Positions 1-64,000 of a DNA stretch of 64,000 nt are shown here, one piece after another (positions within the stretch are counted from its first letter, which is position 1; the number at the start of each line of letters is the position of its first letter). Origin of the DNA: Gemmatimonadota bacterium (lineage in GTDB: Bacteria > Gemmatimonadota > Gemmatimonadetes > Palauibacterales > Palauibacteraceae); NCBI GenBank assembly GCA_021295785.1, contig JAGWBR010000003.1, positions 65,236-129,235 of the forward strand, written 5' to 3'. Under the pieces are notes generated by a model that had not been told where the DNA came from, ran no database searches, and saw nothing but the letters and a program-made list of their open reading frames with translations. The translations under genes and the position numbers were made by a program.

Positions 1-192
1 CATGGGCCCGGCCTGCGTCAATTTCGGTTCCACATCAAGCGCCATGACATCTTCGGGAAACTGCGCCAGCGCAGACCCGATTTCATGGACACGGTACTCC
101 CGCAGGGGTTCTGCATCCCCGCACGCCGTCATCGCCAGCACGGCTGGCGCCACCCACGGCAAGGGCACCCGCGACAGACGAGTGGTTCTCAT
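1..192 (-). CDS. Partial (5' end only) putative lipoprotein; gene continues beyond window edge
   Basis: Reverse complement of 1-192 reads ATG(192) MRTTRLSRVPLPWVAPAVLAMTACGDAEP...: n-region, hydrophobic core and an L-A-M-T-A-C lipobox. No stop before the window edge. Not in the ORF track because it is truncated. Confidence 0.3.
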   Translation of the reverse strand, partial: MRTTRLSRVPLPWVAPAVLAMTACGDAEPLREYRVHEIGSALAQFPEDVMALDVEPKLTQAGPM

Positions 193-323
193 GTCATCTC
201 CCTCTCCCGCGGAAACGTAGGTCGGTGTTTCCAAGGGGATTGGCTGTAGTTCGGGGCTCAGCCCGGAGGCCTGCCGGCCTCCGGACTGAGCGCGGATATT
301 CGTCTAACGTCCAACCGGAGACG

Positions 324-686
324 TCAGATTCCGAAGCTGCAGCCGCCAAGATCGACGTGGACTTGCCAATTGCCGAAATAGATGCACGCGCACAGCTCGC
401 ACTCGAGGTCGAGCCCGCCCGGGAAACTGATGTCAATGACGGTCAAGCAAGCACCTACGACGAGGTCTGCCTCGCAGCCAGGGCCACAATCATAGGTTTC
501 AGCACAACCGGCAGTGCTCGCGGCACCGGACGAGGTTGTTGGTGCCGGAGCGGGCGCGCCGGGGGCCTCTTCCGGGACCACCGGCCCGACGGATGCGGCG
601 TTTGCGGCCACTACACCACCCGCACTGCCCACCGCCAACGCGACTGCGGCCACCGCACCGGAAATAAAGCGCATAGTTCTGCTCAT
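324..686 (-). CDS. Small secreted cysteine-rich hypothetical protein (120 aa)
   Basis: Clear Sec-type signal peptide MSRTMRFISGAVAAVALAVGSAGGVVAANAAS, then a mature part with 9 Cys (CAETYDCGPGCE...CLT...CELCAC...GGC). No recognisable family. The overlapping plus-strand 317-aa ORF looks like an artefact. Confidence 0.3.
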   Translation of the reverse strand: MSRTMRFISGAVAAVALAVGSAGGVVAANAASVGPVVPEEAPGAPAPAPTTSSGAASTAGCAETYDCGPGCEADLVVGACLTVIDISFPGGLDLECELCACIYFGNWQVHVDLGGCSFGI

Positions 687-800
687 AGGAATTTCTCCTG
701 TTGTCGAGATCTCTCGGGGCGGCCAATCCGCCCCGCGGATGTCCCTACTGTGTCGGGAACTCTCAACGGGATCTCAACAACAGGATCGACGCGCCGGGCG

Positions 801-3099
<2,299 letters not shown>

Positions 3100-3103
<4 letters not shown>

Positions 3104-4188
3104 GCCGGGATCAACTCGCCGTCGGACATCTCGTACTGCGGCAGGCCCCTGGCTCCCCTCGGGCCTTCCTCCGCCCTGGACGACGTGAGAATGAGCTGCG
3201 CCGACTCCCGGCCTCCAAACAGCTCAAGCAGCCGGTTGCTGCGCCCGTCATCCAGTTCGGCAAAAATGTCATCCAGCAGGTAGACCGGTTCCCCGGCCAG
3301 GCGGCGCCTGAGCCGTTCGGCCTCGGCCAGCCGCAGGGCCAGCACTGCCGTGCGCTGCTGCCCGCTGGATCCGTAAACGCGCAGATCTCGGGACCCCTCG
3401 GGCCTTTCGGTAATGAACCGGAAATCGTCGCGGTGCGGGCCGATGGCTGTTGCACCCTGCGCCCTCTCTCTGGAACGCATCGAATCGAGGGCCTCCCGGA
3501 AGTCGGCCGCGTCGTCGGGACCCGAAGGTGCGTACGCCAAGACCCCACCCTCCCCGCCCGACACGTGCGCGAAAAACGACACAAAATCGCTCGAACTCTC
3601 CTGGATCCACGACCCGCGCCGCCGCGTCACGAGAGCACCCGCGTCGACCAACCCGTCCGTCCACGCGTCAATCTCCCCTTCGCTCGCGTCTCGCCGCAGC
3701 GCCTCGTTGCGGCGAACCAGCGCTGCCCGGTAGTTCTGGAGCGCACGCACGTATCCGGGGGATTCCAGCGCCAACGCGATATCGAGAAACCGGCGCCTTT
3801 CGACGGGTGAATTCCTGATGATGGACAGGTCTTCCAGACGGAACACCGAGATGCCGATCCGGCCCAGAGCATCCGACACGCGTTGGACGTCAAGCCCGCC
3901 TGCCTGAACCTTCTTGATCCGTTGCTTCCTGTCGTAAGCAGCAGCAACCCTCCCTCCCCCCTCAACCTCCGCCTCGACCCGGAACACATCTTGGTCGAAC
4001 GCCACAAGATCTCGGTCGGCCGCGCCCCGGAACGACCGGAACACCTCAAGATAACCGATGGCTTCGAGCAGGTTGGTCTTGCCCGCTCCGTTTGGGCCAA
4101 CCACGGCCGCGCCGGTTTCCGGGACCTCCCAGTCCAGCGGCGCCAAGTTCCTGAATCCCCTGATCTTGAGCTTCTTGAGGACCGCCAC
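3100..4188 (-). CDS. recF: DNA replication and repair protein RecF
   Basis: GTG start. VAVLKKLKIRGFRNLAPLDWEVPETGAAVVGPNGAGKTNLLEAI has the Walker A. C-terminal LLDDIFAELDDGR signature. 362 aa. Confidence 0.9.
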
Positions 4189-4235
4189 GGGTCAAACCCT
4201 GATACCTGCCGCGGCGCGTATTCTCAAGCTCTCTC

Positions 4236-5144
4236 TTGCATGCCGGAATTTACTCTCCGGGGGAACCCGCCGCAGCACTCGGCCGGCCCCCAACCGGTAT
4301 GTTGGGCAGCAAATGCCGGAGCCGGAATCACCCGGCCAAGAATCAACTCCACCAAAGGAACCTGACGACGGGAATCTCGGCGGGTCGGTGTCTGCGGGGC
4401 GGGCTGGTCGGTGCGGTGGCGCTTGCCGGCATGCCTTCCGGTGCGGCGGCTCAGTGGGACGACGCTTCGATCGGGGCTGCCGTGATCGTGGCAGCCTTCG
4501 TGGCCGACGCCCCCGTGCGCCGCACGGCCCTGGTGGTGCAAAACCCCATGAGCGATGCGATTTCTTCGTTCGGCAATGCCTACGGAGACTGGCACACCAC
4601 GCTGCCGATTTTCGCAGGGGTGGGTATCGCGATCGGAGCGTCGGGGGGCCGTGAGGCCTGGGAATCCGTGGCGGCGGGGGCGGCCGGAGTCGCGGCGGCG
4701 TCGATGGCCAATGAACTGGTCAACCGTGCCATTGGCCGGCACCGTCCCAACGCCGACGAGGGTCCGTGGAGTTTTGCCCCCATGGGCGGGCACGCTTCCT
4801 TCGGTTCCGGCCATGCCACTTACGCGTTCGCAGTCGCGGGTGTGGTAGACGAACTGACCACCGGACGATGGGTGGCCCCGCTCTACGTGGCGGCCGCTCT
4901 CACGGGGGCGTCCCGGATATACTCCGACCGGCACTGGGTGTCGGACGTGGCGTTCGGGGCAGCGGTCGGGATCATGGTGAGCCGCATGGTGGCCCGGACC
5001 GTGGCTGACCGCCTCGGAGCGGTCGGGTCAGATGGGGCCGGCGCGGATGCCGGGGGGGGCCTCGAAGCGGACCATGAGAAGCGGCGGGTGTCGTGGGTAC
5101 TTTCCCCGGGTTTTGCCGGGATTACTTTGAAAGCACCCCGCTAG
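4236..5144 (+). CDS. PAP2-superfamily phosphatase (membrane-associated acid phosphatase/phosphatidic-acid-phosphatase type 2)
   Basis: Three PAP2 signature motifs: GRHRPNADEG (KX6RP), SFGSGHA (PSGH), SRIYSDRHWVSDV (SRX5HX3D). Several TM segments. The true start may be an internal M (e.g. 4299). Confidence 0.75.
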   Translation: MHAGIYSPGEPAAALGRPPTGMLGSKCRSRNHPAKNQLHQRNLTTGISAGRCLRGGLVGAVALAGMPSGAAAQWDDASIGAAVIVAAFVADAPVRRTALVVQNPMSDAISSFGNAYGDWHTTLPIFAGVGIAIGASGGREAWESVAAGAAGVAAASMANELVNRAIGRHRPNADEGPWSFAPMGGHASFGSGHATYAFAVAGVVDELTTGRWVAPLYVAAALTGASRIYSDRHWVSDVAFGAAVGIMVSRMVARTVADRLGAVGSDGAGADAGGGLEADHEKRRVSWVLSPGFAGITLKAPR

Positions 5145-5367
5145 TCCCCGTCGCGGCTCGGTAGCGGTGGATGGAATAGATCGCAAAGACCGGGAGAGCC
5201 AGGGCAATCGCGATCTTCATGGCAAGCTCGCCGCCGAGCACCCGCGCAGGGATTGCTACCAGGACCATGAGCCCGACCCAGTAGGGTGTCGAGATGAGTG
5301 CGACGCGTAACGCACGCCTCCAGACGAATGCTTCGGAATCGCGTCTCTGACCGTGTGAATCCATCAT
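5122..5367 (-). CDS. Small hypothetical membrane protein (81 aa, two predicted TM helices)
   Basis: ORF with two hydrophobic helices (LISTPYWVGLMVLVAIP; IAIALALPVFAIYSI). 4-nt overlap with the downstream lipoprotein gene start region. No known family. Confidence 0.3.
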   Translation of the reverse strand: MMDSHGQRRDSEAFVWRRALRVALISTPYWVGLMVLVAIPARVLGGELAMKIAIALALPVFAIYSIHRYRAATGTSGVLSK

Positions 5368-5891
5368 TTCGGGTCCCCTTCTTGGATGAGCTTCCGGGCC
5401 TTGGCCACGATCTCCGCACGTTCCTCGCTGGAAAGCTTGGCCATCTCCTCGGGCGAGCGCATGAGAGCCATCGCCTTCCGCACACGCGCCAGCTTGTCGT
5501 CAAAGTCGGCTCTTTCTTCCGGCGACAGAGCTGCGAGTTGCTCCGGCGTGATAAGCGGCTGTTTTTCCATCAGATCCGGATCCGGAAGGTTACTGTACGC
5601 CTCCAACGACAGCTCGTATAGCTGGTTAGCGGCATCCGGCAAGTTCTCCGCGTGAACAGTGTAGTCGCCGCTGGGAGTTGAGACGGTAAGGCGCACGGGA
5701 TCACTGAGGTTTGAGAGCTCGCCATAGTCAATGTCCAGGGTGCCCGCGTCGTCTATGCTGATGCTGACCTCAGCGGCGCTGACGCTGACGTCAGGGGCCT
5801 CGGCAGAGTCCAGGGAATCAACCTGCCCGCCACAACCGGCCCAGAGGCACGCCGCCGCGAGCAGGGAACCCAAGCGTGCTGTTCTCGTCAT
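5364..5891 (-). CDS. Hypothetical lipoprotein
   Basis: Internal start MTRTARLGSLLAAACLWAGCGG is a lipoprotein signal with lipobox L-W-A-G-C. The C-terminal half is a charged helical region (SPEERADFDDKLARVRKAM...). Confidence 0.5.
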   Translation of the reverse strand: MTRTARLGSLLAAACLWAGCGGQVDSLDSAEAPDVSVSAAEVSISIDDAGTLDIDYGELSNLSDPVRLTVSTPSGDYTVHAENLPDAANQLYELSLEAYSNLPDPDLMEKQPLITPEQLAALSPEERADFDDKLARVRKAMALMRSPEEMAKLSSEERAEIVAKARKLIQEGDPK

Positions 5892-5993
5892 TTTCCGTGC
5901 GCCTTGTGTTTTGTCAAGGTAAATCGGGCCGGCCCAAGAGCAAGCGTAAGCCCCTAAGAAGATCACCGCAAGTCAGCGGTTTCCAGTCTAGCT

Positions 5994-6902
5994 CTAGCGT
6001 TTCACGAAATCTGAAACGACCGGTTTCTCGCCGCGGTAGTCGTAAAACCCAATCCCCGTCTTCCTGCCGTGCCTGCCGGCCAGGAACAGTCGCCGAAGCA
6101 ACGGGGGCGAGGCATAGCGTTTCTCGCGGTACTCGTCGAACATGATCTCGGTCACGTGGTACAGCGTGTCCAGGCCGACGAAATCCCCCAGGGTGAACGG
6201 TCCCATCGGATAGCCGCAGCCCAGTTTGAGAGCCAGATCGATGTCAGTGATCGAACCAATGCCCTCTTCGTAGGCGCGGATCGCGTCCAGCATGTAGGGC
6301 ACTAGCAGCCGGTTGACGATAAACCCGGTGTTGTCCCGGCAGGAGACCGGTTTCTTCCCGAGCGACACCGCAAACGAGAAAGCTGCGTCCGCCGCGCTGT
6401 CCGAAGTAGCCCCCGAGCGCACCACCTCAACCAGCGCCATGACCGGAACCGGGTTGAAGAAGTGCAGCCCAACGAAGCGCTCCGGCCTCGAGGTTGAGGC
6501 GGCCAGCTCGGTGATCGAGAGGCTGGAAGTGTTTGAGGCCAAGATGGCGTCTGGGAGCAAGGACTTCTCGATGTCGGCGTAGAGGGTCTTCTTGGCATCC
6601 AAGTTCTCGGTGATCGCCTCAATCACAATGTCGCAGCCCCCCAGATCTGCCGCGCTGAGGGTGCCGCTGAGGCGTCCCAGGGCCCCGTCGCGGTCGGCCG
6701 AGTCGAGCTTGCCCTTGTCAACCGCCCGGTCGAGCCGCTTCTCAACGGCGGCCATCCCGCGCTGCAGGAAAGGCTCCCGTGCTTCCAGAACCACCGTCTC
6801 GTAGCCTGCCATCGCCGAGACCTGCGCAATTCCGTTGCCCATGAGCCCGGCCCCGGCCACACCGACCCGCTTGATTCCTCTGCTGTCCGCGTTATTCGTC
6901 AT
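5994..6902 (-). CDS. 3-hydroxyacyl-CoA / 3-hydroxybutyryl-CoA dehydrogenase
   Basis: ATG at 6902. IKRVGVAGAGLMGNGIAQV is the Rossmann GXGXXG. Motifs HFFNPVPVMALVEV, DNTGFIVNRLL, VGLDT; C-terminal 3HCDH_C domain. Confidence 0.9.
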   Translation of the reverse strand: MTNNADSRGIKRVGVAGAGLMGNGIAQVSAMAGYETVVLEAREPFLQRGMAAVEKRLDRAVDKGKLDSADRDGALGRLSGTLSAADLGGCDIVIEAITENLDAKKTLYADIEKSLLPDAILASNTSSLSITELAASTSRPERFVGLHFFNPVPVMALVEVVRSGATSDSAADAAFSFAVSLGKKPVSCRDNTGFIVNRLLVPYMLDAIRAYEEGIGSITDIDLALKLGCGYPMGPFTLGDFVGLDTLYHVTEIMFDEYREKRYASPPLLRRLFLAGRHGRKTGIGFYDYRGEKPVVSDFVKR

Positions 6903-6979
6903 TCGTGCGTTTCTCCGTCGCGTTTCCTGTCGCGTCTGTTTCCGAGTTTCTTCAGGTTCGGGTCCGCAGCTCGAAGCGG

Positions 6980-7813
6980 CTACTGCGGGATCTGCCCCAG
7001 AATTCGTTTGTGCCACGGCTCTCCCCCGTCATCGAGCCTCTCTCCTCTTTCCAAATGGTCAAGGATTCCGTCCAGCTCAAGCAGGGTGCGGGCGCGTCTC
7101 TTGGCCATCTCCCGCCTGGTGGAAAAACCGATTGCAGCCGAGATACCGCCCCACACCACCACCGCCCCGACAATCGGAAGGATCCCGCCGATTGCCGCGG
7201 CCCCGAGGCCGAGGCCGACTCCCGAGAAGCCCACGCCGGTCACCGCACCACCCACCGCGTCGCCCCGGAACTTCGTGAGATCGGCAGTGACGGCCGCCAT
7301 CGACCACCCGTCTTCCAGCGGTTCAACCGAGACCTGAAGGTTCTTGGTCTTGGCGAGCACATAGCCCTTCCCGCTGAAATCGAACGCCATCTTCATCTGG
7401 CTCAACGCCCCCGGTTGGGGTTCCCAAAGACCCTGCCCCTGCCGGGACCTGACCTCCTTCAACAGTTGTTTGCCCCGAAGATGGCCGGCCAGGTTCGCGT
7501 ACACATCCGCCCAGTGGCCGGGAACCGTTCGCGTTGCCTGCACCGTGGCGGGTCCGGTCAAACGAAACAGGAACCCCCCTTCCGCGGGAAGATCCGGTAC
7601 CAGCGCCGACGCCCGGGTCTCGGCCAGAGCGCGCCGCACGTACTGGTCGTCGATCCCGACCTCGGCGGCGATCTGCATTACCTCGGATTCGCTCAGGCGG
7701 TCGGTATCCGTGGCTGACCCGGTGAACTGGAGCTCGGCGGCCCGGCGGATCACCTGCTCCAGCATCTCGGAGCTGATCTGTCGGTCCGGTACCGGTGCGG
7801 GGGGTTGGGTCAC
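6980..7813 (-). CDS. Hypothetical protein with C-terminal glycine-rich transmembrane region
   Basis: 277-aa ORF between hbd and thiolase on the same strand. Soluble N-terminal region followed by GVGFSGVGLGLGAAAIGGILPIVGAVVVWGGISAAIGF. No family recognised. Confidence 0.45.
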   Translation of the reverse strand: MTQPPAPVPDRQISSEMLEQVIRRAAELQFTGSATDTDRLSESEVMQIAAEVGIDDQYVRRALAETRASALVPDLPAEGGFLFRLTGPATVQATRTVPGHWADVYANLAGHLRGKQLLKEVRSRQGQGLWEPQPGALSQMKMAFDFSGKGYVLAKTKNLQVSVEPLEDGWSMAAVTADLTKFRGDAVGGAVTGVGFSGVGLGLGAAAIGGILPIVGAVVVWGGISAAIGFSTRREMAKRRARTLLELDGILDHLERGERLDDGGEPWHKRILGQIPQ

Positions 7814-7834
7814 GTTGGCTCTGTTCTCCCGCGC

Positions 7835-9019
7835 CTAACTGCCGACCTCGACGACCACGGCGATCCCCTGCCCACCACCGATGCAGGCCGCGCCGAGACC
7901 CACGCCGCCTCCGCGACGGCGCAGCTCGTGAAGCAGTGTGCCGGTGATGCGTGCACCCGACATGCCCAGCGGGTGGCTCAGGGCGACGGCGCCCCCGTTC
8001 ACGTTGACCTTTTCCCTGTTTAGCCCCAGTTCGCGTTCGACCGCTGCGTACTGCGGGGCAAATGCCTCGTTGATTTCTACGAGGTCGATGTCTCCCAGGC
8101 TCATCCCGGCCTTCTCCAGCGCGGCACGGGATGCGGGAGCCGGCCCGATTCCCATGATTCGCGGCGGCACCCCGGCGACCGCCCACGAGACGAGCCGTCC
8201 GATTGGACGCAAGCCGTGGGCCCCGGCGTATTCGCCGCTGGCCACCACCAGCGCCGCGGCTCCGTCGCCGATGCCGCTGGCGTTCCCGGCCGTAACCACT
8301 CCGTCGGCCTTGAAATAGGGCCGCAGTGAGGCCAAGCCTTCGGGGGTGGAGTCCGGGCGCAGGTGCTCGTCGCGGTCGAAAGACTTCTCGCGCCCCTTCC
8401 GTCCCACCTTGACCGGGACGACCTCTTCGGCCAGCCGGCCCTGCTCCCAGGCTTCGTGGGCAAGGCGCTGGCTCCGCAGGGCTACGGCGTCGGACTCCTC
8501 GCGGGTGACTCCGTATTCGTCGGCCAGGTTCTCCGCGGTCTCGGCCATCGACAGTCCACAGTAGGAGTCGGTGAGCGCCTCCCACAGCGTGTCCTCCAGC
8601 TTGGGAGAGGGCCCGAGCGGCAGGCCCCAGCGGGCACCGCGAACCACATGGGGAGCCTGGCTCATCGACTCAGCACCGCCGGTCAGGCAGACCTTGGCGT
8701 CGCCGAGCAGGATGTCCCGTGCACCGTCCACTACCGCCTGGAACCCCGAACCGCACAGCCGGTTCACGGCCAGCGCGGGCATGTTCTCGGGGAGACCTGC
8801 CTTCAGGCCGATGTGCCGCGCCAGGTAGATGGCGTCCGGGGATGTCTGCATCACATTGCCGAACACAGAGTGCCCGAAATCGGCCGGATCGGCACCGGAG
8901 CGCTCGACCGCGGCCTGCGCCGCACCTACGCCCAGATCAATGGCGGAAAATTTTCCGAGGCTCCCGCCGAAGGTCCCCATGGCCGTTCTGGCAGCCGACA
9001 GAAACACAACCGTCATCAT
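7835..9019 (-). CDS. Acetyl-CoA C-acetyltransferase (thiolase II)
   Basis: ATG 9019-9017 gives MMTVVFLSAARTAMGTFGGSL. Active-site regions NRLCGSGFQAV (Cys), GNASGIGDGAAALVV, C-terminal NVNGGAVALSHPLGMSGAR and AACIGGGQGIAVVVE. The ATG overlaps the upstream gene's TGA (ATGA). The ORF track extends the frame to 9616, which is not coding. Confidence 0.9.
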   Translation of the reverse strand: MMTVVFLSAARTAMGTFGGSLGKFSAIDLGVGAAQAAVERSGADPADFGHSVFGNVMQTSPDAIYLARHIGLKAGLPENMPALAVNRLCGSGFQAVVDGARDILLGDAKVCLTGGAESMSQAPHVVRGARWGLPLGPSPKLEDTLWEALTDSYCGLSMAETAENLADEYGVTREESDAVALRSQRLAHEAWEQGRLAEEVVPVKVGRKGREKSFDRDEHLRPDSTPEGLASLRPYFKADGVVTAGNASGIGDGAAALVVASGEYAGAHGLRPIGRLVSWAVAGVPPRIMGIGPAPASRAALEKAGMSLGDIDLVEINEAFAPQYAAVERELGLNREKVNVNGGAVALSHPLGMSGARITGTLLHELRRRGGGVGLGAACIGGGQGIAVVVEVGS

Positions 9020-10134
9020 GATGCTCCCCGCGTTGCGATGTGAGTTGCTGTGTGATTTGAAATACGGCGGCACAGCCAGTCGCCGGTTTCCTGCGTCGTG
9101 GAGGATCCCCCCAGGTCGGGCGTGCGGACACCCCCGGCCAGCGCTTCCTCCACCGAGGTCTCTACAACTTGCGCCGCTCCACCGAACCCGTGCCGCCGGA
9201 GCAACAGGGCGCCGCTGAGCACCGCAGCCATTGGATTGGCCTTGCCCTGCCCCGCGATGTCCGGCGCCGTGCCGTGGACCGGCTCGTACAGGGCCGAACA
9301 CCTCGGTCCGCCTGCTCCGGCCGCGCCCCCCTCTGGTCGGAAATTGGCCGAGGGGGCCACGCCGGGCCCCCCAACCAAACCGGTGCCCAGATCGGAAATG
9401 ATGTCGCCCAGCAGGTTGGAGGCCAGCACGATCCCGAACCGCGCCGGGCTGCGGACCATCTCCATCACCAGGGCGTCGATGTGCATCGCTTCGCTCGCGA
9501 CGCCCGGGAAGTCCGGTTGCAGCTCGCCGAAGACACGCCGCCACAGGCCCCACATGTGCGGTACCGCGTTCGCCTTGTCGGCCACCGCCATCGGGCGCTC
9601 CTCTCGCTCCGCCCACTGGAACGCAAATCGCGTGATCCGCTCGACCGCGTGCCGGGTGGCCACTCCGGTCGAGTACGCCACTTCCCTGGGCGTGCCCGCA
9701 CCCTCCACACGGCCCGCGCCCGAGTAGAGGCCCTCGGTGTTTTCCCTCAGAATCTCCATGTGTAGATCGGCGGCCCGGGCATCCTTGAGCGGGGAGAGGT
9801 CGGCCGCCCGCAGCCGGACGGGGCGCCAGTTGACGTACAAATCCAGCCTGGTGCGGAGCCCCAGAAGCAGGTCGCGCGCATGTTCGCCTTTGGGCACCCG
9901 GGGGTCGCCGACCGACCCGAACAGGATGCAGTCAAAGTCGTCGCGCAAGCGGGCAAACGTCTCGTCCGACATCGTTTCGCCCGTGGCGAGGTAGTGGTCC
10001 GCGCCATGGGGGAAACGCGTCATTTCCAGGTCGGCGAGTCCGGCCCCGCGGACCGCCTCGAGTACCCGGCAGGCCTGTTCGGTTACCCCGGGTCCGATCC
10101 CGTCGCCTCCGATGACGGCGACCCGGATGGTCAC
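9016..10134 (-). CDS. Isocitrate/isopropylmalate dehydrogenase-family protein, closest in motifs to tartrate dehydrogenase/decarboxylase or 3-isopropylmalate dehydrogenase
   Basis: VTIRVAVIGGDGIGPGV, ILRENTEGLYSG, GVAPSANFRPEG, YEPVHGTAPDIAGQGKANPMA, TPDLGGSSTT. GTG start overlaps the corC-like TGA (GTGA). Confidence 0.75.
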   Translation of the reverse strand: MTIRVAVIGGDGIGPGVTEQACRVLEAVRGAGLADLEMTRFPHGADHYLATGETMSDETFARLRDDFDCILFGSVGDPRVPKGEHARDLLLGLRTRLDLYVNWRPVRLRAADLSPLKDARAADLHMEILRENTEGLYSGAGRVEGAGTPREVAYSTGVATRHAVERITRFAFQWAEREERPMAVADKANAVPHMWGLWRRVFGELQPDFPGVASEAMHIDALVMEMVRSPARFGIVLASNLLGDIISDLGTGLVGGPGVAPSANFRPEGGAAGAGGPRCSALYEPVHGTAPDIAGQGKANPMAAVLSGALLLRRHGFGGAAQVVETSVEEALAGGVRTPDLGGSSTTQETGDWLCRRISNHTATHIATRGAS

Positions 10135-11516
10135 TCCGCGCCGCCGCCGTCCTGCTGGGAGAGGATCTCCCGGCGGTTGGCGGGCACCCCGTGCAGGGCC
10201 AGCCGGGTGATTCGCTGATCCACCACTTCCAGCACCTCCAGTTCGGCTCCGCCCAGCGGCACCCGGTCGCCCGGCTCCGGAATTCGTTTCAGGGCTCCGA
10301 TCACGTAACCCGCGGCGGTGTCGTAGGCCCCGTTCCCCTCGCTCTCCAGATCCAGCGCCTCGGCCAGGTCCGAGAAAGGAAAGCCGCCTTCAATGGACGC
10401 CGACCCGTCATCAGACCACCGAACGCCCTCTTCTTCTTCGTCGTGCTCGTCGTAAATCTCGCCGACGATCTCCTCCAGCAAGTCCTCGAGCGTAACCAAT
10501 CCGGCCGTCCCTCCGAACTCGTCCACGATCACTGCCATGTGGGTCTTGGCCCGGCGCATCTCGGCCAACAGGTCGTCCACGGGCTTTGCGCCCGGAACGA
10601 AGAAGGCCTCGCGCATCACGTCGCCGGCGGTGCTGGGCGGGGACGAGTGTTTCGCTTCTACCTCGCGTCCTTCCAGCACGTGCGGAATCAGGTCCTTGAC
10701 CACCACCACTCCTACAATATCGTCGAGCGACTCTCCCGTGACCGGGACGCGTGACCGGCCGGACTCGGCTGCTGCTCTCAGGATTTCCGAGATCCCGTCA
10801 TCGGCGGCCACCGCGATGATGTCGGGGCGCGGCGTCATCACCTCGCGGACGGCGGTTCGGGTCAGATCGAAGACGTTGGAGATCATTGCCTGTTCGTCTT
10901 CTTCCACCACCCCTTCGCGAGTGCCCAGATTGACGAGCATCTCAATCTCTTCGGGACTGTGTACCCGGTCTTCGCCGTGGGCGTCGGCGCGGGGCACCCG
11001 GAGCAGGTCCAGGAAACGCCTCGCCGATCCGTTCAGTATCCATATGCCGGGCCGCATCAGGCGGTTGAATGTCAACAGCGGGCCGGCCACGTACCTGCTG
11101 ACCGACTCCGGGCGGAGCAGCGCGACAGTCTTGGGGGCCAGTTCCCCGAGGACGATGTGCAGGTAGGTGATTATCAGGAACGCGATTGCGACCGCGGCCG
11201 AATGGAGCGCGACTTCGCTGGCCTGCACGCCAAGGAACGCCAGCAGGCTCTCGAGCGATGACGCCAGCGCGGGTTCACCGATCCACCCCAGCCCCAGTGA
11301 AGACAGTGTAATTCCGAGCTGAGTGCCCGAAATGCTACGGTCCAGGTCAGACTGGGCACGCTGAACGATTCGCGCAAGCCGGTCGCCTTCCTGGGCAAGC
11401 TGGTTGATGCGAGTGCGCCGGGCACCCACCAGAGCAAACTCGGCAGCAACGAAAAATGCGTTGGCGCCCACCAGGCCCAAGACCGCTGCAAAACGCAGCA
11501 CCAGCCCGAATTCCAT
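10131..11516 (-). CDS. CNNM/CorC/HlyC-family transporter (DUF21 + CBS pair + CorC_HlyC transporter-associated domain)
   Basis: ATG at 11516. N-terminal DUF21 membrane domain (LVLRFAAVLGLVGANAFFVAAEFALVGARRTRI), tandem CBS domains (VREVMTPRPDIIAV...; VVVKDLIPHV) and C-terminal CorC_HlyC (LVTLEDLLEEIVGEIYDEHDEEE...GGAELEVLEVVDQRI). Confidence 0.85.
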   Translation of the reverse strand: MEFGLVLRFAAVLGLVGANAFFVAAEFALVGARRTRINQLAQEGDRLARIVQRAQSDLDRSISGTQLGITLSSLGLGWIGEPALASSLESLLAFLGVQASEVALHSAAVAIAFLIITYLHIVLGELAPKTVALLRPESVSRYVAGPLLTFNRLMRPGIWILNGSARRFLDLLRVPRADAHGEDRVHSPEEIEMLVNLGTREGVVEEDEQAMISNVFDLTRTAVREVMTPRPDIIAVAADDGISEILRAAAESGRSRVPVTGESLDDIVGVVVVKDLIPHVLEGREVEAKHSSPPSTAGDVMREAFFVPGAKPVDDLLAEMRRAKTHMAVIVDEFGGTAGLVTLEDLLEEIVGEIYDEHDEEEEGVRWSDDGSASIEGGFPFSDLAEALDLESEGNGAYDTAAGYVIGALKRIPEPGDRVPLGGAELEVLEVVDQRITRLALHGVPANRREILSQQDGGGAE

Positions 11517-11583
11517 TTAAGCCTTCTGCGGCGGCGGTAGCGGAGCCTGAGTCAGGTCCGCCTCGCCTATGTGTGGCGTGATA

Positions 11584-11826
11584 CTAGTCGGCAGCGCGCG
11601 CCCTGCCGTGGGGGATCACCGGCGCGCAGTACCTGAGGCCAATGGTGCGGAGGACCTGGATATCCGATCCGCTCAGGTCCGGGTACCGCCCCGCCATGTA
11701 CTCAAGCGTGTCATCAAACCACGCCTCGCGCTCGTCAGGTTCAGCCTCCAACACCTGGCAAGCCCGGATGTGGCTGAATAATTCGTCCCGCGCTTTGTCA
11801 ACTTGATTGGTTTGGTGTCCTCCCAC
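11584..11826 (-). CDS. Small hypothetical protein (80 aa)
   Basis: Stand-alone ORF in a 450-bp gap. Acidic helical sequence (DELFSHIRACQVLEAEPDEREAWFDDTLEYMAGRYPDL). No family recognised; could be spurious. Confidence 0.25.
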   Translation of the reverse strand: MGGHQTNQVDKARDELFSHIRACQVLEAEPDEREAWFDDTLEYMAGRYPDLSGSDIQVLRTIGLRYCAPVIPHGRARAAD

Positions 11827-11962
11827 TTACCCTCCTGATATTTGTTTTCGGTATGCCCTTCGCCCCTTGCCGGACGCCGAAAAGGATACTCGCGCAGGCC
11901 TCCCTTCGCAAAGGTCCGCGATGCATGGGAAGGCCCCCGAGTCTGCGCCGGCCGGTGTTGTC

Positions 11963-13684
11963 TTACAGGCTGGGAGGTTGGGCGGCCCCGGTGCCAGGAG
12001 AGTACTCGTCCAGGTACATGTTGATCTGACTGATCCGCGTGTTGAACCTGATCTGGACGATGATCCTCTTATCGTCGTCGCTCAGGTAGACCTCAGAGTC
12101 GTTGTCTTCGCCGAATGAGCTGCTGGACCTGATGATCGGGCGGACCACAATGGTCTGGAAGGTTCCCGCCTCAACCTGGACTCGCTCCCGCCGTAGCACC
12201 TCGACAATCACCGGGTTGTCTTCTTCGTCGAAATGGCGCTGGAGGTTATGGACCTGCCCCACTTCGAGCGGCAGGGTCCTGACCAGGTAAAGCAGCGATA
12301 TCTCGTCCAAGGCTCCTTCCATGACCGTGAACCGCGGCGGGTCCGCCACTTCCGCGTAGACACCGGTTTCCTCGTCCAGTTCGTAGATGATCCCCGTTTT
12401 GCTTTGGTGGTCAATGACCGTGCGCCGGTCCCGGCTGAAACCGGGCTCCCGTACCTTCTCTTCGAACAGGAGGGACCGGAACGGATCCGGGGCGAGCCAG
12501 CTGACCGTGCGCTGTTCGAGCCGGAACCCCAGAACCCTCCCGCTCAGTTCCATTGCCAGGCGCAGGGTCTCGGTTCCGCGAATGAGCTCGCTCGCCTCGA
12601 CGGCGAGGCTGGCCACTCCGATCCGGCCACGGGCCCGGCCCCAGCCGGCCGTCACGGTGTACTGCGCTGTCTCACCAACTCCAAACGGCAGGTCAAGAAG
12701 GAAACCGTCGGGGTCGCGCGGGGGCGTATGGCTCTCAACACCGGCCAAACCGTTTGTCGGAGCCTGGGCGGCGAGGGGCAGCGCCGTCGCTCCCGCCCCC
12801 AGGGCGGCAGCTGCGGCGGCGGCCGACACCATCGCGACACGGGCCGCCGTGCTTCGGGCCGTGCGCCACAACGAACCGTCGCGTGCGGCCGAGGCGAGGC
12901 ACCTCAGTTCGCGCCTGGCCGAAAAACGGCTCGGTCGCAGCCGTCCGTAATCGTGCAGGCGTTGGCCTTGAAGCCTGATTTCGTGCCTGCGGCGTACGAA
13001 GGGCGCTGTGCGGGCCAGCAGTTCGACGTTGGCCGCCCAACCCTTGTGGCGCATCAGAGGGCCGGTGTCGGCCGCCTCGATGACGCGCTCAAGCAGGGTG
13101 AGCCGGTACAACCGGAAAGAACTCCCCGGGTTGCGGTCGCTCAGTCGCCCCCGCGCCCGTGCCGTGCGCCGCAGAGCGGCGCGGACAAGGCGGCGGCGCA
13201 GCCTGCCCCGTTTCGGGCCGGGGATGCGGGCCCCGGGCGGTACGGTGACCAGGTCAACACCCCCCTCAAACCGGCGGACCATCTCGGAAATCAGGTCCGG
13301 CGAATCAGTCAGATCAGCCTGCATGGTCAGAAGCCCATCGCGGCGAGGGTAATCGGAGCGACTCACAGCCGAGCGGATCAGCTGCTCGAGCGCCGCCGCC
13401 CGGCCCGGCCGGGCCGGAGGTTGCACGATCTCAACGGGAACGAGTTTGCTGTACCGCCGCACAATGTCGGTGAGCCTGTTACGGTCTCCGTCTCCACAGA
13501 CCAGAACCGTGTAGGCCGCCCGGTCACGGGCCGCTACCTGCCGCAGCCGCCACAACAGGGGGCCGAGGGTCGCCTCGTCCAGCGTCGGTATTCCGACGTA
13601 TATCAAAAACCGCCCTCCGAACTTTCTTCCGAGTTGTCTTTCGAGCTTTCCGGGGGTGAACCCTTCCAGCGCCGGTGGAACCAA
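11963..13684 (-). CDS. Composite protein: degenerate GT2-like (DPM1-like) N-terminal domain + Arg-rich linker + signal-peptide-like hydrophobic segment + DUF3108 C-terminal domain
   Basis: N-terminal: YTVLVCGDGDRNRLTDIVRRY...PGRAAALEQLI...LLTMQADLTDSPDLISEMVRRFEGGVDLVTV aligns with GT2 signature blocks but with DxD/DAD replaced (GDGD, QAD). Middle: ARVAMVSAAAAAAALGAGATALPLAAQAP. C-terminal: YTVTAGWGRARGRIGVASLAVE...VIDHQSKTGIIYELDEETG...LVRTLPLEVGQV is DUF3108-like. The 5' 80 nt overlap lpxL, so the real start is probably near 13600. Confidence 0.55.
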   Translation of the reverse strand: MVPPALEGFTPGKLERQLGRKFGGRFLIYVGIPTLDEATLGPLLWRLRQVAARDRAAYTVLVCGDGDRNRLTDIVRRYSKLVPVEIVQPPARPGRAAALEQLIRSAVSRSDYPRRDGLLTMQADLTDSPDLISEMVRRFEGGVDLVTVPPGARIPGPKRGRLRRRLVRAALRRTARARGRLSDRNPGSSFRLYRLTLLERVIEAADTGPLMRHKGWAANVELLARTAPFVRRRHEIRLQGQRLHDYGRLRPSRFSARRELRCLASAARDGSLWRTARSTAARVAMVSAAAAAAALGAGATALPLAAQAPTNGLAGVESHTPPRDPDGFLLDLPFGVGETAQYTVTAGWGRARGRIGVASLAVEASELIRGTETLRLAMELSGRVLGFRLEQRTVSWLAPDPFRSLLFEEKVREPGFSRDRRTVIDHQSKTGIIYELDEETGVYAEVADPPRFTVMEGALDEISLLYLVRTLPLEVGQVHNLQRHFDEEDNPVIVEVLRRERVQVEAGTFQTIVVRPIIRSSSSFGEDNDSEVYLSDDDKRIIVQIRFNTRISQINMYLDEYSPGTGAAQPPSL

Positions 13685-14472
13685 AAATACTGCTCGGGCC
13701 GGCGGCGAATCTCACGCTCCAGCGCCGCCATCCAGCGAACGGTCAACTCCCGCGCCGATACACCGGCCGGTACCCCCGCCCCGGTCGGGCCTTTAGATCC
13801 GTCGTCCATGCGTTCGTAGACGAACCTGTACCCCTCCGAGTCTCGCGCGGCATCTCGCACGAGCGCGGCAAAATACAGCGGCACCCCGGCGGCGATGCTC
13901 AGCTTGGCGGGTCCCCGGGAGGCGCGGGCCGGGCGTCCCAGGAACTGCACCCACTCACCACCGGGAGCGTGCTGATCGGCCACGACCGCCGCCACACCGG
14001 TGCGGGCTGCCCGCAGAAGGACCCCGGCCTGCCCGGGTCCCCTGTGGGTTACGCGTATTCCCAGACCCCGGCGCATCCTCCCGAGCAGAGGCCCGGCCAG
14101 CCAGCCCTGTGGCTGTACCGCAGCCACCAATCCCGTCCCGGACTGCGCGGTGGCGGCGGCACCCAGCTCCCAGTTGCCCAGGTGACCCGTCACCACCACC
14201 GCCCCTCCGGTCCCTTCCCGGCGGCCGTAGTCCAGCGACCGTACGAACTCTTCGACCCCTGCGATCCGGGAGAGCGTTGCCTCCAAGGTGCCGGGAGAAC
14301 GCGACGCCCGCCACGAAACGGCCAGTTCCCGACTGAAATGCCGGTAACACTCCCGGGCAACTTCCGCGGCCCAATCGGAGGATCGTTCGGGGAAGCTCGC
14401 CGTGACCTGCGACTGTGCCACCCGCCGCCGCCAGCCCGCCAGACGTGCTGCCTCACCGACCCAGGCTACCAC
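13603..14472 (-). CDS. Lysophospholipid/lipid A late acyltransferase (LpxL/HtrB/MsbB family)
   Basis: GTG start. VVVTGHLGNWELGAAA has the HX4D/E acyltransferase motif. C-terminal ...RRPEQYFWFHRRWK matches the LpxL family. Adjacent to an msbA-like gene. Confidence 0.8.
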   Translation of the reverse strand: MVAWVGEAARLAGWRRRVAQSQVTASFPERSSDWAAEVARECYRHFSRELAVSWRASRSPGTLEATLSRIAGVEEFVRSLDYGRREGTGGAVVVTGHLGNWELGAAATAQSGTGLVAAVQPQGWLAGPLLGRMRRGLGIRVTHRGPGQAGVLLRAARTGVAAVVADQHAPGGEWVQFLGRPARASRGPAKLSIAAGVPLYFAALVRDAARDSEGYRFVYERMDDGSKGPTGAGVPAGVSARELTVRWMAALEREIRRRPEQYFWFHRRWKGSPPESSKDNSEESSEGGF

Positions 14473-14509
14473 GGGGCACCGCCGGCCGTCCTGATTCCGT
14501 GTTCCGTAG

Positions 14510-16350
14510 CTATACGGCCACCGCCGCCAACTGAGGCGAGAACAGTTGCCAGAACTCGCCCCTGGCGGCTAGCAGATCGGCGCAGGTGCCTGACTCGGCA
14601 ATGCGGCCCTCCGAAAGAACCCAGATCCGGTCCACCTCCCGCACCGCGGCCAACCGGTGAGCCACGATCACGACCGTCCCGACATGCGGGTCTTCGGCAA
14701 GCCGGTCCAGCACACGTTTCTCCGACTCGGCGTCCAGGGCGGAGGTGGCTTCGTCCAGAATCAGCAGCGCCGGCCTGCGGTACGCCGCCCGCGCCAACCC
14801 GATCCGCTGGCGTTCGCCTCCGGAAAGGCGGGTGCCCCGGTCGCCAACACGGGTCGCGTAACCGGCCGACAAGCGCCCGATGAAATCGGCCGCACCGGCC
14901 ACCGCCGCAGCTGCCCCGACACGGTCCGTGTCGGGCTCCGCGCCGTAGGCGATGTTCGCGCTGATGGTGTCGTTGAACAGGTGCGTCTCCTGCGTCAGGA
15001 GCGCGACGCGGTTCCGCAGCCGGGACGCCGGGACCACGGAAATGTCACGGCCGTCAACCAGGACCCGACCGCCGTCTGGTTCCCAAAACCGGCAGACGAT
15101 TCCCGCCAGGGCGCTCTTACCCCCGCCGGACGCGCCGACCAGAGCCGCGCTGCTGCCGGCCGGGACCGCCATCGACACGCCACGCAGAACCGGCTTGTCG
15201 CGAGTGTAGCCGAATTCCAGGCCCTCCACCCGCAGGTCGGCGGCATTGGTGCCCCGTGCCGCTCCGTGTGCCGCCACCGTGGCAGGGCCCGACGAGGTCG
15301 CCGGCTCGGGTGCCCGGTCCAGGACCGAGAAGAACCGCCGGGCCGCAGCCAGAGCCGGTGCAGCCGCGGTCCGGTACCCGACCAACGCCTTGAAAGGTGA
15401 AATAGCGCGCAGGGCAATCACGACAAACGCCATGAACTGCTCGGGGGCCAACCCGGTCCCCCCCGACGCCAGGTTGGCGCCGGCCTGCACCAGTATGAGG
15501 GCCACCGCCGAGCCGAGCACCTCCGACAGGGGCGACGCGAGCAGGGCCGCGGACTCGGCGGAAACCGTGCGCTGGCGAACCGATTCGGAGTGTCGCCTGA
15601 ACCTGGCGGTCTCCCATGCCTCGGCACCCCAGGCCTTGACCAGCCTGATCGCGCCGAGCGTCTCCTGGAGGAGCGCCGACATCCGGCCGTGTTCGCGGAA
15701 GACCCGGCCGAAGCGGCCGCGCAGGCCCCTCAGCAACGGGCGGAGGATGAAACGGCTGGCCGGGACCAACAACAAAGCCGCCAGCGCCAGCACCCAAGAC
15801 AGGGCGGCCAGCGCGGCCGCGTAGGCGATCAGAGTCGCGGCGTGGCGGACGGCAGCCGCAAGCAGATCGGTCGCCGCGCTCTTCGCCCTCTCCGTGTCGG
15901 CTAGTACCCTCGCGGCCAGATCGCCGGCGCGGTTTGCCTCCAACCACCCCAGCGGAAGCCGGTGCAGCCGGTCGTGAACCGCATCCCGCATGTCGCGCGC
16001 CGAACGCTCGCGCACCCGCGCGGCCAGAACGGAGCTTCCCCACAGGCAGGCGTTCTTCAGCGCGATAGCCGCAAACACCGCCAGGCAAACCGCGCCCAGA
16101 CCTTCCAGTCCTTCCGCGGACCCAAGCCACCGGCCGGTTACTTCGTCGAGCAGCCGCTCGGCCAGATTTCTGCCCCCGTCGGGCAGGAGGGGGCCCATGT
16201 CGAAAAGCGAACGCAGGAACGGGATTAACAGGAGAAGTCCGAAAGCATCCAGACCCCCTGCCAGAGATCCGAGAACCACCGCCCCCGCGAACGCGCCCCG
16301 GGACGGCTTCGAAAAATGCAGCAGGCGCCGGAGTCCCGGCGGGGCAATCA
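14510..16350 (-). CDS. ABC transporter permease/ATP-binding protein, MsbA-like (lipid A/lipid exporter)
   Basis: 6-TM N-terminal domain beginning around LRRLLHFSKPSRGAFAGAVVLG. NBD with Walker A GASGGGKS, signature LSGGERQRIGLARA, Walker B LLILDEATSALD. The start is not ATG and is approximate; the ORF frame extends to 16483, overlapping the upstream gene. Confidence 0.85.
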
Positions 16351-17922
16351 CCGGGGAGTCAGCAACGCCACCGGCAGCACCATTTCTTCGAGGCTCACGC
16401 CCCCGTGCAGGAAACTGTTCCTGTACCTCCGCCGGTATTCGTTGAGCTTGGTCGGATAGACAAAGAAATAGTCTTCCCGGCACAAAACGTAGCTCTGCCG
16501 CAGCCCCCCCGGCGGCAACCTCAGCTCGTCTGCGTCGCGGGCGGAATACACGTTGTCGGGGTTCTCGGCGCGAATGTCGTTCCCGATCTTGTACCTGAGC
16601 CCGCGCGAGGCGTCCGGCCCGGCAAACACTGTGGTCGGACGGTGGCAGTGGATGGAGCCGTGGTCGGTAGTCACCAGAGTACGCACTCCCAGCCGGGCCG
16701 CCAACCGCAGGGCATCCAGCGCCGGTGATCTCTCGAACCAGGCGGTGGTCAGTGACCTCAGGGCACTTGGGTCGCCGGCAATCTCCCAGAGCAGCCGCGA
16801 CTCCGCCCTGCCGTGGGTCAACAAATCCACAAAGCCAAACACCAGCGCGGTGGCCCCCGGGGTCGACAGTACTCCACCCAGATTGGCCAGGGCCGTCCCC
16901 GCCTCACGCCGGGTAAAGACCCTCTCGTAGTGGGTTTTCACGCGCCGGCCGGCCGCCCGCTCCACCGCGTTCTGGAACAACTCGGCCTCGGGTGAATTGT
17001 CGCCCACGGCCCACCAGTCGGGCTTGACTTCCGCCAACTCGTCGGCAAACAAGCCCGTGAATATTCCGTTGCGAGAAAAGGGAGTGGCAGTCGGCAACAC
17101 CGATGAATACAGCGACTCCTCGATCTCGAAAAAGTCCTCCAGGTGCGGCCGAATCGCCCGCCACTGGTCCAGCCTCATGCAGTCCATCACGATGATCAGA
17201 GTCGATTCGTCCTCCCGCACCAGCGGGCCGAAGAACCGGGGCATGATATCGACCGAGAGCGGCGGGCCGCGCGCCCCGCCCTCGTGCACCCACTGCCCGT
17301 ATCGCTGGGCGACCAGGTCGCAGTACCCGCGGCGTGCCTCGGTCAAAAGACTGTCAAGCGTCTCGGCCAGCCCCGCCTCCCGAGCGGCATCCAGCCTCAA
17401 CTGCCAGTCCACCAGCTGCGAGTAGAGGTTGGCGTAATCCCGCCAAGAGCTGGCCTCCGCCGCCGCTTCCGCCAGCCGGGGATAGAGTCGTGTGAAGTCA
17501 CGGGCCATGAACTCGTGGCGCAGCTCGGGACCCGCGAGCAGGCGGGTCACCACCGAGAGGACCTGACGCGGACTGGTCGGCTTGACGATGTAGTCTTCCG
17601 CCCGGCGCCCGATCGCCTCGCGAAGCGTCGAGTCCTCTTCGCTCTTGGTGACCATTACCACAGGCAGACGGGGAGCCTCGCGCCTCACGCGCTCCAGCAC
17701 CTCGATGCCGCGCAGGCCGGGCATTCGCTCGTCCAGGAGCATGAGGTCGTAGCTCCAGCGCGACAACAACTCGAGCGCGTCGGCACCGTTCATTACGGGG
17801 TCGACAACGTAACCGGCCCGGCGGAGTGTCATTAGATGAGGACGAAGCATGTCGACTTCGTCGTCGGCCCACAGAATCCGTCCGCGGCTCTGGCCGCCCG
17901 CCGGCTCTTCTGAATCTCTCAT
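16348..17922 (-). CDS. Response regulator with C-terminal PglZ (alkaline-phosphatase-superfamily) domain; PorX-like
   Basis: ATG 17922-17920 gives MRDSEEPAGGQSRGRILWADDEVDMLRPHLMTLRRAGYVVDPVMNGADALELL...LLDERMPGLRGIEVL, a CheY-like REC with phospho-acceptor DD...D. Followed by about 400 aa of PglZ-like domain (TLIIVMDCMRLDQW...TTDHGS). No adjacent histidine kinase. Confidence 0.85.
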   Translation of the reverse strand: MRDSEEPAGGQSRGRILWADDEVDMLRPHLMTLRRAGYVVDPVMNGADALELLSRWSYDLMLLDERMPGLRGIEVLERVRREAPRLPVVMVTKSEEDSTLREAIGRRAEDYIVKPTSPRQVLSVVTRLLAGPELRHEFMARDFTRLYPRLAEAAAEASSWRDYANLYSQLVDWQLRLDAAREAGLAETLDSLLTEARRGYCDLVAQRYGQWVHEGGARGPPLSVDIMPRFFGPLVREDESTLIIVMDCMRLDQWRAIRPHLEDFFEIEESLYSSVLPTATPFSRNGIFTGLFADELAEVKPDWWAVGDNSPEAELFQNAVERAAGRRVKTHYERVFTRREAGTALANLGGVLSTPGATALVFGFVDLLTHGRAESRLLWEIAGDPSALRSLTTAWFERSPALDALRLAARLGVRTLVTTDHGSIHCHRPTTVFAGPDASRGLRYKIGNDIRAENPDNVYSARDADELRLPPGGLRQSYVLCREDYFFVYPTKLNEYRRRYRNSFLHGGVSLEEMVLPVALLTPR

Positions 17923-18009
17923 CTGGTCAGCAGGTCTCGGTCCATTGAAATACGGCTCCTCAGCCCGCAAGGCATGACGCGCGCACCGGTCCAAACGTAA
18001 CTTCGCGGC

Positions 18010-19395
18010 GTGAAAACGATCACCCGGTACGTACTCCGCTTGCATGTGGCGCCGTTCTTTTTTTCGGTTTCGGCGCTCACACTGGTCTTCCTGATGGACC
18101 AGGTGGGCGAGAAACTCCCCGACCTGGCCGGCAAGGGCCTGCACTGGACCATCATCGTGAAGGTGTTTGGGCTTTCGCTTCCGTTCATCCTGGCGCAGAC
18201 CGTTCCCATGGGTGTGCTCATCGCCGCCCTTTACGTGTTCAGCCGACTCGAACTGGACCGGGAGATTACCGCGCTCAGGGCGGCGGGGGTCTCAATTGTG
18301 CGGACGGCGGGGCCGCTCTTGGTTGCCGCGGTGATGCTGACCGGGTTCATGGTTTGGTTTTCCGACCGCGTGCTGCCCGAGTCCAATCACGAGCTGACCA
18401 AACTGACGGTTGGGATCCAGAGGAAAAAGCCCCTTTTCTCCATGAGGGAAGGAACGCTCAACGGCGTATTGCCGCGAGTTTACTTGCAGGCGGCCCGGAT
18501 TGACCACGAAACCAACCAGATGTCCGAGGTTCGTCTCTACGACGAGCGGGGCGGTCAGCAGAGCCGGACGGTCTACGCGGACAGCGGCTCCACCACTCCC
18601 GGCAACAAGGGCACCGACCTTTTCCTTCACCTTGGGGACGGGGTGGTGCAGGAGAAACCGTGGCAGCGTTCGGACATGTTCCGGCAGATCCATTTTGACA
18701 ACATGATCATGAGGCTGCCCGATATCGCCAACGACCTGGAAGTTGACTCCGTCCAGGCGCGCGGCGAGCGCGAGATGTCGATTGCCGACATGAGGGTTGC
18801 CGCCGCCGAGGGGGACAAGCGGGCCGAACTGGCCAAGTCGGAAACCGGCGCGTTCACGCACCAGGTCACCCACCGGATCTTGGGGATTGCCGCCCCCGCG
18901 GAGTCCGGAGCGGAAGGGGTCGGGGGCGGAGCGGGCACCACCGAAGAGGCGCTGCAATTGGCCGCTGCCGATTCGACTTTCGCCGAGGCGCTGGGCACGG
19001 TGGTTCAGCGGGGCCGGGACCAGGGCGAGCGCGTGCACAGGACCGTGGAGGTAACCGAGACCTTCAGGCAGCTGACCGCCCGCGAACGCGCCGGCGTCAA
19101 CACCTCCCGGAGATACTGGGTTGAGATCCACAAGAAGGGTTCCATCCCGGCGGCCTGCATTGCATTCGTGCTGCTGGCCGTGCCAGTCGCCATTCGTTAT
19201 CCGAGGGGGGGAGTGGCTCTGGTGGCCGGGGTCAGCTTCACGATATTCGCGGCCTATTACCTGGCGCTCAGCGGCGGAGAGAAGCTGGCCGACCAAGACC
19301 TTGTGACGCCGCTGTGGGCGATGTGGCTGCCCAACGTCCTGTTTGGGGGAGTGGGCCTCTGGATTCTGATGCGCACCCGGACGGCGTTCCGGTGA
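18010..19395 (+). CDS. LptF/LptG-family (YjgP/YjgQ) LPS export permease
   Basis: GTG start. VKTITRYVLRLHVAPFFFSVSALTLVFL is the typical LptF/G N-terminus. Large periplasmic beta-jellyroll region. C-terminal TM helices (YWVEIHKKGSIPAACIAFVLLAVPVAI). Confidence 0.85.
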   Translation: MKTITRYVLRLHVAPFFFSVSALTLVFLMDQVGEKLPDLAGKGLHWTIIVKVFGLSLPFILAQTVPMGVLIAALYVFSRLELDREITALRAAGVSIVRTAGPLLVAAVMLTGFMVWFSDRVLPESNHELTKLTVGIQRKKPLFSMREGTLNGVLPRVYLQAARIDHETNQMSEVRLYDERGGQQSRTVYADSGSTTPGNKGTDLFLHLGDGVVQEKPWQRSDMFRQIHFDNMIMRLPDIANDLEVDSVQARGEREMSIADMRVAAAEGDKRAELAKSETGAFTHQVTHRILGIAAPAESGAEGVGGGAGTTEEALQLAAADSTFAEALGTVVQRGRDQGERVHRTVEVTETFRQLTARERAGVNTSRRYWVEIHKKGSIPAACIAFVLLAVPVAIRYPRGGVALVAGVSFTIFAAYYLALSGGEKLADQDLVTPLWAMWLPNVLFGGVGLWILMRTRTAFR

Positions 19396-19462
19396 GCCCG
19401 CGTGCCGCATTCCGATGAACGTCGCATCGTTCCGGCCGCGCCGGCCCCGGTGGCTGCGAATC

Positions 19463-20551
19463 ATGGATTTGTACGTGGCCGGGCAGTTCATGCAGGTGTT
19501 CATCGTGTGTATGCTGGGCGTTCCGTTCCTGTTCTGGGTCATCAACCTGGTGGACACGCTCGACGTGGGGCGTGCCGGCAACCGTCCGGGCTTCGGCGCG
19601 ATGGCCGTGCAGTACTTCTTCGAGGCGCCCTATCACAGCCTGGTCGCCTTCCCAATCGCCCTTCTGCTGTCTTCGGCGTTCACCGTGTCCAACTTCGCGA
19701 GGCGCATGGAACTGGTCGCCGTCAAGGCAGGCGGCACCTCGTTTTACCGGTTCTCGCTCCCCATTGTCATCTGCGCGGCCGGCCTCAGCGTAGGCGGGAT
19801 TGGGCTGGCCGAGGTGGCCGCGGCCGGCCAGCGCAAGGCTCGCGAGGTGTCGGGCGAGGGACCTTCTCTGACCGGGCGCCGCAGCACTTTCGTGTTCGCC
19901 GGCGACAACGAGACCATGTACAAAGTGCGTTCGCTCGACGCCAACCAGGGACGCATGACCGAGGTGCAGATCGAACGCGCGCCGAGGTCCGCGGGGGATC
20001 CCCGGATGAATGCGGCGGCCGCTCAGGCAATCTATCAACCTGGCTTGGGCCGGTGGCTGATGGAGGACGGCTGGATGCGCCTGATGCCGGCAGAGGGCCG
20101 TGAGACCGCGTTCCAGTTTGCGGAACTGCAAATGCGGAGTTTCGACGCCGACCCCGACGAGCTGCTAGCGACCGAAAACGACCAGCGGCAGGGCCGTATC
20201 GAAGACAAGGAGCTGCGGTACGGGGAGCTAGAGGAGGCGATCCGGGGTATCGAACGGTCGGGGGGAGAGCCGCTGTTGCTGAGGACCCTTCTGGCGCAGC
20301 GCATTGCCTACCCGTTCTCGGGACTCGTAATCACGCTGTTCGGGATTTCGCTTGCTCACACCACCAGGAGGGGCGGCACGCCGACTGCCCTGGCTGTCGC
20401 CCTGCTGACGACATTCCTCTACATCATCCTCATCGAGATAGGGGAAGCGGCAGGCGGCGGCGGACTTCTTTCCCCGGCGGCAGCGGCCTGGATTCCGAAC
20501 ATGGTCTTTCTGGTACTCGGGCTGGTGATGTTTTGGCGGGTCAGGACCTAG
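19463..20551 (+). CDS. LptF/LptG-family (YjgP/YjgQ) LPS export permease (second paralogue)
   Basis: ATG at 19463 gives MDLYVAGQFMQVFIVCMLGVPFLFWVINLVD. C-terminal YPFSGLVITLFGISLAH. Directly downstream of the first permease, the usual lptF-lptG arrangement. Confidence 0.85.
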   Translation: MDLYVAGQFMQVFIVCMLGVPFLFWVINLVDTLDVGRAGNRPGFGAMAVQYFFEAPYHSLVAFPIALLLSSAFTVSNFARRMELVAVKAGGTSFYRFSLPIVICAAGLSVGGIGLAEVAAAGQRKAREVSGEGPSLTGRRSTFVFAGDNETMYKVRSLDANQGRMTEVQIERAPRSAGDPRMNAAAAQAIYQPGLGRWLMEDGWMRLMPAEGRETAFQFAELQMRSFDADPDELLATENDQRQGRIEDKELRYGELEEAIRGIERSGGEPLLLRTLLAQRIAYPFSGLVITLFGISLAHTTRRGGTPTALAVALLTTFLYIILIEIGEAAGGGGLLSPAAAAWIPNMVFLVLGLVMFWRVRT

Positions 20552-21672
20552 CCTCCGACTCAGCCGTCGATCTGGCCGCACCGGCGCATAGCCCCAAACG
20601 GCAGAGCCCGGTCCCGGCCTGGGTGCCCGATCTGCCTGCCGCGCCCGGCGTCTACGAATTCATCGACGAGGCGGGGACAGCCCTCTACGTCGGCAAGAGC
20701 GTCAATCTGCGCCAGAGGGTGCGGAGCCACTTCTACGGCGGTGCCCGTGTTGGCGAACGCCTGGGCGAGATGCTGGCCCTCTCCCGAGGAGTCAGGTTCC
20801 AACCTGCCGGGACGGACCTGGAGGCCCAACTCACCGAGGCAGAGCGGATTATCCGGGAGCGGCCCCCGTACAACCGCGCCCTCAAACGCCGCGCGACCGG
20901 ATGGTACCTGCACGTCCGCTGGCGGGACCCGTTTCCCCGGTTCAGGCTGGCCGGGAGGGTCGGCCCCGCCGGATCCACGTCGTTCGGTCCGTTCGCCGGC
21001 AAACACCTCCCGGACCGCATCCGCCGCCTCTGCGAGAAACTGTTCAGATTGCGAAACTGCGCCGGTCAGATCACTCCTGCCCGGGGCCATACACCGTGCG
21101 TGCAGTTCGACCTGGGGCTGTGCACCGCTCCGTGCGCCGCCAGAGTGGGCGTCGCCCGGTACCGGAGCCAAGCGCGGAAGGCATCGCGGTTTTTGTCCGA
21201 ACGGGAATTTGGGTGGGAAATCCGCGATCGGCTCGAACGCGCCCGCGATGCGGCTGCCAGGGCGCTCGACTACGAACGAGCCGCGGCCATGCAGCTGCGC
21301 CTGAAATGGCTGACCGAACTGGAAGAACTTCGCTGGGCGCTGGACGCCGAGGTGCCCAACCGTTCGTGGCTGATTCTGTTGCCGGCGGCAGACGGTGCCG
21401 GATACGTGTTGCTGCCGGTGGCTGCCGGGAGGTTACTGCGGATGCGCCGGCCGTCAGGTCCCGTCGAGGCGCTCCGGACCGTGTTTGAAGATGCCTGCTA
21501 TGCCGTGGGTGTGGCCGAGTTGCGGGCGACGCGGCCCACCGGCCTGGAGGCCGTTACCTCGTCGATTGTGCGCCGGTGGCTTGAAGAGGGATGCCCGGGC
21601 GGAGAAGCCGTAGACATCGACACACAGCGACCCGGGCTGGCGGTGGAAACGGCGCTCGCCCTGACCGGCTGA
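20533..21672 (+). CDS. GIY-YIG nuclease-domain protein, UvrC-homologue (Cho-like)
   Basis: LPAAPGVYEFIDEAGTALYVGKSVNLRQRVRSHF is the GIY-YIG motif. Downstream Cys cluster (LRNCAGQITPARGHTPCVQFDLGLCTAPCAA) as in the UvrC N-terminal half. No C-terminal RNaseH/HhH domains. Start uncertain (TTG at 20533 overlapping the lptG stop, or an internal GTG). Confidence 0.65.
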   Translation: MAGQDLASDSAVDLAAPAHSPKRQSPVPAWVPDLPAAPGVYEFIDEAGTALYVGKSVNLRQRVRSHFYGGARVGERLGEMLALSRGVRFQPAGTDLEAQLTEAERIIRERPPYNRALKRRATGWYLHVRWRDPFPRFRLAGRVGPAGSTSFGPFAGKHLPDRIRRLCEKLFRLRNCAGQITPARGHTPCVQFDLGLCTAPCAARVGVARYRSQARKASRFLSEREFGWEIRDRLERARDAAARALDYERAAAMQLRLKWLTELEELRWALDAEVPNRSWLILLPAADGAGYVLLPVAAGRLLRMRRPSGPVEALRTVFEDACYAVGVAELRATRPTGLEAVTSSIVRRWLEEGCPGGEAVDIDTQRPGLAVETALALTG

Positions 21673-21723
21673 CGGCGAGCCAGCCGAACGGCCCCCTCCG
21701 GGCGCCGCGAGTTCCGGGGCCGG

Positions 21724-23330
21724 TTAAGCCCCGGCGCCGGCAGTTTCGTCGGTGCCGCCTGCCTCCTCAAGGGCCTTGTTCAGCTCGCGCCGTGCGGTCC
21801 GCGTAACTAACGCCACAACCAAGACCGTGGCGACCAAACCGGCAACCAGCAGTGCGGTCTGTCCCCAATCGGCCGCCCCGCCCGCGGCCGCCGCCACTTC
21901 GGCCCCCGCCGCGCCGAAATAGACGTAGAGCATGGTCCCCGGCAGCATGGCGACCAACGAAGACGCCAGGTAGTGCCGGTGTTTCGCCTTGGTCAATCCG
22001 TAGAAGTAGTTCTGGACATTGAAGGGGAACGCCGGCGACAGTCGGGTCAACACAATTACGCGCCACCCCTGTTTCTCGACCGCGCGGTCCACGGCCTGGA
22101 GCCTCTTCCGACCGGAGAGCCACTTCTCGACCCTGGATCGCAGCAGGTACCGGGCCACCAGGAACGCGAGGTTGGCGCCGAGGTTGGCACCCGCGACGAC
22201 AGTCGCAGTGCCCAGTCCAAACCCGAAGGCCACTCCGGCGCCGATTGTCATCAGGGAGGCCGGAATCAGGCAGACGACCAGTACGGCATAAATGAGGGCG
22301 TATACCACCGGCCCCAACCATCCAAGGTTCGTGACCCATTCACCCAGAGCATCGACCTTCTGGCCCAACCACCCGCGCTCGGACGCCCCTTTTCCCGAAG
22401 CGCCCGATTCCTGGCTGTCCTGGTCGGTCCCCCCTCCGAACGGAAACGGTACCAGCCCGGCCTGAAGCTGCCGGGGTTCGGGCTCCTGCCCGGTGCCCCC
22501 CGTAGCCTGATTGAGGTCCCAATCGTAATCCACAATCTCCACGCGGATTCCCGGGTTGGCCGCTACCGCAGCCCGCACTTCTTCAGTAGCGTACATCGCT
22601 ACGAACCGCGGGATGGTCTCGGCCCGCGGGGTCCACCCCTGCTCCGTGAAATCGGTCCCGTACCAGTCGAAGTAGCTGCTGAGGTACAGTCGCCCGTTAC
22701 GGAGGGTGACATTGGTCGGATCCGTCAGGAAGGACCGGGATCGCTCCTCCAACTGGGACTCCAGTTCGGTCCCGTTGAACGCCCAGTTGGGGAGCGGAGC
22801 GCACGACATGGAGGCGCAGTTGACCGCGAAGTGAATCCGCGGGTCCCGCCAGAACGGCCTGAGCACGTTGTGTTCGATGTTGTCCAGAGTGAGCCGGTGC
22901 CCTCCCACGTTCCATGTGCGGTCGGTCCACACGCCGTCAATCTCGCGGATCGAACTGACGCCCCAATCGTCGAGAATCGCCGCCACCGTGATCGCGTTGT
23001 AGGCATTGATCAAGAAAGCCATCAACTCGTCGGCGGCCAGCGAGGCGAGGTTCGCGGCCGCAATCTGGCCGAGGTAAACGTCCAGCAGATTCCTGTTGTC
23101 GATCATGTACTGGTAGTCCACCAGCCCCTCGCGGGCCCCGCCGCGCAGAAGCTCGTCCCAGATGCTGTGATCGAACGTGGCGGTGCCGCCCTCCAGGGCA
23201 GCTTGGACCTGCTGCGCCACCGGACCCTCGATCGCCTGCGACACCGGGGCCGAACACGCCGGCAGGGGCACGGCGACCAGCACGACGGCGCACGCCGTGG
23301 CACGGGCCCCGCTCCATCTCGAGCGAAACC
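21724..23330 (-). CDS. Fusion protein: DUF547 domain + DedA/TVP38 (SNARE-associated) membrane domain
   Basis: N-terminal lipoprotein-like signal (AVVLVAVPLPACSAP). DUF547 motifs (FLINAYNAITV, SYFDWYGTDF). C-terminal DedA/TVP38 TM region (LGPVVYALIYAVLVVCLIP...VLTRLSPAFPFNVQNYFYGLT). Start approximate; the six-frame ORF extends to 23583. Confidence 0.65.
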
Positions 23331-23366
23331 CCACGGGCCGCTTCCGCGGCCGGCCGCGGGTCGGAA

Positions 23367-24677
23367 TCACCGCGGGATCTCCAGTCGGTCGTGCACTGCC
23401 AGAATACGCTGGATTTCTTCGTGGGGCAGACCGTGCACCACGTTGCCGTCTCGGCCCGTCATGGTCCGGGCCGCCACCATGGCGTTGGTAATAGCTTCCT
23501 CGGTGGCCAGCGCCGTCGCCAGCATGAGCGGCGACATGCGCGGATTTGAAACCATCGATAATCCGGCTCCTTCCTGTGTCCACGCGCCCTCGTTGGCTGT
23601 TGAGAACGCGATGAAGATGTCGCCCGAACTGTCGGCGCCGTAGCCCCCCATCCGCCCGATGCCAACCGGCACCCGGCGCGCGAGACGCTTCAGCTGATGC
23701 GGCAAAAGCGGTGCGTCCGTCGCAACAACCACGATTATCGAGCTTCCGCCCCGGGGTTGGTTTTCCAGCGTCCCGGCGCCTGGTTCACCGGACCCATCTC
23801 CCGCGCCGTTTTCCCTCCCGCCCGCGGGCGGCCAGCCCAGTAGTTCTCGGCCGACGGGCACGCCAGCGATCAGCAGTTCGGGTCTGCGCCCGTAGTTGCA
23901 CTGAACCAGGACGCCCACCGTGTAGGACCCCACGACCCGCGAAGAGGTCCCGATCCCGCCCTTGAACGAGTTGCACACCATCCCGGTGCCGCCCCCGACT
24001 GAGCCCTCGCTGACCGGGCCGCCGGCCGCCGACTCGATGGCCGCGAACACATGCCGCTTGCGGACGTGAAACCCGTTGATGTCGTTCAGCCGCCCGTCCC
24101 AAGTCTCCGCCACGACGGGCAGGCTCCACCAAACCCCCGGCGCATCTGGATTCAGTGCGGCGGCATTCCGCGACCACTCGATGGTGGCCTGATGGACCGT
24201 CCCCACGCTGTGGGTATTGGTGATCATGACCGGACCCTCGAGGAACCCGGACTCCTCCACCCAGGTGGTCCCCGTCATTTCGCCGTTTCCGTTCAGCGAA
24301 TACCAACCCGCGAACACCGGTTCGCTGGTGCCGGTCCGGGGGAAAACAGCCGTGACGCCGGTGCGGACCGGCCCCTGCCCCACGACCAGCGGGCCATCGC
24401 CCTCGATAATGGTGGAGTGCCCTACCCTGACTCCTTCCACGTCGGTAATGGCGTTGAGCGGTCCCGGGACGCCCTGGAACGGGATGCCGAGATCCCTTGC
24501 CCTTGGAGCGCCCGCGCCCGGGTCCTGACCCCGGGCGGCCGACGGCAGCAGCAGGCAGAGGCCAAACAGCAGGCCCGCACTTCTAGCGGAACGCGCTCTG
24601 GATCCCAAGGGTGAAAACCGTGGAAGGGCGGAAACCGAAGCTCCCCGGAAGCGGGGCAAGAAAATCGCTGACAACAT
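23367..24677 (-). CDS. DmpA/OAT (peptidase S58, L-aminopeptidase/D-Ala-esterase-amidase) family protein, secreted
   Basis: ITDVEGVRVGHSTI...GVTAVFP...GFLEGPVMITNTHSVG...GGTGMVCNSFKGGIGTSS...SIIVVVATDAPLL are DmpA family signatures. Signal peptide LLFGLCLLLPSAARGQ. Start uncertain: the ATG at 24677 would give a 95-nt same-strand overlap with the upstream gene. Confidence 0.75.
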   Translation of the reverse strand: MLSAIFLPRFRGASVSALPRFSPLGSRARSARSAGLLFGLCLLLPSAARGQDPGAGAPRARDLGIPFQGVPGPLNAITDVEGVRVGHSTIIEGDGPLVVGQGPVRTGVTAVFPRTGTSEPVFAGWYSLNGNGEMTGTTWVEESGFLEGPVMITNTHSVGTVHQATIEWSRNAAALNPDAPGVWWSLPVVAETWDGRLNDINGFHVRKRHVFAAIESAAGGPVSEGSVGGGTGMVCNSFKGGIGTSSRVVGSYTVGVLVQCNYGRRPELLIAGVPVGRELLGWPPAGGRENGAGDGSGEPGAGTLENQPRGGSSIIVVVATDAPLLPHQLKRLARRVPVGIGRMGGYGADSSGDIFIAFSTANEGAWTQEGAGLSMVSNPRMSPLMLATALATEEAITNAMVAARTMTGRDGNVVHGLPHEEIQRILAVHDRLEIPR

Positions 24678-25989
24678 CCAGCATCCCCCCGATTCTGGCC
24701 TTGAAGCCGAGACTGGCGTTGAGGTAACCGCGGAACGGATCGTTGATTTCAATGGGAGAGACCTCGGTGTTGACGCCGGCCGGTATAATTGCCGGGGGCG
24801 GGGCGGCGGGGCCGCTCCCCCGGAATTCCCAGCCTCCCTGAAGCCCGCCCGAAATCGAAAGTCCCCGCTGGGGCCGGTAGTCCGCACCGACGCCGACCAG
24901 CGCCTGGTCCCTTTCCGGGTTTTCGGCCCGGGCAAGGTAGCCGAGGTTGGCGTGCCAGCTCATCACTTTCGAGCGAGCCGTAAACGCGGCGATCACCCGC
25001 GCCCGCGCCTCGCCCGCACCGAGCAGATCGTCGGCCGCACCCGTTGGCAGCGACACTTCGGCCAGCAGCGCGCCCGTGACACGCGGCGGGCCGCCCGCCG
25101 CGGGCACCCCGTGAGCCCCGCCACCAATGCTGAGCCTCATCCGGGCCGCCAAGTCACCCATCCCGGTGGCAGTTCCCCTGACCTCCCTGCTTGCACCCAG
25201 CACAGGAATTGACGGCGTGCCGCCGAACCGGTGCGGACGACCCGGATCGATGGTTACTATCGCTGCTTCCGACGACGCATTCAGGGTGGTGGTCACCGCC
25301 GGCACCGTCAGGCCGAAGTCCAGAAAATCCGTCAAACCCAGACCGAGGCCGAAGTTGACCCGCATCATGTCCAGAGCAATGGTCGAAGACGCCGAAATGA
25401 CGTCTGTTTCGGAAGACTCGCCGGGCTCCGGCGGACCGTGGACGAAAACCGTCGAAAACCCGGAGGTGGATGTTCCGTTGATTCGGTTGAACCGGGCGAA
25501 ACTCGCGTCAACACCCAGGTTGAAACGGCCCCGGCCCAGCGTCATTGCCCGGAGGAGCCTGGTCGGACCGGGGTCTTCTTCGTCGGCCAGGACCCGCCCC
25601 AGGAACGGCGTGGCCAGGGGCATGTTCCCGGGAACCTCGTTCAGAACACCGGTCAAGAACGAAATCACCGCCGCGTTGGACGGGGAATTCTCCGGCACGA
25701 AATGGCTGTCGTGCCCGCCCGGATCGCCCGTCGTCGGCTGAAGGCACAGCGGCGCGCCGCATTCGATATAGTCGAAAAGGGACTCCAGAAGGCTGCTCAT
25801 CGACTGCCCCCGCACAGACCCGGGCGCTCCAGCGGCCAACAATGCCGGCACCAGGAAGAACTTCGGGACGCGATGTGTTCTCAAGATCTCGTGCCTTCTG
25901 GCGGTGGGGAGCGCATTTTCGGCAATTGAGCGCGTCTCTGGCGGTGAGGCGCCCGTTTCCCGCGGCGCGGAGCTTACATTACACTTCAA
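24583..25989 (-). CDS. Hypothetical outer-membrane beta-barrel protein
   Basis: Signal peptide (FFLVPALLAAGAPGSVRGQ). Alternating amphipathic beta-strand pattern. C-terminal ...VFTLGIQSAFR resembles an OMP terminal strand. No family recognised. Confidence 0.45.
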   Translation of the reverse strand: MKCNVSSAPRETGASPPETRSIAENALPTARRHEILRTHRVPKFFLVPALLAAGAPGSVRGQSMSSLLESLFDYIECGAPLCLQPTTGDPGGHDSHFVPENSPSNAAVISFLTGVLNEVPGNMPLATPFLGRVLADEEDPGPTRLLRAMTLGRGRFNLGVDASFARFNRINGTSTSGFSTVFVHGPPEPGESSETDVISASSTIALDMMRVNFGLGLGLTDFLDFGLTVPAVTTTLNASSEAAIVTIDPGRPHRFGGTPSIPVLGASREVRGTATGMGDLAARMRLSIGGGAHGVPAAGGPPRVTGALLAEVSLPTGAADDLLGAGEARARVIAAFTARSKVMSWHANLGYLARAENPERDQALVGVGADYRPQRGLSISGGLQGGWEFRGSGPAAPPPAIIPAGVNTEVSPIEINDPFRGYLNASLGFKARIGGMLDVVSDFLAPLPGSFGFRPSTVFTLGIQSAFR

Positions 25990-26102
25990 GGGTCACCTTT
26001 GCTTTGGCCGGACGGCAGGTCGCGTCCTTCACCACCGCTGCGACAGGAGGCTGTTGATCAACGCCCACACCGGGAATTGCTAGCCGCCCGCCGGAGGCTC
26101 GG

Positions 26103-27893
26103 ATGACCTCCCCAGCTCCCCTTACACACCAAGATCACGACGTGATTGTGGTCGGCTCCGGCGCGGGGGGGGGGATGGCCGCCTACGTGCTCGCCTGCCA
26201 CGGGGCGAAGGTGCTCCTGCTGGAGGCGGGCCGCGACTACGATCCCGTCACCGAGACGCCGATGTTCCAGCTTCCCCGGGAAGCGCCGCTGAGGGGAGCC
26301 GGCACCCAAGACAAGCCGTTCGGGTTCTACGACGCCACGGTGGACGGCGGGTGGACGGTACCGGGCGAGCCCTACAGCTCTGCCGAGGGGACGAATTTCA
26401 TGTGGTGGCGCGCACGGATGCTGGGCGGACGCACAAACCACTGGGGCCGCATCTCGCTCCGGATGGGTCCCTACGATTTCAAGCCGCGCAGCAGGGACGG
26501 GCTGGGAGCCGATTGGCCGCTTACCTACGACGACCTGGCCCCGTATTACGATCGCACCGAGATGTTCGTCGGGGTCTACGGGTCCAACGAAGGACTGGAG
26601 AACACGCCCAATTCCTCGCCCGGAGTACTCCAGCCACCCCCCGCCCCACGGGCTTACGAACTCCTGACCCGCGACGCGTGCAGGGGGATGGGCATTCCCG
26701 TGATTCCCGCCCACTTGGCCATTCTGACCGAGCGGATGGACGGCGCCGCTTTGGCCCGCGGACTCTGGCCCAACAACGCCACGGCGCGCCGGGTCACCGA
26801 AGAGGCGATGAACGAACGGCTGGCGTGCTTCTGGGCCACGCCGTGCGGCCGGGGGTGTTCGATCAAGGCCAACTTCCAGACGCCGACGGTCTGCCTTCCC
26901 CCCGCGCTCGCGACCGGCAACCTTGACATCGTAACTGACGCGATGGTCCGCGAGGTGACCGTGGACTCGGCCGACCGGGCCTCTGGAGTCCATTACATCG
27001 ACCGCCGTACCCGGGAAGATGTCTGGGTCGGCGGGCGGACCGTCGTGCTGGCGGCCAGCGCCTGCGAGTCGGCGCGCATTCTCCTGAATTCGGTCAGCGG
27101 GCCGTTTCCCGACGGCTTGGGCAACGGAAGCGGTCTGGTCGGCAAATACCTGATGGACACCGTGGGCGCCGGTGTTTACGCACAGATCCCCGCCCTCGAA
27201 AACCTGCCCCGGCACGCGGAGGAGGGCGCTTCGGCGATGCACATGTACATGCCGTGGTGGCTGTACGGAGAGCAGCTTGCCGGGCAGCTCAATTTTGCCC
27301 GCGGCTACCACGTTGAGTTCGGCGGCGGGCAGCGGATGCCCGGATACGGCGCGTTCGGCGGCTTGGAACCACTGACCGACGGAGCCTACGGTCAGCGCTT
27401 CAAGGAAGAGTGCCGGCGGTATTACGGCTCGTTCGTGTTCTTTGACGGGCGCGGAGAGATGATTCCCAACGAAGACAGCTACTGCGAACTCGACACCGAC
27501 CAGCTTGACCAGTGGGGCATTCCCACGCTGCGGTTCCACTGGAAATGGTCCGAGCACGAACTGAACCAGGCCGTGCACATGCAGCACACTTTCGCGGGGA
27601 TTGTGGAAGAGATGGGGGGACAGGTGCTTTCCACCGTGCAGACCGACGGTTCTCGTGCGATTGCGGCCCCCGGCCAGATCATCCACGAGGTCGGCTGCGC
27701 CCGCATGGGCGACGACCCGTCGGACTCGGTCCTTAACCAGTACTGCCAGTCCTGGGAGGTCCCCAATCTGTTCGTCATGGACGGTGCTCCGTTCGTGTCG
27801 AACGCCGACAAGAATCCAACTCTGTCCATTATGGCCCTGGCTTGGCGCTCGTCGGACTACCTGGCCGAACAACTCCGCACGGGGGCACTGTGA
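26103..27893 (+). CDS. GMC-family FAD-dependent oxidoreductase (gluconate 2-dehydrogenase flavoprotein-like)
   Basis: HDVIVVGSGAGGGMAAYVLACHGAKVLLLEAG is the FAD Rossmann fold. GMC_oxred_N/C signatures. C-terminal HEVGCARMGDDPSDSV with the catalytic His region. Confidence 0.9.
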   Translation: MTSPAPLTHQDHDVIVVGSGAGGGMAAYVLACHGAKVLLLEAGRDYDPVTETPMFQLPREAPLRGAGTQDKPFGFYDATVDGGWTVPGEPYSSAEGTNFMWWRARMLGGRTNHWGRISLRMGPYDFKPRSRDGLGADWPLTYDDLAPYYDRTEMFVGVYGSNEGLENTPNSSPGVLQPPPAPRAYELLTRDACRGMGIPVIPAHLAILTERMDGAALARGLWPNNATARRVTEEAMNERLACFWATPCGRGCSIKANFQTPTVCLPPALATGNLDIVTDAMVREVTVDSADRASGVHYIDRRTREDVWVGGRTVVLAASACESARILLNSVSGPFPDGLGNGSGLVGKYLMDTVGAGVYAQIPALENLPRHAEEGASAMHMYMPWWLYGEQLAGQLNFARGYHVEFGGGQRMPGYGAFGGLEPLTDGAYGQRFKEECRRYYGSFVFFDGRGEMIPNEDSYCELDTDQLDQWGIPTLRFHWKWSEHELNQAVHMQHTFAGIVEEMGGQVLSTVQTDGSRAIAAPGQIIHEVGCARMGDDPSDSVLNQYCQSWEVPNLFVMDGAPFVSNADKNPTLSIMALAWRSSDYLAEQLRTGAL

Positions 27894-28579
27894 GCGGCGT
27901 CACCCGCCGGCGGATGCTCAAGACCCTCGCCGCGGGCGCCGCGGGGGCAGCGGGGGCCGTTGGGTCGGCGGGGTGCGGCGGGGACGGGCGTCCCGGAGAC
28001 AGCGGTGGAGCCGCCCGTGGCAGCGGCGCGGGCCGTGCGGCAGGCGGTCCGGGCAATCCCCTCGCTGCCGGCACGCCTACCGACCCTGACCTCATCAACC
28101 CGACCGTCCCGTGGGATTCGGTCCTGACAGAAGACGAACTGCGGCGGCTCGCCGCCCTGTGCGACGTGATAATCCCGGCCGACGACCGTTCGCCTGCGGC
28201 CGCCTCGATCGGTGCCCAGGATTTCATCAACGAATGGGTCAGCGCGCCGTACGAGGGCAACCAGAACGACCTCACTCTGATCCGCGGCGGGCTCGCTTGG
28301 CTCGACCGTGAGGCGACGGCGCGGTTCGGATCGGAGTTCTCCGGGTTGCCCGCGGCGCAGGCCCGCGCGATTTGCGACGACATATGCATGGAGAGCCGCG
28401 CGGCGCCGGAGTTCAAGACGGCCGCCCGGTTTTTTGACCGAGTCCGGGACCTTACGTCGACTGCGTTCTGGACCTCGGCCGAAGGGATGGAAGACCTCGG
28501 ATTCGTGGGGAATCGACCGATGGCCAGCTTTGAGGGTCCGCCGCGGGAGGTCCTGGACCTGCTCGGCATCACCCCGTGA
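27890..28579 (+). CDS. Gluconate 2-dehydrogenase subunit-3-family small subunit with Tat signal
   Basis: GTG at 27890 overlaps the GMC stop (GTGA). VSGVTRRRMLKTLAAGAAGAAGA is a twin-arginine motif. Conserved DELRRLAALCDVIIPADDRSPAAASIGAQDFINEWV. Confidence 0.7.
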   Translation: MSGVTRRRMLKTLAAGAAGAAGAVGSAGCGGDGRPGDSGGAARGSGAGRAAGGPGNPLAAGTPTDPDLINPTVPWDSVLTEDELRRLAALCDVIIPADDRSPAAASIGAQDFINEWVSAPYEGNQNDLTLIRGGLAWLDREATARFGSEFSGLPAAQARAICDDICMESRAAPEFKTAARFFDRVRDLTSTAFWTSAEGMEDLGFVGNRPMASFEGPPREVLDLLGITP

Positions 28580-28626
28580 CCGGGCCACACTGCCAGCCGG
28601 GGACCAGACAAAGGAGAGAACACGGC

Positions 28627-29997
28627 ATGAATCACAAGACACCCAGGGACAATTCCACCATGACCAAGGGTCTGACACGCCGTTCTTTTTTGGGCGCATC
28701 GGCTGCAGGGGCCGGGTTGGCCATTGTTCCCGGGAAGGTGCTTGGACGCTCGGGGCCTGTCCCGAGCGATGTTCTCAACGTGGCCCACATTGGTGTGGGC
28801 GGCATGGGGTCGGGCGATGTTAACGGCATGGCGGACGCCGGCGAGAACATCTACGCCCTGTGCGATGTGGACGAGCACCAGGCCGAGGGGTCGTGGGGCC
28901 GGTACCCGAAGGCTAAACGTTATTCCGATTTCCGCCAGATGCTCGAAACCGAGGCCGGCAACATCGATGCGGTAGTCATTTCGACTCCGGACCACACTCA
29001 CGCCGTCGCGGGAATGATGGCCCTGGGACTGGGCATCCCGACCCGCATCCAGAAACCGCTGGCCATCTGCATCTGGGAGGTTCGCGAGCTGGTTCGGGCC
29101 GCCAACGAGGCCGGCGTCGCCACCCAAATGGGAAACCAGGGACACGCCGACGACGGCACCCGCCTGATGCGCGAATGGTACGAGGCCGGTGCGATCGGCG
29201 AGATTCAGCGCATCGAGTACTGGACCAACCGGCCGATCTGGCCGCAGGCCCTCGACCGTCCCAGCGAGGCGCATTACGTGCCCCCCTGGCTCAACTGGGA
29301 TCTGTGGCTGGGCCCCGCCGCCGAGCGTCCCTACCACCCCGGATACGCTCCCTTCAACTGGAGGGGCTGGTGGGACTTCGGCACCGGCGCGCTGGGCGAC
29401 ATCGCCTGCCACGCCATGGACGCCGCCTTCTGGACGTTCGATCTGGGTACGCCCGAGCGGGTCGCGGGTGAATCCACAACCCTGTTTGACGAGACGGCCC
29501 CGCTGGCGTCGCGCATCGAGTACGACTTCCCCGCCAAGCCGGGCCGCGGACCGATCAAGGTGGTGTGGCGCGACGGGAGTTTCTCGCCGCCGAGATTGCC
29601 GGGGGTGGGCGCCGACGACCAGTGGCCCCCCGAATGGAGCGGGCAGATCTGGGTCGGTTCCGATGGGATGATGCGGTCCGGGATCTACGGCGACAACCCG
29701 AGGTTGATGGACCCCGTGCGCGACGAGGAGATCAAGGCCAATCCGGTGCCCGAGACCTACCCCAGGACGGAGGGCGTCTACGAGGAATTCGCCGAAGCCG
29801 CCAGAGGAGGGACGCCCGCCGGATCCAACTTCCCCGAACACGCTGGCCCCCTGACCGAAATGGTGCTGCTCGGGAACCTGGCCATCCGCAGCGGGCGGGA
29901 ACTGCGCCTGGACCCCGCCACCGGCGAGATCCTCAACGCGGCGGCCATTCCCCCGGAGCAGATTCGCGTGCCGTACCGGGAGGGCTGGGGCTGGTAA
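28627..29997 (+). CDS. Gfo/Idh/MocA-family oxidoreductase with Tat signal peptide (periplasmic)
   Basis: MNHKTPRDNSTMTKGLTRRSFLGASAAGAGLAIVPG is a Tat motif. NAD-binding LNVAHIGVGGMGSGDV. C-terminal GFO_IDH_MocA_C-like region. The alternative ATG at 28660 is also possible. Confidence 0.8.
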   Translation: MNHKTPRDNSTMTKGLTRRSFLGASAAGAGLAIVPGKVLGRSGPVPSDVLNVAHIGVGGMGSGDVNGMADAGENIYALCDVDEHQAEGSWGRYPKAKRYSDFRQMLETEAGNIDAVVISTPDHTHAVAGMMALGLGIPTRIQKPLAICIWEVRELVRAANEAGVATQMGNQGHADDGTRLMREWYEAGAIGEIQRIEYWTNRPIWPQALDRPSEAHYVPPWLNWDLWLGPAAERPYHPGYAPFNWRGWWDFGTGALGDIACHAMDAAFWTFDLGTPERVAGESTTLFDETAPLASRIEYDFPAKPGRGPIKVVWRDGSFSPPRLPGVGADDQWPPEWSGQIWVGSDGMMRSGIYGDNPRLMDPVRDEEIKANPVPETYPRTEGVYEEFAEAARGGTPAGSNFPEHAGPLTEMVLLGNLAIRSGRELRLDPATGEILNAAAIPPEQIRVPYREGWGW

Positions 29998-30020
29998 CCG
30001 GCTGGGGGATTGCTTCCTGA

Positions 30021-31790
30021 ATGCAACTGACCGGGTTGGACTGGTGGGTCCTCGCGGGCTACGGGCTGATGGCCGTTTGCGCCGGATTGTATTTCGCGCG
30101 GAGGGCGGGCCGCAGCCAGGGCGAGTTTTTCCTGGCCGGGCGGAAACTCCCGTGGTGGTTGCTCGGGACCTCAATGGTCGCGACCACTTTCTCCACGGAC
30201 ACTCCGAACCTGGTCACCGACCTGGTGCGCAACGGCGGTGTGAGCCGGAACTGGGAGTGGTGGGCGTTTCTGATCACCGCCATGTGCACCACGTTCTTCT
30301 ACGCGAAGCTGTGGCGGCGGTCCGAGGTGTTCACCGACATGGGGTTCTACGAACTCCGCTACTCGGGGCGTCCCGCGTCGTTCTTGCGGGGCTTCCGGGC
30401 CGTTTACCTGGGCCTGTTCTTCAACGTTGTCATCATGGCCACTGTTACCCTCGCCGCTATCAAGATCGCCGGCATTCTGCTGGGCGCGGACCGATACACC
30501 ACGGTCGTCGTTGCCGGGACCGCCACTGCGTTATATGCCGCCACATCAGGACTGTGGGGGGTCGTTGCGACGGACCTGATTCTGTTTGCGATCGCCATGG
30601 TGGGTTCGGTCGGGGCTGCGTATTACGCCGTTACCCACCCGGCGGTGGGGGGGCTGGCGGCCATGACCGAACACCCCGCCATCGCGGACAGCCTGGCGAT
30701 GGTCCCCGACCCAACCAACTGGTCGGTTTTTGTGCCGGTCTTGCTCGTGCCGATTGCCGTCCAGTGGTGGTCTACCTGGTATCCGGGGTCCGAGCCCGGG
30801 GGCGGCGGATACGCGGCACAGCGGATGCTGGCAGCCAGGACCGAACAGGATGCCATGAAGGCCACGCTGTGGTTCAACATCGCCCACTACGCGCTGCGAC
30901 CGTGGCCGTGGATTCTGGTGGCTCTGGCTTCGCTGGCCGTCTACCCGACGGTCGACGCTCTGGCCGAGGCCTTCCCCGGGCTGGATCCCGCCATCTTGGG
31001 CGACGACTTGGCCTACCCGGCCATGCTAACGCACATGCCGGCCGGCCTGCGGGGGCTGGTGGTGGCTTCGCTGGCGGCCGCGTTCATGTCGACCATCTCG
31101 ACCCATCTGAACTGGGGGTCCAGTTACCTGGTGCACGACTTCTACCGCCGGTTCGCGGCGAAAGACCGGAGCGAGCGCCACTACATCATGGCCGCCCGAG
31201 TCTCGACCGTGCTTCTGATTGTGCTCTCCTCCGTGCTGGCTCTGTTCCTGACCGGCGCGGAACAGGCGTTCCACTTGATCTTGGCACTGCACGCGGGCAG
31301 CGGTCTGGTGTTCCTGCTGCGCTGGTTCTGGTGGAGGGTAAACGCCTGGTCGGAGATCTCCGCGATGGCGGCGTCCGCGGCGACTGCGCTGTGGTTTGCG
31401 CTTTTCCATGAAGCCTTGGGGCTGGGAGCCCTGAACAGCTCGGTCAGGCTGGTAATGGGCGTAGCGATTACCTCCGCCGTCTGGTTGGGCGTGACTTTCC
31501 TGACACCGCCAACCGAGAAGGCCAAGATGCAGGCGTTCCATGACCGGGTCCGGCCATTTTCGGTCGGCTGGCGGCGGGCGGTGGATACCTCGGGAGTCGA
31601 ACCGGGGGGACTGGCGGCGAGCATGCTGGCCTGGGCGCTGGGCTGCGCTACCGTGTACCTGGCGCTGTTCGCGGCGGGAATGGCCCTCTACGGCCGAACC
31701 GGCCCTGCGATCACGTTTGGCGTGTTGACCGCGGCGTCGGGGGTATGGTTGTTCCGCGTTCTGCCCAGGGCGTCGCAGACAACGGCCTAG
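30021..31790 (+). CDS. Sodium:solute symporter (SSS) family transporter
   Basis: 13-14 predicted TM helices. N-terminal LDWWVLAGYGLMAVCAGLYFARRAGRSQGEFFLAGRKLPWWLLGTSMVATTFSTDTP is typical of SSS/SglT-like transporters. Confidence 0.85.
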   Translation: MQLTGLDWWVLAGYGLMAVCAGLYFARRAGRSQGEFFLAGRKLPWWLLGTSMVATTFSTDTPNLVTDLVRNGGVSRNWEWWAFLITAMCTTFFYAKLWRRSEVFTDMGFYELRYSGRPASFLRGFRAVYLGLFFNVVIMATVTLAAIKIAGILLGADRYTTVVVAGTATALYAATSGLWGVVATDLILFAIAMVGSVGAAYYAVTHPAVGGLAAMTEHPAIADSLAMVPDPTNWSVFVPVLLVPIAVQWWSTWYPGSEPGGGGYAAQRMLAARTEQDAMKATLWFNIAHYALRPWPWILVALASLAVYPTVDALAEAFPGLDPAILGDDLAYPAMLTHMPAGLRGLVVASLAAAFMSTISTHLNWGSSYLVHDFYRRFAAKDRSERHYIMAARVSTVLLIVLSSVLALFLTGAEQAFHLILALHAGSGLVFLLRWFWWRVNAWSEISAMAASAATALWFALFHEALGLGALNSSVRLVMGVAITSAVWLGVTFLTPPTEKAKMQAFHDRVRPFSVGWRRAVDTSGVEPGGLAASMLAWALGCATVYLALFAAGMALYGRTGPAITFGVLTAASGVWLFRVLPRASQTTA

Positions 31791-32920
31791 CCTTCGCGGG
31801 CCGGCGACCTGGCCTCAGCGCCGGCCGCGGGTCGGGCAACAAACGGCTCCGCGTCTTCCAGCGATTGCATGACTCGCCGGACTGCCCCTGCCTCGCAGAC
31901 GGCGACGATACAGCCCCCCAGCCCCGCGCCGGTCAGGCGGGCTCCGGAGGCCCCTGCTCCGAGGGCACGGTTCACCAGCTCGTCCAGCCTGGGTGTGCTC
32001 ACCTCGTACAGGTCGCGCAGGCTTGCGTGCGACTGATTGAGCAATTCCCCGAAGCGGCCCGGATCCCGCGCTCTGAGTGCAGCCACGGCCTCGTGGGTCC
32101 TGCGGGCCTCGCCGTTGATGTGGGCGAACCGCTTTTTCAGCACCCCAGGCAACTTGGCCCCGGACACGGGCAGAACCGAACCGAGCGCATTCGCCGCCGG
32201 GCCCGCTCCGAAATACCGGGCGATTTCGTCCGCCTGCGCCACCCGTTCGTTGAACACGCGCCGGGCCGACCCGCCCTTTCTCGCACTCTTCCCGCTCCAT
32301 GCGACCACCAAGCGCCAGTTTTCCGGCAGCGGGACCGGCTGAACCGAAGCGTGCGGCACAAAGCGAATGTGCAGGGCATGCCCGGCCACGCCCATGAGGC
32401 TGGCCGTTTGGTCCATGGCCCCGCCTCTGGTGCCGGCCGACCCGCGTTCTGCTTCGGCAACAACTGACGCCAGCCGAAGCCGGGCAACGGCATCGTCCGG
32501 GGCTGGAACAGATCCCCCTCCGACCTCGAGCGCCACCAAGGTCGCCGCCACCGCCAGCGCCGACGAGGAACTCAGCCCGGCGGCAACCGGCAAGTCGGAA
32601 TGAAACAGAACGTCGGCTCCGGCGGCGCTGGTCGGTTCGCCGGCCGGCCGGAGCCACTCCCGCGCTGCCCGAAACCCGGCCTCGGCATACCGCTCCCACT
32701 CGCTACCGGCCCCGCGCAGCATAGTGTCCACGCACGGCCGCACGGCCGGGGCCGCGGCTGCCCAGACAGCCCGGTCGATCGCCACCGGGAGTACGGGAAG
32801 TCCGCAGTAGTCGACATGCTCCCCGATCAAGTTCACCCTGCCGGGCGCGCGCACCAGCACCGCCGGCGGCCGTCCCCGCCGGTGCTCAAACTCCCGGCAG
32901 ACCTCCGCGGCGGTTGTCAT
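31787..32920 (-). CDS. galK: Galactokinase (GHMP kinase)
   Basis: ATG at 32920. GRVNLIGEHVDYCGLPVLPVAIDRAV is the galactokinase signature. GHMP ATP motif LPVAAGLSSSSALAVA. C-terminal GARLTGAGLGGCIVAV. Convergent 4-nt overlap with the symporter stop. Confidence 0.85.
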   Translation of the reverse strand: MTTAAEVCREFEHRRGRPPAVLVRAPGRVNLIGEHVDYCGLPVLPVAIDRAVWAAAAPAVRPCVDTMLRGAGSEWERYAEAGFRAAREWLRPAGEPTSAAGADVLFHSDLPVAAGLSSSSALAVAATLVALEVGGGSVPAPDDAVARLRLASVVAEAERGSAGTRGGAMDQTASLMGVAGHALHIRFVPHASVQPVPLPENWRLVVAWSGKSARKGGSARRVFNERVAQADEIARYFGAGPAANALGSVLPVSGAKLPGVLKKRFAHINGEARRTHEAVAALRARDPGRFGELLNQSHASLRDLYEVSTPRLDELVNRALGAGASGARLTGAGLGGCIVAVCEAGAVRRVMQSLEDAEPFVARPAAGAEARSPAREG

Positions 32921-33010
32921 GTCGGGTGCCCCCGATAGATTCCCAGCGTTCACTGCCAGCACCATCAAACGCCCAATTCTCCACCTTCGTCCGCCCAGGA
33001 GGACCGCCCA

Positions 33011-34246
33011 ATGCGGATCGCTTTCCGCGCCAATCTACGCTTCGCCAGAGCTCGTTCACCCCTTCCCGGCGCGCGCCCGCCTTCAGCCAGGTCCTGGTTT
33101 CTGGGGGCGGCTGCCGCAGTCGGGCTGGCGGGTGCGTGCGCCAGCCCGGACCCCGCGGCCCGCCTGACGGCAGCCGCCGACGCCATCGGCCAGTTAGAGA
33201 GAGTCTCATACGATTTCAACTATGAGGAATCGGGGAGAGGGCAGGCCGAGTACCGGGGCTGGGTGCGGCTGGTACCGCAGGCAGCACAGGCCCTGCCTCC
33301 CCTCTTTTCGGCTCGCATTCAGCCGTCCCCTTTGTGGGACGGAGTGAGTCCACACTGGGGACCACCGGGCGAACCGGTCCTGCTTGTGTCGGGCGGGTCC
33401 GAGGAAGTCGCGGTCATGGACTACGCCACCAGCCAGATGCGGTTCGGCTCGTTGGACGGCGCCGGCCTACATCTGGCCCATTTCTCCTTGTTTGGAGTGG
33501 TATTCGAGTTCGCCGGCCTGGGTCCGTTTGCGCGCGAACTCGGCAGCGAGCTGAGTTACGCGGGAAGAGGCTCCGTCCGCGGGGTGGCCACCGACATCAT
33601 CCGCAGCGTGCAAAGCGGGGGGGGCGAGCTACTGTGGCACATCGGGGCCGACGACAACCTCCCGAGGGGATACCAGTGGACGGGGCCGGATGGTGAGACC
33701 GTCCGCCTGACGATTGAGAACCTGGACCCCGTGAGGATCGTCCAGTCCCAGGAGCTCGGCCTTGTACCGCCAGAGCGTTTCGCGGTCATTCGGGAAGACG
33801 AGCGGCTGTTCGGCGTCGGCCACCCCGCCCCTCCCCTCTCCGGTGCATCACCCGAGGAAGCCGGGAACGCAGACGGCGGCGGACCGATGATAGTGGAATT
33901 CGGTGCCAGTTGGTGCGGGCCGTGCCGGGACTTGGAAACTGCCCTGGGCGAAGCCGGCGGCGAACTCGCTTCCCTTGGCGCATCCGCGCACGGGCTCAGG
34001 GTCTGGGAACCGGCCGCGACTGCTGATGGGGAGACCCCGGCGGCAGCACCCTACCAGGTCACGCGCAGGGCCGAGGCGGCAGCCCTCGATTACCGCGTCA
34101 GCGAAATCCCGGCGGTGTTTGTGATCGACGGCGAGGGAGTGTTGCGCCTCGCGCTGAACCCGGTCTCCGGTCAGGTGGACGAAGCCGTCTCGGCGGTCTT
34201 GGGCAGCCTGCGGGCGCTGCAGGAATTGAATCAGGCAACCCCGTGA
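33011..34246 (+). CDS. Lipoprotein with C-terminal thioredoxin-like domain
   Basis: Signal/lipobox LGAAAAVGLAGACASP. C-terminal MIVEFGASWCGPCRDL (WCGPC thioredoxin active site). N-terminal about 270 aa of unknown fold. Confidence 0.6.
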   Translation: MRIAFRANLRFARARSPLPGARPPSARSWFLGAAAAVGLAGACASPDPAARLTAAADAIGQLERVSYDFNYEESGRGQAEYRGWVRLVPQAAQALPPLFSARIQPSPLWDGVSPHWGPPGEPVLLVSGGSEEVAVMDYATSQMRFGSLDGAGLHLAHFSLFGVVFEFAGLGPFARELGSELSYAGRGSVRGVATDIIRSVQSGGGELLWHIGADDNLPRGYQWTGPDGETVRLTIENLDPVRIVQSQELGLVPPERFAVIREDERLFGVGHPAPPLSGASPEEAGNADGGGPMIVEFGASWCGPCRDLETALGEAGGELASLGASAHGLRVWEPAATADGETPAAAPYQVTRRAEAAALDYRVSEIPAVFVIDGEGVLRLALNPVSGQVDEAVSAVLGSLRALQELNQATP

Positions 34247-34298
34247 GTCAACGTAAATCACCCCTCGCGAAGGCCCATCCTCGTTTGCCCGGCGGTCT

Positions 34299-35699
34299 CT
34301 AGCGGCGTCCGCCAGTCAGTCGGTCCACGGGCAGCCCGCTGGGCACGGTGTCCGGGGCCAGATCCAGGGTCAGCGCCCTGGGATCCGTCAGCGACTTGAG
34401 AAACTCAACGATGTCCCCGGCATCCCCTTCCTCGAACCGGACGGGGATAAGCAATGTGTCCAGATTCGCCAGGATCTCGTCGAAGTTGTTCAGGAGAGTC
34501 CCCCGTAGTTCCGGAGGGATCTGGCTCACGTCATACTCGCGGAGCCGAGCCTCCACGTTGTTGTAGTGCCGCACGATCGCCTCGAGAGTGGCGAACTGAC
34601 CGGCGTGCCCGTACGGGGCCGTCAGCTCGACGTTGCGCAGCGGCGGCACCTGGAACAGGCGCCTGTCCGCGGGATCCCCGGTGACCCTTTCCCTGCCCAA
34701 GTCGTCGCCCACTCCCGGCTCGTCGGAGAAACCAGGCCCGAACTGCGGAACTCCCGAGTTGTGGAAATCACCCTGCCTGTCTTGGAACGAGTCCGTCTCA
34801 TGGCAACGCATGCACCGGTGCTCGTTCATGAACCTGAGCGCGCCGCGGAGCGCCGGTGTGCTCAGTTGCGTGGTGTCGCCCGCCAAGAACCTGTCGAACG
34901 GCGTGTCGTTCATGGCGAATCCCTCGATCATGAACGCGCCAATCGCGTTGCTGGCGTGCGCGAACGTCATGTCGTCGAACGCCACACCCGGATAGGCGGC
35001 CACAAAAAGGGCGCGGTAGTCCTCAAACTCGACCAAGCGGTCCATCAGTCTTGCCCACACGGCGGTGAACGCCCCGTCCGGCAGGGCCCCAACGGGGTTG
35101 TCGGAGCCGCCCCGCATCTCCTGCCGGTTCTCGACCGGGAACAGAGCCTGGGCGGACGTCACCCCGAACTCAAACACGTCGATCATCTCCGGGGTCAGGT
35201 GCGCTCCCGCATCGGTTCTCAGTTCCCCGTCCTCCAGTTCTTCCAGCCTCCCGTCCCAGAACAGCGACCGGCGCAGGTGGAGGTTGAACAAGGTCGTGGA
35301 GTGACGCGGGCCGAACACGCCGCTGGGGTGGATCCTGTCCGCGCCGAGCCCCTGGCCGCCCTGGCCCACGGTCAGAGAGAGCGCGTCCGAGCCACCGAGC
35401 TCGGGCAGATGGCAGGTCATGCAGGAGATGTCCTTCTCCCCGCTGAGGACGCGGTCGAACGCCAACATGCGGCCAAGTTCAACAAGTTCGGGCCGGATCG
35501 GGTCGTGCGGATCAAGCGGATCAAGGTTCCGCTGGTCGGCCACTAACCGGACGCTGTCGATCAGGATTTCCCGGGAAGTCTCCACCGGATCCGGCGGGGG
35601 AGGCGGCGGGGACGGTGCCACGGGTTCTTCACCACCGCACGCCCCCAGAAAAGCGAGCAGCACGCCCGCGGCGGTCGCTTTCTCCAACTGCGGCACCAT
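34299..35699 (-). CDS. Di-haem cytochrome c peroxidase (CCP/MauG family), lipoprotein
   Basis: ATG 35699 gives MVPQLEKATAAGVLLAFLGACGG (lipobox). Two CXXCH motifs (CMTCHLPE; CMRCHETD). Conserved PLRNVELTAPYGHAGQF. Confidence 0.9.
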   Translation of the reverse strand: MVPQLEKATAAGVLLAFLGACGGEEPVAPSPPPPPPDPVETSREILIDSVRLVADQRNLDPLDPHDPIRPELVELGRMLAFDRVLSGEKDISCMTCHLPELGGSDALSLTVGQGGQGLGADRIHPSGVFGPRHSTTLFNLHLRRSLFWDGRLEELEDGELRTDAGAHLTPEMIDVFEFGVTSAQALFPVENRQEMRGGSDNPVGALPDGAFTAVWARLMDRLVEFEDYRALFVAAYPGVAFDDMTFAHASNAIGAFMIEGFAMNDTPFDRFLAGDTTQLSTPALRGALRFMNEHRCMRCHETDSFQDRQGDFHNSGVPQFGPGFSDEPGVGDDLGRERVTGDPADRRLFQVPPLRNVELTAPYGHAGQFATLEAIVRHYNNVEARLREYDVSQIPPELRGTLLNNFDEILANLDTLLIPVRFEEGDAGDIVEFLKSLTDPRALTLDLAPDTVPSGLPVDRLTGGRR

Positions 35700-35805
35700 T
35701 CGGCGGCTCACCAGGTTGGGCCCTCCAAACAGTCCATGAACACGAAACAATACCGGTATGGTCAAATCCACGGTCTCGCAGCCACCCGCCGGAACCAGGC
35801 CAAGA

Positions 35806-36285
35806 TCAGCTGTCTTCTTCAACCACCTCAATCACCACGTCCATCATGTACTCGTGGTATCGGCAGAAGAACACGTATTTCCCCGGGAGGGGCGGGCGAT
35901 ATTCCCAGGTGCGTCCGGGGCGAAGGTCCCGGCTGTCCGCGTGCTCCACCGTATTCGGGACGGCGCTGAATTCAACGCGGTGGATCTTATTCCCGTTTTG
36001 CGTCCAGGTGACCATTTGCCCGACCTTAACCGACGCGTTGGCCTCCTCGTTGTGGTCGCCTTCTTCGTCAACGAAGGCATCGTCGATGATGTCGAAATTG
36101 GCTACCGACCCGAGGGGTATTTCCACCCGTCCCGTGTCCGGCGGAGCCACAACCGGAGGCGTACGAGGTTGTTCGGGTGTCGGCGGAGCCTCGGGCTCGC
36201 TCTCGGCGCAGGCGTGAAATACCGCCGCGGCCAGGAGCGCGGCCCTGGGTCCGTAAGACGCTGCCGTCGTGAGTGATTGCTTCAT
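35806..36285 (-). CDS. Cupredoxin (type-1 blue copper protein; pseudoazurin/plastocyanin-like), lipoprotein
   Basis: Signal AALLAAAVFHAC. Copper ligands in classic spacing ...H(R)VEF...FFCRYHEYMM (Cys-X2-His-X2-Met). Immediately upstream of cytochrome c peroxidase. Confidence 0.75.
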   Translation of the reverse strand: MKQSLTTAASYGPRAALLAAAVFHACAESEPEAPPTPEQPRTPPVVAPPDTGRVEIPLGSVANFDIIDDAFVDEEGDHNEEANASVKVGQMVTWTQNGNKIHRVEFSAVPNTVEHADSRDLRPGRTWEYRPPLPGKYVFFCRYHEYMMDVVIEVVEEDS

Positions 36286-36344
36286 CACATACGAAATAAA
36301 TGAGTTCGGGGCAGTGACGCAAATGCGGGTTGTCTACCCCTCGG

Positions 36345-37660
36345 TCAGCGTCCGGGGTCTGGGCGCGAGCGCTCCCGCGGGCCTTGATCGGGGTACTCGC
36401 GGTCAGCTGCTCCCGCGCGGACCCCTTCCCCGCTGATGTGGTCCCAGAGCGTGCTAACTCCGGCCTGGTCCGAATACGTCACCAGCGACAGCCCTCCGAT
36501 CGTCCGCGGATAGCTGGGCGGGACCGGCCACGCGAACAGTTCGGTGTCGCCGATGTGGGCGCGCATTGTCGCGTCCTTGATTGAGAACCGCACTTCGGTC
36601 AGTTCGCCCGGAGCGCTCTGGATCAGGTCGGAGTGACCCGACGCCGCGGGGATGCGCTGGAGTGTGATTTCAAAGAGGCTGACCGTGACGTAAAAAGTCA
36701 TGTAGTTGTGTGGTTCGGTTACCCCGTCCTCTTCCCAGCCCGATCCGATGCCAAACGCGTACCCGCTGGTGAGCAGGGCACCGGGGGCGACTGCGATCGC
36801 AGGGAACACACCTTCTTCTTCGGCCCGGCCCATGACCGCCGTGATTTCCCAGTCCGTCCAACTCCCCACCGAGGTTGAAGCAGCCAGAGCCCACGATTCG
36901 GCGTCGGTCTTGGTCAGTTGCATCACCCCGTCTTCGACCGTGCCTTCGGCATCGATGAAAGTCCATCCGTCGGTGCTGGAGAAGTCGCGGTCGATGATCA
37001 CCGACGCAAATACCGACACCTCAGCCGAGAGCGAGGCCATTTCGCCATGAGGGTCCGTGGCGGTGACCGTGACCACGGCGGACCCCGGCCCGGCACCTCG
37101 CACGGTGATTTTTCCGTCAGTCACCTCCGCTTCTACAAACTCCGTGTCGGACTCGGCCTCAAACGTCAGCGGGTCCCGGTCCGGGTCGGAAAAGAGCGCC
37201 CCGGCGTCTGTCTCGAAAGCCGTGCCGGCTTCGAGAGACGTGTCGGGAATCGCACCCACGACCGTGGGACCTCGGTTTGGCTGAAAGATGCTGACCGCCG
37301 CCCCTACCGAGGCGGAAAGTCCGTCCGGATCGGAGGCAGTAATGGTCAGTGGCACGACCACCGTCCCGATTACTTCCACGCCGTCGGCCACCCGCACGAC
37401 CACGCTGGTCCCGGCCACGCTGAGGGCGACCACGTCCTCGCCGCCGGTCGCCGTGATTGTGAGCGCGTCTCCGTCAGGGTCGCTGAAAATGCCGCTCACG
37501 TCAATGGTCAGGGTCTCTCCGGGCAACATCGTCTGAGCGGGAACCTCTCCCAGAACTTCCGGTTGTCGGTTAGGGGTGGGAGGCGGCGGTTCAGGGCCTC
37601 CGCCGCCTTCGCCGCAGGCCACTCCCAGAACCGTGGCGACTGCCCCAACCAACGCCCGGC
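36345..37660 (-). CDS. Ig-like repeat (putative-Ig/He_PIG-like) lipoprotein with conserved approx. 200-aa C-terminal beta-rich domain; paralogue A
   Basis: Lipobox LVGAVATVLGVAC. Three Ig-like repeats carrying FSDPDGD(A/P)LT(I/F) motifs. C-terminal domain shared with the neighbour (GIGSGWEEDGVTEPHNYMTFY...ELFAWP...STLWDHISGEGV). Start approximate; the six-frame ORF extends to 37826. Confidence 0.55.
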
Positions 37661-37702
37661 TCCTGGTGCAGGGGCCGGCGGCGGGGCGTCCGGGGGAAGG
37701 CA

Positions 37703-38995
37703 CTACTGCCGCCGTATTCCCCTGATCACGATGTGATCCCAAATGGAGCTGTTGCCCGCTGTCTCGGTCAGGGTCGCGAGAATTACCGAACCCAGGGTGG
37801 CCCCGTACTCCGCGCCCAGCGTCCACGCGAACAGCTCCTCCTGCTCCACCACGGCCCGCATCACGCCGTCCTTCACCGAAAGGTGAACCACGGTCAACTC
37901 GTCCGCGCCGCTGTCTATCTTGTCCGAGTCGCCCGACGCCTGCGGGATGTAGGTCAGTTCATCTTCGAAATCGCCCTCGGTGTGGAACATCACGTAATTT
38001 CTCGGTTCCTCCGTCGAAGGATCCACCCAACCGGAACCGATGCTGAACATGTAGCCGCCGCCGCCGGTCGCGGTCCCGGTCGGGATCAGCAGAGCCGGGA
38101 AGGTTCTGTCGGTCTGGCCGCGGCCGAATACTACCGACATTTCCCACTCCTCCCAGATGCCCTCAACCGAGGTGACCGCAAGCCCCGGGTTGTTGGCAGT
38201 CTGCGAGGATAGGGTCATCACGCCCGCCTGCGAAACAACCGTGGCGTCAACCGCCGACCAGGCATTGGCGTCGCTGAAGTCGTCTTCAAAAACCGTCTCC
38301 AGGGTGACCGTCACGCTGGCCGACACCGACGCCGCGAGGTTCTCGGGATCGGTCGCGCCAATCGTGATCAGAGCAGTTCCTTGCTTCACGCCGGTCAGGG
38401 TTGCTTCGCCGTCCGCAAGCTCCGCGGTGGCCACGGACTCGTCGTTCGACTGAATCGTGTAGGTGAGCTGGTCGCCGTCCGGGTCGGAGAACAGGGCAGC
38501 CACGTCGACTGTGACCGACCGGCCGGCAAATACGTCCAGTGAGGAAACCGACCCCACAACCTCGGGAGCGCGGTTGGGCTGGATGATGCTCACGTCGACG
38601 GTAGTCGTCGCGGAAAGGCCGTCGGGATCGGTTGCCGTCACCGTCAGGCCCACGTCCACCGTCCCGACGATGTTGACCCCGTCAGCAACCTGAACCGCGA
38701 CGGTCAGGTCCACGACCGTCAAATCGACGGTCCCCTCCCCGCCCGCCGCGGTCAGGGTGAGGGTGTCTTCGTTGGTGTCGGCAAACACGTCGGAAAAATC
38801 GATGACCAAAGTCTCTTCGGGGGTCATGGACTGCTCAGAAACAGACCCCACCACCTGCGGGGCAACGTTGGGACCCGGCGGCGGGGGTTGGGTGGTGGTG
38901 TCATCGCAGGACGTGGCCCAGGCCGCAGCCAGCAGCGTTAACACCGCCGACGTCGAAAAAAATCCGGCCGACGCCAGGGGCTGTGACTGCCTCAT
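37703..38995 (-). CDS. Ig-like repeat (putative-Ig/He_PIG-like) lipoprotein with conserved C-terminal domain; paralogue B
   Basis: Signal/lipobox LTLLAAAWATSC. Repeats with FSDPDGDQLTY and VFADTNEDTLT. C-terminal SIGSGWVDPSTEEPRNYVMFH...ELFAWT...SSIWDHIVIRG is homologous to paralogue A. Confidence 0.6.
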   Translation of the reverse strand: MRQSQPLASAGFFSTSAVLTLLAAAWATSCDDTTTQPPPPGPNVAPQVVGSVSEQSMTPEETLVIDFSDVFADTNEDTLTLTAAGGEGTVDLTVVDLTVAVQVADGVNIVGTVDVGLTVTATDPDGLSATTTVDVSIIQPNRAPEVVGSVSSLDVFAGRSVTVDVAALFSDPDGDQLTYTIQSNDESVATAELADGEATLTGVKQGTALITIGATDPENLAASVSASVTVTLETVFEDDFSDANAWSAVDATVVSQAGVMTLSSQTANNPGLAVTSVEGIWEEWEMSVVFGRGQTDRTFPALLIPTGTATGGGGYMFSIGSGWVDPSTEEPRNYVMFHTEGDFEDELTYIPQASGDSDKIDSGADELTVVHLSVKDGVMRAVVEQEELFAWTLGAEYGATLGSVILATLTETAGNSSIWDHIVIRGIRRQ

Positions 38996-39292
38996 CGCAT
39001 TCTCACTGGGGTTGGGGTTTCCTGGTCAGTCGCATTCTACGGGGCCCGCTCAGGCAGAAAAATACGCAGGCGCAAAAAATAGGCTCTTCCTCCCTCCTGT
39101 GGGTAGCAGGTGATACGGGTAGGCCATCGGGGTAGAGATCGGGGCCGCCCACCAGGGCCTTGCGCGGATACCTCCGGACAAGCATCGATGAGGCCATCGC
39201 CGTAGGAGGTAGCCGCGCCGAATTGATTGGCTTTTTCTTGGGGGACCTTCGGTTTTCCGCCGGTGCCGGAGGCGATTCGGTAGGGAGGTTCC

Positions 39293-41110
39293 TCAGCCGC
39301 CGGCCGCGATCCCCCGCAGCGTGTCCGCCAGCAGGCGGAGGCGGCGCGCATCGCCGGCACCGCGGGCGTTTTCGGCACTGCGGGCCGTGGATTCGAGTTG
39401 GTCGGCCAGAGACACCATGGCATCCCCGTCGACTGATCCCGTTTCAGCCATCTCGAGCAATTCTTCGGCCGCGGACGCCGCCTCGGGCCCGATTCCGCCG
39501 CTGCGCTGCATCTGCTTCAGGTAAGAGCGGGCGACCGGCACCGTGGCCGGCCACTCGACCAAAGGCTGGGTCTGGGCGTTGAATTCGTTCATCCGCACCG
39601 ACCGGGCCGCCTCGATCTCCGCCTCGGAAAGGTGTTCCCCCACGGCCAGCGCCAGCACGTCGATGCCGCGGGCCATCTCGGCTCCGTAGATCGCGCCATT
39701 GTGCCAGTAGGCCGACCAGTATCCGCCCGATAGCATCTCCACCGGATCCAGGGGACCGCGGTCGAAGTATCCGATTTCGTGAGCGTTGGCCGGGTCCGTG
39801 AAATCAAACACCGAGATTCCGCCCTGGTACCAGGCCTGGACCATGATGTCGCGGCCGGGCACCGGAATCAGGGAACCGTTGTGGGCCACGCAGTTCTCCT
39901 GCTCGGTCTGCGGCACCGGCAGCTTGTAGTAGCCGGCCAGCTCCATCTTGCGGTCGCGCACGCGGAAAATGGCGTTTGCCCCCCAGGTGTCGGGGTCGGT
40001 GGACCTGCACCGGGGCGCCCCTCCACCACCCCACTCGTCGGTGAAGACAATCGCGGTGCCATCGTTGTTGAAGGTGGCCGAGTGCCAGTAGGCGAAATTC
40101 GGGTCCGCAACCTGGTCGATCCGGACCGGGTTGGCCGGGTCGCTGATGTCGAGCAGGATCCCGTTACCGGAGCACGCCCCCGCCGCCAGCCCCAGGTCGG
40201 GCCGCACGGTGATGTCGTGACACTGGTTGGTTACCCGCGACCGCTGGGTCATGGGACCGTGGTCGCCCCCTGGCCACAAGCCGGCGATTTCGCCCGTCTC
40301 GGGGTCGGCGAAAATGCGCGGCGCGCTGACAATCCGCGCATCCTCGGGCATTGCCAGGGGCACCTCAATCACTTCGATCCGGAACAGAGCGGTGCCCGGC
40401 TCCTCGTCCGGGGTCCCCGCCACGCAACCGTCGAGTTCCTCGGCCGGGCGCACCCGCCCGGTTCCCGACACGTAAATCCAAACGCGGTCGTCCGCGTCAG
40501 GGTGCGTCACCAACGTGTGGGTGTGGGAGCCGCGGCAGGTCTGCACCGTCTTGACCTGGCGCGGATTGGAGACGTCGCTCAGGTCGAAGATGCGAATACC
40601 CATGAGCCGTTCGCCGCTCACCGGCGGCTCAACCCCTTCGGTTCCACAGTCTTGCCGGGCGCTGGACTGCTGCACCGACGTGAACAGCAAGTGGCCGTGG
40701 ACCGACACGTCGCCCTGGCCGCCGGGGCACACCACGCTGACGGTCAACTCGGGCTCGGCCGGATCTGAAACGTCGTAGATCTGGAAGCCCCAGTAGCTTC
40801 CCTGAATCATGTAATCGCCCAGGAAGGCGATGTCTGAGTTCGTGGGGCCGCGTCCGTCCGCTTCTTCGGTCAGAAACGCGTCGGGCTTGGGCATGCTGAT
40901 GAGCAGCGACAGCCCGTCGATTGCCTCGCCCGCGTCGAACACGCCGGCCTCCAGGCCGATGCGCGGATCGTCGGGATCCCACTGCCAGCTGGTTTCGGGG
41001 ATCTCAACCGGCGGGGGACGCTGTTGGGCTGCAGCATCCGAAGCGGCCACGGCCAGGAGTCCGGCGGCTGCCGCAAGGGTCAGGGGCTTCATCGCTGGTG
41101 TCAACTTCAT
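39293..41110 (-). CDS. Secreted LVIVD-repeat (beta-propeller) protein
   Basis: Signal peptide MKLTPAMKPLTLAAAAGLLAVAASDAAAQ. Repeated L.I.DISDP..P-type motifs (FQIYDVSDPAEPE, IRIFDLSDVSNPR, GILLDISDPANP, ISVFDFTDPANAHEIG). C-terminal helical tail. Confidence 0.55.
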   Translation of the reverse strand: MKLTPAMKPLTLAAAAGLLAVAASDAAAQQRPPPVEIPETSWQWDPDDPRIGLEAGVFDAGEAIDGLSLLISMPKPDAFLTEEADGRGPTNSDIAFLGDYMIQGSYWGFQIYDVSDPAEPELTVSVVCPGGQGDVSVHGHLLFTSVQQSSARQDCGTEGVEPPVSGERLMGIRIFDLSDVSNPRQVKTVQTCRGSHTHTLVTHPDADDRVWIYVSGTGRVRPAEELDGCVAGTPDEEPGTALFRIEVIEVPLAMPEDARIVSAPRIFADPETGEIAGLWPGGDHGPMTQRSRVTNQCHDITVRPDLGLAAGACSGNGILLDISDPANPVRIDQVADPNFAYWHSATFNNDGTAIVFTDEWGGGGAPRCRSTDPDTWGANAIFRVRDRKMELAGYYKLPVPQTEQENCVAHNGSLIPVPGRDIMVQAWYQGGISVFDFTDPANAHEIGYFDRGPLDPVEMLSGGYWSAYWHNGAIYGAEMARGIDVLALAVGEHLSEAEIEAARSVRMNEFNAQTQPLVEWPATVPVARSYLKQMQRSGGIGPEAASAAEELLEMAETGSVDGDAMVSLADQLESTARSAENARGAGDARRLRLLADTLRGIAAGG

Positions 41111-41188
41111 CCTGCAGTCTCCTTTGAGAGTCGCTTCTGGAAAATCACCGTTCAGGTGTTAGCCGGACGGTTGCCATGCGGCCGAAAG

Positions 41189-41986
41189 TCAAAAAATCCA
41201 AACCAGGAGGAACTGGATCGTATTCTCGTCCTCGTCGGTACCGAGTTTGTTAAGCCACAGCTGGTACTCGAACCCGGCGTGCAGGGTGTTGGGCGAACCC
41301 GCGAGCGCTTCTCCCAGATCCCAGCGGAGCTGCGGTTGCGCCAGGACCCACGAGTTCAACTCGCCGCCAAGTTCGTCGCCAACCCCGCTCACATACTCGG
41401 CGTGCCCGGTGAACTGGAACGTCTGGCCCGCGAGGCCGAAAATCGACAGCCAGCTCACGTCCCATCCCCAGCCGTCGCCGGTTTTGGGGACGCCGCCCGA
41501 ATCCACACCGCCGCTGTCGTCCCGGTAGGCCGTGAAATCGGTATTCACGAAAATGAACCCCGGCAGGTCCCACGAGAGCCGGATTCCGGGCAGGTACTTC
41601 CGGACGCGAGAGACGATCCCGATGTTCACACCCGCAATGACCTGGATGTCCCTCACTGGCCCCAGACCCGCCCTTCGCCCGGCCAGGCTACTGATGCTGA
41701 GGGTCGGATACCACTCGCCGTAAATGTCGCGGTCGTTGAATCCGTCGGCGCCCCGGTCGTCGGTGTGGTCCAGAAACAGGAAGGTTTCGCCCAGCGCCCA
41801 GGTGCCGGCGTGTTGGATCGTGGAGACCGCCGTGGAGCGGCTCTCCCCGGTGAAGGGGTTGAGGAGGCCACCGAAGGCGAACTGGGCCTCAAGCTGGGCG
41901 GTTGCGGGGGCCGACCCCACGAGCGCCGCGGCGAACACCGCGGCGACACCCGCTCCGACTCGACTGGTTATCGCCTTATTTGTCAC
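41189..41986 (-). CDS. Outer-membrane beta-barrel protein (porin-like; possibly Tsx/nucleoside-channel-like)
   Basis: Signal peptide VGAGVAAVFAAALVGSAPATAQ. Alternating aromatic and aliphatic strands. C-terminal ...TIQFLLVWIF (terminal Phe). 4-nt overlap with the upstream DUF305 gene. Confidence 0.5.
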   Translation of the reverse strand: MTNKAITSRVGAGVAAVFAAALVGSAPATAQLEAQFAFGGLLNPFTGESRSTAVSTIQHAGTWALGETFLFLDHTDDRGADGFNDRDIYGEWYPTLSISSLAGRRAGLGPVRDIQVIAGVNIGIVSRVRKYLPGIRLSWDLPGFIFVNTDFTAYRDDSGGVDSGGVPKTGDGWGWDVSWLSIFGLAGQTFQFTGHAEYVSGVGDELGGELNSWVLAQPQLRWDLGEALAGSPNTLHAGFEYQLWLNKLGTDEDENTIQFLLVWIF

Positions 41987-42771
41987 CGCGGCGCGCCATC
42001 CGGGCCGGCACCCGGATCCGGGTCGTCCCGCGCCGCGCCGGCGGCGATTTCGCGCAGCAGCAGCGCCATGCGGTCGATCTCCATGCTCTGGTCCGCGTCC
42101 ACGTCCGACGCGAACCGGAAGAGCTCGGTCTCCTGTCCGGCCCCCGGGCTCGCGAACAGCGTGTCCAACATGATCAGCGCCCCCTCGTGGTGCCGGATCA
42201 TGTACCGCAGGAACGCCATGTCGAACTCGGCCCCCGACAGGGAGGCCAGCTGCTCCATCTCTTCGGGCGACAGCATGCCGGGCATGGCCGGATGGTGGGC
42301 AGCCATGTGACCGTCCGCCATGTGGTCGTCTTCCCCGTGGTCCGTGTGGCCCTCTGTCATGTGCTCCGCGTGCATCTCATGCCCCTCGGGAGCCTCGTAG
42401 AGCGGCTCGCCCCGGCGCTCCAGCCAGCGCGACATCAGCGCGATCTCGTCCCTTTGAGAAATCGCGATCCGCTGGCCCAGCAGCCCGATCATGCGGTTTT
42501 GGCTCCGCCCCTCAATCAGAGCCGACATTTCGAGTGCCTGCTGGTGGTGCGGGATCATTCCCTGCATGAACCGAACGTCCGCATCCGTGTATTCCGGTCT
42601 GGGAAGCGCGGCCGCCTCTTCGGCGGTGAGTTCGCGACCTGCCTCGCCGGGGGGCCCCGGTTGAATGGTCCGCGCCTCCGAATCGTCCGCTCCGGAATCC
42701 CCGGCCGGGGCGCAGGCCCCCAGCACCACCAGCACGCCCAGCACTCCCAACGTCATCCGGCGGCTCGTCAA
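41983..42771 (-). CDS. DUF305-domain lipoprotein (duplicated DUF305 four-helix module, metal/copper-stress associated family)
   Basis: Lipobox LGVLVVLGACAP. Two DUF305 repeats (DVRFMQGMIPHHQQALEMS...; DMAFLRYMIRHHEGALIML). His/Glu-rich linker HEMHAEHMTEGHTDHGEDDHMADGHMAAHH. Confidence 0.75.
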   Translation of the reverse strand: MTSRRMTLGVLGVLVVLGACAPAGDSGADDSEARTIQPGPPGEAGRELTAEEAAALPRPEYTDADVRFMQGMIPHHQQALEMSALIEGRSQNRMIGLLGQRIAISQRDEIALMSRWLERRGEPLYEAPEGHEMHAEHMTEGHTDHGEDDHMADGHMAAHHPAMPGMLSPEEMEQLASLSGAEFDMAFLRYMIRHHEGALIMLDTLFASPGAGQETELFRFASDVDADQSMEIDRMALLLREIAAGAARDDPDPGAGPDGAPR

Positions 42772-44498
42772 GAGTCCTGGTCCTGATCGTCGGCCGCCAG
42801 TTGCTCTTTCGCCTCGCGTACCATCCGCCGCACATCGGCCAGAAGCTGCTTGGCGTCGTAGACGATGCCGTCTTTGATCGTGTACTTGATTCCTCCGACC
42901 CTTTCGACCTCGCCGGTCTCGTCGTTCAGCTTCAGGGCCCCGGTTCCGTACAGCACCTTGAGATTCTGGAGCGGGTTCTGGTCAACCACCACGAAATCGG
43001 CCTTCAGCCCCGCGCGGATCAGACCGAAATCGGGCTCGGTCCCCTTCGGATCGTTCAGTTCCTGCGCCCCGTGCAGAGTGGCCGCGCGCACCACCTCAAC
43101 CGGGTGGAAGCCGGCTTCTCTCAGCAGCTCAAGCTCCCGGATGTAATCGAATCCGTACAACTTGTAGATGAACCCGGAATCGGAGCCGGTGGTGACCCGT
43201 CCCCCGCGGTTCTTGTATTCGTTCAGGAATTGCATCCACACGCGATAGAAGTTCTTCCAGGCCACCTCGTCCTCGGTGGTCCAGTAGAACCAGTACGAGC
43301 CGTGGGCCGCGCGGCTGGGCTGGTAGAAATCCTCCAGGCTGGGCAGCGTGTATTCGTCGTGCCAGTCGGCGTTGCGGGCGCGCATTACGTCCCGGCTGGC
43401 CTCGTAAATGGTCATGGTGGGATCGATCCCGAAGCCGAGCTCCAGGAACCGGTCCATCAGCGCATTCCACTTGTCGCTGCCGGGTCCGTCGACCTGATCC
43501 CACAGCCTGGCCACGTTGCCGAACCGGTGCTGCTCGTTCTGGTAGTTGTAGTCGAGGGGCCAGTTCTGAACACTATAGTCAGAGAGCATGGACTCGAACA
43601 GGCCGTAGTAGTGGGTCATCATGTCCAGACCCACCTCGGCCGCGTCCAGCGCGGTCATGCGCGAAACGCCCATTTGCCCCAGGTGGGCCACGGTGCCCAG
43701 CCCGTGCTGGTGGGCCTCGTCGATCAGGGCGGCCATGATGGGGGGATCGTACGACCCCAGCTTGAGACCGTCGATCCGCTGGCCCTCGACCTCCTGCGCC
43801 GCAGCCCAGCGTACCCAGGCGCGGGCCTGTTCGGGTGTGTCGACCGGGCCCTGGTCCCAGGCTTCGCCGGGCCTCACGTAGGTATACATGCGAGGAGCCA
43901 CGATCTCGTTGCGCGCCGCCTTCGCCTTTTCGCCCAGCGACCACATCATGGGGCCGTGTCCGACTCCCCTTGAGGTCGTGATTCCGTGGGCCATCCACAG
44001 CTTGTAGACGTATTCGCCCTGGGGTGCCTTGGGCACGCCGCCGGTATGGGCGTGCATGTCCACAAAGCCGGGCATCGCGTAATGCCCGCTCAGGTCGATC
44101 TCGCGGGTCGATGCGCCGGGGTTGTTTTCGTCGGTCAGGTCGGGGCGGCGGTTTTCGTCGATCGGCAGGCCCGGGTAGCCGACCGTCCGCACCGACGCGA
44201 TCCTGTCGTTCTCAATAACGATGTCCACGGGCCCCATCGGCGGTGCGCCGGTGCCGTCGATGATTGTGACACCCCGGAGGATGAGTCTGTCGAACGGCCC
44301 CTCGCCTTCGTCGGCGTTCCGAGGAGTAGTCTCGGGCCGGCCGCTCTGGGCGGCGACCCGGGCCACGGGGGCGAGCGCCGCAATCAGTCCGGCGGCTGTT
44401 GCAACTGCCACTGCTGTGGCGCGACGAAAATCGGCGCGAGAAGCGCCAGAAAGGATAGACCAGGGTGCCCCGGCCGACGAACAGGGTGTGGCGTGCAT
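42768..44498 (-). CDS. Amidohydrolase-family metallo-dependent hydrolase, exported
   Basis: LRGVTIIDGTGAPPMGPVDIVIENDRIASV...GFVDMHAHTG is the HxH metal site. Central and C-terminal His/Asp motifs. N-terminal Tat-like FRRATAVAVATAAGLIAALAP. Start approximate. Stop overlaps the DUF305 ATG (ATGA). Confidence 0.8.
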   Translation of the reverse strand: MHATPCSSAGAPWSILSGASRADFRRATAVAVATAAGLIAALAPVARVAAQSGRPETTPRNADEGEGPFDRLILRGVTIIDGTGAPPMGPVDIVIENDRIASVRTVGYPGLPIDENRRPDLTDENNPGASTREIDLSGHYAMPGFVDMHAHTGGVPKAPQGEYVYKLWMAHGITTSRGVGHGPMMWSLGEKAKAARNEIVAPRMYTYVRPGEAWDQGPVDTPEQARAWVRWAAAQEVEGQRIDGLKLGSYDPPIMAALIDEAHQHGLGTVAHLGQMGVSRMTALDAAEVGLDMMTHYYGLFESMLSDYSVQNWPLDYNYQNEQHRFGNVARLWDQVDGPGSDKWNALMDRFLELGFGIDPTMTIYEASRDVMRARNADWHDEYTLPSLEDFYQPSRAAHGSYWFYWTTEDEVAWKNFYRVWMQFLNEYKNRGGRVTTGSDSGFIYKLYGFDYIRELELLREAGFHPVEVVRAATLHGAQELNDPKGTEPDFGLIRAGLKADFVVVDQNPLQNLKVLYGTGALKLNDETGEVERVGGIKYTIKDGIVYDAKQLLADVRRMVREAKEQLAADDQDQDS

Positions 44499-44680
44499 TC
44501 CCCTGGCTCCTGTTGTTCTTGTAGCCCGTCTGTCTGGATCGCATCGCTGCCCGCCCCCGGGCAGGCAAAGGCGAGGCAAAACCGGTACCGCGTCTGGTAC
44601 GGCCTTCTGGTGCGGTCATCGGGGCGGGTGTAGCCTGCGGAAGCTAGCGCCGGAGCGGAGGGCTGGCTACTCTCAGAACC

Positions 44681-45727
44681 ATGAAAAACGCCTCCTTTCG
44701 ACGTACCCGATTTCGTCGCATCCGGCGCTGGCTGGCGGTACCGCTTCTGCCTGCCGCGATGGCCGGTGCCGCTAGCGATTTGGGCGCGACTCAGGAACCG
44801 GACCATGCCACGGACCGGGACCCGGACTATCTGGGCACCTATTCCATTATTGCCCGGGACCCGGACACGGGCGAACTGGGCATGGGGGTCCAGTCCAAGG
44901 CCTTCGCCGCCGGCAACCGGGCCATGCACGCCCGGGGAGGGGTCGCCGTGATCGCCCACCAGGCCGCGGCGAATCCCATGTACGGAGGAATCGGGCTGGA
45001 GCTGTTGGAGGCCGGGTATTCACCTGAAGAAGCCCTGAACCAGATGGTCGCCGGCGACGAGGGCCGGGAGCGCCGCCAGGTAGCCATCCTGGACATTCGG
45101 GGACGTACCGCGGCATGGACCGGCACCGGGGCCAGCGACTGGAAGGGACACCGCTGCGGAGTCGATTACTGCGCCCAGGGGAATATTCTCACCGGTCCCG
45201 AAGTCGTGGACGCGATGGCGGAGTCCTTCGAGGGTTCTTCGGGGCCGTTGGCCGAACGCCTGCTCGACGCCCTCGATGCGGCGCAGGCGGCCGGGGGCGA
45301 CGCCCGCGGCATGCAGTCGGGTGCCATTCTTGTTGTCAGACCTCGGGTCGGGGGAGGCTTCAGCGACCGGGCGATCGACATTCGGGTGGACGATCATCAG
45401 CGCCCGTTGGCCGAGCTCAGGCGCCTGCTCGACAAGATCAGATCGGGTGAGATGCTGAGCGGGGCCCGCCGGTTGGCCAGAGAAGGAGAACTGAGCGCCG
45501 CGCTGCGTCAGGCCCAGGAGGCCGCGTTCAGATCGCAGGACAATGACAACGCGTGGATGACCCTGGCCGAAATCCACGCCGGTCTGGAGATGTGGAACGA
45601 GACGATCGAATCGCTCCAGAGGGCCGTGGCCCTTAACCAGTGGCGGCGCGCCGCGCTGGCCGACCACCCCGGCTTCGAGCCCCTTCGCGACGACCCCCGG
45701 TTTCGTGAACTGGTCCGGCCCCGGTGA
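44681..45727 (+). CDS. DUF1028 (Ntn-hydrolase-fold) protein with C-terminal TPR-like helical region
   Basis: GTYSIIARDPDTGELGMGVQSKAFAAGNRAMHARGGVAVIAHQAA is a DUF1028 signature; the first residue after signal cleavage is T/S. C-terminal helical repeats (AWMTLAEIHAGLEMWNETIESLQRAVALNQ). Confidence 0.7.
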   Translation: MKNASFRRTRFRRIRRWLAVPLLPAAMAGAASDLGATQEPDHATDRDPDYLGTYSIIARDPDTGELGMGVQSKAFAAGNRAMHARGGVAVIAHQAAANPMYGGIGLELLEAGYSPEEALNQMVAGDEGRERRQVAILDIRGRTAAWTGTGASDWKGHRCGVDYCAQGNILTGPEVVDAMAESFEGSSGPLAERLLDALDAAQAAGGDARGMQSGAILVVRPRVGGGFSDRAIDIRVDDHQRPLAELRRLLDKIRSGEMLSGARRLAREGELSAALRQAQEAAFRSQDNDNAWMTLAEIHAGLEMWNETIESLQRAVALNQWRRAALADHPGFEPLRDDPRFRELVRPR

Positions 45728-45757
45728 GGGCGCTTTGGGGAGTACGTTCCCGCCAAG

Positions 45758-46003
45758 GTGTTGCCTTCCGCCGGGGACATGATCGCGCGGATCGATCAGC
45801 CTTTTGGAAGCCTGCTGTTCAGCCTGTTGGAGCCTCGGTCCGACGACGGCTTCGCCACCCGGGGATTCTTGGCCGACCGCCTGGAGGCAGGCGCGGTATC
45901 CCGTTTCACGGGTGCCGAGAGGCTGAACGAGCGCACGAAATTTGCGGGGTCCGAGGAATTCTGCCGCCCGATCATGAAGCGCGCGGGACGGAAGGAACCC
46001 TGA
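45758..46003 (+). CDS. Small hypothetical ORF (81 aa) ending 4 nt before the P450 fusion gene start
   Basis: Its TGA at 46001-46003 is followed by cgta and the ATG at 46008. A GGAAGGAA Shine-Dalgarno-like sequence lies inside its 3' end. No family recognised; could be a small operon-leader ORF. Confidence 0.25.
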   Translation: MLPSAGDMIARIDQPFGSLLFSLLEPRSDDGFATRGFLADRLEAGAVSRFTGAERLNERTKFAGSEEFCRPIMKRAGRKEP

Positions 46004-46007
46004 CGTA

Positions 46008-48407
46008 ATGTTTGCCGGACTTCGCGATCTTCGGCGCCGCGTGCGTGATACCACGGGGTTATTCGCCGAGCTGCACCGCCAGGGCGGGGCCATGGCCGAT
46101 TACCGCATCCTCGCCAAACGGTTCAATGTGGTTTTCGACCCGGAAATAATGGAAGAGGCACTGCTCCGGAAGCACGCCTGTTTGGGCAAGGGCAAGCAGC
46201 AACAGCGCACGCTCGACAACCTCTGCATCGTCACCGCCGACGGCGATGATCACAAGTGGCGCCGCAAACTGTTGCAGCCTTCCTTCACGCCGAATGCGCT
46301 GCGCGGCTACGCGGTGGCGATGGTTGAGGAGGCCGTTCGGCAGCGCGACTCGGTTCGTGACGGGCAGGAGCTCGACATCGATCACCTCAGCCACGAACTG
46401 TCCCTTTCCATCACGGCCCGGACGTTCTTCGGGGACGACCTGCACGTTGAGCCTGCGATCATGAAGGAAGCGCTGGCAGGTTACCGGTGGCGGGCCGTCT
46501 TGGGGCTGCTTCCCCTGGGGCGTGTGGTTAAGGCCCTGCCCCTGCCCCGCACCATCGCCAGCGAGAGGGCGATCAAGCGGCTGGACGACCGTGTTTACGA
46601 GGCCATCCGCAAAGCCCGGGCCAGCGCGCAGGAGCGCACTGATCTGATTGCCCACCTTGTGGCCGCCTGGGATGAGGGGCACCCTGCGGGGACATTTCCG
46701 GAAAGCGCGCTCAAAGACGAGGCTTTCGCGATCTTGGTGGCGGCTCACGAGAACACTGCGGTAACGCTGACTTGGTGCTTCTATCATCTGAGCCGTAACC
46801 CCGGGGCCCGCGAGCGCCTCGAAGCCGAGTTGGAAGAGGTACTTGGCCACCGTCTGCCGGACTTCGACGACGTTGAACGCCTGGTGTACACGAAGGCGGT
46901 AATGGACGAGACCATGCGACTGACCCCGACCGCAACGTATTTGGGTCGTACTGCGCTAGAGGATATTGAGTTGGGCGGTCGGCAAATCCCCAGACACTCT
47001 GTGACGCAGTTTTCGATCCGCACTCCGATGCGGGATGCGAAGTACTTCCCCCAACCGGAACGCTTCCGGCCCGAGCGCTGGCTCTCGTCCTCCGCCGACC
47101 TTCCGCGTCTGGCCTACGCGCCGTTCGGTGCCGGCAACCGGTTCTGCAGCGGGTTCAGGTTTGCCACCATCCAGATGGTACTGGCACTGGCGATCATTGC
47201 CCGGCGCTGGCGGTTTGAGCTGGTCTCCAAGGAAGATCCGGCAGTCGTTGATTTCATCATCTACAAATGCAAGGATGGTCTGCCGGTTGTGGCCCGCGAG
47301 CGGACAGGCAAGGCAGAAATTCCCGTTGGTGGCCCGCGAGCGAAACTTCAAACGAGGGGCCAGAAGGGCGGTCGCGTGACCGACATTCCGCCGGTTTTTG
47401 TCTTCAGCACCGGTCGGTGCGGCTCAACCATGGTCTCGGAGATGCTGAACCAGCACCCGGGCGTGCTCAGCATGTCCGAGTTCTTTGCGCAGCTCGGGGT
47501 GGCGGCTTTCACCCGGAAGAAAATCAGCGGCGACGAGATGTGGCGGATGTACAGCGAGCACACGCCCCGAATGCGGATCGTGACGTACGAGGGCCTGACC
47601 GAGGTGCTCTACCCGTTCACAGATCCCGTTGCCCGCTTCAACGCGGAAAACCTCCCGCCGATTCTGGCCGTGACGCTTCCTCACCTGACTGACAAGTACG
47701 AAGAACTGTTCGACGAGCTGGGTCCGGCCGTGCGCGCGATGTCCGACGCCACACCCGCCGACCATATCAGGGCGCTCTGCCAGTGGCTGTGCCAGCGACG
47801 GGGCTCAAGGGTGTGGGTGGAGCGTCATGGCGGCTCACTGATCCTTGCTTCGCGACTGCTGCGCTACTTCCCCGAGGCAAGGATTGTGCATATGTACCGG
47901 GACGGCCGTGAGACGGCGTTGTCGATGGCGAAACACCCTCCGTTCAAGCTGGCGCTGGCTCGGGCCAGGCGGGCCAGGCGTATTGGCCTTGACGCGTACC
48001 GTTTGCTCGAACGGTTCGAGCGGCGGGACCGGCTAACCCAGGCGATTCAGAAGGCCCAGTGGCGGATGACCGACCTGGACGCCTTCATGGCCGAGGAAGC
48101 GACCCTGCCCGAGGCGGCGGAACTCTGGAGCAAGATGATCGAAACCGGGCACCGGGTCTTCGGCCATTTCCCCCCCGACCGGCTGCTGAACCTGCGGTTC
48201 GAAGACATGCAACAGAATCCGGCTGAAGAGGCGCGTCGCCTCATCCGGTTCATTTCGCCGGAACTCGACGACGACGCTTGGGTAGCCGAGGTGGCGAAGA
48301 TCCCGCGCCAGACAGAATCGAAATTTGCGCAGCTGGACTCGGCCCAGCAGGCCGCGATCACGGCCGCGTGCCGCCCCGGGCTCGAGCGGCTGGGGTATTC
48401 GTCCTAG
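46008..48407 (+). CDS. Cytochrome P450 :: PAPS-dependent sulfotransferase fusion protein (799 aa)
   Basis: N-terminal approx. 430 aa has P450 signatures: I-helix VAAHENTAVTLTW, ExxR DETMRLTP, haem-binding loop FGAGNRFCSGFRFA (FxxGxRxCxG). C-terminal approx. 340 aa (from about 47388) has the sulfotransferase 5'-PSB P-loop PPVFVFSTGRCGSTMV and 3'-PB YRDGRETALSM (Sulfotransfer_3-like). Single uninterrupted frame; ATG at 46008. Confidence 0.85.
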   Translation: MFAGLRDLRRRVRDTTGLFAELHRQGGAMADYRILAKRFNVVFDPEIMEEALLRKHACLGKGKQQQRTLDNLCIVTADGDDHKWRRKLLQPSFTPNALRGYAVAMVEEAVRQRDSVRDGQELDIDHLSHELSLSITARTFFGDDLHVEPAIMKEALAGYRWRAVLGLLPLGRVVKALPLPRTIASERAIKRLDDRVYEAIRKARASAQERTDLIAHLVAAWDEGHPAGTFPESALKDEAFAILVAAHENTAVTLTWCFYHLSRNPGARERLEAELEEVLGHRLPDFDDVERLVYTKAVMDETMRLTPTATYLGRTALEDIELGGRQIPRHSVTQFSIRTPMRDAKYFPQPERFRPERWLSSSADLPRLAYAPFGAGNRFCSGFRFATIQMVLALAIIARRWRFELVSKEDPAVVDFIIYKCKDGLPVVARERTGKAEIPVGGPRAKLQTRGQKGGRVTDIPPVFVFSTGRCGSTMVSEMLNQHPGVLSMSEFFAQLGVAAFTRKKISGDEMWRMYSEHTPRMRIVTYEGLTEVLYPFTDPVARFNAENLPPILAVTLPHLTDKYEELFDELGPAVRAMSDATPADHIRALCQWLCQRRGSRVWVERHGGSLILASRLLRYFPEARIVHMYRDGRETALSMAKHPPFKLALARARRARRIGLDAYRLLERFERRDRLTQAIQKAQWRMTDLDAFMAEEATLPEAAELWSKMIETGHRVFGHFPPDRLLNLRFEDMQQNPAEEARRLIRFISPELDDDAWVAEVAKIPRQTESKFAQLDSAQQAAITAACRPGLERLGYSS

Positions 48408-48632
48408 CGCGCTATCGCGGGAATACTCACCGGTGGATGTCCCTGGCGACGCGAAAACCCATTGTGGAGGCGCTATGAGCGAGCCCCTGTCAGTTTGTCG
48501 TCCCGAATCTCCTGCTCGCTCAGCGGCTCGCAAGCGCAGCCAGTGTCCTCACCACCACTTTCACGAAATTCATGCTGCCCGTAACGCCCCACGCTAGAGC
48601 GCTAGTTGAGTTTGCGCAATTCATTGTCTAGA

Positions 48633-49727
48633 ATGCCGCGCCTACGACGCCAAACTCCGAGGTGCGTTTTGCCCAACATCGATACGCCCCCCGTGTTTGT
48701 GGTCAGCACCGGGCGGTGCGGTTCTACGATGGTCTCCAACATGGCCCGGCTGCACCCCCGGATTCTTAGCGTGTCCGAGTTCCTGGCGTGCCTGGCCGAC
48801 AAGGCGCTTGTTGGATCCCATCTTGACGGCGAGGGGTTGTACGAGCGCTTCGCCAATCTGCGCCCCGTTGGGAAGGCCCTGCTCCGCAACAACCTGATCG
48901 TCAGCGAATACCTCTACCCCGTTGGGCAGCCCGGGTCCCGGTTCGGACCCCGGGACGTGCCGGCAATCATGGGAGCTACGCTACCCCACCTGTCGGACGA
49001 CCCGGAAGCCCTCTGGGACGAGCTTGTCCCCGTGATCCGGGCGCGTGGCCGGTACACCTTGCAGGCCCAGTACAGGTTCTTTTTTGAATGGCTGGCCGTC
49101 CGTTTCGGCAAGGATGTGTGGATTGAACGGTCCGGGGCTTCGATTCTCAGCGTCCCGACCCTGGCCAGGCTCTTCCCCGACGCCCGTTTCGTGCATGTCT
49201 ACCGCGACGGCCGCGACACGGCCATCTCCATGCGGGGCCACTACGTGTTCCGCATGTACCTGGGCATGGCGATGCGTGGCAGGCGCGTCGGCATGGATTC
49301 TTTCAGCCCGCGCAACTGGCCGGGGACCAGTCGTTGGGTGCCCTGGTTCACTCCTCTGGTGTTTCGGAGCTTTGACGCCAAAGCCGACAATTTCCGCGAC
49401 AATCCCGCCGCGCTGCACGAGTTCGGGTGGTTGTGGAGCAGTATGATCGAACGGGGTACCAGATACTTGGACGCGCTCCCGAAGGACCGCGTCCTCAACA
49501 TGCGCTTTGAGACTGTACTAGAATCCCCCAAAGATGAAATGCGGCGGTTTGCCGAATTCGTGGGCCCAGGATTCGTGGACGAAGACTGGCTTGAACGGAT
49601 CACCTTGCTTCCCCGCAAGAAGACACCCAGCTGGATGAAGTTGACTTCCGACGAGCATGCCCGCCTGGCCGCAGCATGCACACCTGGACAGCGGATTCTG
49701 GAATACGCCCAAGACGAGCAGTCGTGA
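48633..49727 (+). CDS. Sulfotransferase (Sulfotransfer_3-like), paralogue of the C-terminal domain of the upstream fusion
   Basis: MPRLRRQTPRCVLPNIDTPPVFVVSTGRCGSTMVSNM (5'-PSB) and ARFVHVYRDGRDTAISM (3'-PB). Collinear similarity to residues about 460-799 of the fusion through to the C-terminus (VLNMRFETVLESPKDEMRRF vs LLNLRFEDMQQNPAEEARRL). The ORF track starts at TTG 48606; ATG 48633 is preferred. Confidence 0.8.
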   Translation: MPRLRRQTPRCVLPNIDTPPVFVVSTGRCGSTMVSNMARLHPRILSVSEFLACLADKALVGSHLDGEGLYERFANLRPVGKALLRNNLIVSEYLYPVGQPGSRFGPRDVPAIMGATLPHLSDDPEALWDELVPVIRARGRYTLQAQYRFFFEWLAVRFGKDVWIERSGASILSVPTLARLFPDARFVHVYRDGRDTAISMRGHYVFRMYLGMAMRGRRVGMDSFSPRNWPGTSRWVPWFTPLVFRSFDAKADNFRDNPAALHEFGWLWSSMIERGTRYLDALPKDRVLNMRFETVLESPKDEMRRFAEFVGPGFVDEDWLERITLLPRKKTPSWMKLTSDEHARLAAACTPGQRILEYAQDEQS

Positions 49728-50932
49728 TCACTACCGAGACCCGCGAGTTGGCTCAGTATCCCGAGACGGGACCCGCATGTTACCGCGAGCGTTTCGACCG
49801 GACTGTTGCGAAGGTGGGGCCGGCACTGGCCAGAGAATACGTCATCCAGGCCCAGGTTGGCGACCCGCCGGCCGATGTCGCGGTGCAGGAGCTGCAGCCG
49901 CGCGGGGTGACCGAGATCAACCGGCTGATCCGGGCCGGAATGGACCGCGACAAGGAGACGCTGAAGGAAGCGCCGCGATCACTGATCGACCTCTTTGAAG
50001 AGGTCAACGAACCGCCCGACTGGTGGGATCCCAAGGTGGCACAGGCCGGGATAAGGGCGTTCCATGCTCATTCCGACCTGTTTATTCCGGCCCTCTTCGT
50101 GTCCACGGTCCAGAACGCCTCCACGCTGATCGCGAAGTCGTTCCATGCCACCGGGCGCGTCAATTCACAGTTCGGGCCCAGGCGAATTCGCCAAAACACG
50201 CGCCACTTTATCGAAATCATGATGCCGGGCGGCCTGGACCGCGAGGGAGAAGGCTGGCGCCTGTCGGTGCGTATTCGTCTGGTGCACGCCCAGATTCGGC
50301 GCTTGATCCTGGATTACGGCGAGTGGGACGAAGCGACTTTCGGGGCCCCGATCCACGCCGCTCATTTGGGGGTCGCGGCGGCCAATTTTTCGGCCGGAAT
50401 GCTGCGCCATGCGACCGCGCTGGGTGCATCCCTCAGTGCGGAAGCCCGCGAGGGGTTCATGCATGCCTGGCGATACGCGTCATTGCTGACTGGTATCCCT
50501 GAAAGACTCCTTTTCGAAGGGAACGAAGAGAAGACGCGAGAGCTGTGGCGGACCGCCCGGGCGATTGAACCTCCGCCGGGCGAAGAGTCACTCGTCATCG
50601 CCACGGCCCTGTTCGACGCTCTGCCGAGGATTGCGGGCAAGCGGGAGGGGAAGGAATTCGACCAGGTGCGCACCCACGCCGCCCGCGTAACCCGGGCGCT
50701 AATTGGCCGGAAAACTGCAGACCGCCTGGAGTTGGCCCGGGGCATGCCGGGGGCGATGGCGGCGATGCGAACGCGGCGCAAACTCACCGGGCAACTGCAT
50801 AAGGTTGCGCCGACGGTCGCCGCGGCATGGCGCGCATCGGCCTTTTCCTTCCTGTTGGATGCTGCGCTGCTCGATGACCTGAAGTACACGCTGCCCGACA
50901 AGCTCAAGGCCACCGAGGCTACCCCCTGGTGA
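49724..50932 (+). CDS. MpaB/DUF2236-family (latex-clearing-protein-like) putative oxygenase
   Basis: GTG at 49724 overlaps the sulfotransferase TGA (GTGA). Conserved DUF2236 blocks: PDWWDPKVAQAGIRAFHAHSDL, RRIRQNTRHFIEIMMPGG, WRLSVRIRLVHAQIRR. About 400 aa. Confidence 0.65.
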   Translation: MITTETRELAQYPETGPACYRERFDRTVAKVGPALAREYVIQAQVGDPPADVAVQELQPRGVTEINRLIRAGMDRDKETLKEAPRSLIDLFEEVNEPPDWWDPKVAQAGIRAFHAHSDLFIPALFVSTVQNASTLIAKSFHATGRVNSQFGPRRIRQNTRHFIEIMMPGGLDREGEGWRLSVRIRLVHAQIRRLILDYGEWDEATFGAPIHAAHLGVAAANFSAGMLRHATALGASLSAEAREGFMHAWRYASLLTGIPERLLFEGNEEKTRELWRTARAIEPPPGEESLVIATALFDALPRIAGKREGKEFDQVRTHAARVTRALIGRKTADRLELARGMPGAMAAMRTRRKLTGQLHKVAPTVAAAWRASAFSFLLDAALLDDLKYTLPDKLKATEATPW

Positions 50933-50976
50933 CCGCACCCCGGCACTGGTGAACCGCGCTTCGGCGGGACTGAACC

Positions 50977-51342
50977 GTGCCGCCTGAACTCAAACGGTGC
51001 CCCCGTTATCCGTGGACCTGCGTGAACAGCCACGATACCGTCCGGCCAAGATGTACCATTGCCCCCTTCACGATCGCCGGGGACCCGTGGCAGGAATTCG
51101 GGCGCCTCGCGGAGATCGTGCGCCGTCAGCCCCGCACCAAAATCGATACTGTGACCCAGGACTATCTGAGTGCGCGGTTCAGGACCCGGATCGCCTTCCC
51201 CGACCGGCTCGAACTCGTCTTGTCCCCGGACCAAGGAGTGATTCACGTGCGCTCGATGTCGATTCTGGCCCCGATTTGGGACTTTGGAGCGAATCGCAGG
51301 AGGGTCGAGTCCCTACGTGTCCAGTTTGAAGGCGAACGCTAG
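50977..51342 (+). CDS. Small hypothetical protein, DUF1499-like (tentative)
   Basis: 121-aa ORF between the oxygenase and cysD. C-terminal ...[21 protein letters not shown] resembles the DUF1499 motif. Family assignment is from memory and not certain. Confidence 0.35.
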
Positions 51343-51350
51343 GCCCGCCC

Positions 51351-52253
51351 GTGCGTGACGATCGCGTCCTGGCTGCCCTTGAGGACGAGGCGATCGAGAT
51401 CATCCGCGAGGGAGTGGCCGCGGCTTCCCGCCCCGTCATGCTCTATTCGATCGGCAAAGACTCCTCGGTCTTGCTTCGCCTGGCGCAGAGGGCTTTCTGG
51501 CCGGCCCCGCTGCCGATGCCTCTGCTGCACGTTGACACGACCTGGAAGTTCCGGGAGATGATCCAGTTCCGGGACCGCACGGCTGCCGAGGACGGGATCA
51601 AACTGATCGTGCACACCAATCAAGAAGGCGTGCAGGCTGGCGTCACGCCGTTCACGCATTCTTCGTCGCGCTATACCGAGGTGATGAAGACCGAGGCGCT
51701 GCGGCAGGCGCTCGACGCCGGCGGCTATGACATGATCTTCATCGGCGCCCGCCGGGACGAAGAGAAGTCGCGCGCCAAGGAGCGGATTTTCTCGTTTCGG
51801 AATGCGGCCCACCAGTGGGAGCCGCGGGCCCAGCGCCCCGAACTCTGGAACCTCTACAACACCCGGCTCGGGGCTGGCGAGTCGCTGCGGGTTGCCCCGA
51901 TGTCCAACTGGACCGAGGCCGACATCTGGCGCTACATCGCCGCCCGGGAAATCCCGATCGTGTCGCTTTACCATGCGGCCGAGCGGCCGGTGGTGGAGCG
52001 CGAGGGACAGCTCATCATGGTGGACGACGACCGCATGCCCCTGAATCCCGGCGAGGCGCCTGAGTCCCGGTTGGTGCGTTTTCGGACCCTGGGCTGCTAT
52101 CCCCTGACCGCCGCGGTCGAGAGCACGGCGACCACGCTGGACGCGATTATCGCCGAGACCCTGGCCGCCGACGGTTCGGAGCGCGAGGGACGCCTGATCG
52201 ACCACGATGACGAGGCCTCGATGGAGAAGAAGAAGCGGGACGGCTACTTCTGA
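51351..52253 (+). CDS. cysD: Sulfate adenylyltransferase subunit 2
   Basis: GTG start. [18 protein letters not shown] is the PAPS-reductase-like PP-loop. Motifs [50 protein letters not shown]. 300 aa. Confidence 0.95.
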
Positions 52254-54109
52254 TGGGCCGAGAAGTAACCTCCCCAACCTCCAACCGGCTTGCCCCACTC
52301 CGCCTTGTGCTTTGCGGGAGCGTGGACGACGGCAAGAGCACCTTGATCGGGCGAATGCTGTACGACAGCAACCAAGTCTTCGCCGATCAGCTCGGCAAAG
52401 TCGAAGCTGACTCTCGGCGGTGGGGCACGCAAGGCGAGAACATCGACCTCGCGCTGCTCCTGGACGGTTTGCAGGACGAACGCGAGCAGGGCATCACGAT
52501 CGATGTCGCCTACCGCTCTTTGGAGACGCCGCGGCGGCGGTTCATTGTTGCCGATGTGCCCGGCCACGAGCAGTACACGCGCAACATGGCGACGGGTGCC
52601 TCCACCGCGCAGGTGGCCATAATCCTGGTCAACGCGCGCCGGGGGATTCTGCCGCAAACGGCCCGCCACACGCGGATCGCGGCCATGTTCGGGGTGCGCC
52701 ATGTGGTGCTGGCGGTCAACAAGATGGACCTGGTCGATTGGGACCAGGCAACGTTTGAGGCGCTCGAAGAAGAGTACCGGGAGCTGACGGACGACGTCGG
52801 CGTGCCCGAGGTGGTGGCCATGCCGGTGTCCGGCCTGACCGGCGACAACCTCACGCGCCGCTCGGACAACATGCCCTGGTACGACGGTCCGACCCTGCTG
52901 GAGCACCTCGAAACCGTGCAAGTGACAGACCCGGGCGATGATGCCCCGTTCAGGATGCCGGTCCAGTACGTGAACCGCCCCCATTCGGAGTTCCGCGGGT
53001 ACTGCGGCCGCGTGGCTTCCGGGACGGTTAAACCCGGGCAGCGGATCCGGGTGGTGCCCGGGAGCAGCGAGTCACCGGTGAAATCGGTTCTGGTTGGCCG
53101 GGGCGAGGTCGAGCGCGCGGGCCGCGGCGATTCGGTCACGCTGACCTTTTCCACCGAGATTGACGTGACACGCGGGGACGTGATCGCCGACGCCGAAGAC
53201 GCACCGGCAGTCTCGGACCAGTTCCGCGCCTCGATCCTGTGGATGGGCGAGCAGCCGTTGGTGGCCGGGCGCCTGTACCTGCTCAAGATGCACACCCGCG
53301 AGGTCACGGCGAAGGTCACGTCCATTCGTCACTCGGTGGAGGTGCGCACCGGGGAGCGGCTTGCCGCCAAGCAGCTTGAGCTGAATGAGATCGGCGTGGT
53401 GAATTTGGCCACTTCCCGGCCCGTCCCGTTTGCCCCGTTCGAGGAGAACGGGAAGCTGGGCGGGTTCATCTTGGTGGACCGGGGCAACAACCGAACGGTT
53501 GCGGCAGGCACGATCAGTTACGCGCTCATGCGGGCAGCCAACGTGACGTGGCAACAATTCGACATCAGCCGCGAGGTCCGGGCGCAGCTCAAGCGGCAGG
53601 ATGCCCGGTGTCTGTGGTTCACGGGCCTGTCCGCGTCGGGCAAGTCCACGGTGGCGAATCTGCTGGAGCGACGCCTCTACATCGAAGGGCGGCACACCTA
53701 CCTGCTGGACGGCGACAACGTGCGCCACGGGTTGAACGCCGACCTGGGCTTCACCGAGATCGACCGTACCGAGAACATCCGGCGCGTGGCCGAGGTTGCG
53801 CGTTTGATGGTAGACGCCGGGTTGATCGTGATTGTGTCGTTCATCAGCCCGTTCCGGGCCGACCGCGAGATGGCGCGGGGGCTTTTCGAACCCGGGGAAT
53901 TTCTTGAGGTATTCATTGATGCGTCCGCCGAAGAGTGTGCCCGGCGCGACCCCAAGGGGCTCTACGCCAAGGCCCTGCGCGGCGAGATCAAGAACTTCAC
54001 GGGGATCAGCAGTCCGTACGAGCGGCCAGAGGAGCCCGAGATCCACCTCAGCACCGAGGAATTGTCGCCCGAAGACTGCGTCGAGGAGCTCCTCCGCAAA
54101 CTGAATTAG
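52253..54109 (+). CDS. cysNC: Bifunctional sulfate adenylyltransferase subunit 1 / adenylylsulfate (APS) kinase
   Basis: ATG overlaps the cysD stop (TGATG). N-terminal GTPase LRLVLCGSVDDGKSTLIGRML...DVPGHEQY...NKMD (CysN). C-terminal APS kinase CLWFTGLSASGKSTVANLL...LDGDNVRHGLNADLGFTE...SFISPFRADR (CysC). Confidence 0.95.
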   Translation: MGREVTSPTSNRLAPLRLVLCGSVDDGKSTLIGRMLYDSNQVFADQLGKVEADSRRWGTQGENIDLALLLDGLQDEREQGITIDVAYRSLETPRRRFIVADVPGHEQYTRNMATGASTAQVAIILVNARRGILPQTARHTRIAAMFGVRHVVLAVNKMDLVDWDQATFEALEEEYRELTDDVGVPEVVAMPVSGLTGDNLTRRSDNMPWYDGPTLLEHLETVQVTDPGDDAPFRMPVQYVNRPHSEFRGYCGRVASGTVKPGQRIRVVPGSSESPVKSVLVGRGEVERAGRGDSVTLTFSTEIDVTRGDVIADAEDAPAVSDQFRASILWMGEQPLVAGRLYLLKMHTREVTAKVTSIRHSVEVRTGERLAAKQLELNEIGVVNLATSRPVPFAPFEENGKLGGFILVDRGNNRTVAAGTISYALMRAANVTWQQFDISREVRAQLKRQDARCLWFTGLSASGKSTVANLLERRLYIEGRHTYLLDGDNVRHGLNADLGFTEIDRTENIRRVAEVARLMVDAGLIVIVSFISPFRADREMARGLFEPGEFLEVFIDASAEECARRDPKGLYAKALRGEIKNFTGISSPYERPEEPEIHLSTEELSPEDCVEELLRKLN

Positions 54110-54281
54110 AGCCCGGATGGCGTGATACAGGGTGGTTTCCGTGTTTGCAACGGCATCTGGGATCTGGTTTGCAATCCCCAACCGGACGGCGCCGAGGTCC
54201 GGTTAGGTTCCTCAAGCACCGCACTACCCCATACAGGAGTACGTCATGGTACGCCGCCACACAGCTCAAGTCCGTGGCCGC

Positions 54282-55361
54282 ATGGTGGCTGGCTCAACGG
54301 TCGCACCGGTCCTTGTTTCCGTTCTGGTCGGTCCCGGGACACGGGCCGCCCAGGGCCAGGATCGCGTCGGACCGGAGGTGATCGAGATCACGTCGGGAGT
54401 TGGTGCCGTCCTGCAGGCAGTGAGTCCCGTGTCGGATTCGGTGGTATGGATGAGCGGGCACGAGGGCGTGATCATCAGAACCCTCGACGCAGGAGACCGC
54501 TGGGAACGGGTGAACGCCCCCAGTGGCGACTCGCTTCAGTTTCGGGACGTCCACGGTTTCTCGGCAGCGCATGCGGTGGCGCTGAGCGCGGGCTCGGGAC
54601 CCGCGTCGCGCATCTACCGAACTGCGGACGGAGGCCGGAGCTGGGAGCTCGCGTTCGCCATGGACCATCCGGATGGCTTCCTCGACTGCCTGGACTTCTG
54701 GGACGACGGCCGAGGTTTCGCCTACGGAGACAGCTTTGACGGCGTACCCTACATCCTGGTAACCGCCGACGGAGGCGCGACTTGGGAACGGGCACCGCGG
54801 GACGGGCTGCCGGCCGCCAACGAAGGCGAGGGGGGCTTTGCGGCGAGCGGCACCTGCGCGAGGGCGGTCGGCGACGGACTCGGCTGGATCGGCACCGGGG
54901 CCGGCGGGTCCGCCCGCGTGCTGAGGACCAGCGACTACGGCGCAACCTGGACCGCGACCGATGTGGACATCGCGAGGGGGCCAAGCGCGGGGGTTTACAC
55001 GCTGGCCGTGGATCCGGCGGTGGCATCAGGCACCAGCGGTTGGGTCTTGGCACTGGGCGGAGACTATGCGGCCGATGCCGTCCTGGCCAATGTGGCCGTC
55101 AGTTCGGACCTCGGCGGGAGCTGGCGGCACGGAGAGGACGCCCCCGTCCCCGGGGCCATCTACGGCAGCGCGATCGCCCACGACGAAACGGGCCTCACCG
55201 CGGTGGCCGTTTCCCCCGCCGGCGCGGCTTTCACGACGACTTTGGGAATGTCCTGGACATCTCTGCCCGGCGTTAGCGCATGGGCGGTTGAGGCCGCCCC
55301 AACAGGAACAATGTTCTGGGCCGCCGGAGCGGAGGGCAGGATCTTGCTAATCGCGTTCTGA
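54282..55361 (+). CDS. BNR-repeat (Ycf48/sialidase-like beta-propeller) exported protein
   Basis: Signal peptide MVAGSTVAPVLVSVLVGPGTRAAQGQ. Five S/TxDxGxxW BNR repeats (TADGGRSWE, TADGGATWE, SDYGATWT, SSDLGGSWR, TTLGMSWT). Confidence 0.7.
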   Translation: MVAGSTVAPVLVSVLVGPGTRAAQGQDRVGPEVIEITSGVGAVLQAVSPVSDSVVWMSGHEGVIIRTLDAGDRWERVNAPSGDSLQFRDVHGFSAAHAVALSAGSGPASRIYRTADGGRSWELAFAMDHPDGFLDCLDFWDDGRGFAYGDSFDGVPYILVTADGGATWERAPRDGLPAANEGEGGFAASGTCARAVGDGLGWIGTGAGGSARVLRTSDYGATWTATDVDIARGPSAGVYTLAVDPAVASGTSGWVLALGGDYAADAVLANVAVSSDLGGSWRHGEDAPVPGAIYGSAIAHDETGLTAVAVSPAGAAFTTTLGMSWTSLPGVSAWAVEAAPTGTMFWAAGAEGRILLIAF

Positions 55362-55549
55362 GCAGCAGCTCCGGCTACCCAGCAAATCCATCCACGCGCC
55401 ACCTGCAAGGTGCCAACATCGACCTGAACTGGATCATTCCTGTGTCGTCGGTGTTCCAGTTCAAGACAATCCGAGCTGTTGCGCGACCAAAGGCGCCCGA
55501 CCCGCGCGAAAACATCCAGCGGCCGCCGTCCCGGCCTCGCCCCGCGGGA

Positions 55550-57415
55550 CTAGGTCTCGGCGGCCTCGGCCTCGGATTCGGCCTGGGCGTACAGCTCGTC
55601 AATCTGGTCGCCGAAGCGGGCCATGATTACCCGGCGCTTCACCTTCAGGGTGGGGGTCAGTTCCCCGGTGTCTACGCCAAACGGGCCCGGCACAAGGAGC
55701 ACGGCCCGGGGTTTTTCGTGCCGGGCCGCGTCCGCCACCGCTGCCTCCACCGCTGCCTCCAACACGGCCTGGGTGGCCTCCGACGTCAGCAGTTCGGCGT
55801 CAGACGTTCCCGCGGGAACGTCTGAAGCCGCCCGGAGCGCCGCCATCTCGGGAACCACGAGCACGGCCGCGAACTTCCTTTGGTCGCCGATCAGCACGGC
55901 CTCCTCAATGAGCGAGTGCCGTTTGAGCATGGCTTCGACCGGCTGGGGAGCGATGTTCTTGCCGTAGGCGTTGACGATGATTTCCTTCTTCCGATCTGTA
56001 ATACGCAAGTACCCGTCCTCGTCAATCGTCCCGATGTCACCGGTAGCAAACCACCCGTCGCTGTCGATCGCCTCGGCCGTGGCCTCCGGGTTTTGGTAGT
56101 AACCCCTCATGATCTGCGGACCGCGGGCCAGTATTTCCCCGTCGTCGGCGATCTTGAGTTCGGTTCCCGGGGCAGCCAGGCCGACGGTCCCGACCCTTGG
56201 CCGATCCTCTGGGTTCAGCGTGAGCACCGGCGAGGTCTCCGTGAGGCCATAACCCTCCAGAACCGGCAATCCGGCCGCAAACAGGAAATGCGCCACATCG
56301 GCCCGCAGGGGCGCGCCCCCGCTGACGAATGTCCGGATGCGCCCCCCGGTCAGCGCGCGCAGCTTGGAAAACACCAGTTTGTCGGCCACGGCGTACTGAA
56401 GGTTGAGCCAGGCACCAGGCTTTTCGCCGGCCAGTTTCATCTTGGCGCGGCGCTCGCCGACGTCCCGGGCCCACTTGAAGATGCCGTACTTGGCCGAGCC
56501 CCCCGCGCGGGCCTTGGCCTCGGCCCCCTCGACGACCTTCTCGAATACTCTGGGCACTGCAATCATAACCGTGGGGCGCACCTCCCCCATGTCACGCACC
56601 ACGGTCTCGGGGGCTTCCGCGTAGGCGATCCGATTCCCGGCCAACCACATCACAAAGTGCCCGCCAACTCGCTCGAACACGTGGGCCATGGGCAGAAGCG
56701 CCAGGGCAGTATCCTCCGGCCCGAGTCCCACCGGGCGCGCCGCGAGCGCCGCGTTGGAGTGGACGTTGGCATGGGTCAGCATCACGCCCTTGGGGAGTCC
56801 GGTCGTGCCCGAGGTGTAGATGATGGTCGCCAGGTCGCCCGGGTCGGTGTCGCGGGCGAACTCCTCCCACGAGTCGGCCAACTCTTGGCCGTTTTGTTCG
56901 CCGCGTGCGATCAGTTCGTCCATCGTCACCGCGCCAAACGGGACCTTCTCATCTCCGAGCGCGGCCCTGGGCGATCCGTCAAACAGCACGGCAAGCCGGA
57001 GTTCCGGCAGGTCGGGAGCTATCGACGCCAGCAGGGCCAGCTTCTCTTCGTCTTCCACGAAAACCGCGGAAGCGCCGGAATCCGCCAGGACGTGCTTGAC
57101 CTGATCGGCGGGAAGAATGGGATAGACCGGGACCGACACCGTCCGGGAAGTGATCACCCCCCAGTCGGCCAGCGCCCATTCGAGCCGCGTGGTGGACATG
57201 ATCGCGATTCGGTCACCGGGCTGAAATCCGAGTTCGCGCAGGCGTGTGGCGACGGCCTGCACCAGTCGCTTCACCTCGGCCAGCGGAACGCGGCTCCAGC
57301 CATCGTCTCCGCGGATTGTGTAGGGGTCGGGCCGTTCCATGTTCAGTCCTTCAAAAAACAGGTCGGCCAGGGTGCCGGTCCGGTAATCACGTGGGAGAGG
57401 TGTAGATGTTCTCAT
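55550..57415 (-). CDS. Long-chain-fatty-acid--CoA ligase (AMP-dependent synthetase/ligase, ACSL-type)
   Basis: ATG at 57415. AMP-binding signature IIYTSGTTGLPKGVMLTH. Motifs TGDIGTIDEDGYLRITDRKKEIIV and GKNIAPQPVE. Insertion typical of long-chain ACSL enzymes. 621 aa. Confidence 0.9.
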   Translation of the reverse strand: MRTSTPLPRDYRTGTLADLFFEGLNMERPDPYTIRGDDGWSRVPLAEVKRLVQAVATRLRELGFQPGDRIAIMSTTRLEWALADWGVITSRTVSVPVYPILPADQVKHVLADSGASAVFVEDEEKLALLASIAPDLPELRLAVLFDGSPRAALGDEKVPFGAVTMDELIARGEQNGQELADSWEEFARDTDPGDLATIIYTSGTTGLPKGVMLTHANVHSNAALAARPVGLGPEDTALALLPMAHVFERVGGHFVMWLAGNRIAYAEAPETVVRDMGEVRPTVMIAVPRVFEKVVEGAEAKARAGGSAKYGIFKWARDVGERRAKMKLAGEKPGAWLNLQYAVADKLVFSKLRALTGGRIRTFVSGGAPLRADVAHFLFAAGLPVLEGYGLTETSPVLTLNPEDRPRVGTVGLAAPGTELKIADDGEILARGPQIMRGYYQNPEATAEAIDSDGWFATGDIGTIDEDGYLRITDRKKEIIVNAYGKNIAPQPVEAMLKRHSLIEEAVLIGDQRKFAAVLVVPEMAALRAASDVPAGTSDAELLTSEATQAVLEAAVEAAVADAARHEKPRAVLLVPGPFGVDTGELTPTLKVKRRVIMARFGDQIDELYAQAESEAEAAET

Positions 57416-57448
57416 GGGCGGAATCGTAGACCTGGACAGCAGTGTTCG

Positions 57449-58148
57449 TCAAACAACAGCCGTGTTCCCCACCCAGGCCGTCTGGTCGGCCGCGACTTGC
57501 TGGAAACCTGGTCCGGCCAAACGGGCCAAGTCTTCCCGGCCCGGTTCCAGAACGGCAATGCGTGCACCGAACGCAAGGCACCGGACCGCCTCCTCCAGGA
57601 ACTGCTCGGCAGGCCCCAGAAGGGCGGCCGCGGCGAGACGGCCCGAACGGAGCGGCCAGCAGCCGGGTTGGGCTCCTCGTAACGGGTTTACCCCGGCAGG
57701 GCCGGCGAGGTCCTGGTCGGCCCAGACGATGAACTCCGCCCCGGGGGCGAGGGCCACCAACTCGCCTGCGACAGGCGCCAGTCCCGGGCCGAGAAGGACC
57801 ACGCCGCCGCGCACTTCCTGGAGGCCCAGGAAGGCGGCGACCCTGACGGCTTCCGGCGGCGGATATTCGCCGCCACTCCGGCCGATGGGCGATGTGCTGG
57901 TCGGGCCCTGTGTGTCGGACGGCACGGCAAACTGCATTACGCCCTCGGTGACCCGGAACTCCGCCTCGCACAGCGGGCACCCCAGCTGACCTTCCGAGAC
58001 GCGGCCGTCAACCGCCCTGTGTACCAGGGTCACCAGACCCGTGCCGGACCGGCACCCCGGGCAATCCAGAACTTCGGCCAGTTCTAACAGCACGCGCGCT
58101 TGCCCGGCGCAGGCCGTGGTGGACGGCGCATTGGCTCCGTCGCCACTG
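57449..58148 (-). CDS. Hypothetical protein with Trm112-like CPxC...CPxC zinc-ribbon N-terminus (tentative)
   Basis: VLLELAEVLDCPGCRSG...LGCPLCEAEFRV resembles the Trm112/UPF0434 zinc ribbon. The downstream approx. 150 aa is Gly/Ala/Leu-rich and not assignable. The six-frame ORF (to 58231) overlaps the 5' end of folE, so the true start must be internal. Weak call. Confidence 0.3.
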
Positions 58149-58751
58149 CTAGCGGTCCAGCGGAGAGTGGGCCAGCCGCAGAAACTCCTGGCGGGTTCGG
58201 TGATCGGAACGAAACTGGCCCCGCACGGCACTGGTCACGGTCATGGAGTTCTGCTTTTCGACGCCCCTCATCATCATGCACAGGTGGGCGGCCTCGATCA
58301 CAACTCCCACGCCCTTTGGCTTGAGGATGTTCTCGATCGCGTCGGCTATCTGCTCGGTGAGCCGCTCCTGCACCTGAAGGCGTCGGGCGTACACTTCGAC
58401 AATCCGGGGAAGTTTGCTGAGGCCGACGATTCGCCCGTTGGGGATATACGCAATGTGCGCGCGGCCGAAAAAGGGCAGCATGTGGTGTTCGCAGAGGGAA
58501 TAGACCTCAATGTCCCGGACCGCCACCATGGAGTCGTGGGACCCGTCGAATACGCCCTCGCCGAGGGCTTCCTGGGCACTCTCCGAGTACCCTCCGCACA
58601 AGTAACGGAGCGACGCCGCTACTCTAGCGGGCGTGCGGACCAGTCCTTCGCGTTCGGGGTCCTCGCCCAGCAATCTCAGTTGCGAGGCAACGAGAGGTTC
58701 CAGGGGATCGCCCCCGGGGGGCGGCGCACCATTTTCGGGTGACATCTCCAC
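58149..58751 (-). CDS. folE: GTP cyclohydrolase I
   Basis: Motifs [40 protein letters not shown] (zinc-binding Cys/His), [23 protein letters not shown]. 200 aa. Confidence 0.9.
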
Positions 58752-58789
58752 TCCAATTTCCTAGCGGACGGAATTCCTCGACGGGCAAG

Positions 58790-58816
58790 AAAAAAAGGCG
58801 GCCCACCGGACCGCCC
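58790..58816 (-). terminator. Rho-independent terminator downstream of the oxidoreductase-SelD fusion gene
   Basis: Minus-strand sense GGCGGTCCGGTGGGCCGCC followed by TTTTTTT (plus strand aaaaaaa-ggcggcccaccggaccgcc): 6-7 bp GC stem plus U-tract, about 150 nt after the stop at 58966. Confidence 0.55.
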
Positions 58817-58965
58817 TCTCTTGACACTGGGGGATGTGAGGGCCTTTTGTAGCCCTTCTGAAACAGATGACCCAGGCCGTCGGTGTTCGCAGTCCCCGCG
58901 AGGGGCGTTGCGTCTCCCTCGGGACCTAAGGCGCTAAGGGCAAGTGTTGGCTCAAAAGGTGAACC

Positions 58966-61299
58966 TCACATCCTTACGATGAGATTACCGCCGGCAGGGT
59001 CGCCAGGCAACGCGCCGGCCGGCACGGGGCCCGACCCGTCGTCCGCCGGTGGCGATGCCCTGCCGATGACGGCGGCACCCCGGTCACCGGCTTCGCGGAG
59101 CCTGGCGACGACGGCCGAGGCCTGCCCGGGGGCCACTCCGAACAGAAGACCGCCCGATGTCTGGGGGTCAAACAGGAGTTCGGAGCGCACCGCGCGGAGT
59201 GGATCGCCTGCCCCGCCGCCCTGCTCCCCGGTTTCCGGGTCCACATTCCGGACAAAACGGATCTTGGCACGGAGGCGGGCGTTGTCAGGATGGAACGTGC
59301 TCCGGACTCCGGTCGCCAACAAAGGAAGCGCACCCGGCAAGGCGGGGAGAGACGCCAACCCAACCGTAACAGTGACGCCCGACGCCTCGGCCAGGGTCAT
59401 CAAGTGGCCAGCCAAGCCGAACCCGGTCACGTCGGTGGCTCCCGTCGCGCCCGCATCCCGTGCAACCCGCGCCGCGTTCCGGTTGGTGCGCACCATGGAC
59501 TCAAGCGCCGCCTGGAGCCACGCCCCGCGCGCCAGACCCAGCATGTCGCCGCGCAACACGACCCCGGTCCCCAGCGGTTTGGTGAGGATGATCTCCTGCC
59601 CGGGCAGGATTCCGCTGACGAGCAACGGCTCCTCCGCGCCCAAGAAACCCTCCACGTGGAATCCGACCGAGGTTTGCGATCCGACCACGGTGTGGCCGCC
59701 CACCAGAACGGTCCCGGTGGACGAGAGGACCTCCCGCGCCCCGCTCATTATTTGGTGCAACATCTCTTGCCGGTCGTCCGGTGTCGCCTGTTCGGGCACT
59801 GACACGACCGCCTGGGCAACTCCTGGCCGAACTCCCTTGGCCAGCACGTCCGAAACGGCGTTGGCCGCGGCAACACGCCCGAGCGTGTACGGGTCGTCCG
59901 TGAACTGGCGCACAATATCAACGCTGGCCACGACCGCCTCGCCGCCGGGAGTGCGGTAGGCGGCGGCGTCTTCCAACGGGCTCAGGCAAGGCACTATCGA
60001 GCCGGCCGCCCCCTTGGGGGAACCGAGCCGGTCGAGCACTGATTCCAGCTCGGCACGACCGAGTTTCGCCGCGCATCCACCGCAGGTCTCGTTCATGGAA
60101 GCCAGCATCGCAGCGGGACGCCGGAACTGCCGAGCCACCGCGCCGTCGGGGCCCAACACTTGGAAGCGCTTCATGAAGCGGCGGTCGATAAGGGCCTTCA
60201 GGCGCCAGGCCAGCGCACCCCCAAACACCAGTGACCCCTTTGCGCCGACCGCGCTGCCGTCACCCAGGTTGAGGAGGGTGAGGAACCGCCGCTGCGGCCG
60301 GTAGCGGGCGAACCTGCCGGACGGGCCGCCCGATCCGCCACGCAGCAAGGTCCCGGCGGCGCGGCGCAGGTTCTTGGCGAGCACTGGTCCCTGACGCACC
60401 GCGTACACACCGGCCTTGGGCACCCACGGGGCGACCTCCAACGCGGCGCAGTCCCCCACCGCGAACACCCTCGGATGCCCTCTGGCCTGGAGGGTCGGCC
60501 CCACCAAGACAAATCCGGCCGAATCCACCGCGAGTTCGCCCGGATCGAACCCGGCGGGCGGCGCGGCACCGGTGGTCCACAGCACGACCCTGGCTCGCTC
60601 AAACGCGGGAGTCGGCTCAGACGACGACCGGGACCACTCCAAACTCACGCCGTCGCGAGAGACCGCGCGAACCCGGCAGGACGTCAGAACCCTGATCCCC
60701 CGCCGCCGGGCTTCGGCCCGAATCCGGCGGGCGACCTGCTCCGGGTATCCCGGGAGAATGCGGTCCGAGGCCTCGATGAGAGTCGCCCGGCCCGAGCGAG
60801 CCGCAACCGCGAAGGCCAGTTCCACCCCCCCCGCCCCCGCACCGACCACTACCGCACTGGCGGGCTCAGACGGGTCAAGCGCACTCAGCCTCGCCGCCAG
60901 AGCGTCCCCAAACCGACCGAGCGGCCGCGTGGGAACCACATGCTCGGCAGCGCCCGGAACATCCATACCGCGGACGGAGGACCCGATATCGAAAGACACC
61001 AAGTCATATCGCAGTGCGGGTCGATCGGCCAGCAAGATCCGGCGACCGGCCAGGTCAACGCCCCGTGCCGCGGACAAAACCACGCGTGCCCCCGCCATCC
61101 GGGCCAGGGGCACGATGTCGATTTCCAATTGTTCGGCGGAGTACTGCCCGGCCACCAACCCGGGCACCATGCCCGAATAGACGGCGACCGGCACATCCAC
61201 TACCACGGTCACCCGCACCGCCGCCGGCAGCGACCGCATGACAATGCTTTTCAACACCTGCACGTGGGCGTGACCACCACCCACCAGCACCAGGTCCAC
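58966..61299 (-). CDS. selD: Fusion protein: FAD-dependent pyridine nucleotide-disulfide oxidoreductase (NADH-dehydrogenase-like) :: selenide, water dikinase (selenophosphate synthetase)
   Basis: GTG start. VDLVLVGGGHAHVQVL...AVVVGAGAGGVELA...VFAVGDCAA are the two Rossmann FAD/NAD motifs. From about aa 440: MNETCGGCAAKLG (SelD N-terminal Cys loop, Cys not Sec), then the AIR-synthase-like fold (VVASVDIV...DPYTLGRVAAANAVSDVLAKG; TDVTGFGLAGHL). Confidence 0.85.
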   Translation of the reverse strand: MDLVLVGGGHAHVQVLKSIVMRSLPAAVRVTVVVDVPVAVYSGMVPGLVAGQYSAEQLEIDIVPLARMAGARVVLSAARGVDLAGRRILLADRPALRYDLVSFDIGSSVRGMDVPGAAEHVVPTRPLGRFGDALAARLSALDPSEPASAVVVGAGAGGVELAFAVAARSGRATLIEASDRILPGYPEQVARRIRAEARRRGIRVLTSCRVRAVSRDGVSLEWSRSSSEPTPAFERARVVLWTTGAAPPAGFDPGELAVDSAGFVLVGPTLQARGHPRVFAVGDCAALEVAPWVPKAGVYAVRQGPVLAKNLRRAAGTLLRGGSGGPSGRFARYRPQRRFLTLLNLGDGSAVGAKGSLVFGGALAWRLKALIDRRFMKRFQVLGPDGAVARQFRRPAAMLASMNETCGGCAAKLGRAELESVLDRLGSPKGAAGSIVPCLSPLEDAAAYRTPGGEAVVASVDIVRQFTDDPYTLGRVAAANAVSDVLAKGVRPGVAQAVVSVPEQATPDDRQEMLHQIMSGAREVLSSTGTVLVGGHTVVGSQTSVGFHVEGFLGAEEPLLVSGILPGQEIILTKPLGTGVVLRGDMLGLARGAWLQAALESMVRTNRNAARVARDAGATGATDVTGFGLAGHLMTLAEASGVTVTVGLASLPALPGALPLLATGVRSTFHPDNARLRAKIRFVRNVDPETGEQGGGAGDPLRAVRSELLFDPQTSGGLLFGVAPGQASAVVARLREAGDRGAAVIGRASPPADDGSGPVPAGALPGDPAGGNLIVRM

Positions 61300-61339
61300 G
61301 GCTACGGAACCTGGACGGTGGCCGGGGCCCCGCGTCCGG

Positions 61340-63736
61340 TCAGAACGTCAACTGGTAGGCCAGGCGGATGTCGCGGCCCCGCATCGGTGCAATGTCCTTG
61401 ATGTACGAAGTGTGCATGCGTCCTTCCGCGTTGGTCAGATTCCGTCCGGACAGGACGATCCCGTGCGACATTCTGCCCGAAATGATCGTGTACATGGCCC
61501 GCACGTCGAACATGGTGAAACCGTCGGTCTCGGTCTCGAAATCCGCGAGGCGGTCCTGTGCCGCCGTGGTCCGCATTCCGAACCGGCCGGCCAGGGCGCC
61601 CGACTCAAATGCGAGCCCCGCTCCAAACCGGGTCGGGGTGATGCGGGGCAAGGGATCACCCGTATCCGAGTTCTCCGCTCGCACCATATCCATGGACGCG
61701 TCCAGCGTCACCCGTGCGCCGGGGTGGTTGTGGTAGATGTCATATTCGGCCTGGGCCTCCACTCCGGTGAAACTGGCACCGGCCTGGGACCACAGCACGA
61801 CGGGCAAATGGTCTTCTTCTTCGCCGGTGTACGCCTGATGAATGAAACCGTCAAACGACGTGGTGAAGAAGTTGACCCTGCCGCGGAGCCCCTCGGTAGT
61901 CAGGCGCAGAGACGCATCGAAAGTAAGGCCAATCTCCGGCTCAAGAGTGGCGTCGCCGGTCTCAAACACCAGCGACGCAAGGTGGGGTCCGTCGGCGTAA
62001 AGTTCCTCGGCAGTGGGAAGTTTGGCCGAACGGCTGGCGTTCACCAGGAAGGAAAAATTGTCGGTCAAGGGCAACCGACCGCCCACCGAAGCCGAAAACC
62101 CGCTGTGCACCCGTTCGGTTCCCGGTGCCTTGTTGATCCGTTGTTCGAACCTGGCACCCACTTCCATGCGAAACTGGTCGGTTACCGGGAGGGTCTCAAA
62201 CACAAACGCTCCCCAACCCTGCGTGACGTACGGTGGCACGAAGGCCTCATTGCCCACCGGCTCAAAATCCTTGTCGCCGGCCTGGAACCCGATTGAGCCA
62301 CTCGAACCACTGCCCCAGAACGAATGTTGGAGCTCGACGCGGCCTTCGATTTCGTTGTTGTAGAACTCGGTTTCGATTTCGCGCTCGTCGCCTTCGTCGA
62401 TGACCTCGAAGTGCTGATAGTCCGCGTACCCGACCCGGGCGCTCACAACCTCGTTATCACCCAGCTGCCATTCGGCCTCCATGTCCACGCGCCGCTGCTG
62501 GAGGTCAACCGACACCCCTGCTTCTTCTTCGTCGCCGTGATCGTCTTCGTCTTCCTCTTCCATCCCCTCTTCTTCGCCTTCCTCGTGGGCGTGGCCGGGC
62601 ACACCGTAGTCGCTGTCATAAGCAGACCAGGAGACGCCGATGAAGCCGCGGTCAACCACGTATGACGCGCCCAGTGCCATCCGGCTCGTCTCTACCCCCG
62701 AATTGTGGAGGGTGCCTTCGTCTTCCTCCTCCATCCCCTCTTCTTCGCCCTGTTCATCGTGGTGGGCTTCGGCTTCCCCGGGAATGGCGTATTCACCCGC
62801 GTTGCGCACGAGTCCGCTCGCATGAAAAGCCAGGTTGCCGCTGCCGGCGTCCAACCGGCCGGCGAAGTTTGTCTGGTCGTCCACCGTGCCGGCACGAGCG
62901 CTGAAGAAACCGTTCACCCCGTGCGTCGGGACGCCCCTCGGAATTCGACCGTCCTCAACGTTCACGACGCCCCCGATCGCCGACGAGCCGTACCGAAGCG
63001 TGGCCGGTCCCCGGAGAATTTCGACCTGGTCCGCCAGACCCGCCTCAACGCTGGGCGCGTGGTCGGGGCTTGAAGCCGAAGCGTCTCCAGTGCCCACTCC
63101 CGACTCGAGAATACGCACACGGTCACCACCAAGGCCCCGGATAATCGGGCGCGAGCTGCCTCCGTAGGCAGTGGAAGACACTCCGAGTCGATCGCCAAGG
63201 GCATCGCCAAGCCCGCCCTGGCCCGCACTCCTCAGGTCGTCGCCCTCAACCGCGTCGGCTGCCATGAGAAAGTCAGAAGCGACGCCCCCCGCCACCTCCA
63301 GGACCAGCGGTGCCTCATGGTAGACCCGCGAGACGGTCACCATGACCTCCGTGGTCTCTCCCCCGGCAACCGTGGCGGTTTCAAACCCCCTTCCCCACTG
63401 GTGGGAATTCGCCAGAATCGTGTACGTGCCACCAAGCAGGCCCTCAAACCGGGCTGCGTCGCCCGCCTCTGCGTGACGGGTGACGGGTCTCCGCTGACCG
63501 CCGTGCCCGTCGCCGAGCTGCAGTGCGACCGATACGTCGGCGGCGACAGATTCGCCATCCGCATTGACAACACTAACAACAAGAACGCCCTCCCCGCGGG
63601 TCTCCTGCGCAAACAAACCGACCGGAAGGGCAGCGCCCGCAATGGCCGCGGCAACCGCAATCGCCGCGGCGACAATCAACCGATCCAGAGACCCCTCGGT
63701 ATGAACTCTTGCTATTGTCTTGAACCTCATCATCAC
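61340..63736 (-). CDS. TonB-dependent outer-membrane receptor with duplicated His/Glu-rich insert
   Basis: Signal peptide AAAIAVAAAIAGAALPVGLFAQE. Carboxypeptidase-regulatory-like N-terminal domain, plug and 22-strand-barrel periodicity. C-terminal ...RGRDIRLAYQLTF (TonB_dep_Rec terminal motif). Internal acidic repeats HHDEQGEEEGMEEEDEG and HAHEEGEEEGMEEEDEDDHGDEEE. Confidence 0.85.
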   Translation of the reverse strand: MMMRFKTIARVHTEGSLDRLIVAAAIAVAAAIAGAALPVGLFAQETRGEGVLVVSVVNADGESVAADVSVALQLGDGHGGQRRPVTRHAEAGDAARFEGLLGGTYTILANSHQWGRGFETATVAGGETTEVMVTVSRVYHEAPLVLEVAGGVASDFLMAADAVEGDDLRSAGQGGLGDALGDRLGVSSTAYGGSSRPIIRGLGGDRVRILESGVGTGDASASSPDHAPSVEAGLADQVEILRGPATLRYGSSAIGGVVNVEDGRIPRGVPTHGVNGFFSARAGTVDDQTNFAGRLDAGSGNLAFHASGLVRNAGEYAIPGEAEAHHDEQGEEEGMEEEDEGTLHNSGVETSRMALGASYVVDRGFIGVSWSAYDSDYGVPGHAHEEGEEEGMEEEDEDDHGDEEEAGVSVDLQQRRVDMEAEWQLGDNEVVSARVGYADYQHFEVIDEGDEREIETEFYNNEIEGRVELQHSFWGSGSSGSIGFQAGDKDFEPVGNEAFVPPYVTQGWGAFVFETLPVTDQFRMEVGARFEQRINKAPGTERVHSGFSASVGGRLPLTDNFSFLVNASRSAKLPTAEELYADGPHLASLVFETGDATLEPEIGLTFDASLRLTTEGLRGRVNFFTTSFDGFIHQAYTGEEEDHLPVVLWSQAGASFTGVEAQAEYDIYHNHPGARVTLDASMDMVRAENSDTGDPLPRITPTRFGAGLAFESGALAGRFGMRTTAAQDRLADFETETDGFTMFDVRAMYTIISGRMSHGIVLSGRNLTNAEGRMHTSYIKDIAPMRGRDIRLAYQLTF
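62520..62790 (-). repeat. Intragenic tandem duplication (period about 180 bp) encoding His/Glu-rich acidic loop segments of the TonB-dependent receptor
   Basis: Plus-strand strings ...tcttcctcttccatcccctcttcttcgcc... (about 62545-62580) and ...tcttcctcctccatcccctcttcttcgcc... (about 62725-62760) are near-identical. Each encodes EEGEEEGMEEEDE. Confidence 0.6.
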
Positions 63737-64000
63737 GTCATCCTCCCAGGCTAATAGCCTATATTCCCAACTGCTTCCCCTTTGGGGGCTCCAAGAAACA
63801 AATCACACCTTTCCATCGTTGCGGCCGGCCCGCTCACCAAGCGATTCCGTAGTCATCGCCGTGATGGCTTGATCCGCCCCAAAACGCACCGTTGGCCCAG
63901 TCAAGGAAGATCGCGTTGATCGGCCCGGACGTGCGCGCCGAAAACGTCAGGTCATACCCCATGTCGGACAGGCGGCTCCTGACCCACGGGGACGTGGCTT

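What the first reader, a model, noticed from the sequence alone, without database searches (positions are those of the whole stretch)
49724..50932. MpaB/DUF2236 (latex-clearing-protein-like) oxygenase translationally coupled to the sulfotransferase
Its GTG start overlaps the sulfotransferase TGA (gtcGTGAtc), indicating co-translation with the sulfation enzymes. Bacterial DUF2236 members are almost all uncharacterised. The characterised relatives, fungal MpaB and the rubber oxygenase Lcp, are haem-dependent oxygenases acting on isoprenoid double bonds. Its presence alongside a P450 suggests two sequential oxidative tailoring steps on a lipid or isoprenoid scaffold.
Basis: partly seen in the sequence, partly recalled or inferred. 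Interest (0 to 1): 0.55.

Follow-up and report, generated by a model that had tools for sequence, protein, structure and literature searches.

The report
Haem oxygenase gene paired with sulfotransferases
The gene is real and encodes a probable haem oxygenase of the rubber-cleaving (Lcp/MpaB) family; related uncultured bacteria from more than ten lineages keep it next to a sulfate-adding enzyme, which points to an undescribed "oxidise and sulfate" pathway whose substrate is unknown.

Summary
The ORF at 49724-50932 (402 aa) starts with a GTG that overlaps the TGA of the upstream sulfotransferase (GTGA). It matches Pfam PF09995 (MpaB/Lcp catalytic domain) at E=1.9e-13.

A confident AlphaFold model matches Lcp structures. 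Lcp's haem ligand His198, plus Arg164, Arg195, Arg202 and Trp211, are conserved. Lys167, Thr168 and Glu148 are not. The protein has no signal peptide or membrane anchor, so it looks cytoplasmic.

Comparative data add the main new point. In 65 of 80 related loci, all from MAGs spanning more than ten phyla or classes, a sulfotransferase lies within 10 kb. In 48 of 77 it sits directly downstream, and in 36 of those its start overlaps the oxygenase stop by 7 nt. P450, CysD/CysNC and DUF1499 genes recur. No scaffold-building genes were seen in the loci inspected.

In the window, the usual partner sulfotransferase is fused to the P450, a fusion seen only in this lineage.

Best reading: a cytoplasmic haem b oxygenase, probably alkene-cleaving, in a horizontally spread oxidise-and-sulfate module. 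The substrate is unknown; an isoprenoid lipid is inference. No description was found in the searchable literature.

The parts
49724..50932 (+). MpaB/Lcp-family (PF09995) putative haem b oxygenase, 402 aa, predicted cytoplasmic. This is the finding itself.
   Evidence: Pfam E=1.9e-13. Profile against PDB hits Lcp K30 (5O1L/5O1M) at E~2e-14. AF2 model has pLDDT 88.7 and pTM 0.90 and is all-helical. Foldseek to 5O1M/5O1L gives E~1e-7 and TM 0.60-0.68; t-anethole oxygenase 8S1J is next. No TM segment or signal peptide.
49724..49727 (+). GTGA start/stop overlap between sulfotransferase ST-B and the oxygenase.
   Evidence: The same gene boundaries were called on L001.
50285..50287 (+). Codon for His188, the predicted proximal haem ligand, within the motif SVRIRLVHAQIRR.
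   Evidence: Aligns with Lcp His198. His in 77 of 78 relatives; flanking Arg185 and Arg192 (Lcp Arg195 and Arg202) in 78 of 78.
50180..50206 (+). Distal-helix motif RRIRQNTRH (residues 153-161). Arg154 corresponds to Lcp Arg164. Gln157 replaces Lys167 and Asn158 replaces Thr168. His161 is an extra near-invariant residue.
48669..49727 (+). PAPS-type sulfotransferase ST-B (352 aa from TTG 48669; alternative starts ATG 48633 and TTG 48606).
   Evidence: Pfam Sulfotransfer_3 E=5.5e-18 and Sulfotransfer_1 E=6.5e-09. 65-68% identical to the sulfotransferase beside P450-CysD-CysNC in Longimicrobiales loci. AF2 pLDDT 94.9; nearest structures are CurM ST, TPST and Stf9/Stf1, with TM only 0.4-0.5.
46008..48407 (+). 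Cytochrome P450 fused to sulfotransferase ST-A (799 aa). P450 spans about residues 19-411 and carries the FGAGNRFCSG haem-Cys motif. A roughly 30-aa linker follows. The sulfotransferase domain starts at IPPVFVFSTGRCGST.
   Evidence: Pfam p450 E=2.9e-61 and Sulfotransfer_3 E=5.4e-21; sequence. The ST domain is about 50% identical to the sulfotransferase that follows the oxygenase in most other genomes. The fusion was found only in a 99%-identical twin.
50977..51342 (+). DUF1499 protein (121 aa), function unknown.
   Evidence: Pfam PF07386 E=3.6e-22. Present within 10 kb in 21 of 80 related loci, often convergent right after the sulfotransferase.
51351..52253 (+). CysD, sulfate adenylyltransferase small subunit.
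   Evidence: NCBIfam NF009214, 477 bits against a cut-off of 413.
52253..54109 (+). CysN-CysC fusion (sulfate adenylyltransferase large subunit plus APS kinase), the PAPS supply. Its ATG overlaps the CysD TGA by 1 nt.
   Evidence: NCBIfam NF004035, 925.7 bits against a cut-off of 715. Junction shown.

Best explanation
The ORF encodes a soluble, cytoplasmic haem b-dependent oxygenase of the MpaB/Lcp globin-fold family. It is the signature enzyme of a small, horizontally spread 'oxidise and sulfate' gene module.

In the window the module runs P450::ST-A, ST-B, oxygenase, DUF1499, CysD, CysNC. CysD and CysNC make PAPS. The sulfotransferases move sulfate from PAPS to a hydroxyl on the substrate. 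The P450 probably supplies a hydroxyl, as Cyp128 is proposed to do for Stf3 in mycobacterial sulfomenaquinone synthesis.

The MpaB-like enzyme most likely uses O2 at a His188-ligated haem to cleave a C=C bond of the same hydrophobic scaffold. Because the loci whose gene content was inspected hold no scaffold-building genes, that scaffold is probably a common cell lipid or a host-derived compound. An isoprenoid is the leading guess.

Stop/start overlaps keep the oxygenase and a sulfotransferase co-produced.

Shown here: the gene, its start region, family membership, conservation of the haem-binding residues, the fold, and the conserved genomic coupling to sulfotransferase and PAPS genes.

Inferred: haem binding, alkene cleavage, order of steps, and substrate class.
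For: Family and fold:
- PF09995, E=1.9e-13.
- Lcp K30 in PDB at E~2e-14, with His198, Arg164, Arg195, Arg202 and Trp211 aligned to His188, Arg154, Arg185, Arg192 and Trp201. These are kept in 77-78 of 78 relatives.
- AF2 pLDDT 88.7; Foldseek TM 0.60-0.68 to Lcp, then t-anethole oxygenase 8S1J.

Chemistry of the family: the characterised members all cleave C=C bonds.
- Lcp (PMC5522427).
- PgMpaB, with essential Arg/Arg/His residues (PMC6900556).
- Nro1, plus the bacterial alkene-cleaving haem oxygenases that its paper cites (PMC12724181).

Coupling:
- Sulfotransferase within 10 kb in 65 of 80 loci.
- Directly downstream on the same strand in 48 of 77. In 36 of those, an ATG/GTG/TTG embedded in the oxygenase's ...P-W-stop gives a 7-nt overlap.
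- P450 in 17 of 80 loci, CysD in 15, CysNC in 19, DUF1499 in 21.
- The same gene set appears in different orders in Gemmatimonadota, Nitrospirales and Binatia.
- Flanking genes are unrelated housekeeping genes, with no terpene synthase or PKS seen.

Other:
- Tight operon spacing in the window.
- The P450-plus-sulfotransferase logic has a precedent in the cyp128-stf3 operon (PMC6469627).
- The distal helix is unusually basic (RRIRQNTRH), which would suit an anionic substrate such as a sulfate ester.
Against: - No biochemical data exist for any member of this clade.
- Alkene cleavage gives carbonyls, not the hydroxyl a sulfotransferase needs. In the many genomes with only oxygenase plus sulfotransferase, the acceptor hydroxyl must already exist, or the oxygenase must do different chemistry.
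- Lcp's Thr168 (2% activity when mutated) is Asn here. The proposed base Glu148 aligns with Ser/Ala, and Lys167 is Gln.
- Unlike Lcp, the distal helix is strongly basic; whether the substrate channel as a whole is hydrophobic was not examined.
- The sulfotransferase fold search gives no clue to the acceptor.
- No ferredoxin or reductase for the P450 was seen nearby.
- Nothing in the loci points specifically to isoprenoids.
Confidence: 0.5

Rival explanations
1. The MpaB-like haem protein is a mono-oxygenase (hydroxylase or epoxidase) rather than a C=C-cleaving dioxygenase. It would install the hydroxyl that the co-translated sulfotransferase then sulfates, in the same way a P450 feeds a sulfotransferase.
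For: - It explains why oxygenase plus sulfotransferase alone is the commonest form of the module (48 of 77 loci), since cleavage would leave no acceptor hydroxyl.
- Both haem enzymes are found stop/start-coupled to, or fused with, both sulfotransferase paralogues (window; L083; L086), as if they were interchangeable suppliers.
- The catalytic residues Thr168 and Glu148 of Lcp are replaced.
Against: - The characterised relatives all cleave alkenes (PMC5522427, PMC6900556, PMC12724181; the PDB title of 8S1J).
- A His-ligated globin-type haem is a poor hydroxylation catalyst compared with thiolate-ligated P450. This point is my own knowledge.
Confidence: 0.2
2. The module is catabolic or detoxifying rather than biosynthetic. 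It would cut and sulfate a host- or environment-derived hydrophobic compound (a sterol, carotenoid or prenylquinone) for use or export.
For: - No scaffold-building genes in the loci inspected.
- The clade seems concentrated in MAGs of lineages typical of marine sponge or coral consortia, such as Entotheonella, SAR202, Palauibacter and SB06xx bins.
- Cross-phylum identities of up to 86-90% suggest niche-driven gene sharing.
- Lcp and Nro1 are themselves catabolic.
- A 3-beta-HSD-like dehydrogenase accompanies the module in some loci.
Against: - A dedicated PAPS supply (CysD/CysNC) is costly for catabolism.
- No beta-oxidation or uptake genes are conserved with the module.
- The host association itself is inferred from MAG names, not from sample metadata.
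Confidence: 0.15
3. The sulfotransferase is an 'activating' enzyme. Sulfate would serve as a leaving group whose elimination creates the alkene, which the MpaB-like oxygenase then cleaves. No stable sulfate ester would accumulate.
For: - The closest structural neighbours of ST-B include CurM ST and the olefin-synthase ST, as well as retinol dehydratase and LGS1. In these, sulfation is followed by elimination or cyclisation. This rests on the PDB titles and on my own knowledge.
- It would explain the strict pairing and the gene order.
Against: - The structural matches are weak (TM 0.26-0.54) and include ordinary sulfotransferases (TPST, Stf1, Stf9) at similar scores.
- Two sulfotransferase paralogues plus a P450 are hard to fit into this scheme.
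Confidence: 0.07
4. The protein is a non-catalytic haem-globin sensor or regulatory subunit, responding to O2, NO or redox state, that controls the sulfotransferase.
For: - Lcp's core is structurally close to globin-coupled sensors (PMC5522427).
- Stop/start overlap is compatible with formation of a stoichiometric complex.
- An extra invariant His161 on the distal helix could give bis-His, sensor-like coordination.
Against: - It has the full-length catalytic-domain architecture, with N- and C-terminal caps like Lcp.
- The catalytically essential Arg164 equivalent is kept.
- No output domain is present.
- No member of PF09995 is known to be a sensor.
Confidence: 0.05

Closest known systems
Latex clearing protein Lcp K30 (Streptomyces sp. 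K30; PDB 5O1L/5O1M), rubber oxygenase
   Same: - Same Pfam domain (PF09995).
- 3/3-globin core with N- and C-terminal helical caps (Foldseek TM 0.60-0.68).
- Proximal His198, essential Arg164, structural Arg195 and Arg202, and L-helix Trp211 are all conserved.
   Different: - Only 16-17% identity.
- No Tat or signal peptide, so cytoplasmic rather than secreted.
- The distal ligand Lys167 is Gln, Thr168 is Asn, and the Glu148 position is Ser/Ala.
- Very basic distal helix.
- The genomic partner is a sulfotransferase rather than rubber-catabolism genes.
Fungal MpaB / PgMpaB (mycophenolic acid farnesyl-chain cleavage)
   Same: - Same Pfam family.
- Works inside a small-molecule pathway on a prenylated aromatic, not on a polymer.
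- The essential Arg...Arg-x4-His pattern reported for PgMpaB (PMC6900556) fits the R154...R183-x4-H188 pattern here. This match is by pattern only; no alignment was made.
   Different: - MpaB is anchored in the ER membrane, whereas this protein has no membrane segment.
- There is no prenyltransferase or polyketide synthase in the neighbourhood.
- Direct sequence comparison with MpaB was not possible with the tools.
Bacterial MpaB-family alkene oxygenases: Nro1 of Gordonia sp. J1A, and t-anethole oxygenase (PDB 8S1J)
   Same: - Bacterial members of the same superfamily that cleave C=C bonds (PMC12724181).
- 8S1J is the next-best structural match (E=0.011, probability 1.0).
   Different: - These proteins are shorter (about 300-323 aa).
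- Nro1 is membrane-bound.
- TM to 8S1J is only 0.38-0.49.
- No sulfotransferase association is reported for them.
Mycobacterium tuberculosis sulfomenaquinone (S881) operon cyp128-stf3
   Same: A small operon in which a P450 is proposed to hydroxylate a housekeeping isoprenoid lipid (MK-9(H2)) and a PAPS sulfotransferase then sulfates it. It contains no scaffold genes (PMC6469627). The window's P450::ST-A fusion embodies the same logic.
   Different: - That operon is not described as containing an MpaB/Lcp-like oxygenase.
- Orthology of the P450 or the sulfotransferases to Cyp128 or Stf3 was not tested.
- The window's P450 is closest to CYP170A1, CYP97A3 and CYP3A in PDB.

Membership tests
PF09995 MpaB/Lcp catalytic domain (DUF2236) | Significant match to the family HMM above the curated cut-off | tested here: met
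   51.5 bits against a cut-off of 23, E=1.9e-13, profile positions 10-221 of 231. All 120 listed homologues also carry PF09995.
PF09995 MpaB/Lcp catalytic domain (DUF2236) | Proximal haem-ligand histidine (Lcp His198, 100% conserved among 495 Lcps per PMC5522427) | tested here: met
   His188 aligns with His198 and is kept in 77 of 78 relatives.
PF09995 MpaB/Lcp catalytic domain (DUF2236) | Globin-type all-helical fold with N- and C-terminal caps | tested here: met
   AF2 pLDDT 88.7 and pTM 0.90. Foldseek 5O1M/5O1L E~1e-7, TM 0.60-0.68 over 369-389 alignment columns.
PF09995 MpaB/Lcp catalytic domain (DUF2236) | Binds haem b (Soret spectrum) | not testable with these tools
   Needs purified protein.
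Lcp-type rubber oxygenase | Essential distal Arg164 | tested here: met
   Arg154, kept in 77 of 78 relatives.
Lcp-type rubber oxygenase | Distal Thr168 (2% activity when mutated) and distal ligand Lys167 | tested here: not met
   Asn158 (78 of 78) and Gln157 (72 of 78) occupy these positions. Lys167 is only 59% conserved among Lcps (PMC5522427).
Lcp-type rubber oxygenase | Glu148 as the base in the substrate channel | tested here: inconclusive
   The HMM alignment places Ser139 here (Ala in 48 and Ser in 18 of 78 relatives). This stretch of the alignment is weakly conserved, and no structural superposition was available.
Lcp-type rubber oxygenase | Secreted (Tat signal), acts on extracellular polyisoprene | tested here: not met
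   No hydrophobic N-terminal segment or twin-arginine leader; maximum 19-residue hydropathy 1.48. The neighbours are cytoplasmic PAPS enzymes.
Fungal MpaB | Membrane (ER) anchoring and a prenylated polyketide substrate made by clustered genes | tested here: not met
   No TM segment. No prenyltransferase or PKS in the window operon or in the related loci inspected.
Cyp128/Stf3-type 'hydroxylate then sulfate' lipid module | P450 and PAPS sulfotransferase genes adjacent in one operon, without scaffold genes | tested here: met
   P450::ST fusion at 46008-48407 and ST-B at 48669-49727. P450-ST pairs with a 4-nt overlap in L083.
Cyp128/Stf3-type 'hydroxylate then sulfate' lipid module | Orthology to Cyp128 and Stf3; menaquinone as substrate | not tested
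   The reference sequences could not be fetched. The P450's best PDB hits are CYP170A1, CYP97A3 and CYP3A4.

The most novel reading that the evidence does not exclude
The oxygenase-sulfotransferase pair, with optional P450, second sulfotransferase, DUF1499 and CysDNC, may be a mobile cassette shared among sponge or coral symbionts. On this reading it makes or remodels sulfated isoprenoids, such as prenyl-hydroquinone sulfates, sterol sulfates or sulfated carotenoid fragments. Sponges are known for compounds of this kind, and their genetic origin is unknown (PMC5618424 argues for a bacterial source and names P450 and sulfotransferase steps). The MpaB-like enzyme would then be the first cytoplasmic bacterial member of the family to act on an anionic, sulfated substrate.
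Probability: 0.15. Interest if true: 0.8.

Novelty: new variant of a known kind. Interest (0 to 1): 0.6.

Why it matters
The MpaB/Lcp family has very few characterised members, and all of them cleave C=C bonds. This clade is distinct in three ways. It is cytoplasmic. It is almost always stop/start-coupled to a PAPS sulfotransferase. And it appears to have moved between very different bacterial lineages.

If the module makes a sulfated lipid, it would give a genetic handle on bacterial sulfated metabolites, possibly those of marine invertebrate holobionts. It would also provide a compact two-gene system for biocatalysis, combining alkene cleavage with sulfation.

The P450-sulfotransferase fusion in the window is a natural 'hydroxylate then sulfate' enzyme that was not seen anywhere else among the proteins scored in a database of 5.8 billion clusters.

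Tried and rejected
- NCBIfam gave no hit for the oxygenase or for ST-B.
- Literature searches on DUF2236, PF09995, MpaB with sponge, sulfotransferase with sponge symbionts, and sulfotransferase with Lcp/MpaB found no description of this pairing.
  - The 'MpaB' hits in PMC10028931 look like a shared gene name only (my inference; the paper was not opened).
  - The P422 preprint only lists DUF2236 as a known haem family.
- A search for accession prefixes, meant to confirm the sample source, returned unrelated genome notes.
- The promoter and terminator scan was at shuffle expectation.
- DUF1499 has no solved relative.
- The sulfotransferase profile and fold searches gave only distant, non-diagnostic matches: TPST, CurM ST, Stf1 and Stf9.
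- P0002 was not on record for a context look-up.
- ATG 49676 was considered as the start and set aside on the GC3 profile and the gene call.
- Chance adjacency of the oxygenase and sulfotransferase genes was rejected on the comparative counts.
Full report

Yes. The window reads ...cagtcGTGAtcact... at 49719-49732. The GTG at 49724 opens a 402-codon ORF ending at 50932. The TGA at 49725-49727 ends a Sulfotransfer_3/Sulfotransfer_1 protein.

A 99%-identical metagenome scaffold (L001, ENA ERZ23495240) was annotated independently with the same two gene boundaries.

Three in-frame starts are possible: ATG 49676, GTG 49724 and TTG 49748. Third-position GC in the oxygenase frame is low (0.33-0.53) until about 49700, while the sulfotransferase frame stays high until about 49670. 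This favours the GTG. Conservation across homologues begins at residue 17, so the start cannot be far downstream.

The surrounding genes are tightly packed on the + strand:
- P450::sulfotransferase, 46008-48407.
- A gap of about 260 nt.
- Sulfotransferase ST-B, 48669-49727.
- A 4-nt overlap.
- The oxygenase, 49724-50932.
- A 44-nt gap.
- DUF1499, 50977-51342.
- An 8-nt gap.
- CysD, 51351-52253.
- A 1-nt overlap.
- CysN-CysC, 52253-54109.

**2. What is the protein?**

Pfam gives one family, PF09995 (MPAB_Lcp_cat), at 51.5 bits against a cut-off of 23. A profile of 21 homologues finds only the rubber oxygenase Lcp K30 in the PDB (5O1L/5O1M, E~2e-14).

In that alignment the motif SVRIRLVHAQIRR matches Lcp's VKTRMVHAAVRHL. 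The residue correspondences are:
- His188 = His198, the proximal haem ligand. It is 100% conserved among 495 Lcps (PMC5522427).
- Arg185 = Arg195 and Arg192 = Arg202, both structural.
- Arg154 = Arg164. Lcp has no activity when this is mutated.
- Trp201 = Trp211, the Lcp-specific L-helix.

Across 78 relatives these residues are kept in 77-78 sequences.

Three Lcp features are not kept:
- Lys167 is Gln157.
- Thr168 is Asn158.
- The Glu148 position is Ser or Ala, although that part of the alignment is weak.

An additional near-invariant His161 sits one helical turn after Gln157. The distal helix reads RRIRQNTRH, much more basic than Lcp's DRIAKTARL.

The AlphaFold model built from 46 sequences is confident (pLDDT 88.7, pTM 0.90) and all-helical. 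Foldseek against the PDB returns the Lcp structures first (E~1e-7, TM 0.60-0.68). The t-anethole oxygenase 8S1J follows (E=0.011, probability 1.0).

The protein has no signal peptide or membrane segment. This sets it apart from secreted Lcp and from membrane-bound MpaB and Nro1.

**3. What do relatives show?**

The protein database returned 246 hits. The best 120 are all 50-70% identical PF09995 proteins of about 390-405 aa without names.

In the 50%-clustered library the whole close clade collapses to a single representative. There are 93 clusters at E<=1e-30 and 2149 at E<=1e-3.

A scan of 185,579 species-representative genomes found 100 encoding stretches. The 80 loci kept are all from MAGs. 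Their lineages are:
- Longimicrobiales and other Gemmatimonadota
- Rhodothermales
- Binatia
- Nitrospirales
- Nitrospinota
- Vicinamibacterales
- Bryobacterales
- Dehalococcoidia and SAR202
- Alphaproteobacteria and Gammaproteobacteria
- Entotheonella
- Latescibacterota

The names (Entotheonella, SB06xx bins, Palauibacter, SAR202 bin87) suggest marine sponge or coral consortia. Searches are consistent with that. I could not check sample metadata, so this remains an inference.

Gene-neighbourhood counts came from tblastn of the window's proteins against the loci:

| Gene within 10 kb | Loci (of 80) |
|---|---|
| Sulfotransferase | 65 |
| DUF1499 | 21 |
| CysNC | 19 |
| P450 | 17 |
| CysD | 15 |

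The window's other neighbours (DUF1028, amidohydrolase, BNR protein) occur in none of the 80 loci. Only weak AMP-ligase matches (23-35% identity) appear, in six.

Unbiased clustering of all ORFs gave the same picture. In 48 of 77 loci a sulfotransferase lies directly downstream on the same strand.

The oxygenase ends ...Pro-Trp-stop, written CC[A/G]TGGT[A/G]A. In 36 of those 48 loci the embedded ATG, GTG or TTG is in the sulfotransferase's frame, giving a 7-nt overlap.

There are two sulfotransferase paralogues, about 39% identical to each other:
- ST-A is the usual downstream partner. It is about 50% identical to the sulfotransferase domain fused to the window's P450.
- ST-B is the one overlapped by the oxygenase start in the window. 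It is 65-68% identical to the sulfotransferase that follows a P450 and precedes CysD/CysNC in Longimicrobiales.

Related arrangements include:
- Oxygenase-P450-ST-B-CysD-CysNC (L083).
- CysD-CysNC-oxygenase-ST-A with a convergent P450 (Binatia).
- Oxygenase-ST-A with a convergent DUF1499 (Rhodothermales).
- DUF1499-STAS-oxygenase-P450-permease-sulfotransferase (L086).
- Oxygenase-ST-SDR(3-beta-HSD-like)-CysD-CysNC-second oxygenase paralogue in Palauibacter.

In the loci whose gene content I inspected, the flanking genes are unrelated housekeeping genes. They include no terpene synthase, prenyltransferase or PKS.

Oxygenase identities of 78-90% occur between complete chromosomes assigned to different phyla. 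Examples are Vicinamibacterales against Pseudomonadales at 86%, and Binatia against Nitrospirales at 79%. This indicates horizontal spread.

**4. How does it most likely work?**

The characterised members of the superfamily all use haem and O2 to cleave C=C bonds:
- Lcp acts on polyisoprene (PMC5522427).
- MpaB acts on a farnesyl chain, with essential Arg, Arg and His residues (PMC6900556).
- Nro1 acts on nitrile rubber, and its paper cites a class of bacterial alkene-cleaving haem oxygenases (PMC12724181).
- The structural neighbour 8S1J is an anethole oxygenase.

With the haem-binding residues intact, alkene cleavage is the best-supported chemistry for this protein.

The genomic context fixes the pathway theme. 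CysD/CysNC make PAPS, one or two sulfotransferases use it, and a P450 often joins them. The absence of scaffold genes suggests a common cell lipid or an external compound as the substrate.

The closest precedent for the P450-sulfotransferase part is the cyp128-stf3 operon. There a P450 is proposed to hydroxylate menaquinone MK-9(H2) and Stf3 sulfates it (PMC6469627). The window's P450::ST-A fusion is a physical version of that logic.

The basic distal helix would suit a sulfated, anionic substrate, which would place sulfation before cleavage. That is speculation.

One weakness is that cleavage yields carbonyls, not a hydroxyl. The commonest two-gene form of the module therefore needs a pre-existing hydroxyl, a reductase encoded elsewhere, or different chemistry. 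The 3-beta-HSD/SDR genes in some loci could act as such a reductase. This keeps the hydroxylase rival alive.

**5. Comparison with known systems and novelty**

The protein is a member of PF09995. It is not an Lcp-type rubber oxygenase: it has no secretion signal, and Thr168 and Lys167 are not kept. It is not an MpaB-type membrane enzyme either.

Within the library I could search, no paper describes an MpaB/Lcp-like oxygenase coupled to a sulfotransferase. I rate it a new variant of a known kind: a distinct cytoplasmic clade defined by conserved coupling to PAPS-dependent sulfation.

**6. Verdict**

Interest is 0.6. The gene on its own is an ordinary family member. The conserved, horizontally spread oxygenase-sulfotransferase module and the unique P450::sulfotransferase fusion are unexpected and can be tested directly.

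Noticed in passing
window 46008-48407 (+): Cytochrome P450 fused in frame to a sulfotransferase (799 aa, with a linker of about 30 aa). Among the hits from a database of 5.8 billion protein clusters, only a 99%-identical twin carries both domains. All other P450 homologues are standalone, at 440-496 aa.
   Followed up: partly
L003-L082, around position 11150-11210 in each locus: The oxygenase's conserved C-terminus ...P-W-stop (CC[A/G]TGGT[A/G]A) contains the partner sulfotransferase's start codon. This gives a 7-nt overlap in 36 loci. The window keeps CCCTGGTGA at 50924-50932 although no sulfotransferase follows, which looks like a relic of the ancestral arrangement.
   Followed up: yes
L019 vs L037; L011 vs L014; L025 vs L020 (oxygenase genes at 10001-11200): Oxygenase proteins are 78-90% identical between complete chromosomes assigned to different phyla or classes: Acidobacteriota against Gammaproteobacteria, Binatia against Nitrospirales, and Binatia against Dehalococcoidia. 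This implies recent horizontal transfer. Many of the MAG names are typical of sponge or coral symbionts.
   Followed up: partly
L002 6819-9221 (-): In a Longimicrobiales chromosome the module's P450 is fused to an N-terminal NAD-dependent epimerase/3-beta-HSD-like domain (800 aa). It lies next to ST-B, CysD, CysNC and DUF1499.
   Followed up: no
L087/L088 1782-9245: Candidatus Palauibacter ramosifaciens carries two MpaB-like paralogues. They bracket a block of sulfotransferase, 3-beta-HSD-like SDR, CysD and CysNC in one same-strand array.
   Followed up: no
L002 9335-12930; L086 2847-7765: A stand-alone STAS-domain protein lies immediately upstream of the oxygenase, and a Xan_ur_permease-family transporter lies downstream of it (adjacent in L002, after the P450 in L086). 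Together they could be a split sulfate-type permease feeding the module.
   Followed up: no
window 50977-51342 (+) and 21 related loci: A DUF1499 protein of unknown function recurs with the module. It is often convergent, immediately after the sulfotransferase. It has no solved relative.
   Followed up: partly
window 58966-61299 (-): A 777-aa ORF combines a pyridine-nucleotide-disulfide oxidoreductase domain with AIRS/AIRS_C domains. It may be a selenophosphate-synthetase-like fusion (my reading of the domains, not tested). It lies next to a TonB-dependent receptor at 61340-63736.
   Followed up: no
L028, L038, L041, L044, L045, L051, L057, L070: A sub-clade of the oxygenase lacks the adjacent sulfotransferase. 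By eye the conserved neighbour ORFs look like ABC-transporter components and a thiamine-diphosphate enzyme, but they were not run against Pfam. This may mark a different functional context.
   Followed up: no

What the first reader, a model, noticed from the sequence alone, without database searches (positions are those of the whole stretch)
62520..62790. Tandemly duplicated His/Glu-rich acidic insert inside a TonB-dependent receptor
Two near-identical approx. 45-nt DNA segments about 180 bp apart encode HHDEQGEEEGMEEEDEG and HAHEEGEEEGMEEEDEDDHGDEEE. These are compositionally extreme His/Asp/Glu stretches of the kind that form metal-capturing extracellular loops in Zn or other metal TonB receptors. 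Recent duplication within the gene suggests selection on metal-binding capacity, or a slippage-prone repeat that could vary in copy number between strains.
Basis: seen in the sequence. Interest (0 to 1): 0.55.

Follow-up and report, generated by a model that had tools for sequence, protein, structure and literature searches.

The report
Zinc-receptor-like protein with twin acidic loops
The repeat is real, but it is a 34-base patch shared by two old, metal-catching surface loops of an outer-membrane zinc-type importer (a ZnuD relative) from a Gemmatimonadota bacterium, so this is an ordinary new member of a known transporter family.

Summary
The minus-strand gene 61340-63736 encodes a 798-aa TonB-dependent transporter. 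Two direct DNA copies (62545-62594 and 62716-62765; 50 nt, 84% identical; 34-nt core 33/34) lie 171 nt apart in frame. Both encode GEEEGMEEEDE. Codon-preserving shuffles never reach this match (0/5000), and three independent assemblies of about 99% identical strains carry both copies, so it is not an artefact.

It is not a tandem duplication of an insert. The copies sit in two adjacent predicted extracellular loops, L2 and L3. Most of about 200 homologues from several phyla already carry Asp/Glu/His-rich inserts at both positions. Only the shared patch is specific to this lineage, most simply a short intragenic gene conversion.

The protein's closest sequence and fold match is the Neisseria zinc transporter ZnuD. 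All four ZnuD zinc ligands are conserved (D225, H226, E444, H585). L3 aligns with ZnuD's zinc-capturing His/Asp loop; the acidic L2 is extra.

No length variation occurs among the three strains, and no Zur or Fur box was recognised upstream.

Verdict: a new member of a known kind, of modest interest.

The parts
61340..63736 (-). Gene for a 798-aa TonB-dependent outer-membrane transporter, ZnuD-like (GTG start; ATG codons follow at codons 2 and 3).
   Evidence: ORF list. Pfam Plug 2.6e-14 and TonB_dep_Rec_b-barrel 3.1e-32. NCBIfam ZnuD NF038289 E 1e-97, 328 bits, below the cutoff of 950. PDB ZnuD 4rdr E 1.9e-47. Foldseek ZnuD E 1.5e-46.
63608..63736 (-). Signal peptide region (aa 1-43, helix 16-36, ending ...GLFA/QE).
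   Evidence: Read from the translation and the AF2 helix at 16-36. The cleavage site is inferred.
63335..63589 (-). N-terminal beta-sandwich domain (aa 50-134), CarboxypepD_reg-like; absent from Neisseria ZnuD.
   Evidence: AF2 strands 50-134. PF13620 is precomputed for most homologues. It did not pass E 0.01 in the window protein itself.
62942..63265 (-). Plug domain (aa 158-265).
   Evidence: Pfam PF07715, aa 158-257; alignment to ZnuD chain residues 46-147.
63059..63064 (-). D225-H226 in the plug apical loop, equivalent to ZnuD Asp99-His100 (high-affinity zinc ligands).
   Evidence: phmmer alignment SPDHA/SPDHA. Ligand list from PMC4557270. Invariant in 116 homologues and kept in 81 further homologues.
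62696..62797 (-). Predicted extracellular loop L2 (aa 314-347, between barrel strands 3 and 4).
   Evidence: AF2 strands 302-313 and 348-361; pLDDT below 50 at 329-337. This is a 16-residue insertion relative to ZnuD.
62714..62764 (-). L2 acidic/His insert HHDEQGEEEGMEEEDEG (aa 325-341).
62716..62749 (-). Copy 1 of the 34-nt shared DNA patch (GGCGAAGAAGAGGGGATGGAGGAGGAAGACGAAG on the coding strand), encoding GEEEGMEEEDE at aa 330-340.
62516..62602 (-). Predicted extracellular loop L3 (aa 379-407, between barrel strands 5 and 6), equivalent to the zinc-sensing loop 3 of ZnuD.
   Evidence: AF2 strands 364-378 and 408-424; pLDDT below 50 at 386-400. Query HAHEE 382-386 aligns with ZnuD cluster 1 (HSHEY), and query 395-405 aligns with cluster 2.
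62522..62593 (-). L3 acidic/His insert HAHEEGEEEGMEEEDEDDHGDEEE (aa 382-405).
   Evidence: TRF finds a weak period-6 array at 62521-62560.
62545..62578 (-). Copy 2 of the 34-nt shared DNA patch, encoding GEEEGMEEEDE at aa 387-397. It has one synonymous difference from copy 1 in the window and none in strain L001.
62405..62413 (-). H442-F443-E444. E444 is equivalent to ZnuD Glu340 (zinc ligand).
   Evidence: Alignment DYQHFE/DYRHDE. H442 and E444 are invariant. Ligand list.
61982..61984 (-). H585, equivalent to ZnuD His499 (zinc ligand from the loop that the ZnuD paper calls loop 6).
   Evidence: Alignment ELYADGPH/ELYAHGKH. Invariant. Ligand list.
63737..63833 (-). Intergenic leader and promoter region of about 100 nt, between a gamma-glutamyltranspeptidase gene and the receptor gene. 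It holds a GGGAGGA ribosome-binding site at 63741-63747 and a 6-1-6 palindrome AGGCTAATAGCCT at 63748-63760.
   Evidence: Sequence. GGT identified from L001. The palindrome is found in the window but broken by a SNP in strain L001. No sigma-70-like promoter, Rfam element, or Zur/Fur consensus was found.

Best explanation
The gene encodes a ZnuD-like TonB-dependent outer-membrane importer of a Gemmatimonadota bacterium; its nearest named relatives are Candidatus Palauibacter.

Two neighbouring surface loops, L2 and L3, carry flexible, disordered stretches rich in Glu, Asp and His. They most likely act together as a low-affinity 'fishing net' that collects free divalent metal, most probably Zn2+, from the medium. 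The metal would then pass to a buried high-affinity site formed by D225 and H226 of the plug, E444, and H585. TonB-driven movement of the plug would release it into the periplasm.

The two inserts are an old feature of this widespread family. They gain and lose length by expansion and contraction of short codon repeats, and their acidic/His content rises and falls together.

What is peculiar here is that a 34-nt piece of one loop's coding sequence was copied into the other, 171 nt away, before the three sampled strains diverged. The most likely route is short-patch intragenic gene conversion or template switching between two GAR-rich stretches. The copies are now drifting apart by point mutation.

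Shown here: the repeat, its significance, its presence in three assemblies, the family-wide inserts, conservation of the zinc ligands, and the best sequence and fold matches. Predicted: the loop topology. Inferred: metal capture by the loops, zinc as the substrate, and the gene-conversion mechanism.
For: Identity and fold:
- NCBIfam ZnuD E 1e-97.
- PDB ZnuD 4rdr E 1.9e-47, the next hit being 1e-7.
- AF2 model with pLDDT 87 and pTM 0.89. Its best fold matches are the ZnuD entries 4rdr, 4rdt and 4rvw (four chains) at E 1e-46 to 1e-43 and target TM-score 0.81-0.91, against 1e-31 for OprC and PhuR.

Zinc site:
- ZnuD ligands Asp99, His100, Glu340 and His499 (PMC4557270) align with D225, H226, E444 and H585.
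- These are invariant in 116 aligned homologues and kept in all 81 full-length homologues from genome contigs.

Loops:
- Insert 1 lies between barrel strands 3 and 4, and insert 2 between strands 5 and 6. These are L2 and L3, both with low pLDDT, as expected for flexible loops.
- L3 aligns with ZnuD loop 3, whose two His/Asp/Glu clusters bind Cd/Zn and were proposed to capture zinc.

Family:
- D/E/H makes up at least 40% of L3 in 113 of 119 homologues and of L2 in 78 of 119.
- L2 and L3 D+E+H fractions correlate (Spearman 0.74, n=80). So do changes between sister pairs (Spearman 0.68, p 1.4e-4, 26 pairs).

Zinc context elsewhere:
- A Fur-family regulator is the commonest neighbour family (5 of 30 loci). 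Four of these score best as Zur.

Patch:
- 33/34 nt in the window and 34/34 in L001.
- 0 of 5000 codon shuffles reach it.
- It is the strongest L2-L3 DNA match among 80 genes.
- The 11-residue shared peptide exceeds every within-protein (maximum 8) and cross-protein (maximum 10 of 14,042) comparison.
Against: - The score against the curated ZnuD model is 328 bits, far below its cutoff of 950. Identity to ZnuD is only 25-27%. This is a distant relative, not an orthologue.
- No Zur, Fur or ZnuA gene was detected in the window, and no known Zur or Fur box lies upstream (using consensus and query sequences recalled from memory).
- Gemmatimonadota neighbourhoods hold no zinc-uptake genes, although L003 has a cation-efflux gene about 1.2 kb upstream.
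- The loops are Glu-dominated with few His (2 in L2, 3 in L3). Carboxylate-rich sites favour harder cations, so the captured metal need not be zinc.
- Loop topology rests on a prediction and on homology.
- The direction and mechanism of the copying event cannot be established from three nearly identical strains plus relatives at 51% identity or less.
Confidence: 0.7

Rival explanations
1. Same transporter architecture, but the Glu-rich loops and the buried site serve a different cation from zinc: for example Co2+, Cd2+, Mn2+, Fe, Ca2+ or a lanthanide.
For: The loops are 55-62% Asp+Glu and only 9-12% His, and carboxylates favour hard cations. No Zur box or zinc-uptake gene lies nearby in any Gemmatimonadota locus. 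The curated ZnuD cutoff is not reached. One relative sits next to a Fur rather than a Zur gene (L040).
Against: All four zinc ligands of ZnuD are invariant across the family. ZnuD is by far the best sequence and fold match. Four proteobacterial homologues with the same loop types sit beside Zur-like regulators.
Confidence: 0.15
2. The acidic loops are not functional metal binders. They are tolerated low-complexity surface sequence that expands by replication slippage, or varies to escape phages, bacteriocins or grazers. The shared patch is then a neutral by-product.
For: Length (2 to about 57 residues) and sequence are extremely variable across homologues, and some homologues lack both inserts. 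Microsatellite-like codon repeats occur in several genes. Three of 13 polymorphic sites among the three strains fall in the 68 nt of the two patches.
Against: Composition is strongly constrained to D/E/H across phyla. His is kept at the start of L3, as in ZnuD cluster 1. L2 and L3 content co-varies even between sister pairs. The homologous ZnuD loop binds metal in crystal structures.
Confidence: 0.1
3. The shared 34-nt stretch is chance convergence of two low-complexity sequences, or an assembly artefact.
For: Both loops are made of GAR codons, which raises the background similarity. Cross-gene L2 versus L3 exact matches reach 20 nt.
Against: 0 of 5000 codon-composition-preserving shuffles reach the observed score (31 versus a maximum of 24). 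The patch contains a non-repetitive GGG-ATG core. The synonymous-codon match has p = 0.006. The patch is present in three independent assemblies. At 34 nt the repeat is much shorter than typical read lengths, so it should not mislead an assembler (inference).
Confidence: 0.03
4. The protein is a haem or haemoglobin receptor rather than a free-metal importer.
For: The second-best NCBIfam hits are haem/haemoglobin/transferrin receptor families (E 8e-29 and 1.9e-24). PhuR, ChuA and ShuA appear among the fold matches. ZnuD itself resembles haem receptors.
Against: The ZnuD match is stronger by about 70 orders of magnitude and by 15 orders in the fold search. The full Asp/His/Glu/His site is kept. 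Purified ZnuD does not bind haem (PMC4557270). His/acid-rich loops are the ZnuD hallmark.
Confidence: 0.03

Closest known systems
ZnuD of Neisseria meningitidis (PDB 4RDR/4RDT/4RVW; NCBIfam NF038289; Stork 2010 PMC2895646; Calmettes 2015 PMC4557270)
   Same: Both have a 22-strand barrel with a plug, and ZnuD is the best sequence and fold match. The four ligands of the buried zinc site are conserved. L3 begins with H-x-H-E, as in ZnuD cluster 1 (HSHEY), and ends with an acidic/His run aligned to cluster 2. The proposed mechanism is the same: loop capture, then the buried site, then TonB-driven import.
   Different: Identity is only 25-27%, and the score is far below the curated family cutoff. 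L3 is about 29 residues instead of about 77; it lacks the two Cys residues that form a disulfide, and it is Glu-rich rather than His/Asp-rich. A second acidic/His cluster sits in L2, which is short and plain in ZnuD. There is an extra N-terminal CarboxypepD_reg-like domain. The host is an environmental Gemmatimonadota bacterium rather than a mucosal pathogen. No Zur box was recognised.
Zur-regulated TonB-dependent receptors of free-living bacteria (Caulobacter crescentus ZnuK, ZnuL, ZnuM; PMC4176598)
   Same: These are environmental TonB-dependent receptors used for zinc scavenging. Caulobacterales homologues of the window protein (L028, L038, L047, L059, L077) have the same Zn-site residues, and one (L077) is next to a Zur-like gene.
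   Different: Zur regulation was not shown for the window gene.
[quoted passage not shown]
   Same: It is a disordered stretch rich in His, Asp and Glu, thought to capture zinc and hand it to a high-affinity site. Both ZnuD papers draw this analogy.
   Different: It has an unrelated fold and sits in a different compartment. This is an analogy only.
Copper importer OprC and haem receptors PhuR, ChuA and ShuA
   Same: They are the next-best fold matches (E about 1e-31 to 1e-28). They also bind their metal or haem between the plug apex and a barrel loop.
   Different: Identity is 14-17%. OprC uses a Cys/Met/His site, and the haem receptors lack the Asp/His/Glu/His site and the acidic loops.

Membership tests
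TonB-dependent transporter (TBDT) | N-terminal plug domain followed by a 22-strand beta-barrel. | tested here: met
   Pfam Plug and TonB_dep_Rec_b-barrel. AF2 model with pLDDT 87 (22 barrel strands by my count of its strand list after the plug). Fold matches only to TBDTs.
TonB-dependent transporter (TBDT) | TonB box upstream of the plug. | tested here: inconclusive
   The family consensus has DELVVSA just before the plug. The window protein has the diverged EAPLVLEVA at aa 141-149, in a region of low pLDDT. No dedicated test was run.
ZnuD family (NCBIfam NF038289, zinc piracy receptor ZnuD) | Score at or above the curated model cutoff (950 bits). | tested here: not met
   328.4 bits, E 1e-97, covering model positions 44-683 of 685. 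This is a homologue outside the curated orthologue group.
ZnuD family | Buried high-affinity zinc site Asp99/His100 (plug) + Glu340 + His499. | tested here: met
   These align with D225, H226, E444 and H585. All four are invariant in 116 homologues and kept in 81 further homologues. The test is by alignment, not by structure with metal.
ZnuD family | His/Asp(/Glu)-rich stretches in extracellular loop 3. | tested here: met
   aa 382-405 is HAHEEGEEEGMEEEDEDDHGDEEE, lying between barrel strands 5 and 6. It aligns with ZnuD clusters 1 and 2. The differences are that it is Glu-rich, short, and has no Cys pair.
ZnuD family | Repression by Zur, or induction under zinc limitation. | tested here: inconclusive
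   The 264 nt upstream show no match above about 50% to recalled Zur or Fur consensus boxes. The only palindrome (63748-63760) is broken by a SNP in the sister strain. The Zur operator of Gemmatimonadota is unknown. Four proteobacterial homologues are next to Zur-like genes.
ZnuD family | Binds and imports zinc. | not testable with these tools
   This needs binding and uptake experiments.
Haem/haemoglobin TonB-dependent receptors (TIGR01785, TIGR01786) | Score at or above the curated cutoffs (317 and 324 bits). | tested here: not met
   86 and 100 bits.

The most novel reading that the evidence does not exclude
In a large, uncharacterised environmental branch of ZnuD-like receptors, the zinc-catching function is split over two adjacent loops, L2 and L3, which evolve as a unit. 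Their acidic/His content changes in step, and sequence is occasionally copied from one loop to the other by intragenic gene conversion. The window would be the clearest caught-in-the-act example. This would be a way of tuning metal-capture capacity, or metal preference, to trace-metal scarcity that has not been described for TonB-dependent transporters.
Probability: 0.25. Interest if true: 0.4.

Novelty: new member of a known kind. Interest (0 to 1): 0.25.

Why it matters
It extends the ZnuD type of outer-membrane zinc importer, known mainly from mucosal pathogens, to Gemmatimonadota and to many other environmental phyla. In all of these the zinc ligands are intact.

It also shows that the acidic/His 'fishing' stretch can be spread over two loops instead of one. 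For annotation, these genes are currently labelled only 'TonB-dependent receptor' or 'iron complex outermembrane receptor protein', and could be flagged as probable zinc or divalent-metal importers.

The shared DNA patch is a small, clean example of intragenic sequence exchange between low-complexity loops. It does not change what is known about how such transporters work.

Tried and rejected
- **Tandem repeat or slippage array.** TRF found only weak period-6 and period-12 signals (scores 38 and 35). The two copies are separated by 137 nt that encode a beta-hairpin.
- **Copy-number variation.** Three strains at about 99% identity have identical loop lengths.
- **More strains.** An exact search for the patch in JGI metagenome contigs found nothing. 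A protein-guided scan found only one further strain. The next relatives are at 51% identity or less, so the event cannot be dated or given a direction. There is only a weak hint that L3 was the donor: the string HAHEEGEEE also occurs in L3 of distant homologues L028 and L029.
- **Zur or Fur box.** Recalled consensus sequences match at chance level. Upstream regions of eight Gemmatimonadota orthologues share no palindrome. No sigma-70-like promoter and no Rfam element was found.
- **Zinc genes in the window.** tblastn with recalled E. coli Zur, Fur and ZnuA sequences found nothing significant.
- **Paralogues.** There is no second copy of this receptor in the window.
- **Family-wide gene conversion.** Within-gene L2-L3 exact DNA matches of at least 15 nt occur in 7 of 80 genes, against 0.9% of cross-gene pairs. 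Shared codon usage within a genome confounds this comparison, and most matches are simple codon repeats. This is not claimed as a general rule.
- **Literature.** Searches found no description of an acidic L2 or of Gemmatimonadota ZnuD-like receptors. The searches cover open-access text only.
Full report
**1. What is in the sequence**

The finding lies inside a minus-strand ORF, 61340-63736, of 798 aa. It has a TonB-dependent Plug domain (aa 158-257) and a beta-barrel domain (aa 409-751).

The repeat finder reports a single direct-repeat family in 62300-63000: 62545-62594 and 62716-62765, 50 nt at 84% identity, start-to-start spacing 171 nt, which is 57 codons and in frame. Read as codons, the core is 34 nt (62545-62578 and 62716-62749). 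Its only difference is synonymous, GAA versus GAG at codon 393. Both copies encode GEEEGMEEEDE, at aa 330-340 and aa 387-397.

The copies are dispersed, not tandem. TRF sees only weak period-6 and period-12 signals within each stretch.

**2. Is it more than chance, and is it real?**

Both stretches are extreme in composition, so the null must preserve that. Shuffling codons within each loop gives a best ungapped match score averaging 10.8-11.8, with a maximum of 24. The observed score is 31, reached by 0 of 5000 shuffles. Given identical peptides, the chance of at most one codon difference under the gene's own codon usage is 0.006.

Among 119 homologues, the longest string shared by the two loops of one protein is 8 residues. 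Among 14,042 cross-protein comparisons the maximum is 10. Here it is 11.

Two other assemblies of about 99% identical strains carry both copies at the same positions: L001 (ENA ERZ18545435, 99.1% nt identity) and L087 (LXNJ01000325.1, 99.3%). In L001 the copies are 34/34 identical. An assembly artefact is therefore excluded.

**3. What the protein is**

- The best NCBIfam hit is the zinc receptor ZnuD (NF038289, E 1e-97, nearly full length). At 328 bits it is far below the curated cutoff of 950.
- The best solved-structure sequence match is ZnuD 4rdr (E 1.9e-47). The next hit is BtuB at about 4e-7.
- An AlphaFold2 model built on 116 sequences has mean pLDDT 87.2 and pTM 0.89.
- Foldseek against the PDB places the ZnuD entries 4rdr, 4rdt and 4rvw (four chains) on top, at E 1.5e-46 to 6.9e-43 and target TM-score 0.81-0.91. 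OprC and PhuR follow at 1e-31.

The ZnuD paper names Asp99, His100, Glu340 and His499 as ligands of the buried high-affinity zinc site (PMC4557270). In the phmmer alignment these correspond to D225, H226, E444 and H585. All four are invariant in the 116-sequence alignment. All four are also kept in every one of 81 full-length homologues recovered from genome contigs of Gemmatimonadota, Acidobacteriota, Verrucomicrobiota, Alpha- and Gammaproteobacteria and others.

**4. Where the two stretches sit**

In the model the barrel strands after the plug are 274-283, 289-299, 302-313, 348-361, 364-378, 408-424 and onward. In TonB-dependent barrels the first strand leaves the periplasm, so the connections 1-2, 3-4 and 5-6 are extracellular loops L1, L2 and L3 (established topology).

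- Insert 1 (aa 325-341) is in L2.
- Insert 2 (aa 382-405) is in L3.

Both have pLDDT below 50, as expected for flexible loops. The 57-codon spacing corresponds to the beta-hairpin between them.

Independently, L3 aligns with ZnuD loop 3. Query HAHEE (382-386) matches ZnuD cluster 1 (HSHEY), and query 395-405 matches cluster 2 (HDDDNAHAHTH). ZnuD loop 3 binds Cd/Zn at peripheral sites and was proposed to act as a 'fishing net' feeding the buried site. All ZnuD homologues examined by Stork et al. have these His/Asp stretches.

L2 is a 16-residue insertion relative to ZnuD.

**5. The inserts are old; only the patch is new**

Across 119 homologues at 40-53% identity, L2 has a median length of 21 residues and is 40% Asp+Glu. 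L3 has a median length of 20 residues, is 43% Asp+Glu and 15% His. D/E/H reaches at least 40% in 113 of 119 L3 loops and 78 of 119 L2 loops. The same holds in the 80 genome loci, with very different flavours: (DEH)n, poly-Glu, HDD repeats. A subfamily has short plain loops at both positions.

The acidic/His content of L2 and L3 correlates across genes (Spearman 0.74; His alone 0.70). Changes between 26 sister pairs also correlate (Spearman 0.68, p 1.4e-4). This argues that the two loops are selected as a pair.

The flanks of the window's L2 (AEAHHDE...EGTLHNS) resemble those of its nearest orthologues. So L2 was not created by duplication of L3. A 34-nt piece inside it is shared with L3.

At the DNA level the window and its sister strain have the strongest L2-L3 match of the 81 genes compared. 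The next cases (L034, L017, L068, L069) are weaker and mostly simple codon repeats. The simplest origin is a short-patch gene conversion or template switch between two GAR-rich stretches. The direction is unresolved.

**6. Strain comparison**

The three strains show no length difference in either loop. Thirteen sites are polymorphic in the part of the gene covered by all three strains. Three of them fall in the 68 nt of the two patches: G330D and D396E in L087, and the synonymous E393 change. About 0.4 would be expected, giving a post hoc Poisson p of about 0.01 (my calculation).

The copies are identical in L001, 33/34 in the window and 31/34 in L087. The copying therefore predates the split of these strains, and the copies are now diverging by point mutation. 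The idea of a copy-number-variable slippage repeat is not supported at this sampling depth. Over evolutionary time, however, the loops clearly change length.

**7. Regulation and context**

Only 264 nt are available upstream of the gene in the window. The upstream gene is a gamma-glutamyltranspeptidase. The intergenic region is about 100 nt and holds a GGGAGGA ribosome-binding site.

- No sigma-70-like promoter was found.
- No Rfam element was found.
- There is no match above chance to Zur or Fur consensus boxes recalled from memory.
- The only palindrome, AGGCTAATAGCCT at 63748-63760, is broken by a SNP in L001 and absent from other Gemmatimonadota orthologues.
- No Zur, Fur or ZnuA homologue was found in the window (using recalled query sequences).
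- Gemmatimonadota neighbourhoods are not zinc-related, except that L003 has a cation-efflux gene (PF01545 with the ZT_dimer domain) and a DUF411 gene within 3.5 kb upstream.

In 30 other loci the commonest neighbour family is FUR (5 loci). Four of these score best as Zur (NF008646, 110-141 bits, below the cutoff of 167) and one as Fur. This gives independent, though indirect, support for a zinc role in the wider family.

**8. Mechanism and rivals**

Most likely (about 0.7), L2 and L3 form a paired, flexible, polyanionic and His-bearing net on the barrel rim. It concentrates Zn2+ and passes it to the D225/H226/E444/H585 site, and TonB then opens the plug.

Steps shown here:
- homology and the best fold match;
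- conservation of the zinc ligands;
- family-wide composition of the loops;
- co-variation of the two loops.

Step predicted: the loop topology.

Steps inferred:
- metal capture by these loops;
- zinc as the substrate;
- gene conversion as the origin of the patch.

Rivals:
- another cation, because the loops are carboxylate-rich and no Zur link exists in this phylum (0.15);
- non-functional or antigenically variable low-complexity loops (0.10);
- chance or artefact (0.03, rejected);
- a haem receptor (0.03).

**9. Comparison with known systems, and verdict**

The protein works like ZnuD and shares its diagnostic zinc site and an acidic/His L3. It fails the curated ZnuD model cutoff. It also differs in four respects:
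- a short, Cys-free, Glu-rich L3;
- an additional acidic L2;
- an N-terminal CarboxypepD_reg-like domain;
- an environmental Gemmatimonadota host.

I file it as a distant ZnuD-like homologue, that is, a new member of a known kind. The paired-loop architecture and the intragenic patch are modest curiosities rather than a new mechanism. Interest is 0.25.

Noticed in passing
window 58966-61299 (-): Forty nucleotides downstream of the receptor gene lies a 777-aa fusion of a pyridine-nucleotide-disulphide oxidoreductase (Pyr_redox_2) with a selenophosphate-synthetase-like AIRS/AIRS_C module, which carries a CGGCAAK motif. In the orthologous Palauibacter loci L002 and L084 this gene is absent and FolE follows the receptor directly.
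   Followed up: partly
window 58149-58751 (-); L002 10787-11431; L084 9565-10209; L085 13403-14011: A GTP cyclohydrolase I gene (FolE, PF01227) stays close to the ZnuD-like receptor in distant Gemmatimonadota lineages. In L085 it sits with two PTPS/QueD genes about 4 kb away. From general knowledge, type I FolE is a zinc enzyme. Whether this linkage means anything for zinc supply was not examined.
   Followed up: no
L002 7565-7882, L084 6540-6887; also upstream of the receptor in L004, L005, L006: A small conserved ORF (105-115 aa, no Pfam hit) with an N-terminal hydrophobic segment (a signal peptide by inspection) and the motif GQHSHxDTAESPAACAVC lies directly upstream of the receptor in Palauibacter-type orthologues. 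It is missing from the window, where the gamma-glutamyltranspeptidase gene abuts the receptor; tblastn of the window finds nothing. It could be a metal-related partner protein.
   Followed up: partly
window 63748-63760: A perfect 6-1-6 palindrome, AGGCTAATAGCCT, lies immediately upstream of the ribosome-binding site of the receptor gene. One arm carries a SNP in the 99% identical strain L001, and the palindrome is not seen in other orthologues. Its function, if any, is unknown.
   Followed up: partly
L023 3319-5366, L033 8062-10142, L046 4615-6389 (Gammaproteobacteria / Lysobacteraceae): In three homologous loci the receptor is followed on the opposite strand by a 430-540-aa protein and then a Zur-like regulator. 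Three neighbour ORFs in the 30-locus set carry an AstE/AspA-type (succinylglutamate desuccinylase/aspartoacylase) domain, and these three score weakly as DoeB-like deacetylases in NCBIfam, so they are probably the same proteins. This looks like a conserved three-gene arrangement.
   Followed up: partly
window 62545-62578 and 62716-62749, compared with L001 and L087: Among the three roughly 99% identical strains, 3 of 13 polymorphic sites in the receptor gene fall within the 68 nt of the two patches, and two of them change the amino acid (G330D, D396E). This suggests faster evolution of the loop tips than of the rest of the gene. It is a post hoc observation on very few sites.
   Followed up: partly
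window 62522-62764, loop codons: Glu codons inside the two inserts are mostly GAA (15 GAA to 6 GAG), whereas the rest of the gene prefers GAG (20 GAA to 33 GAG) in a window of 66% G+C. This fits growth of the inserts by repetition of a few GAA-containing units. The two patch copies are not independent data points.
   Followed up: no
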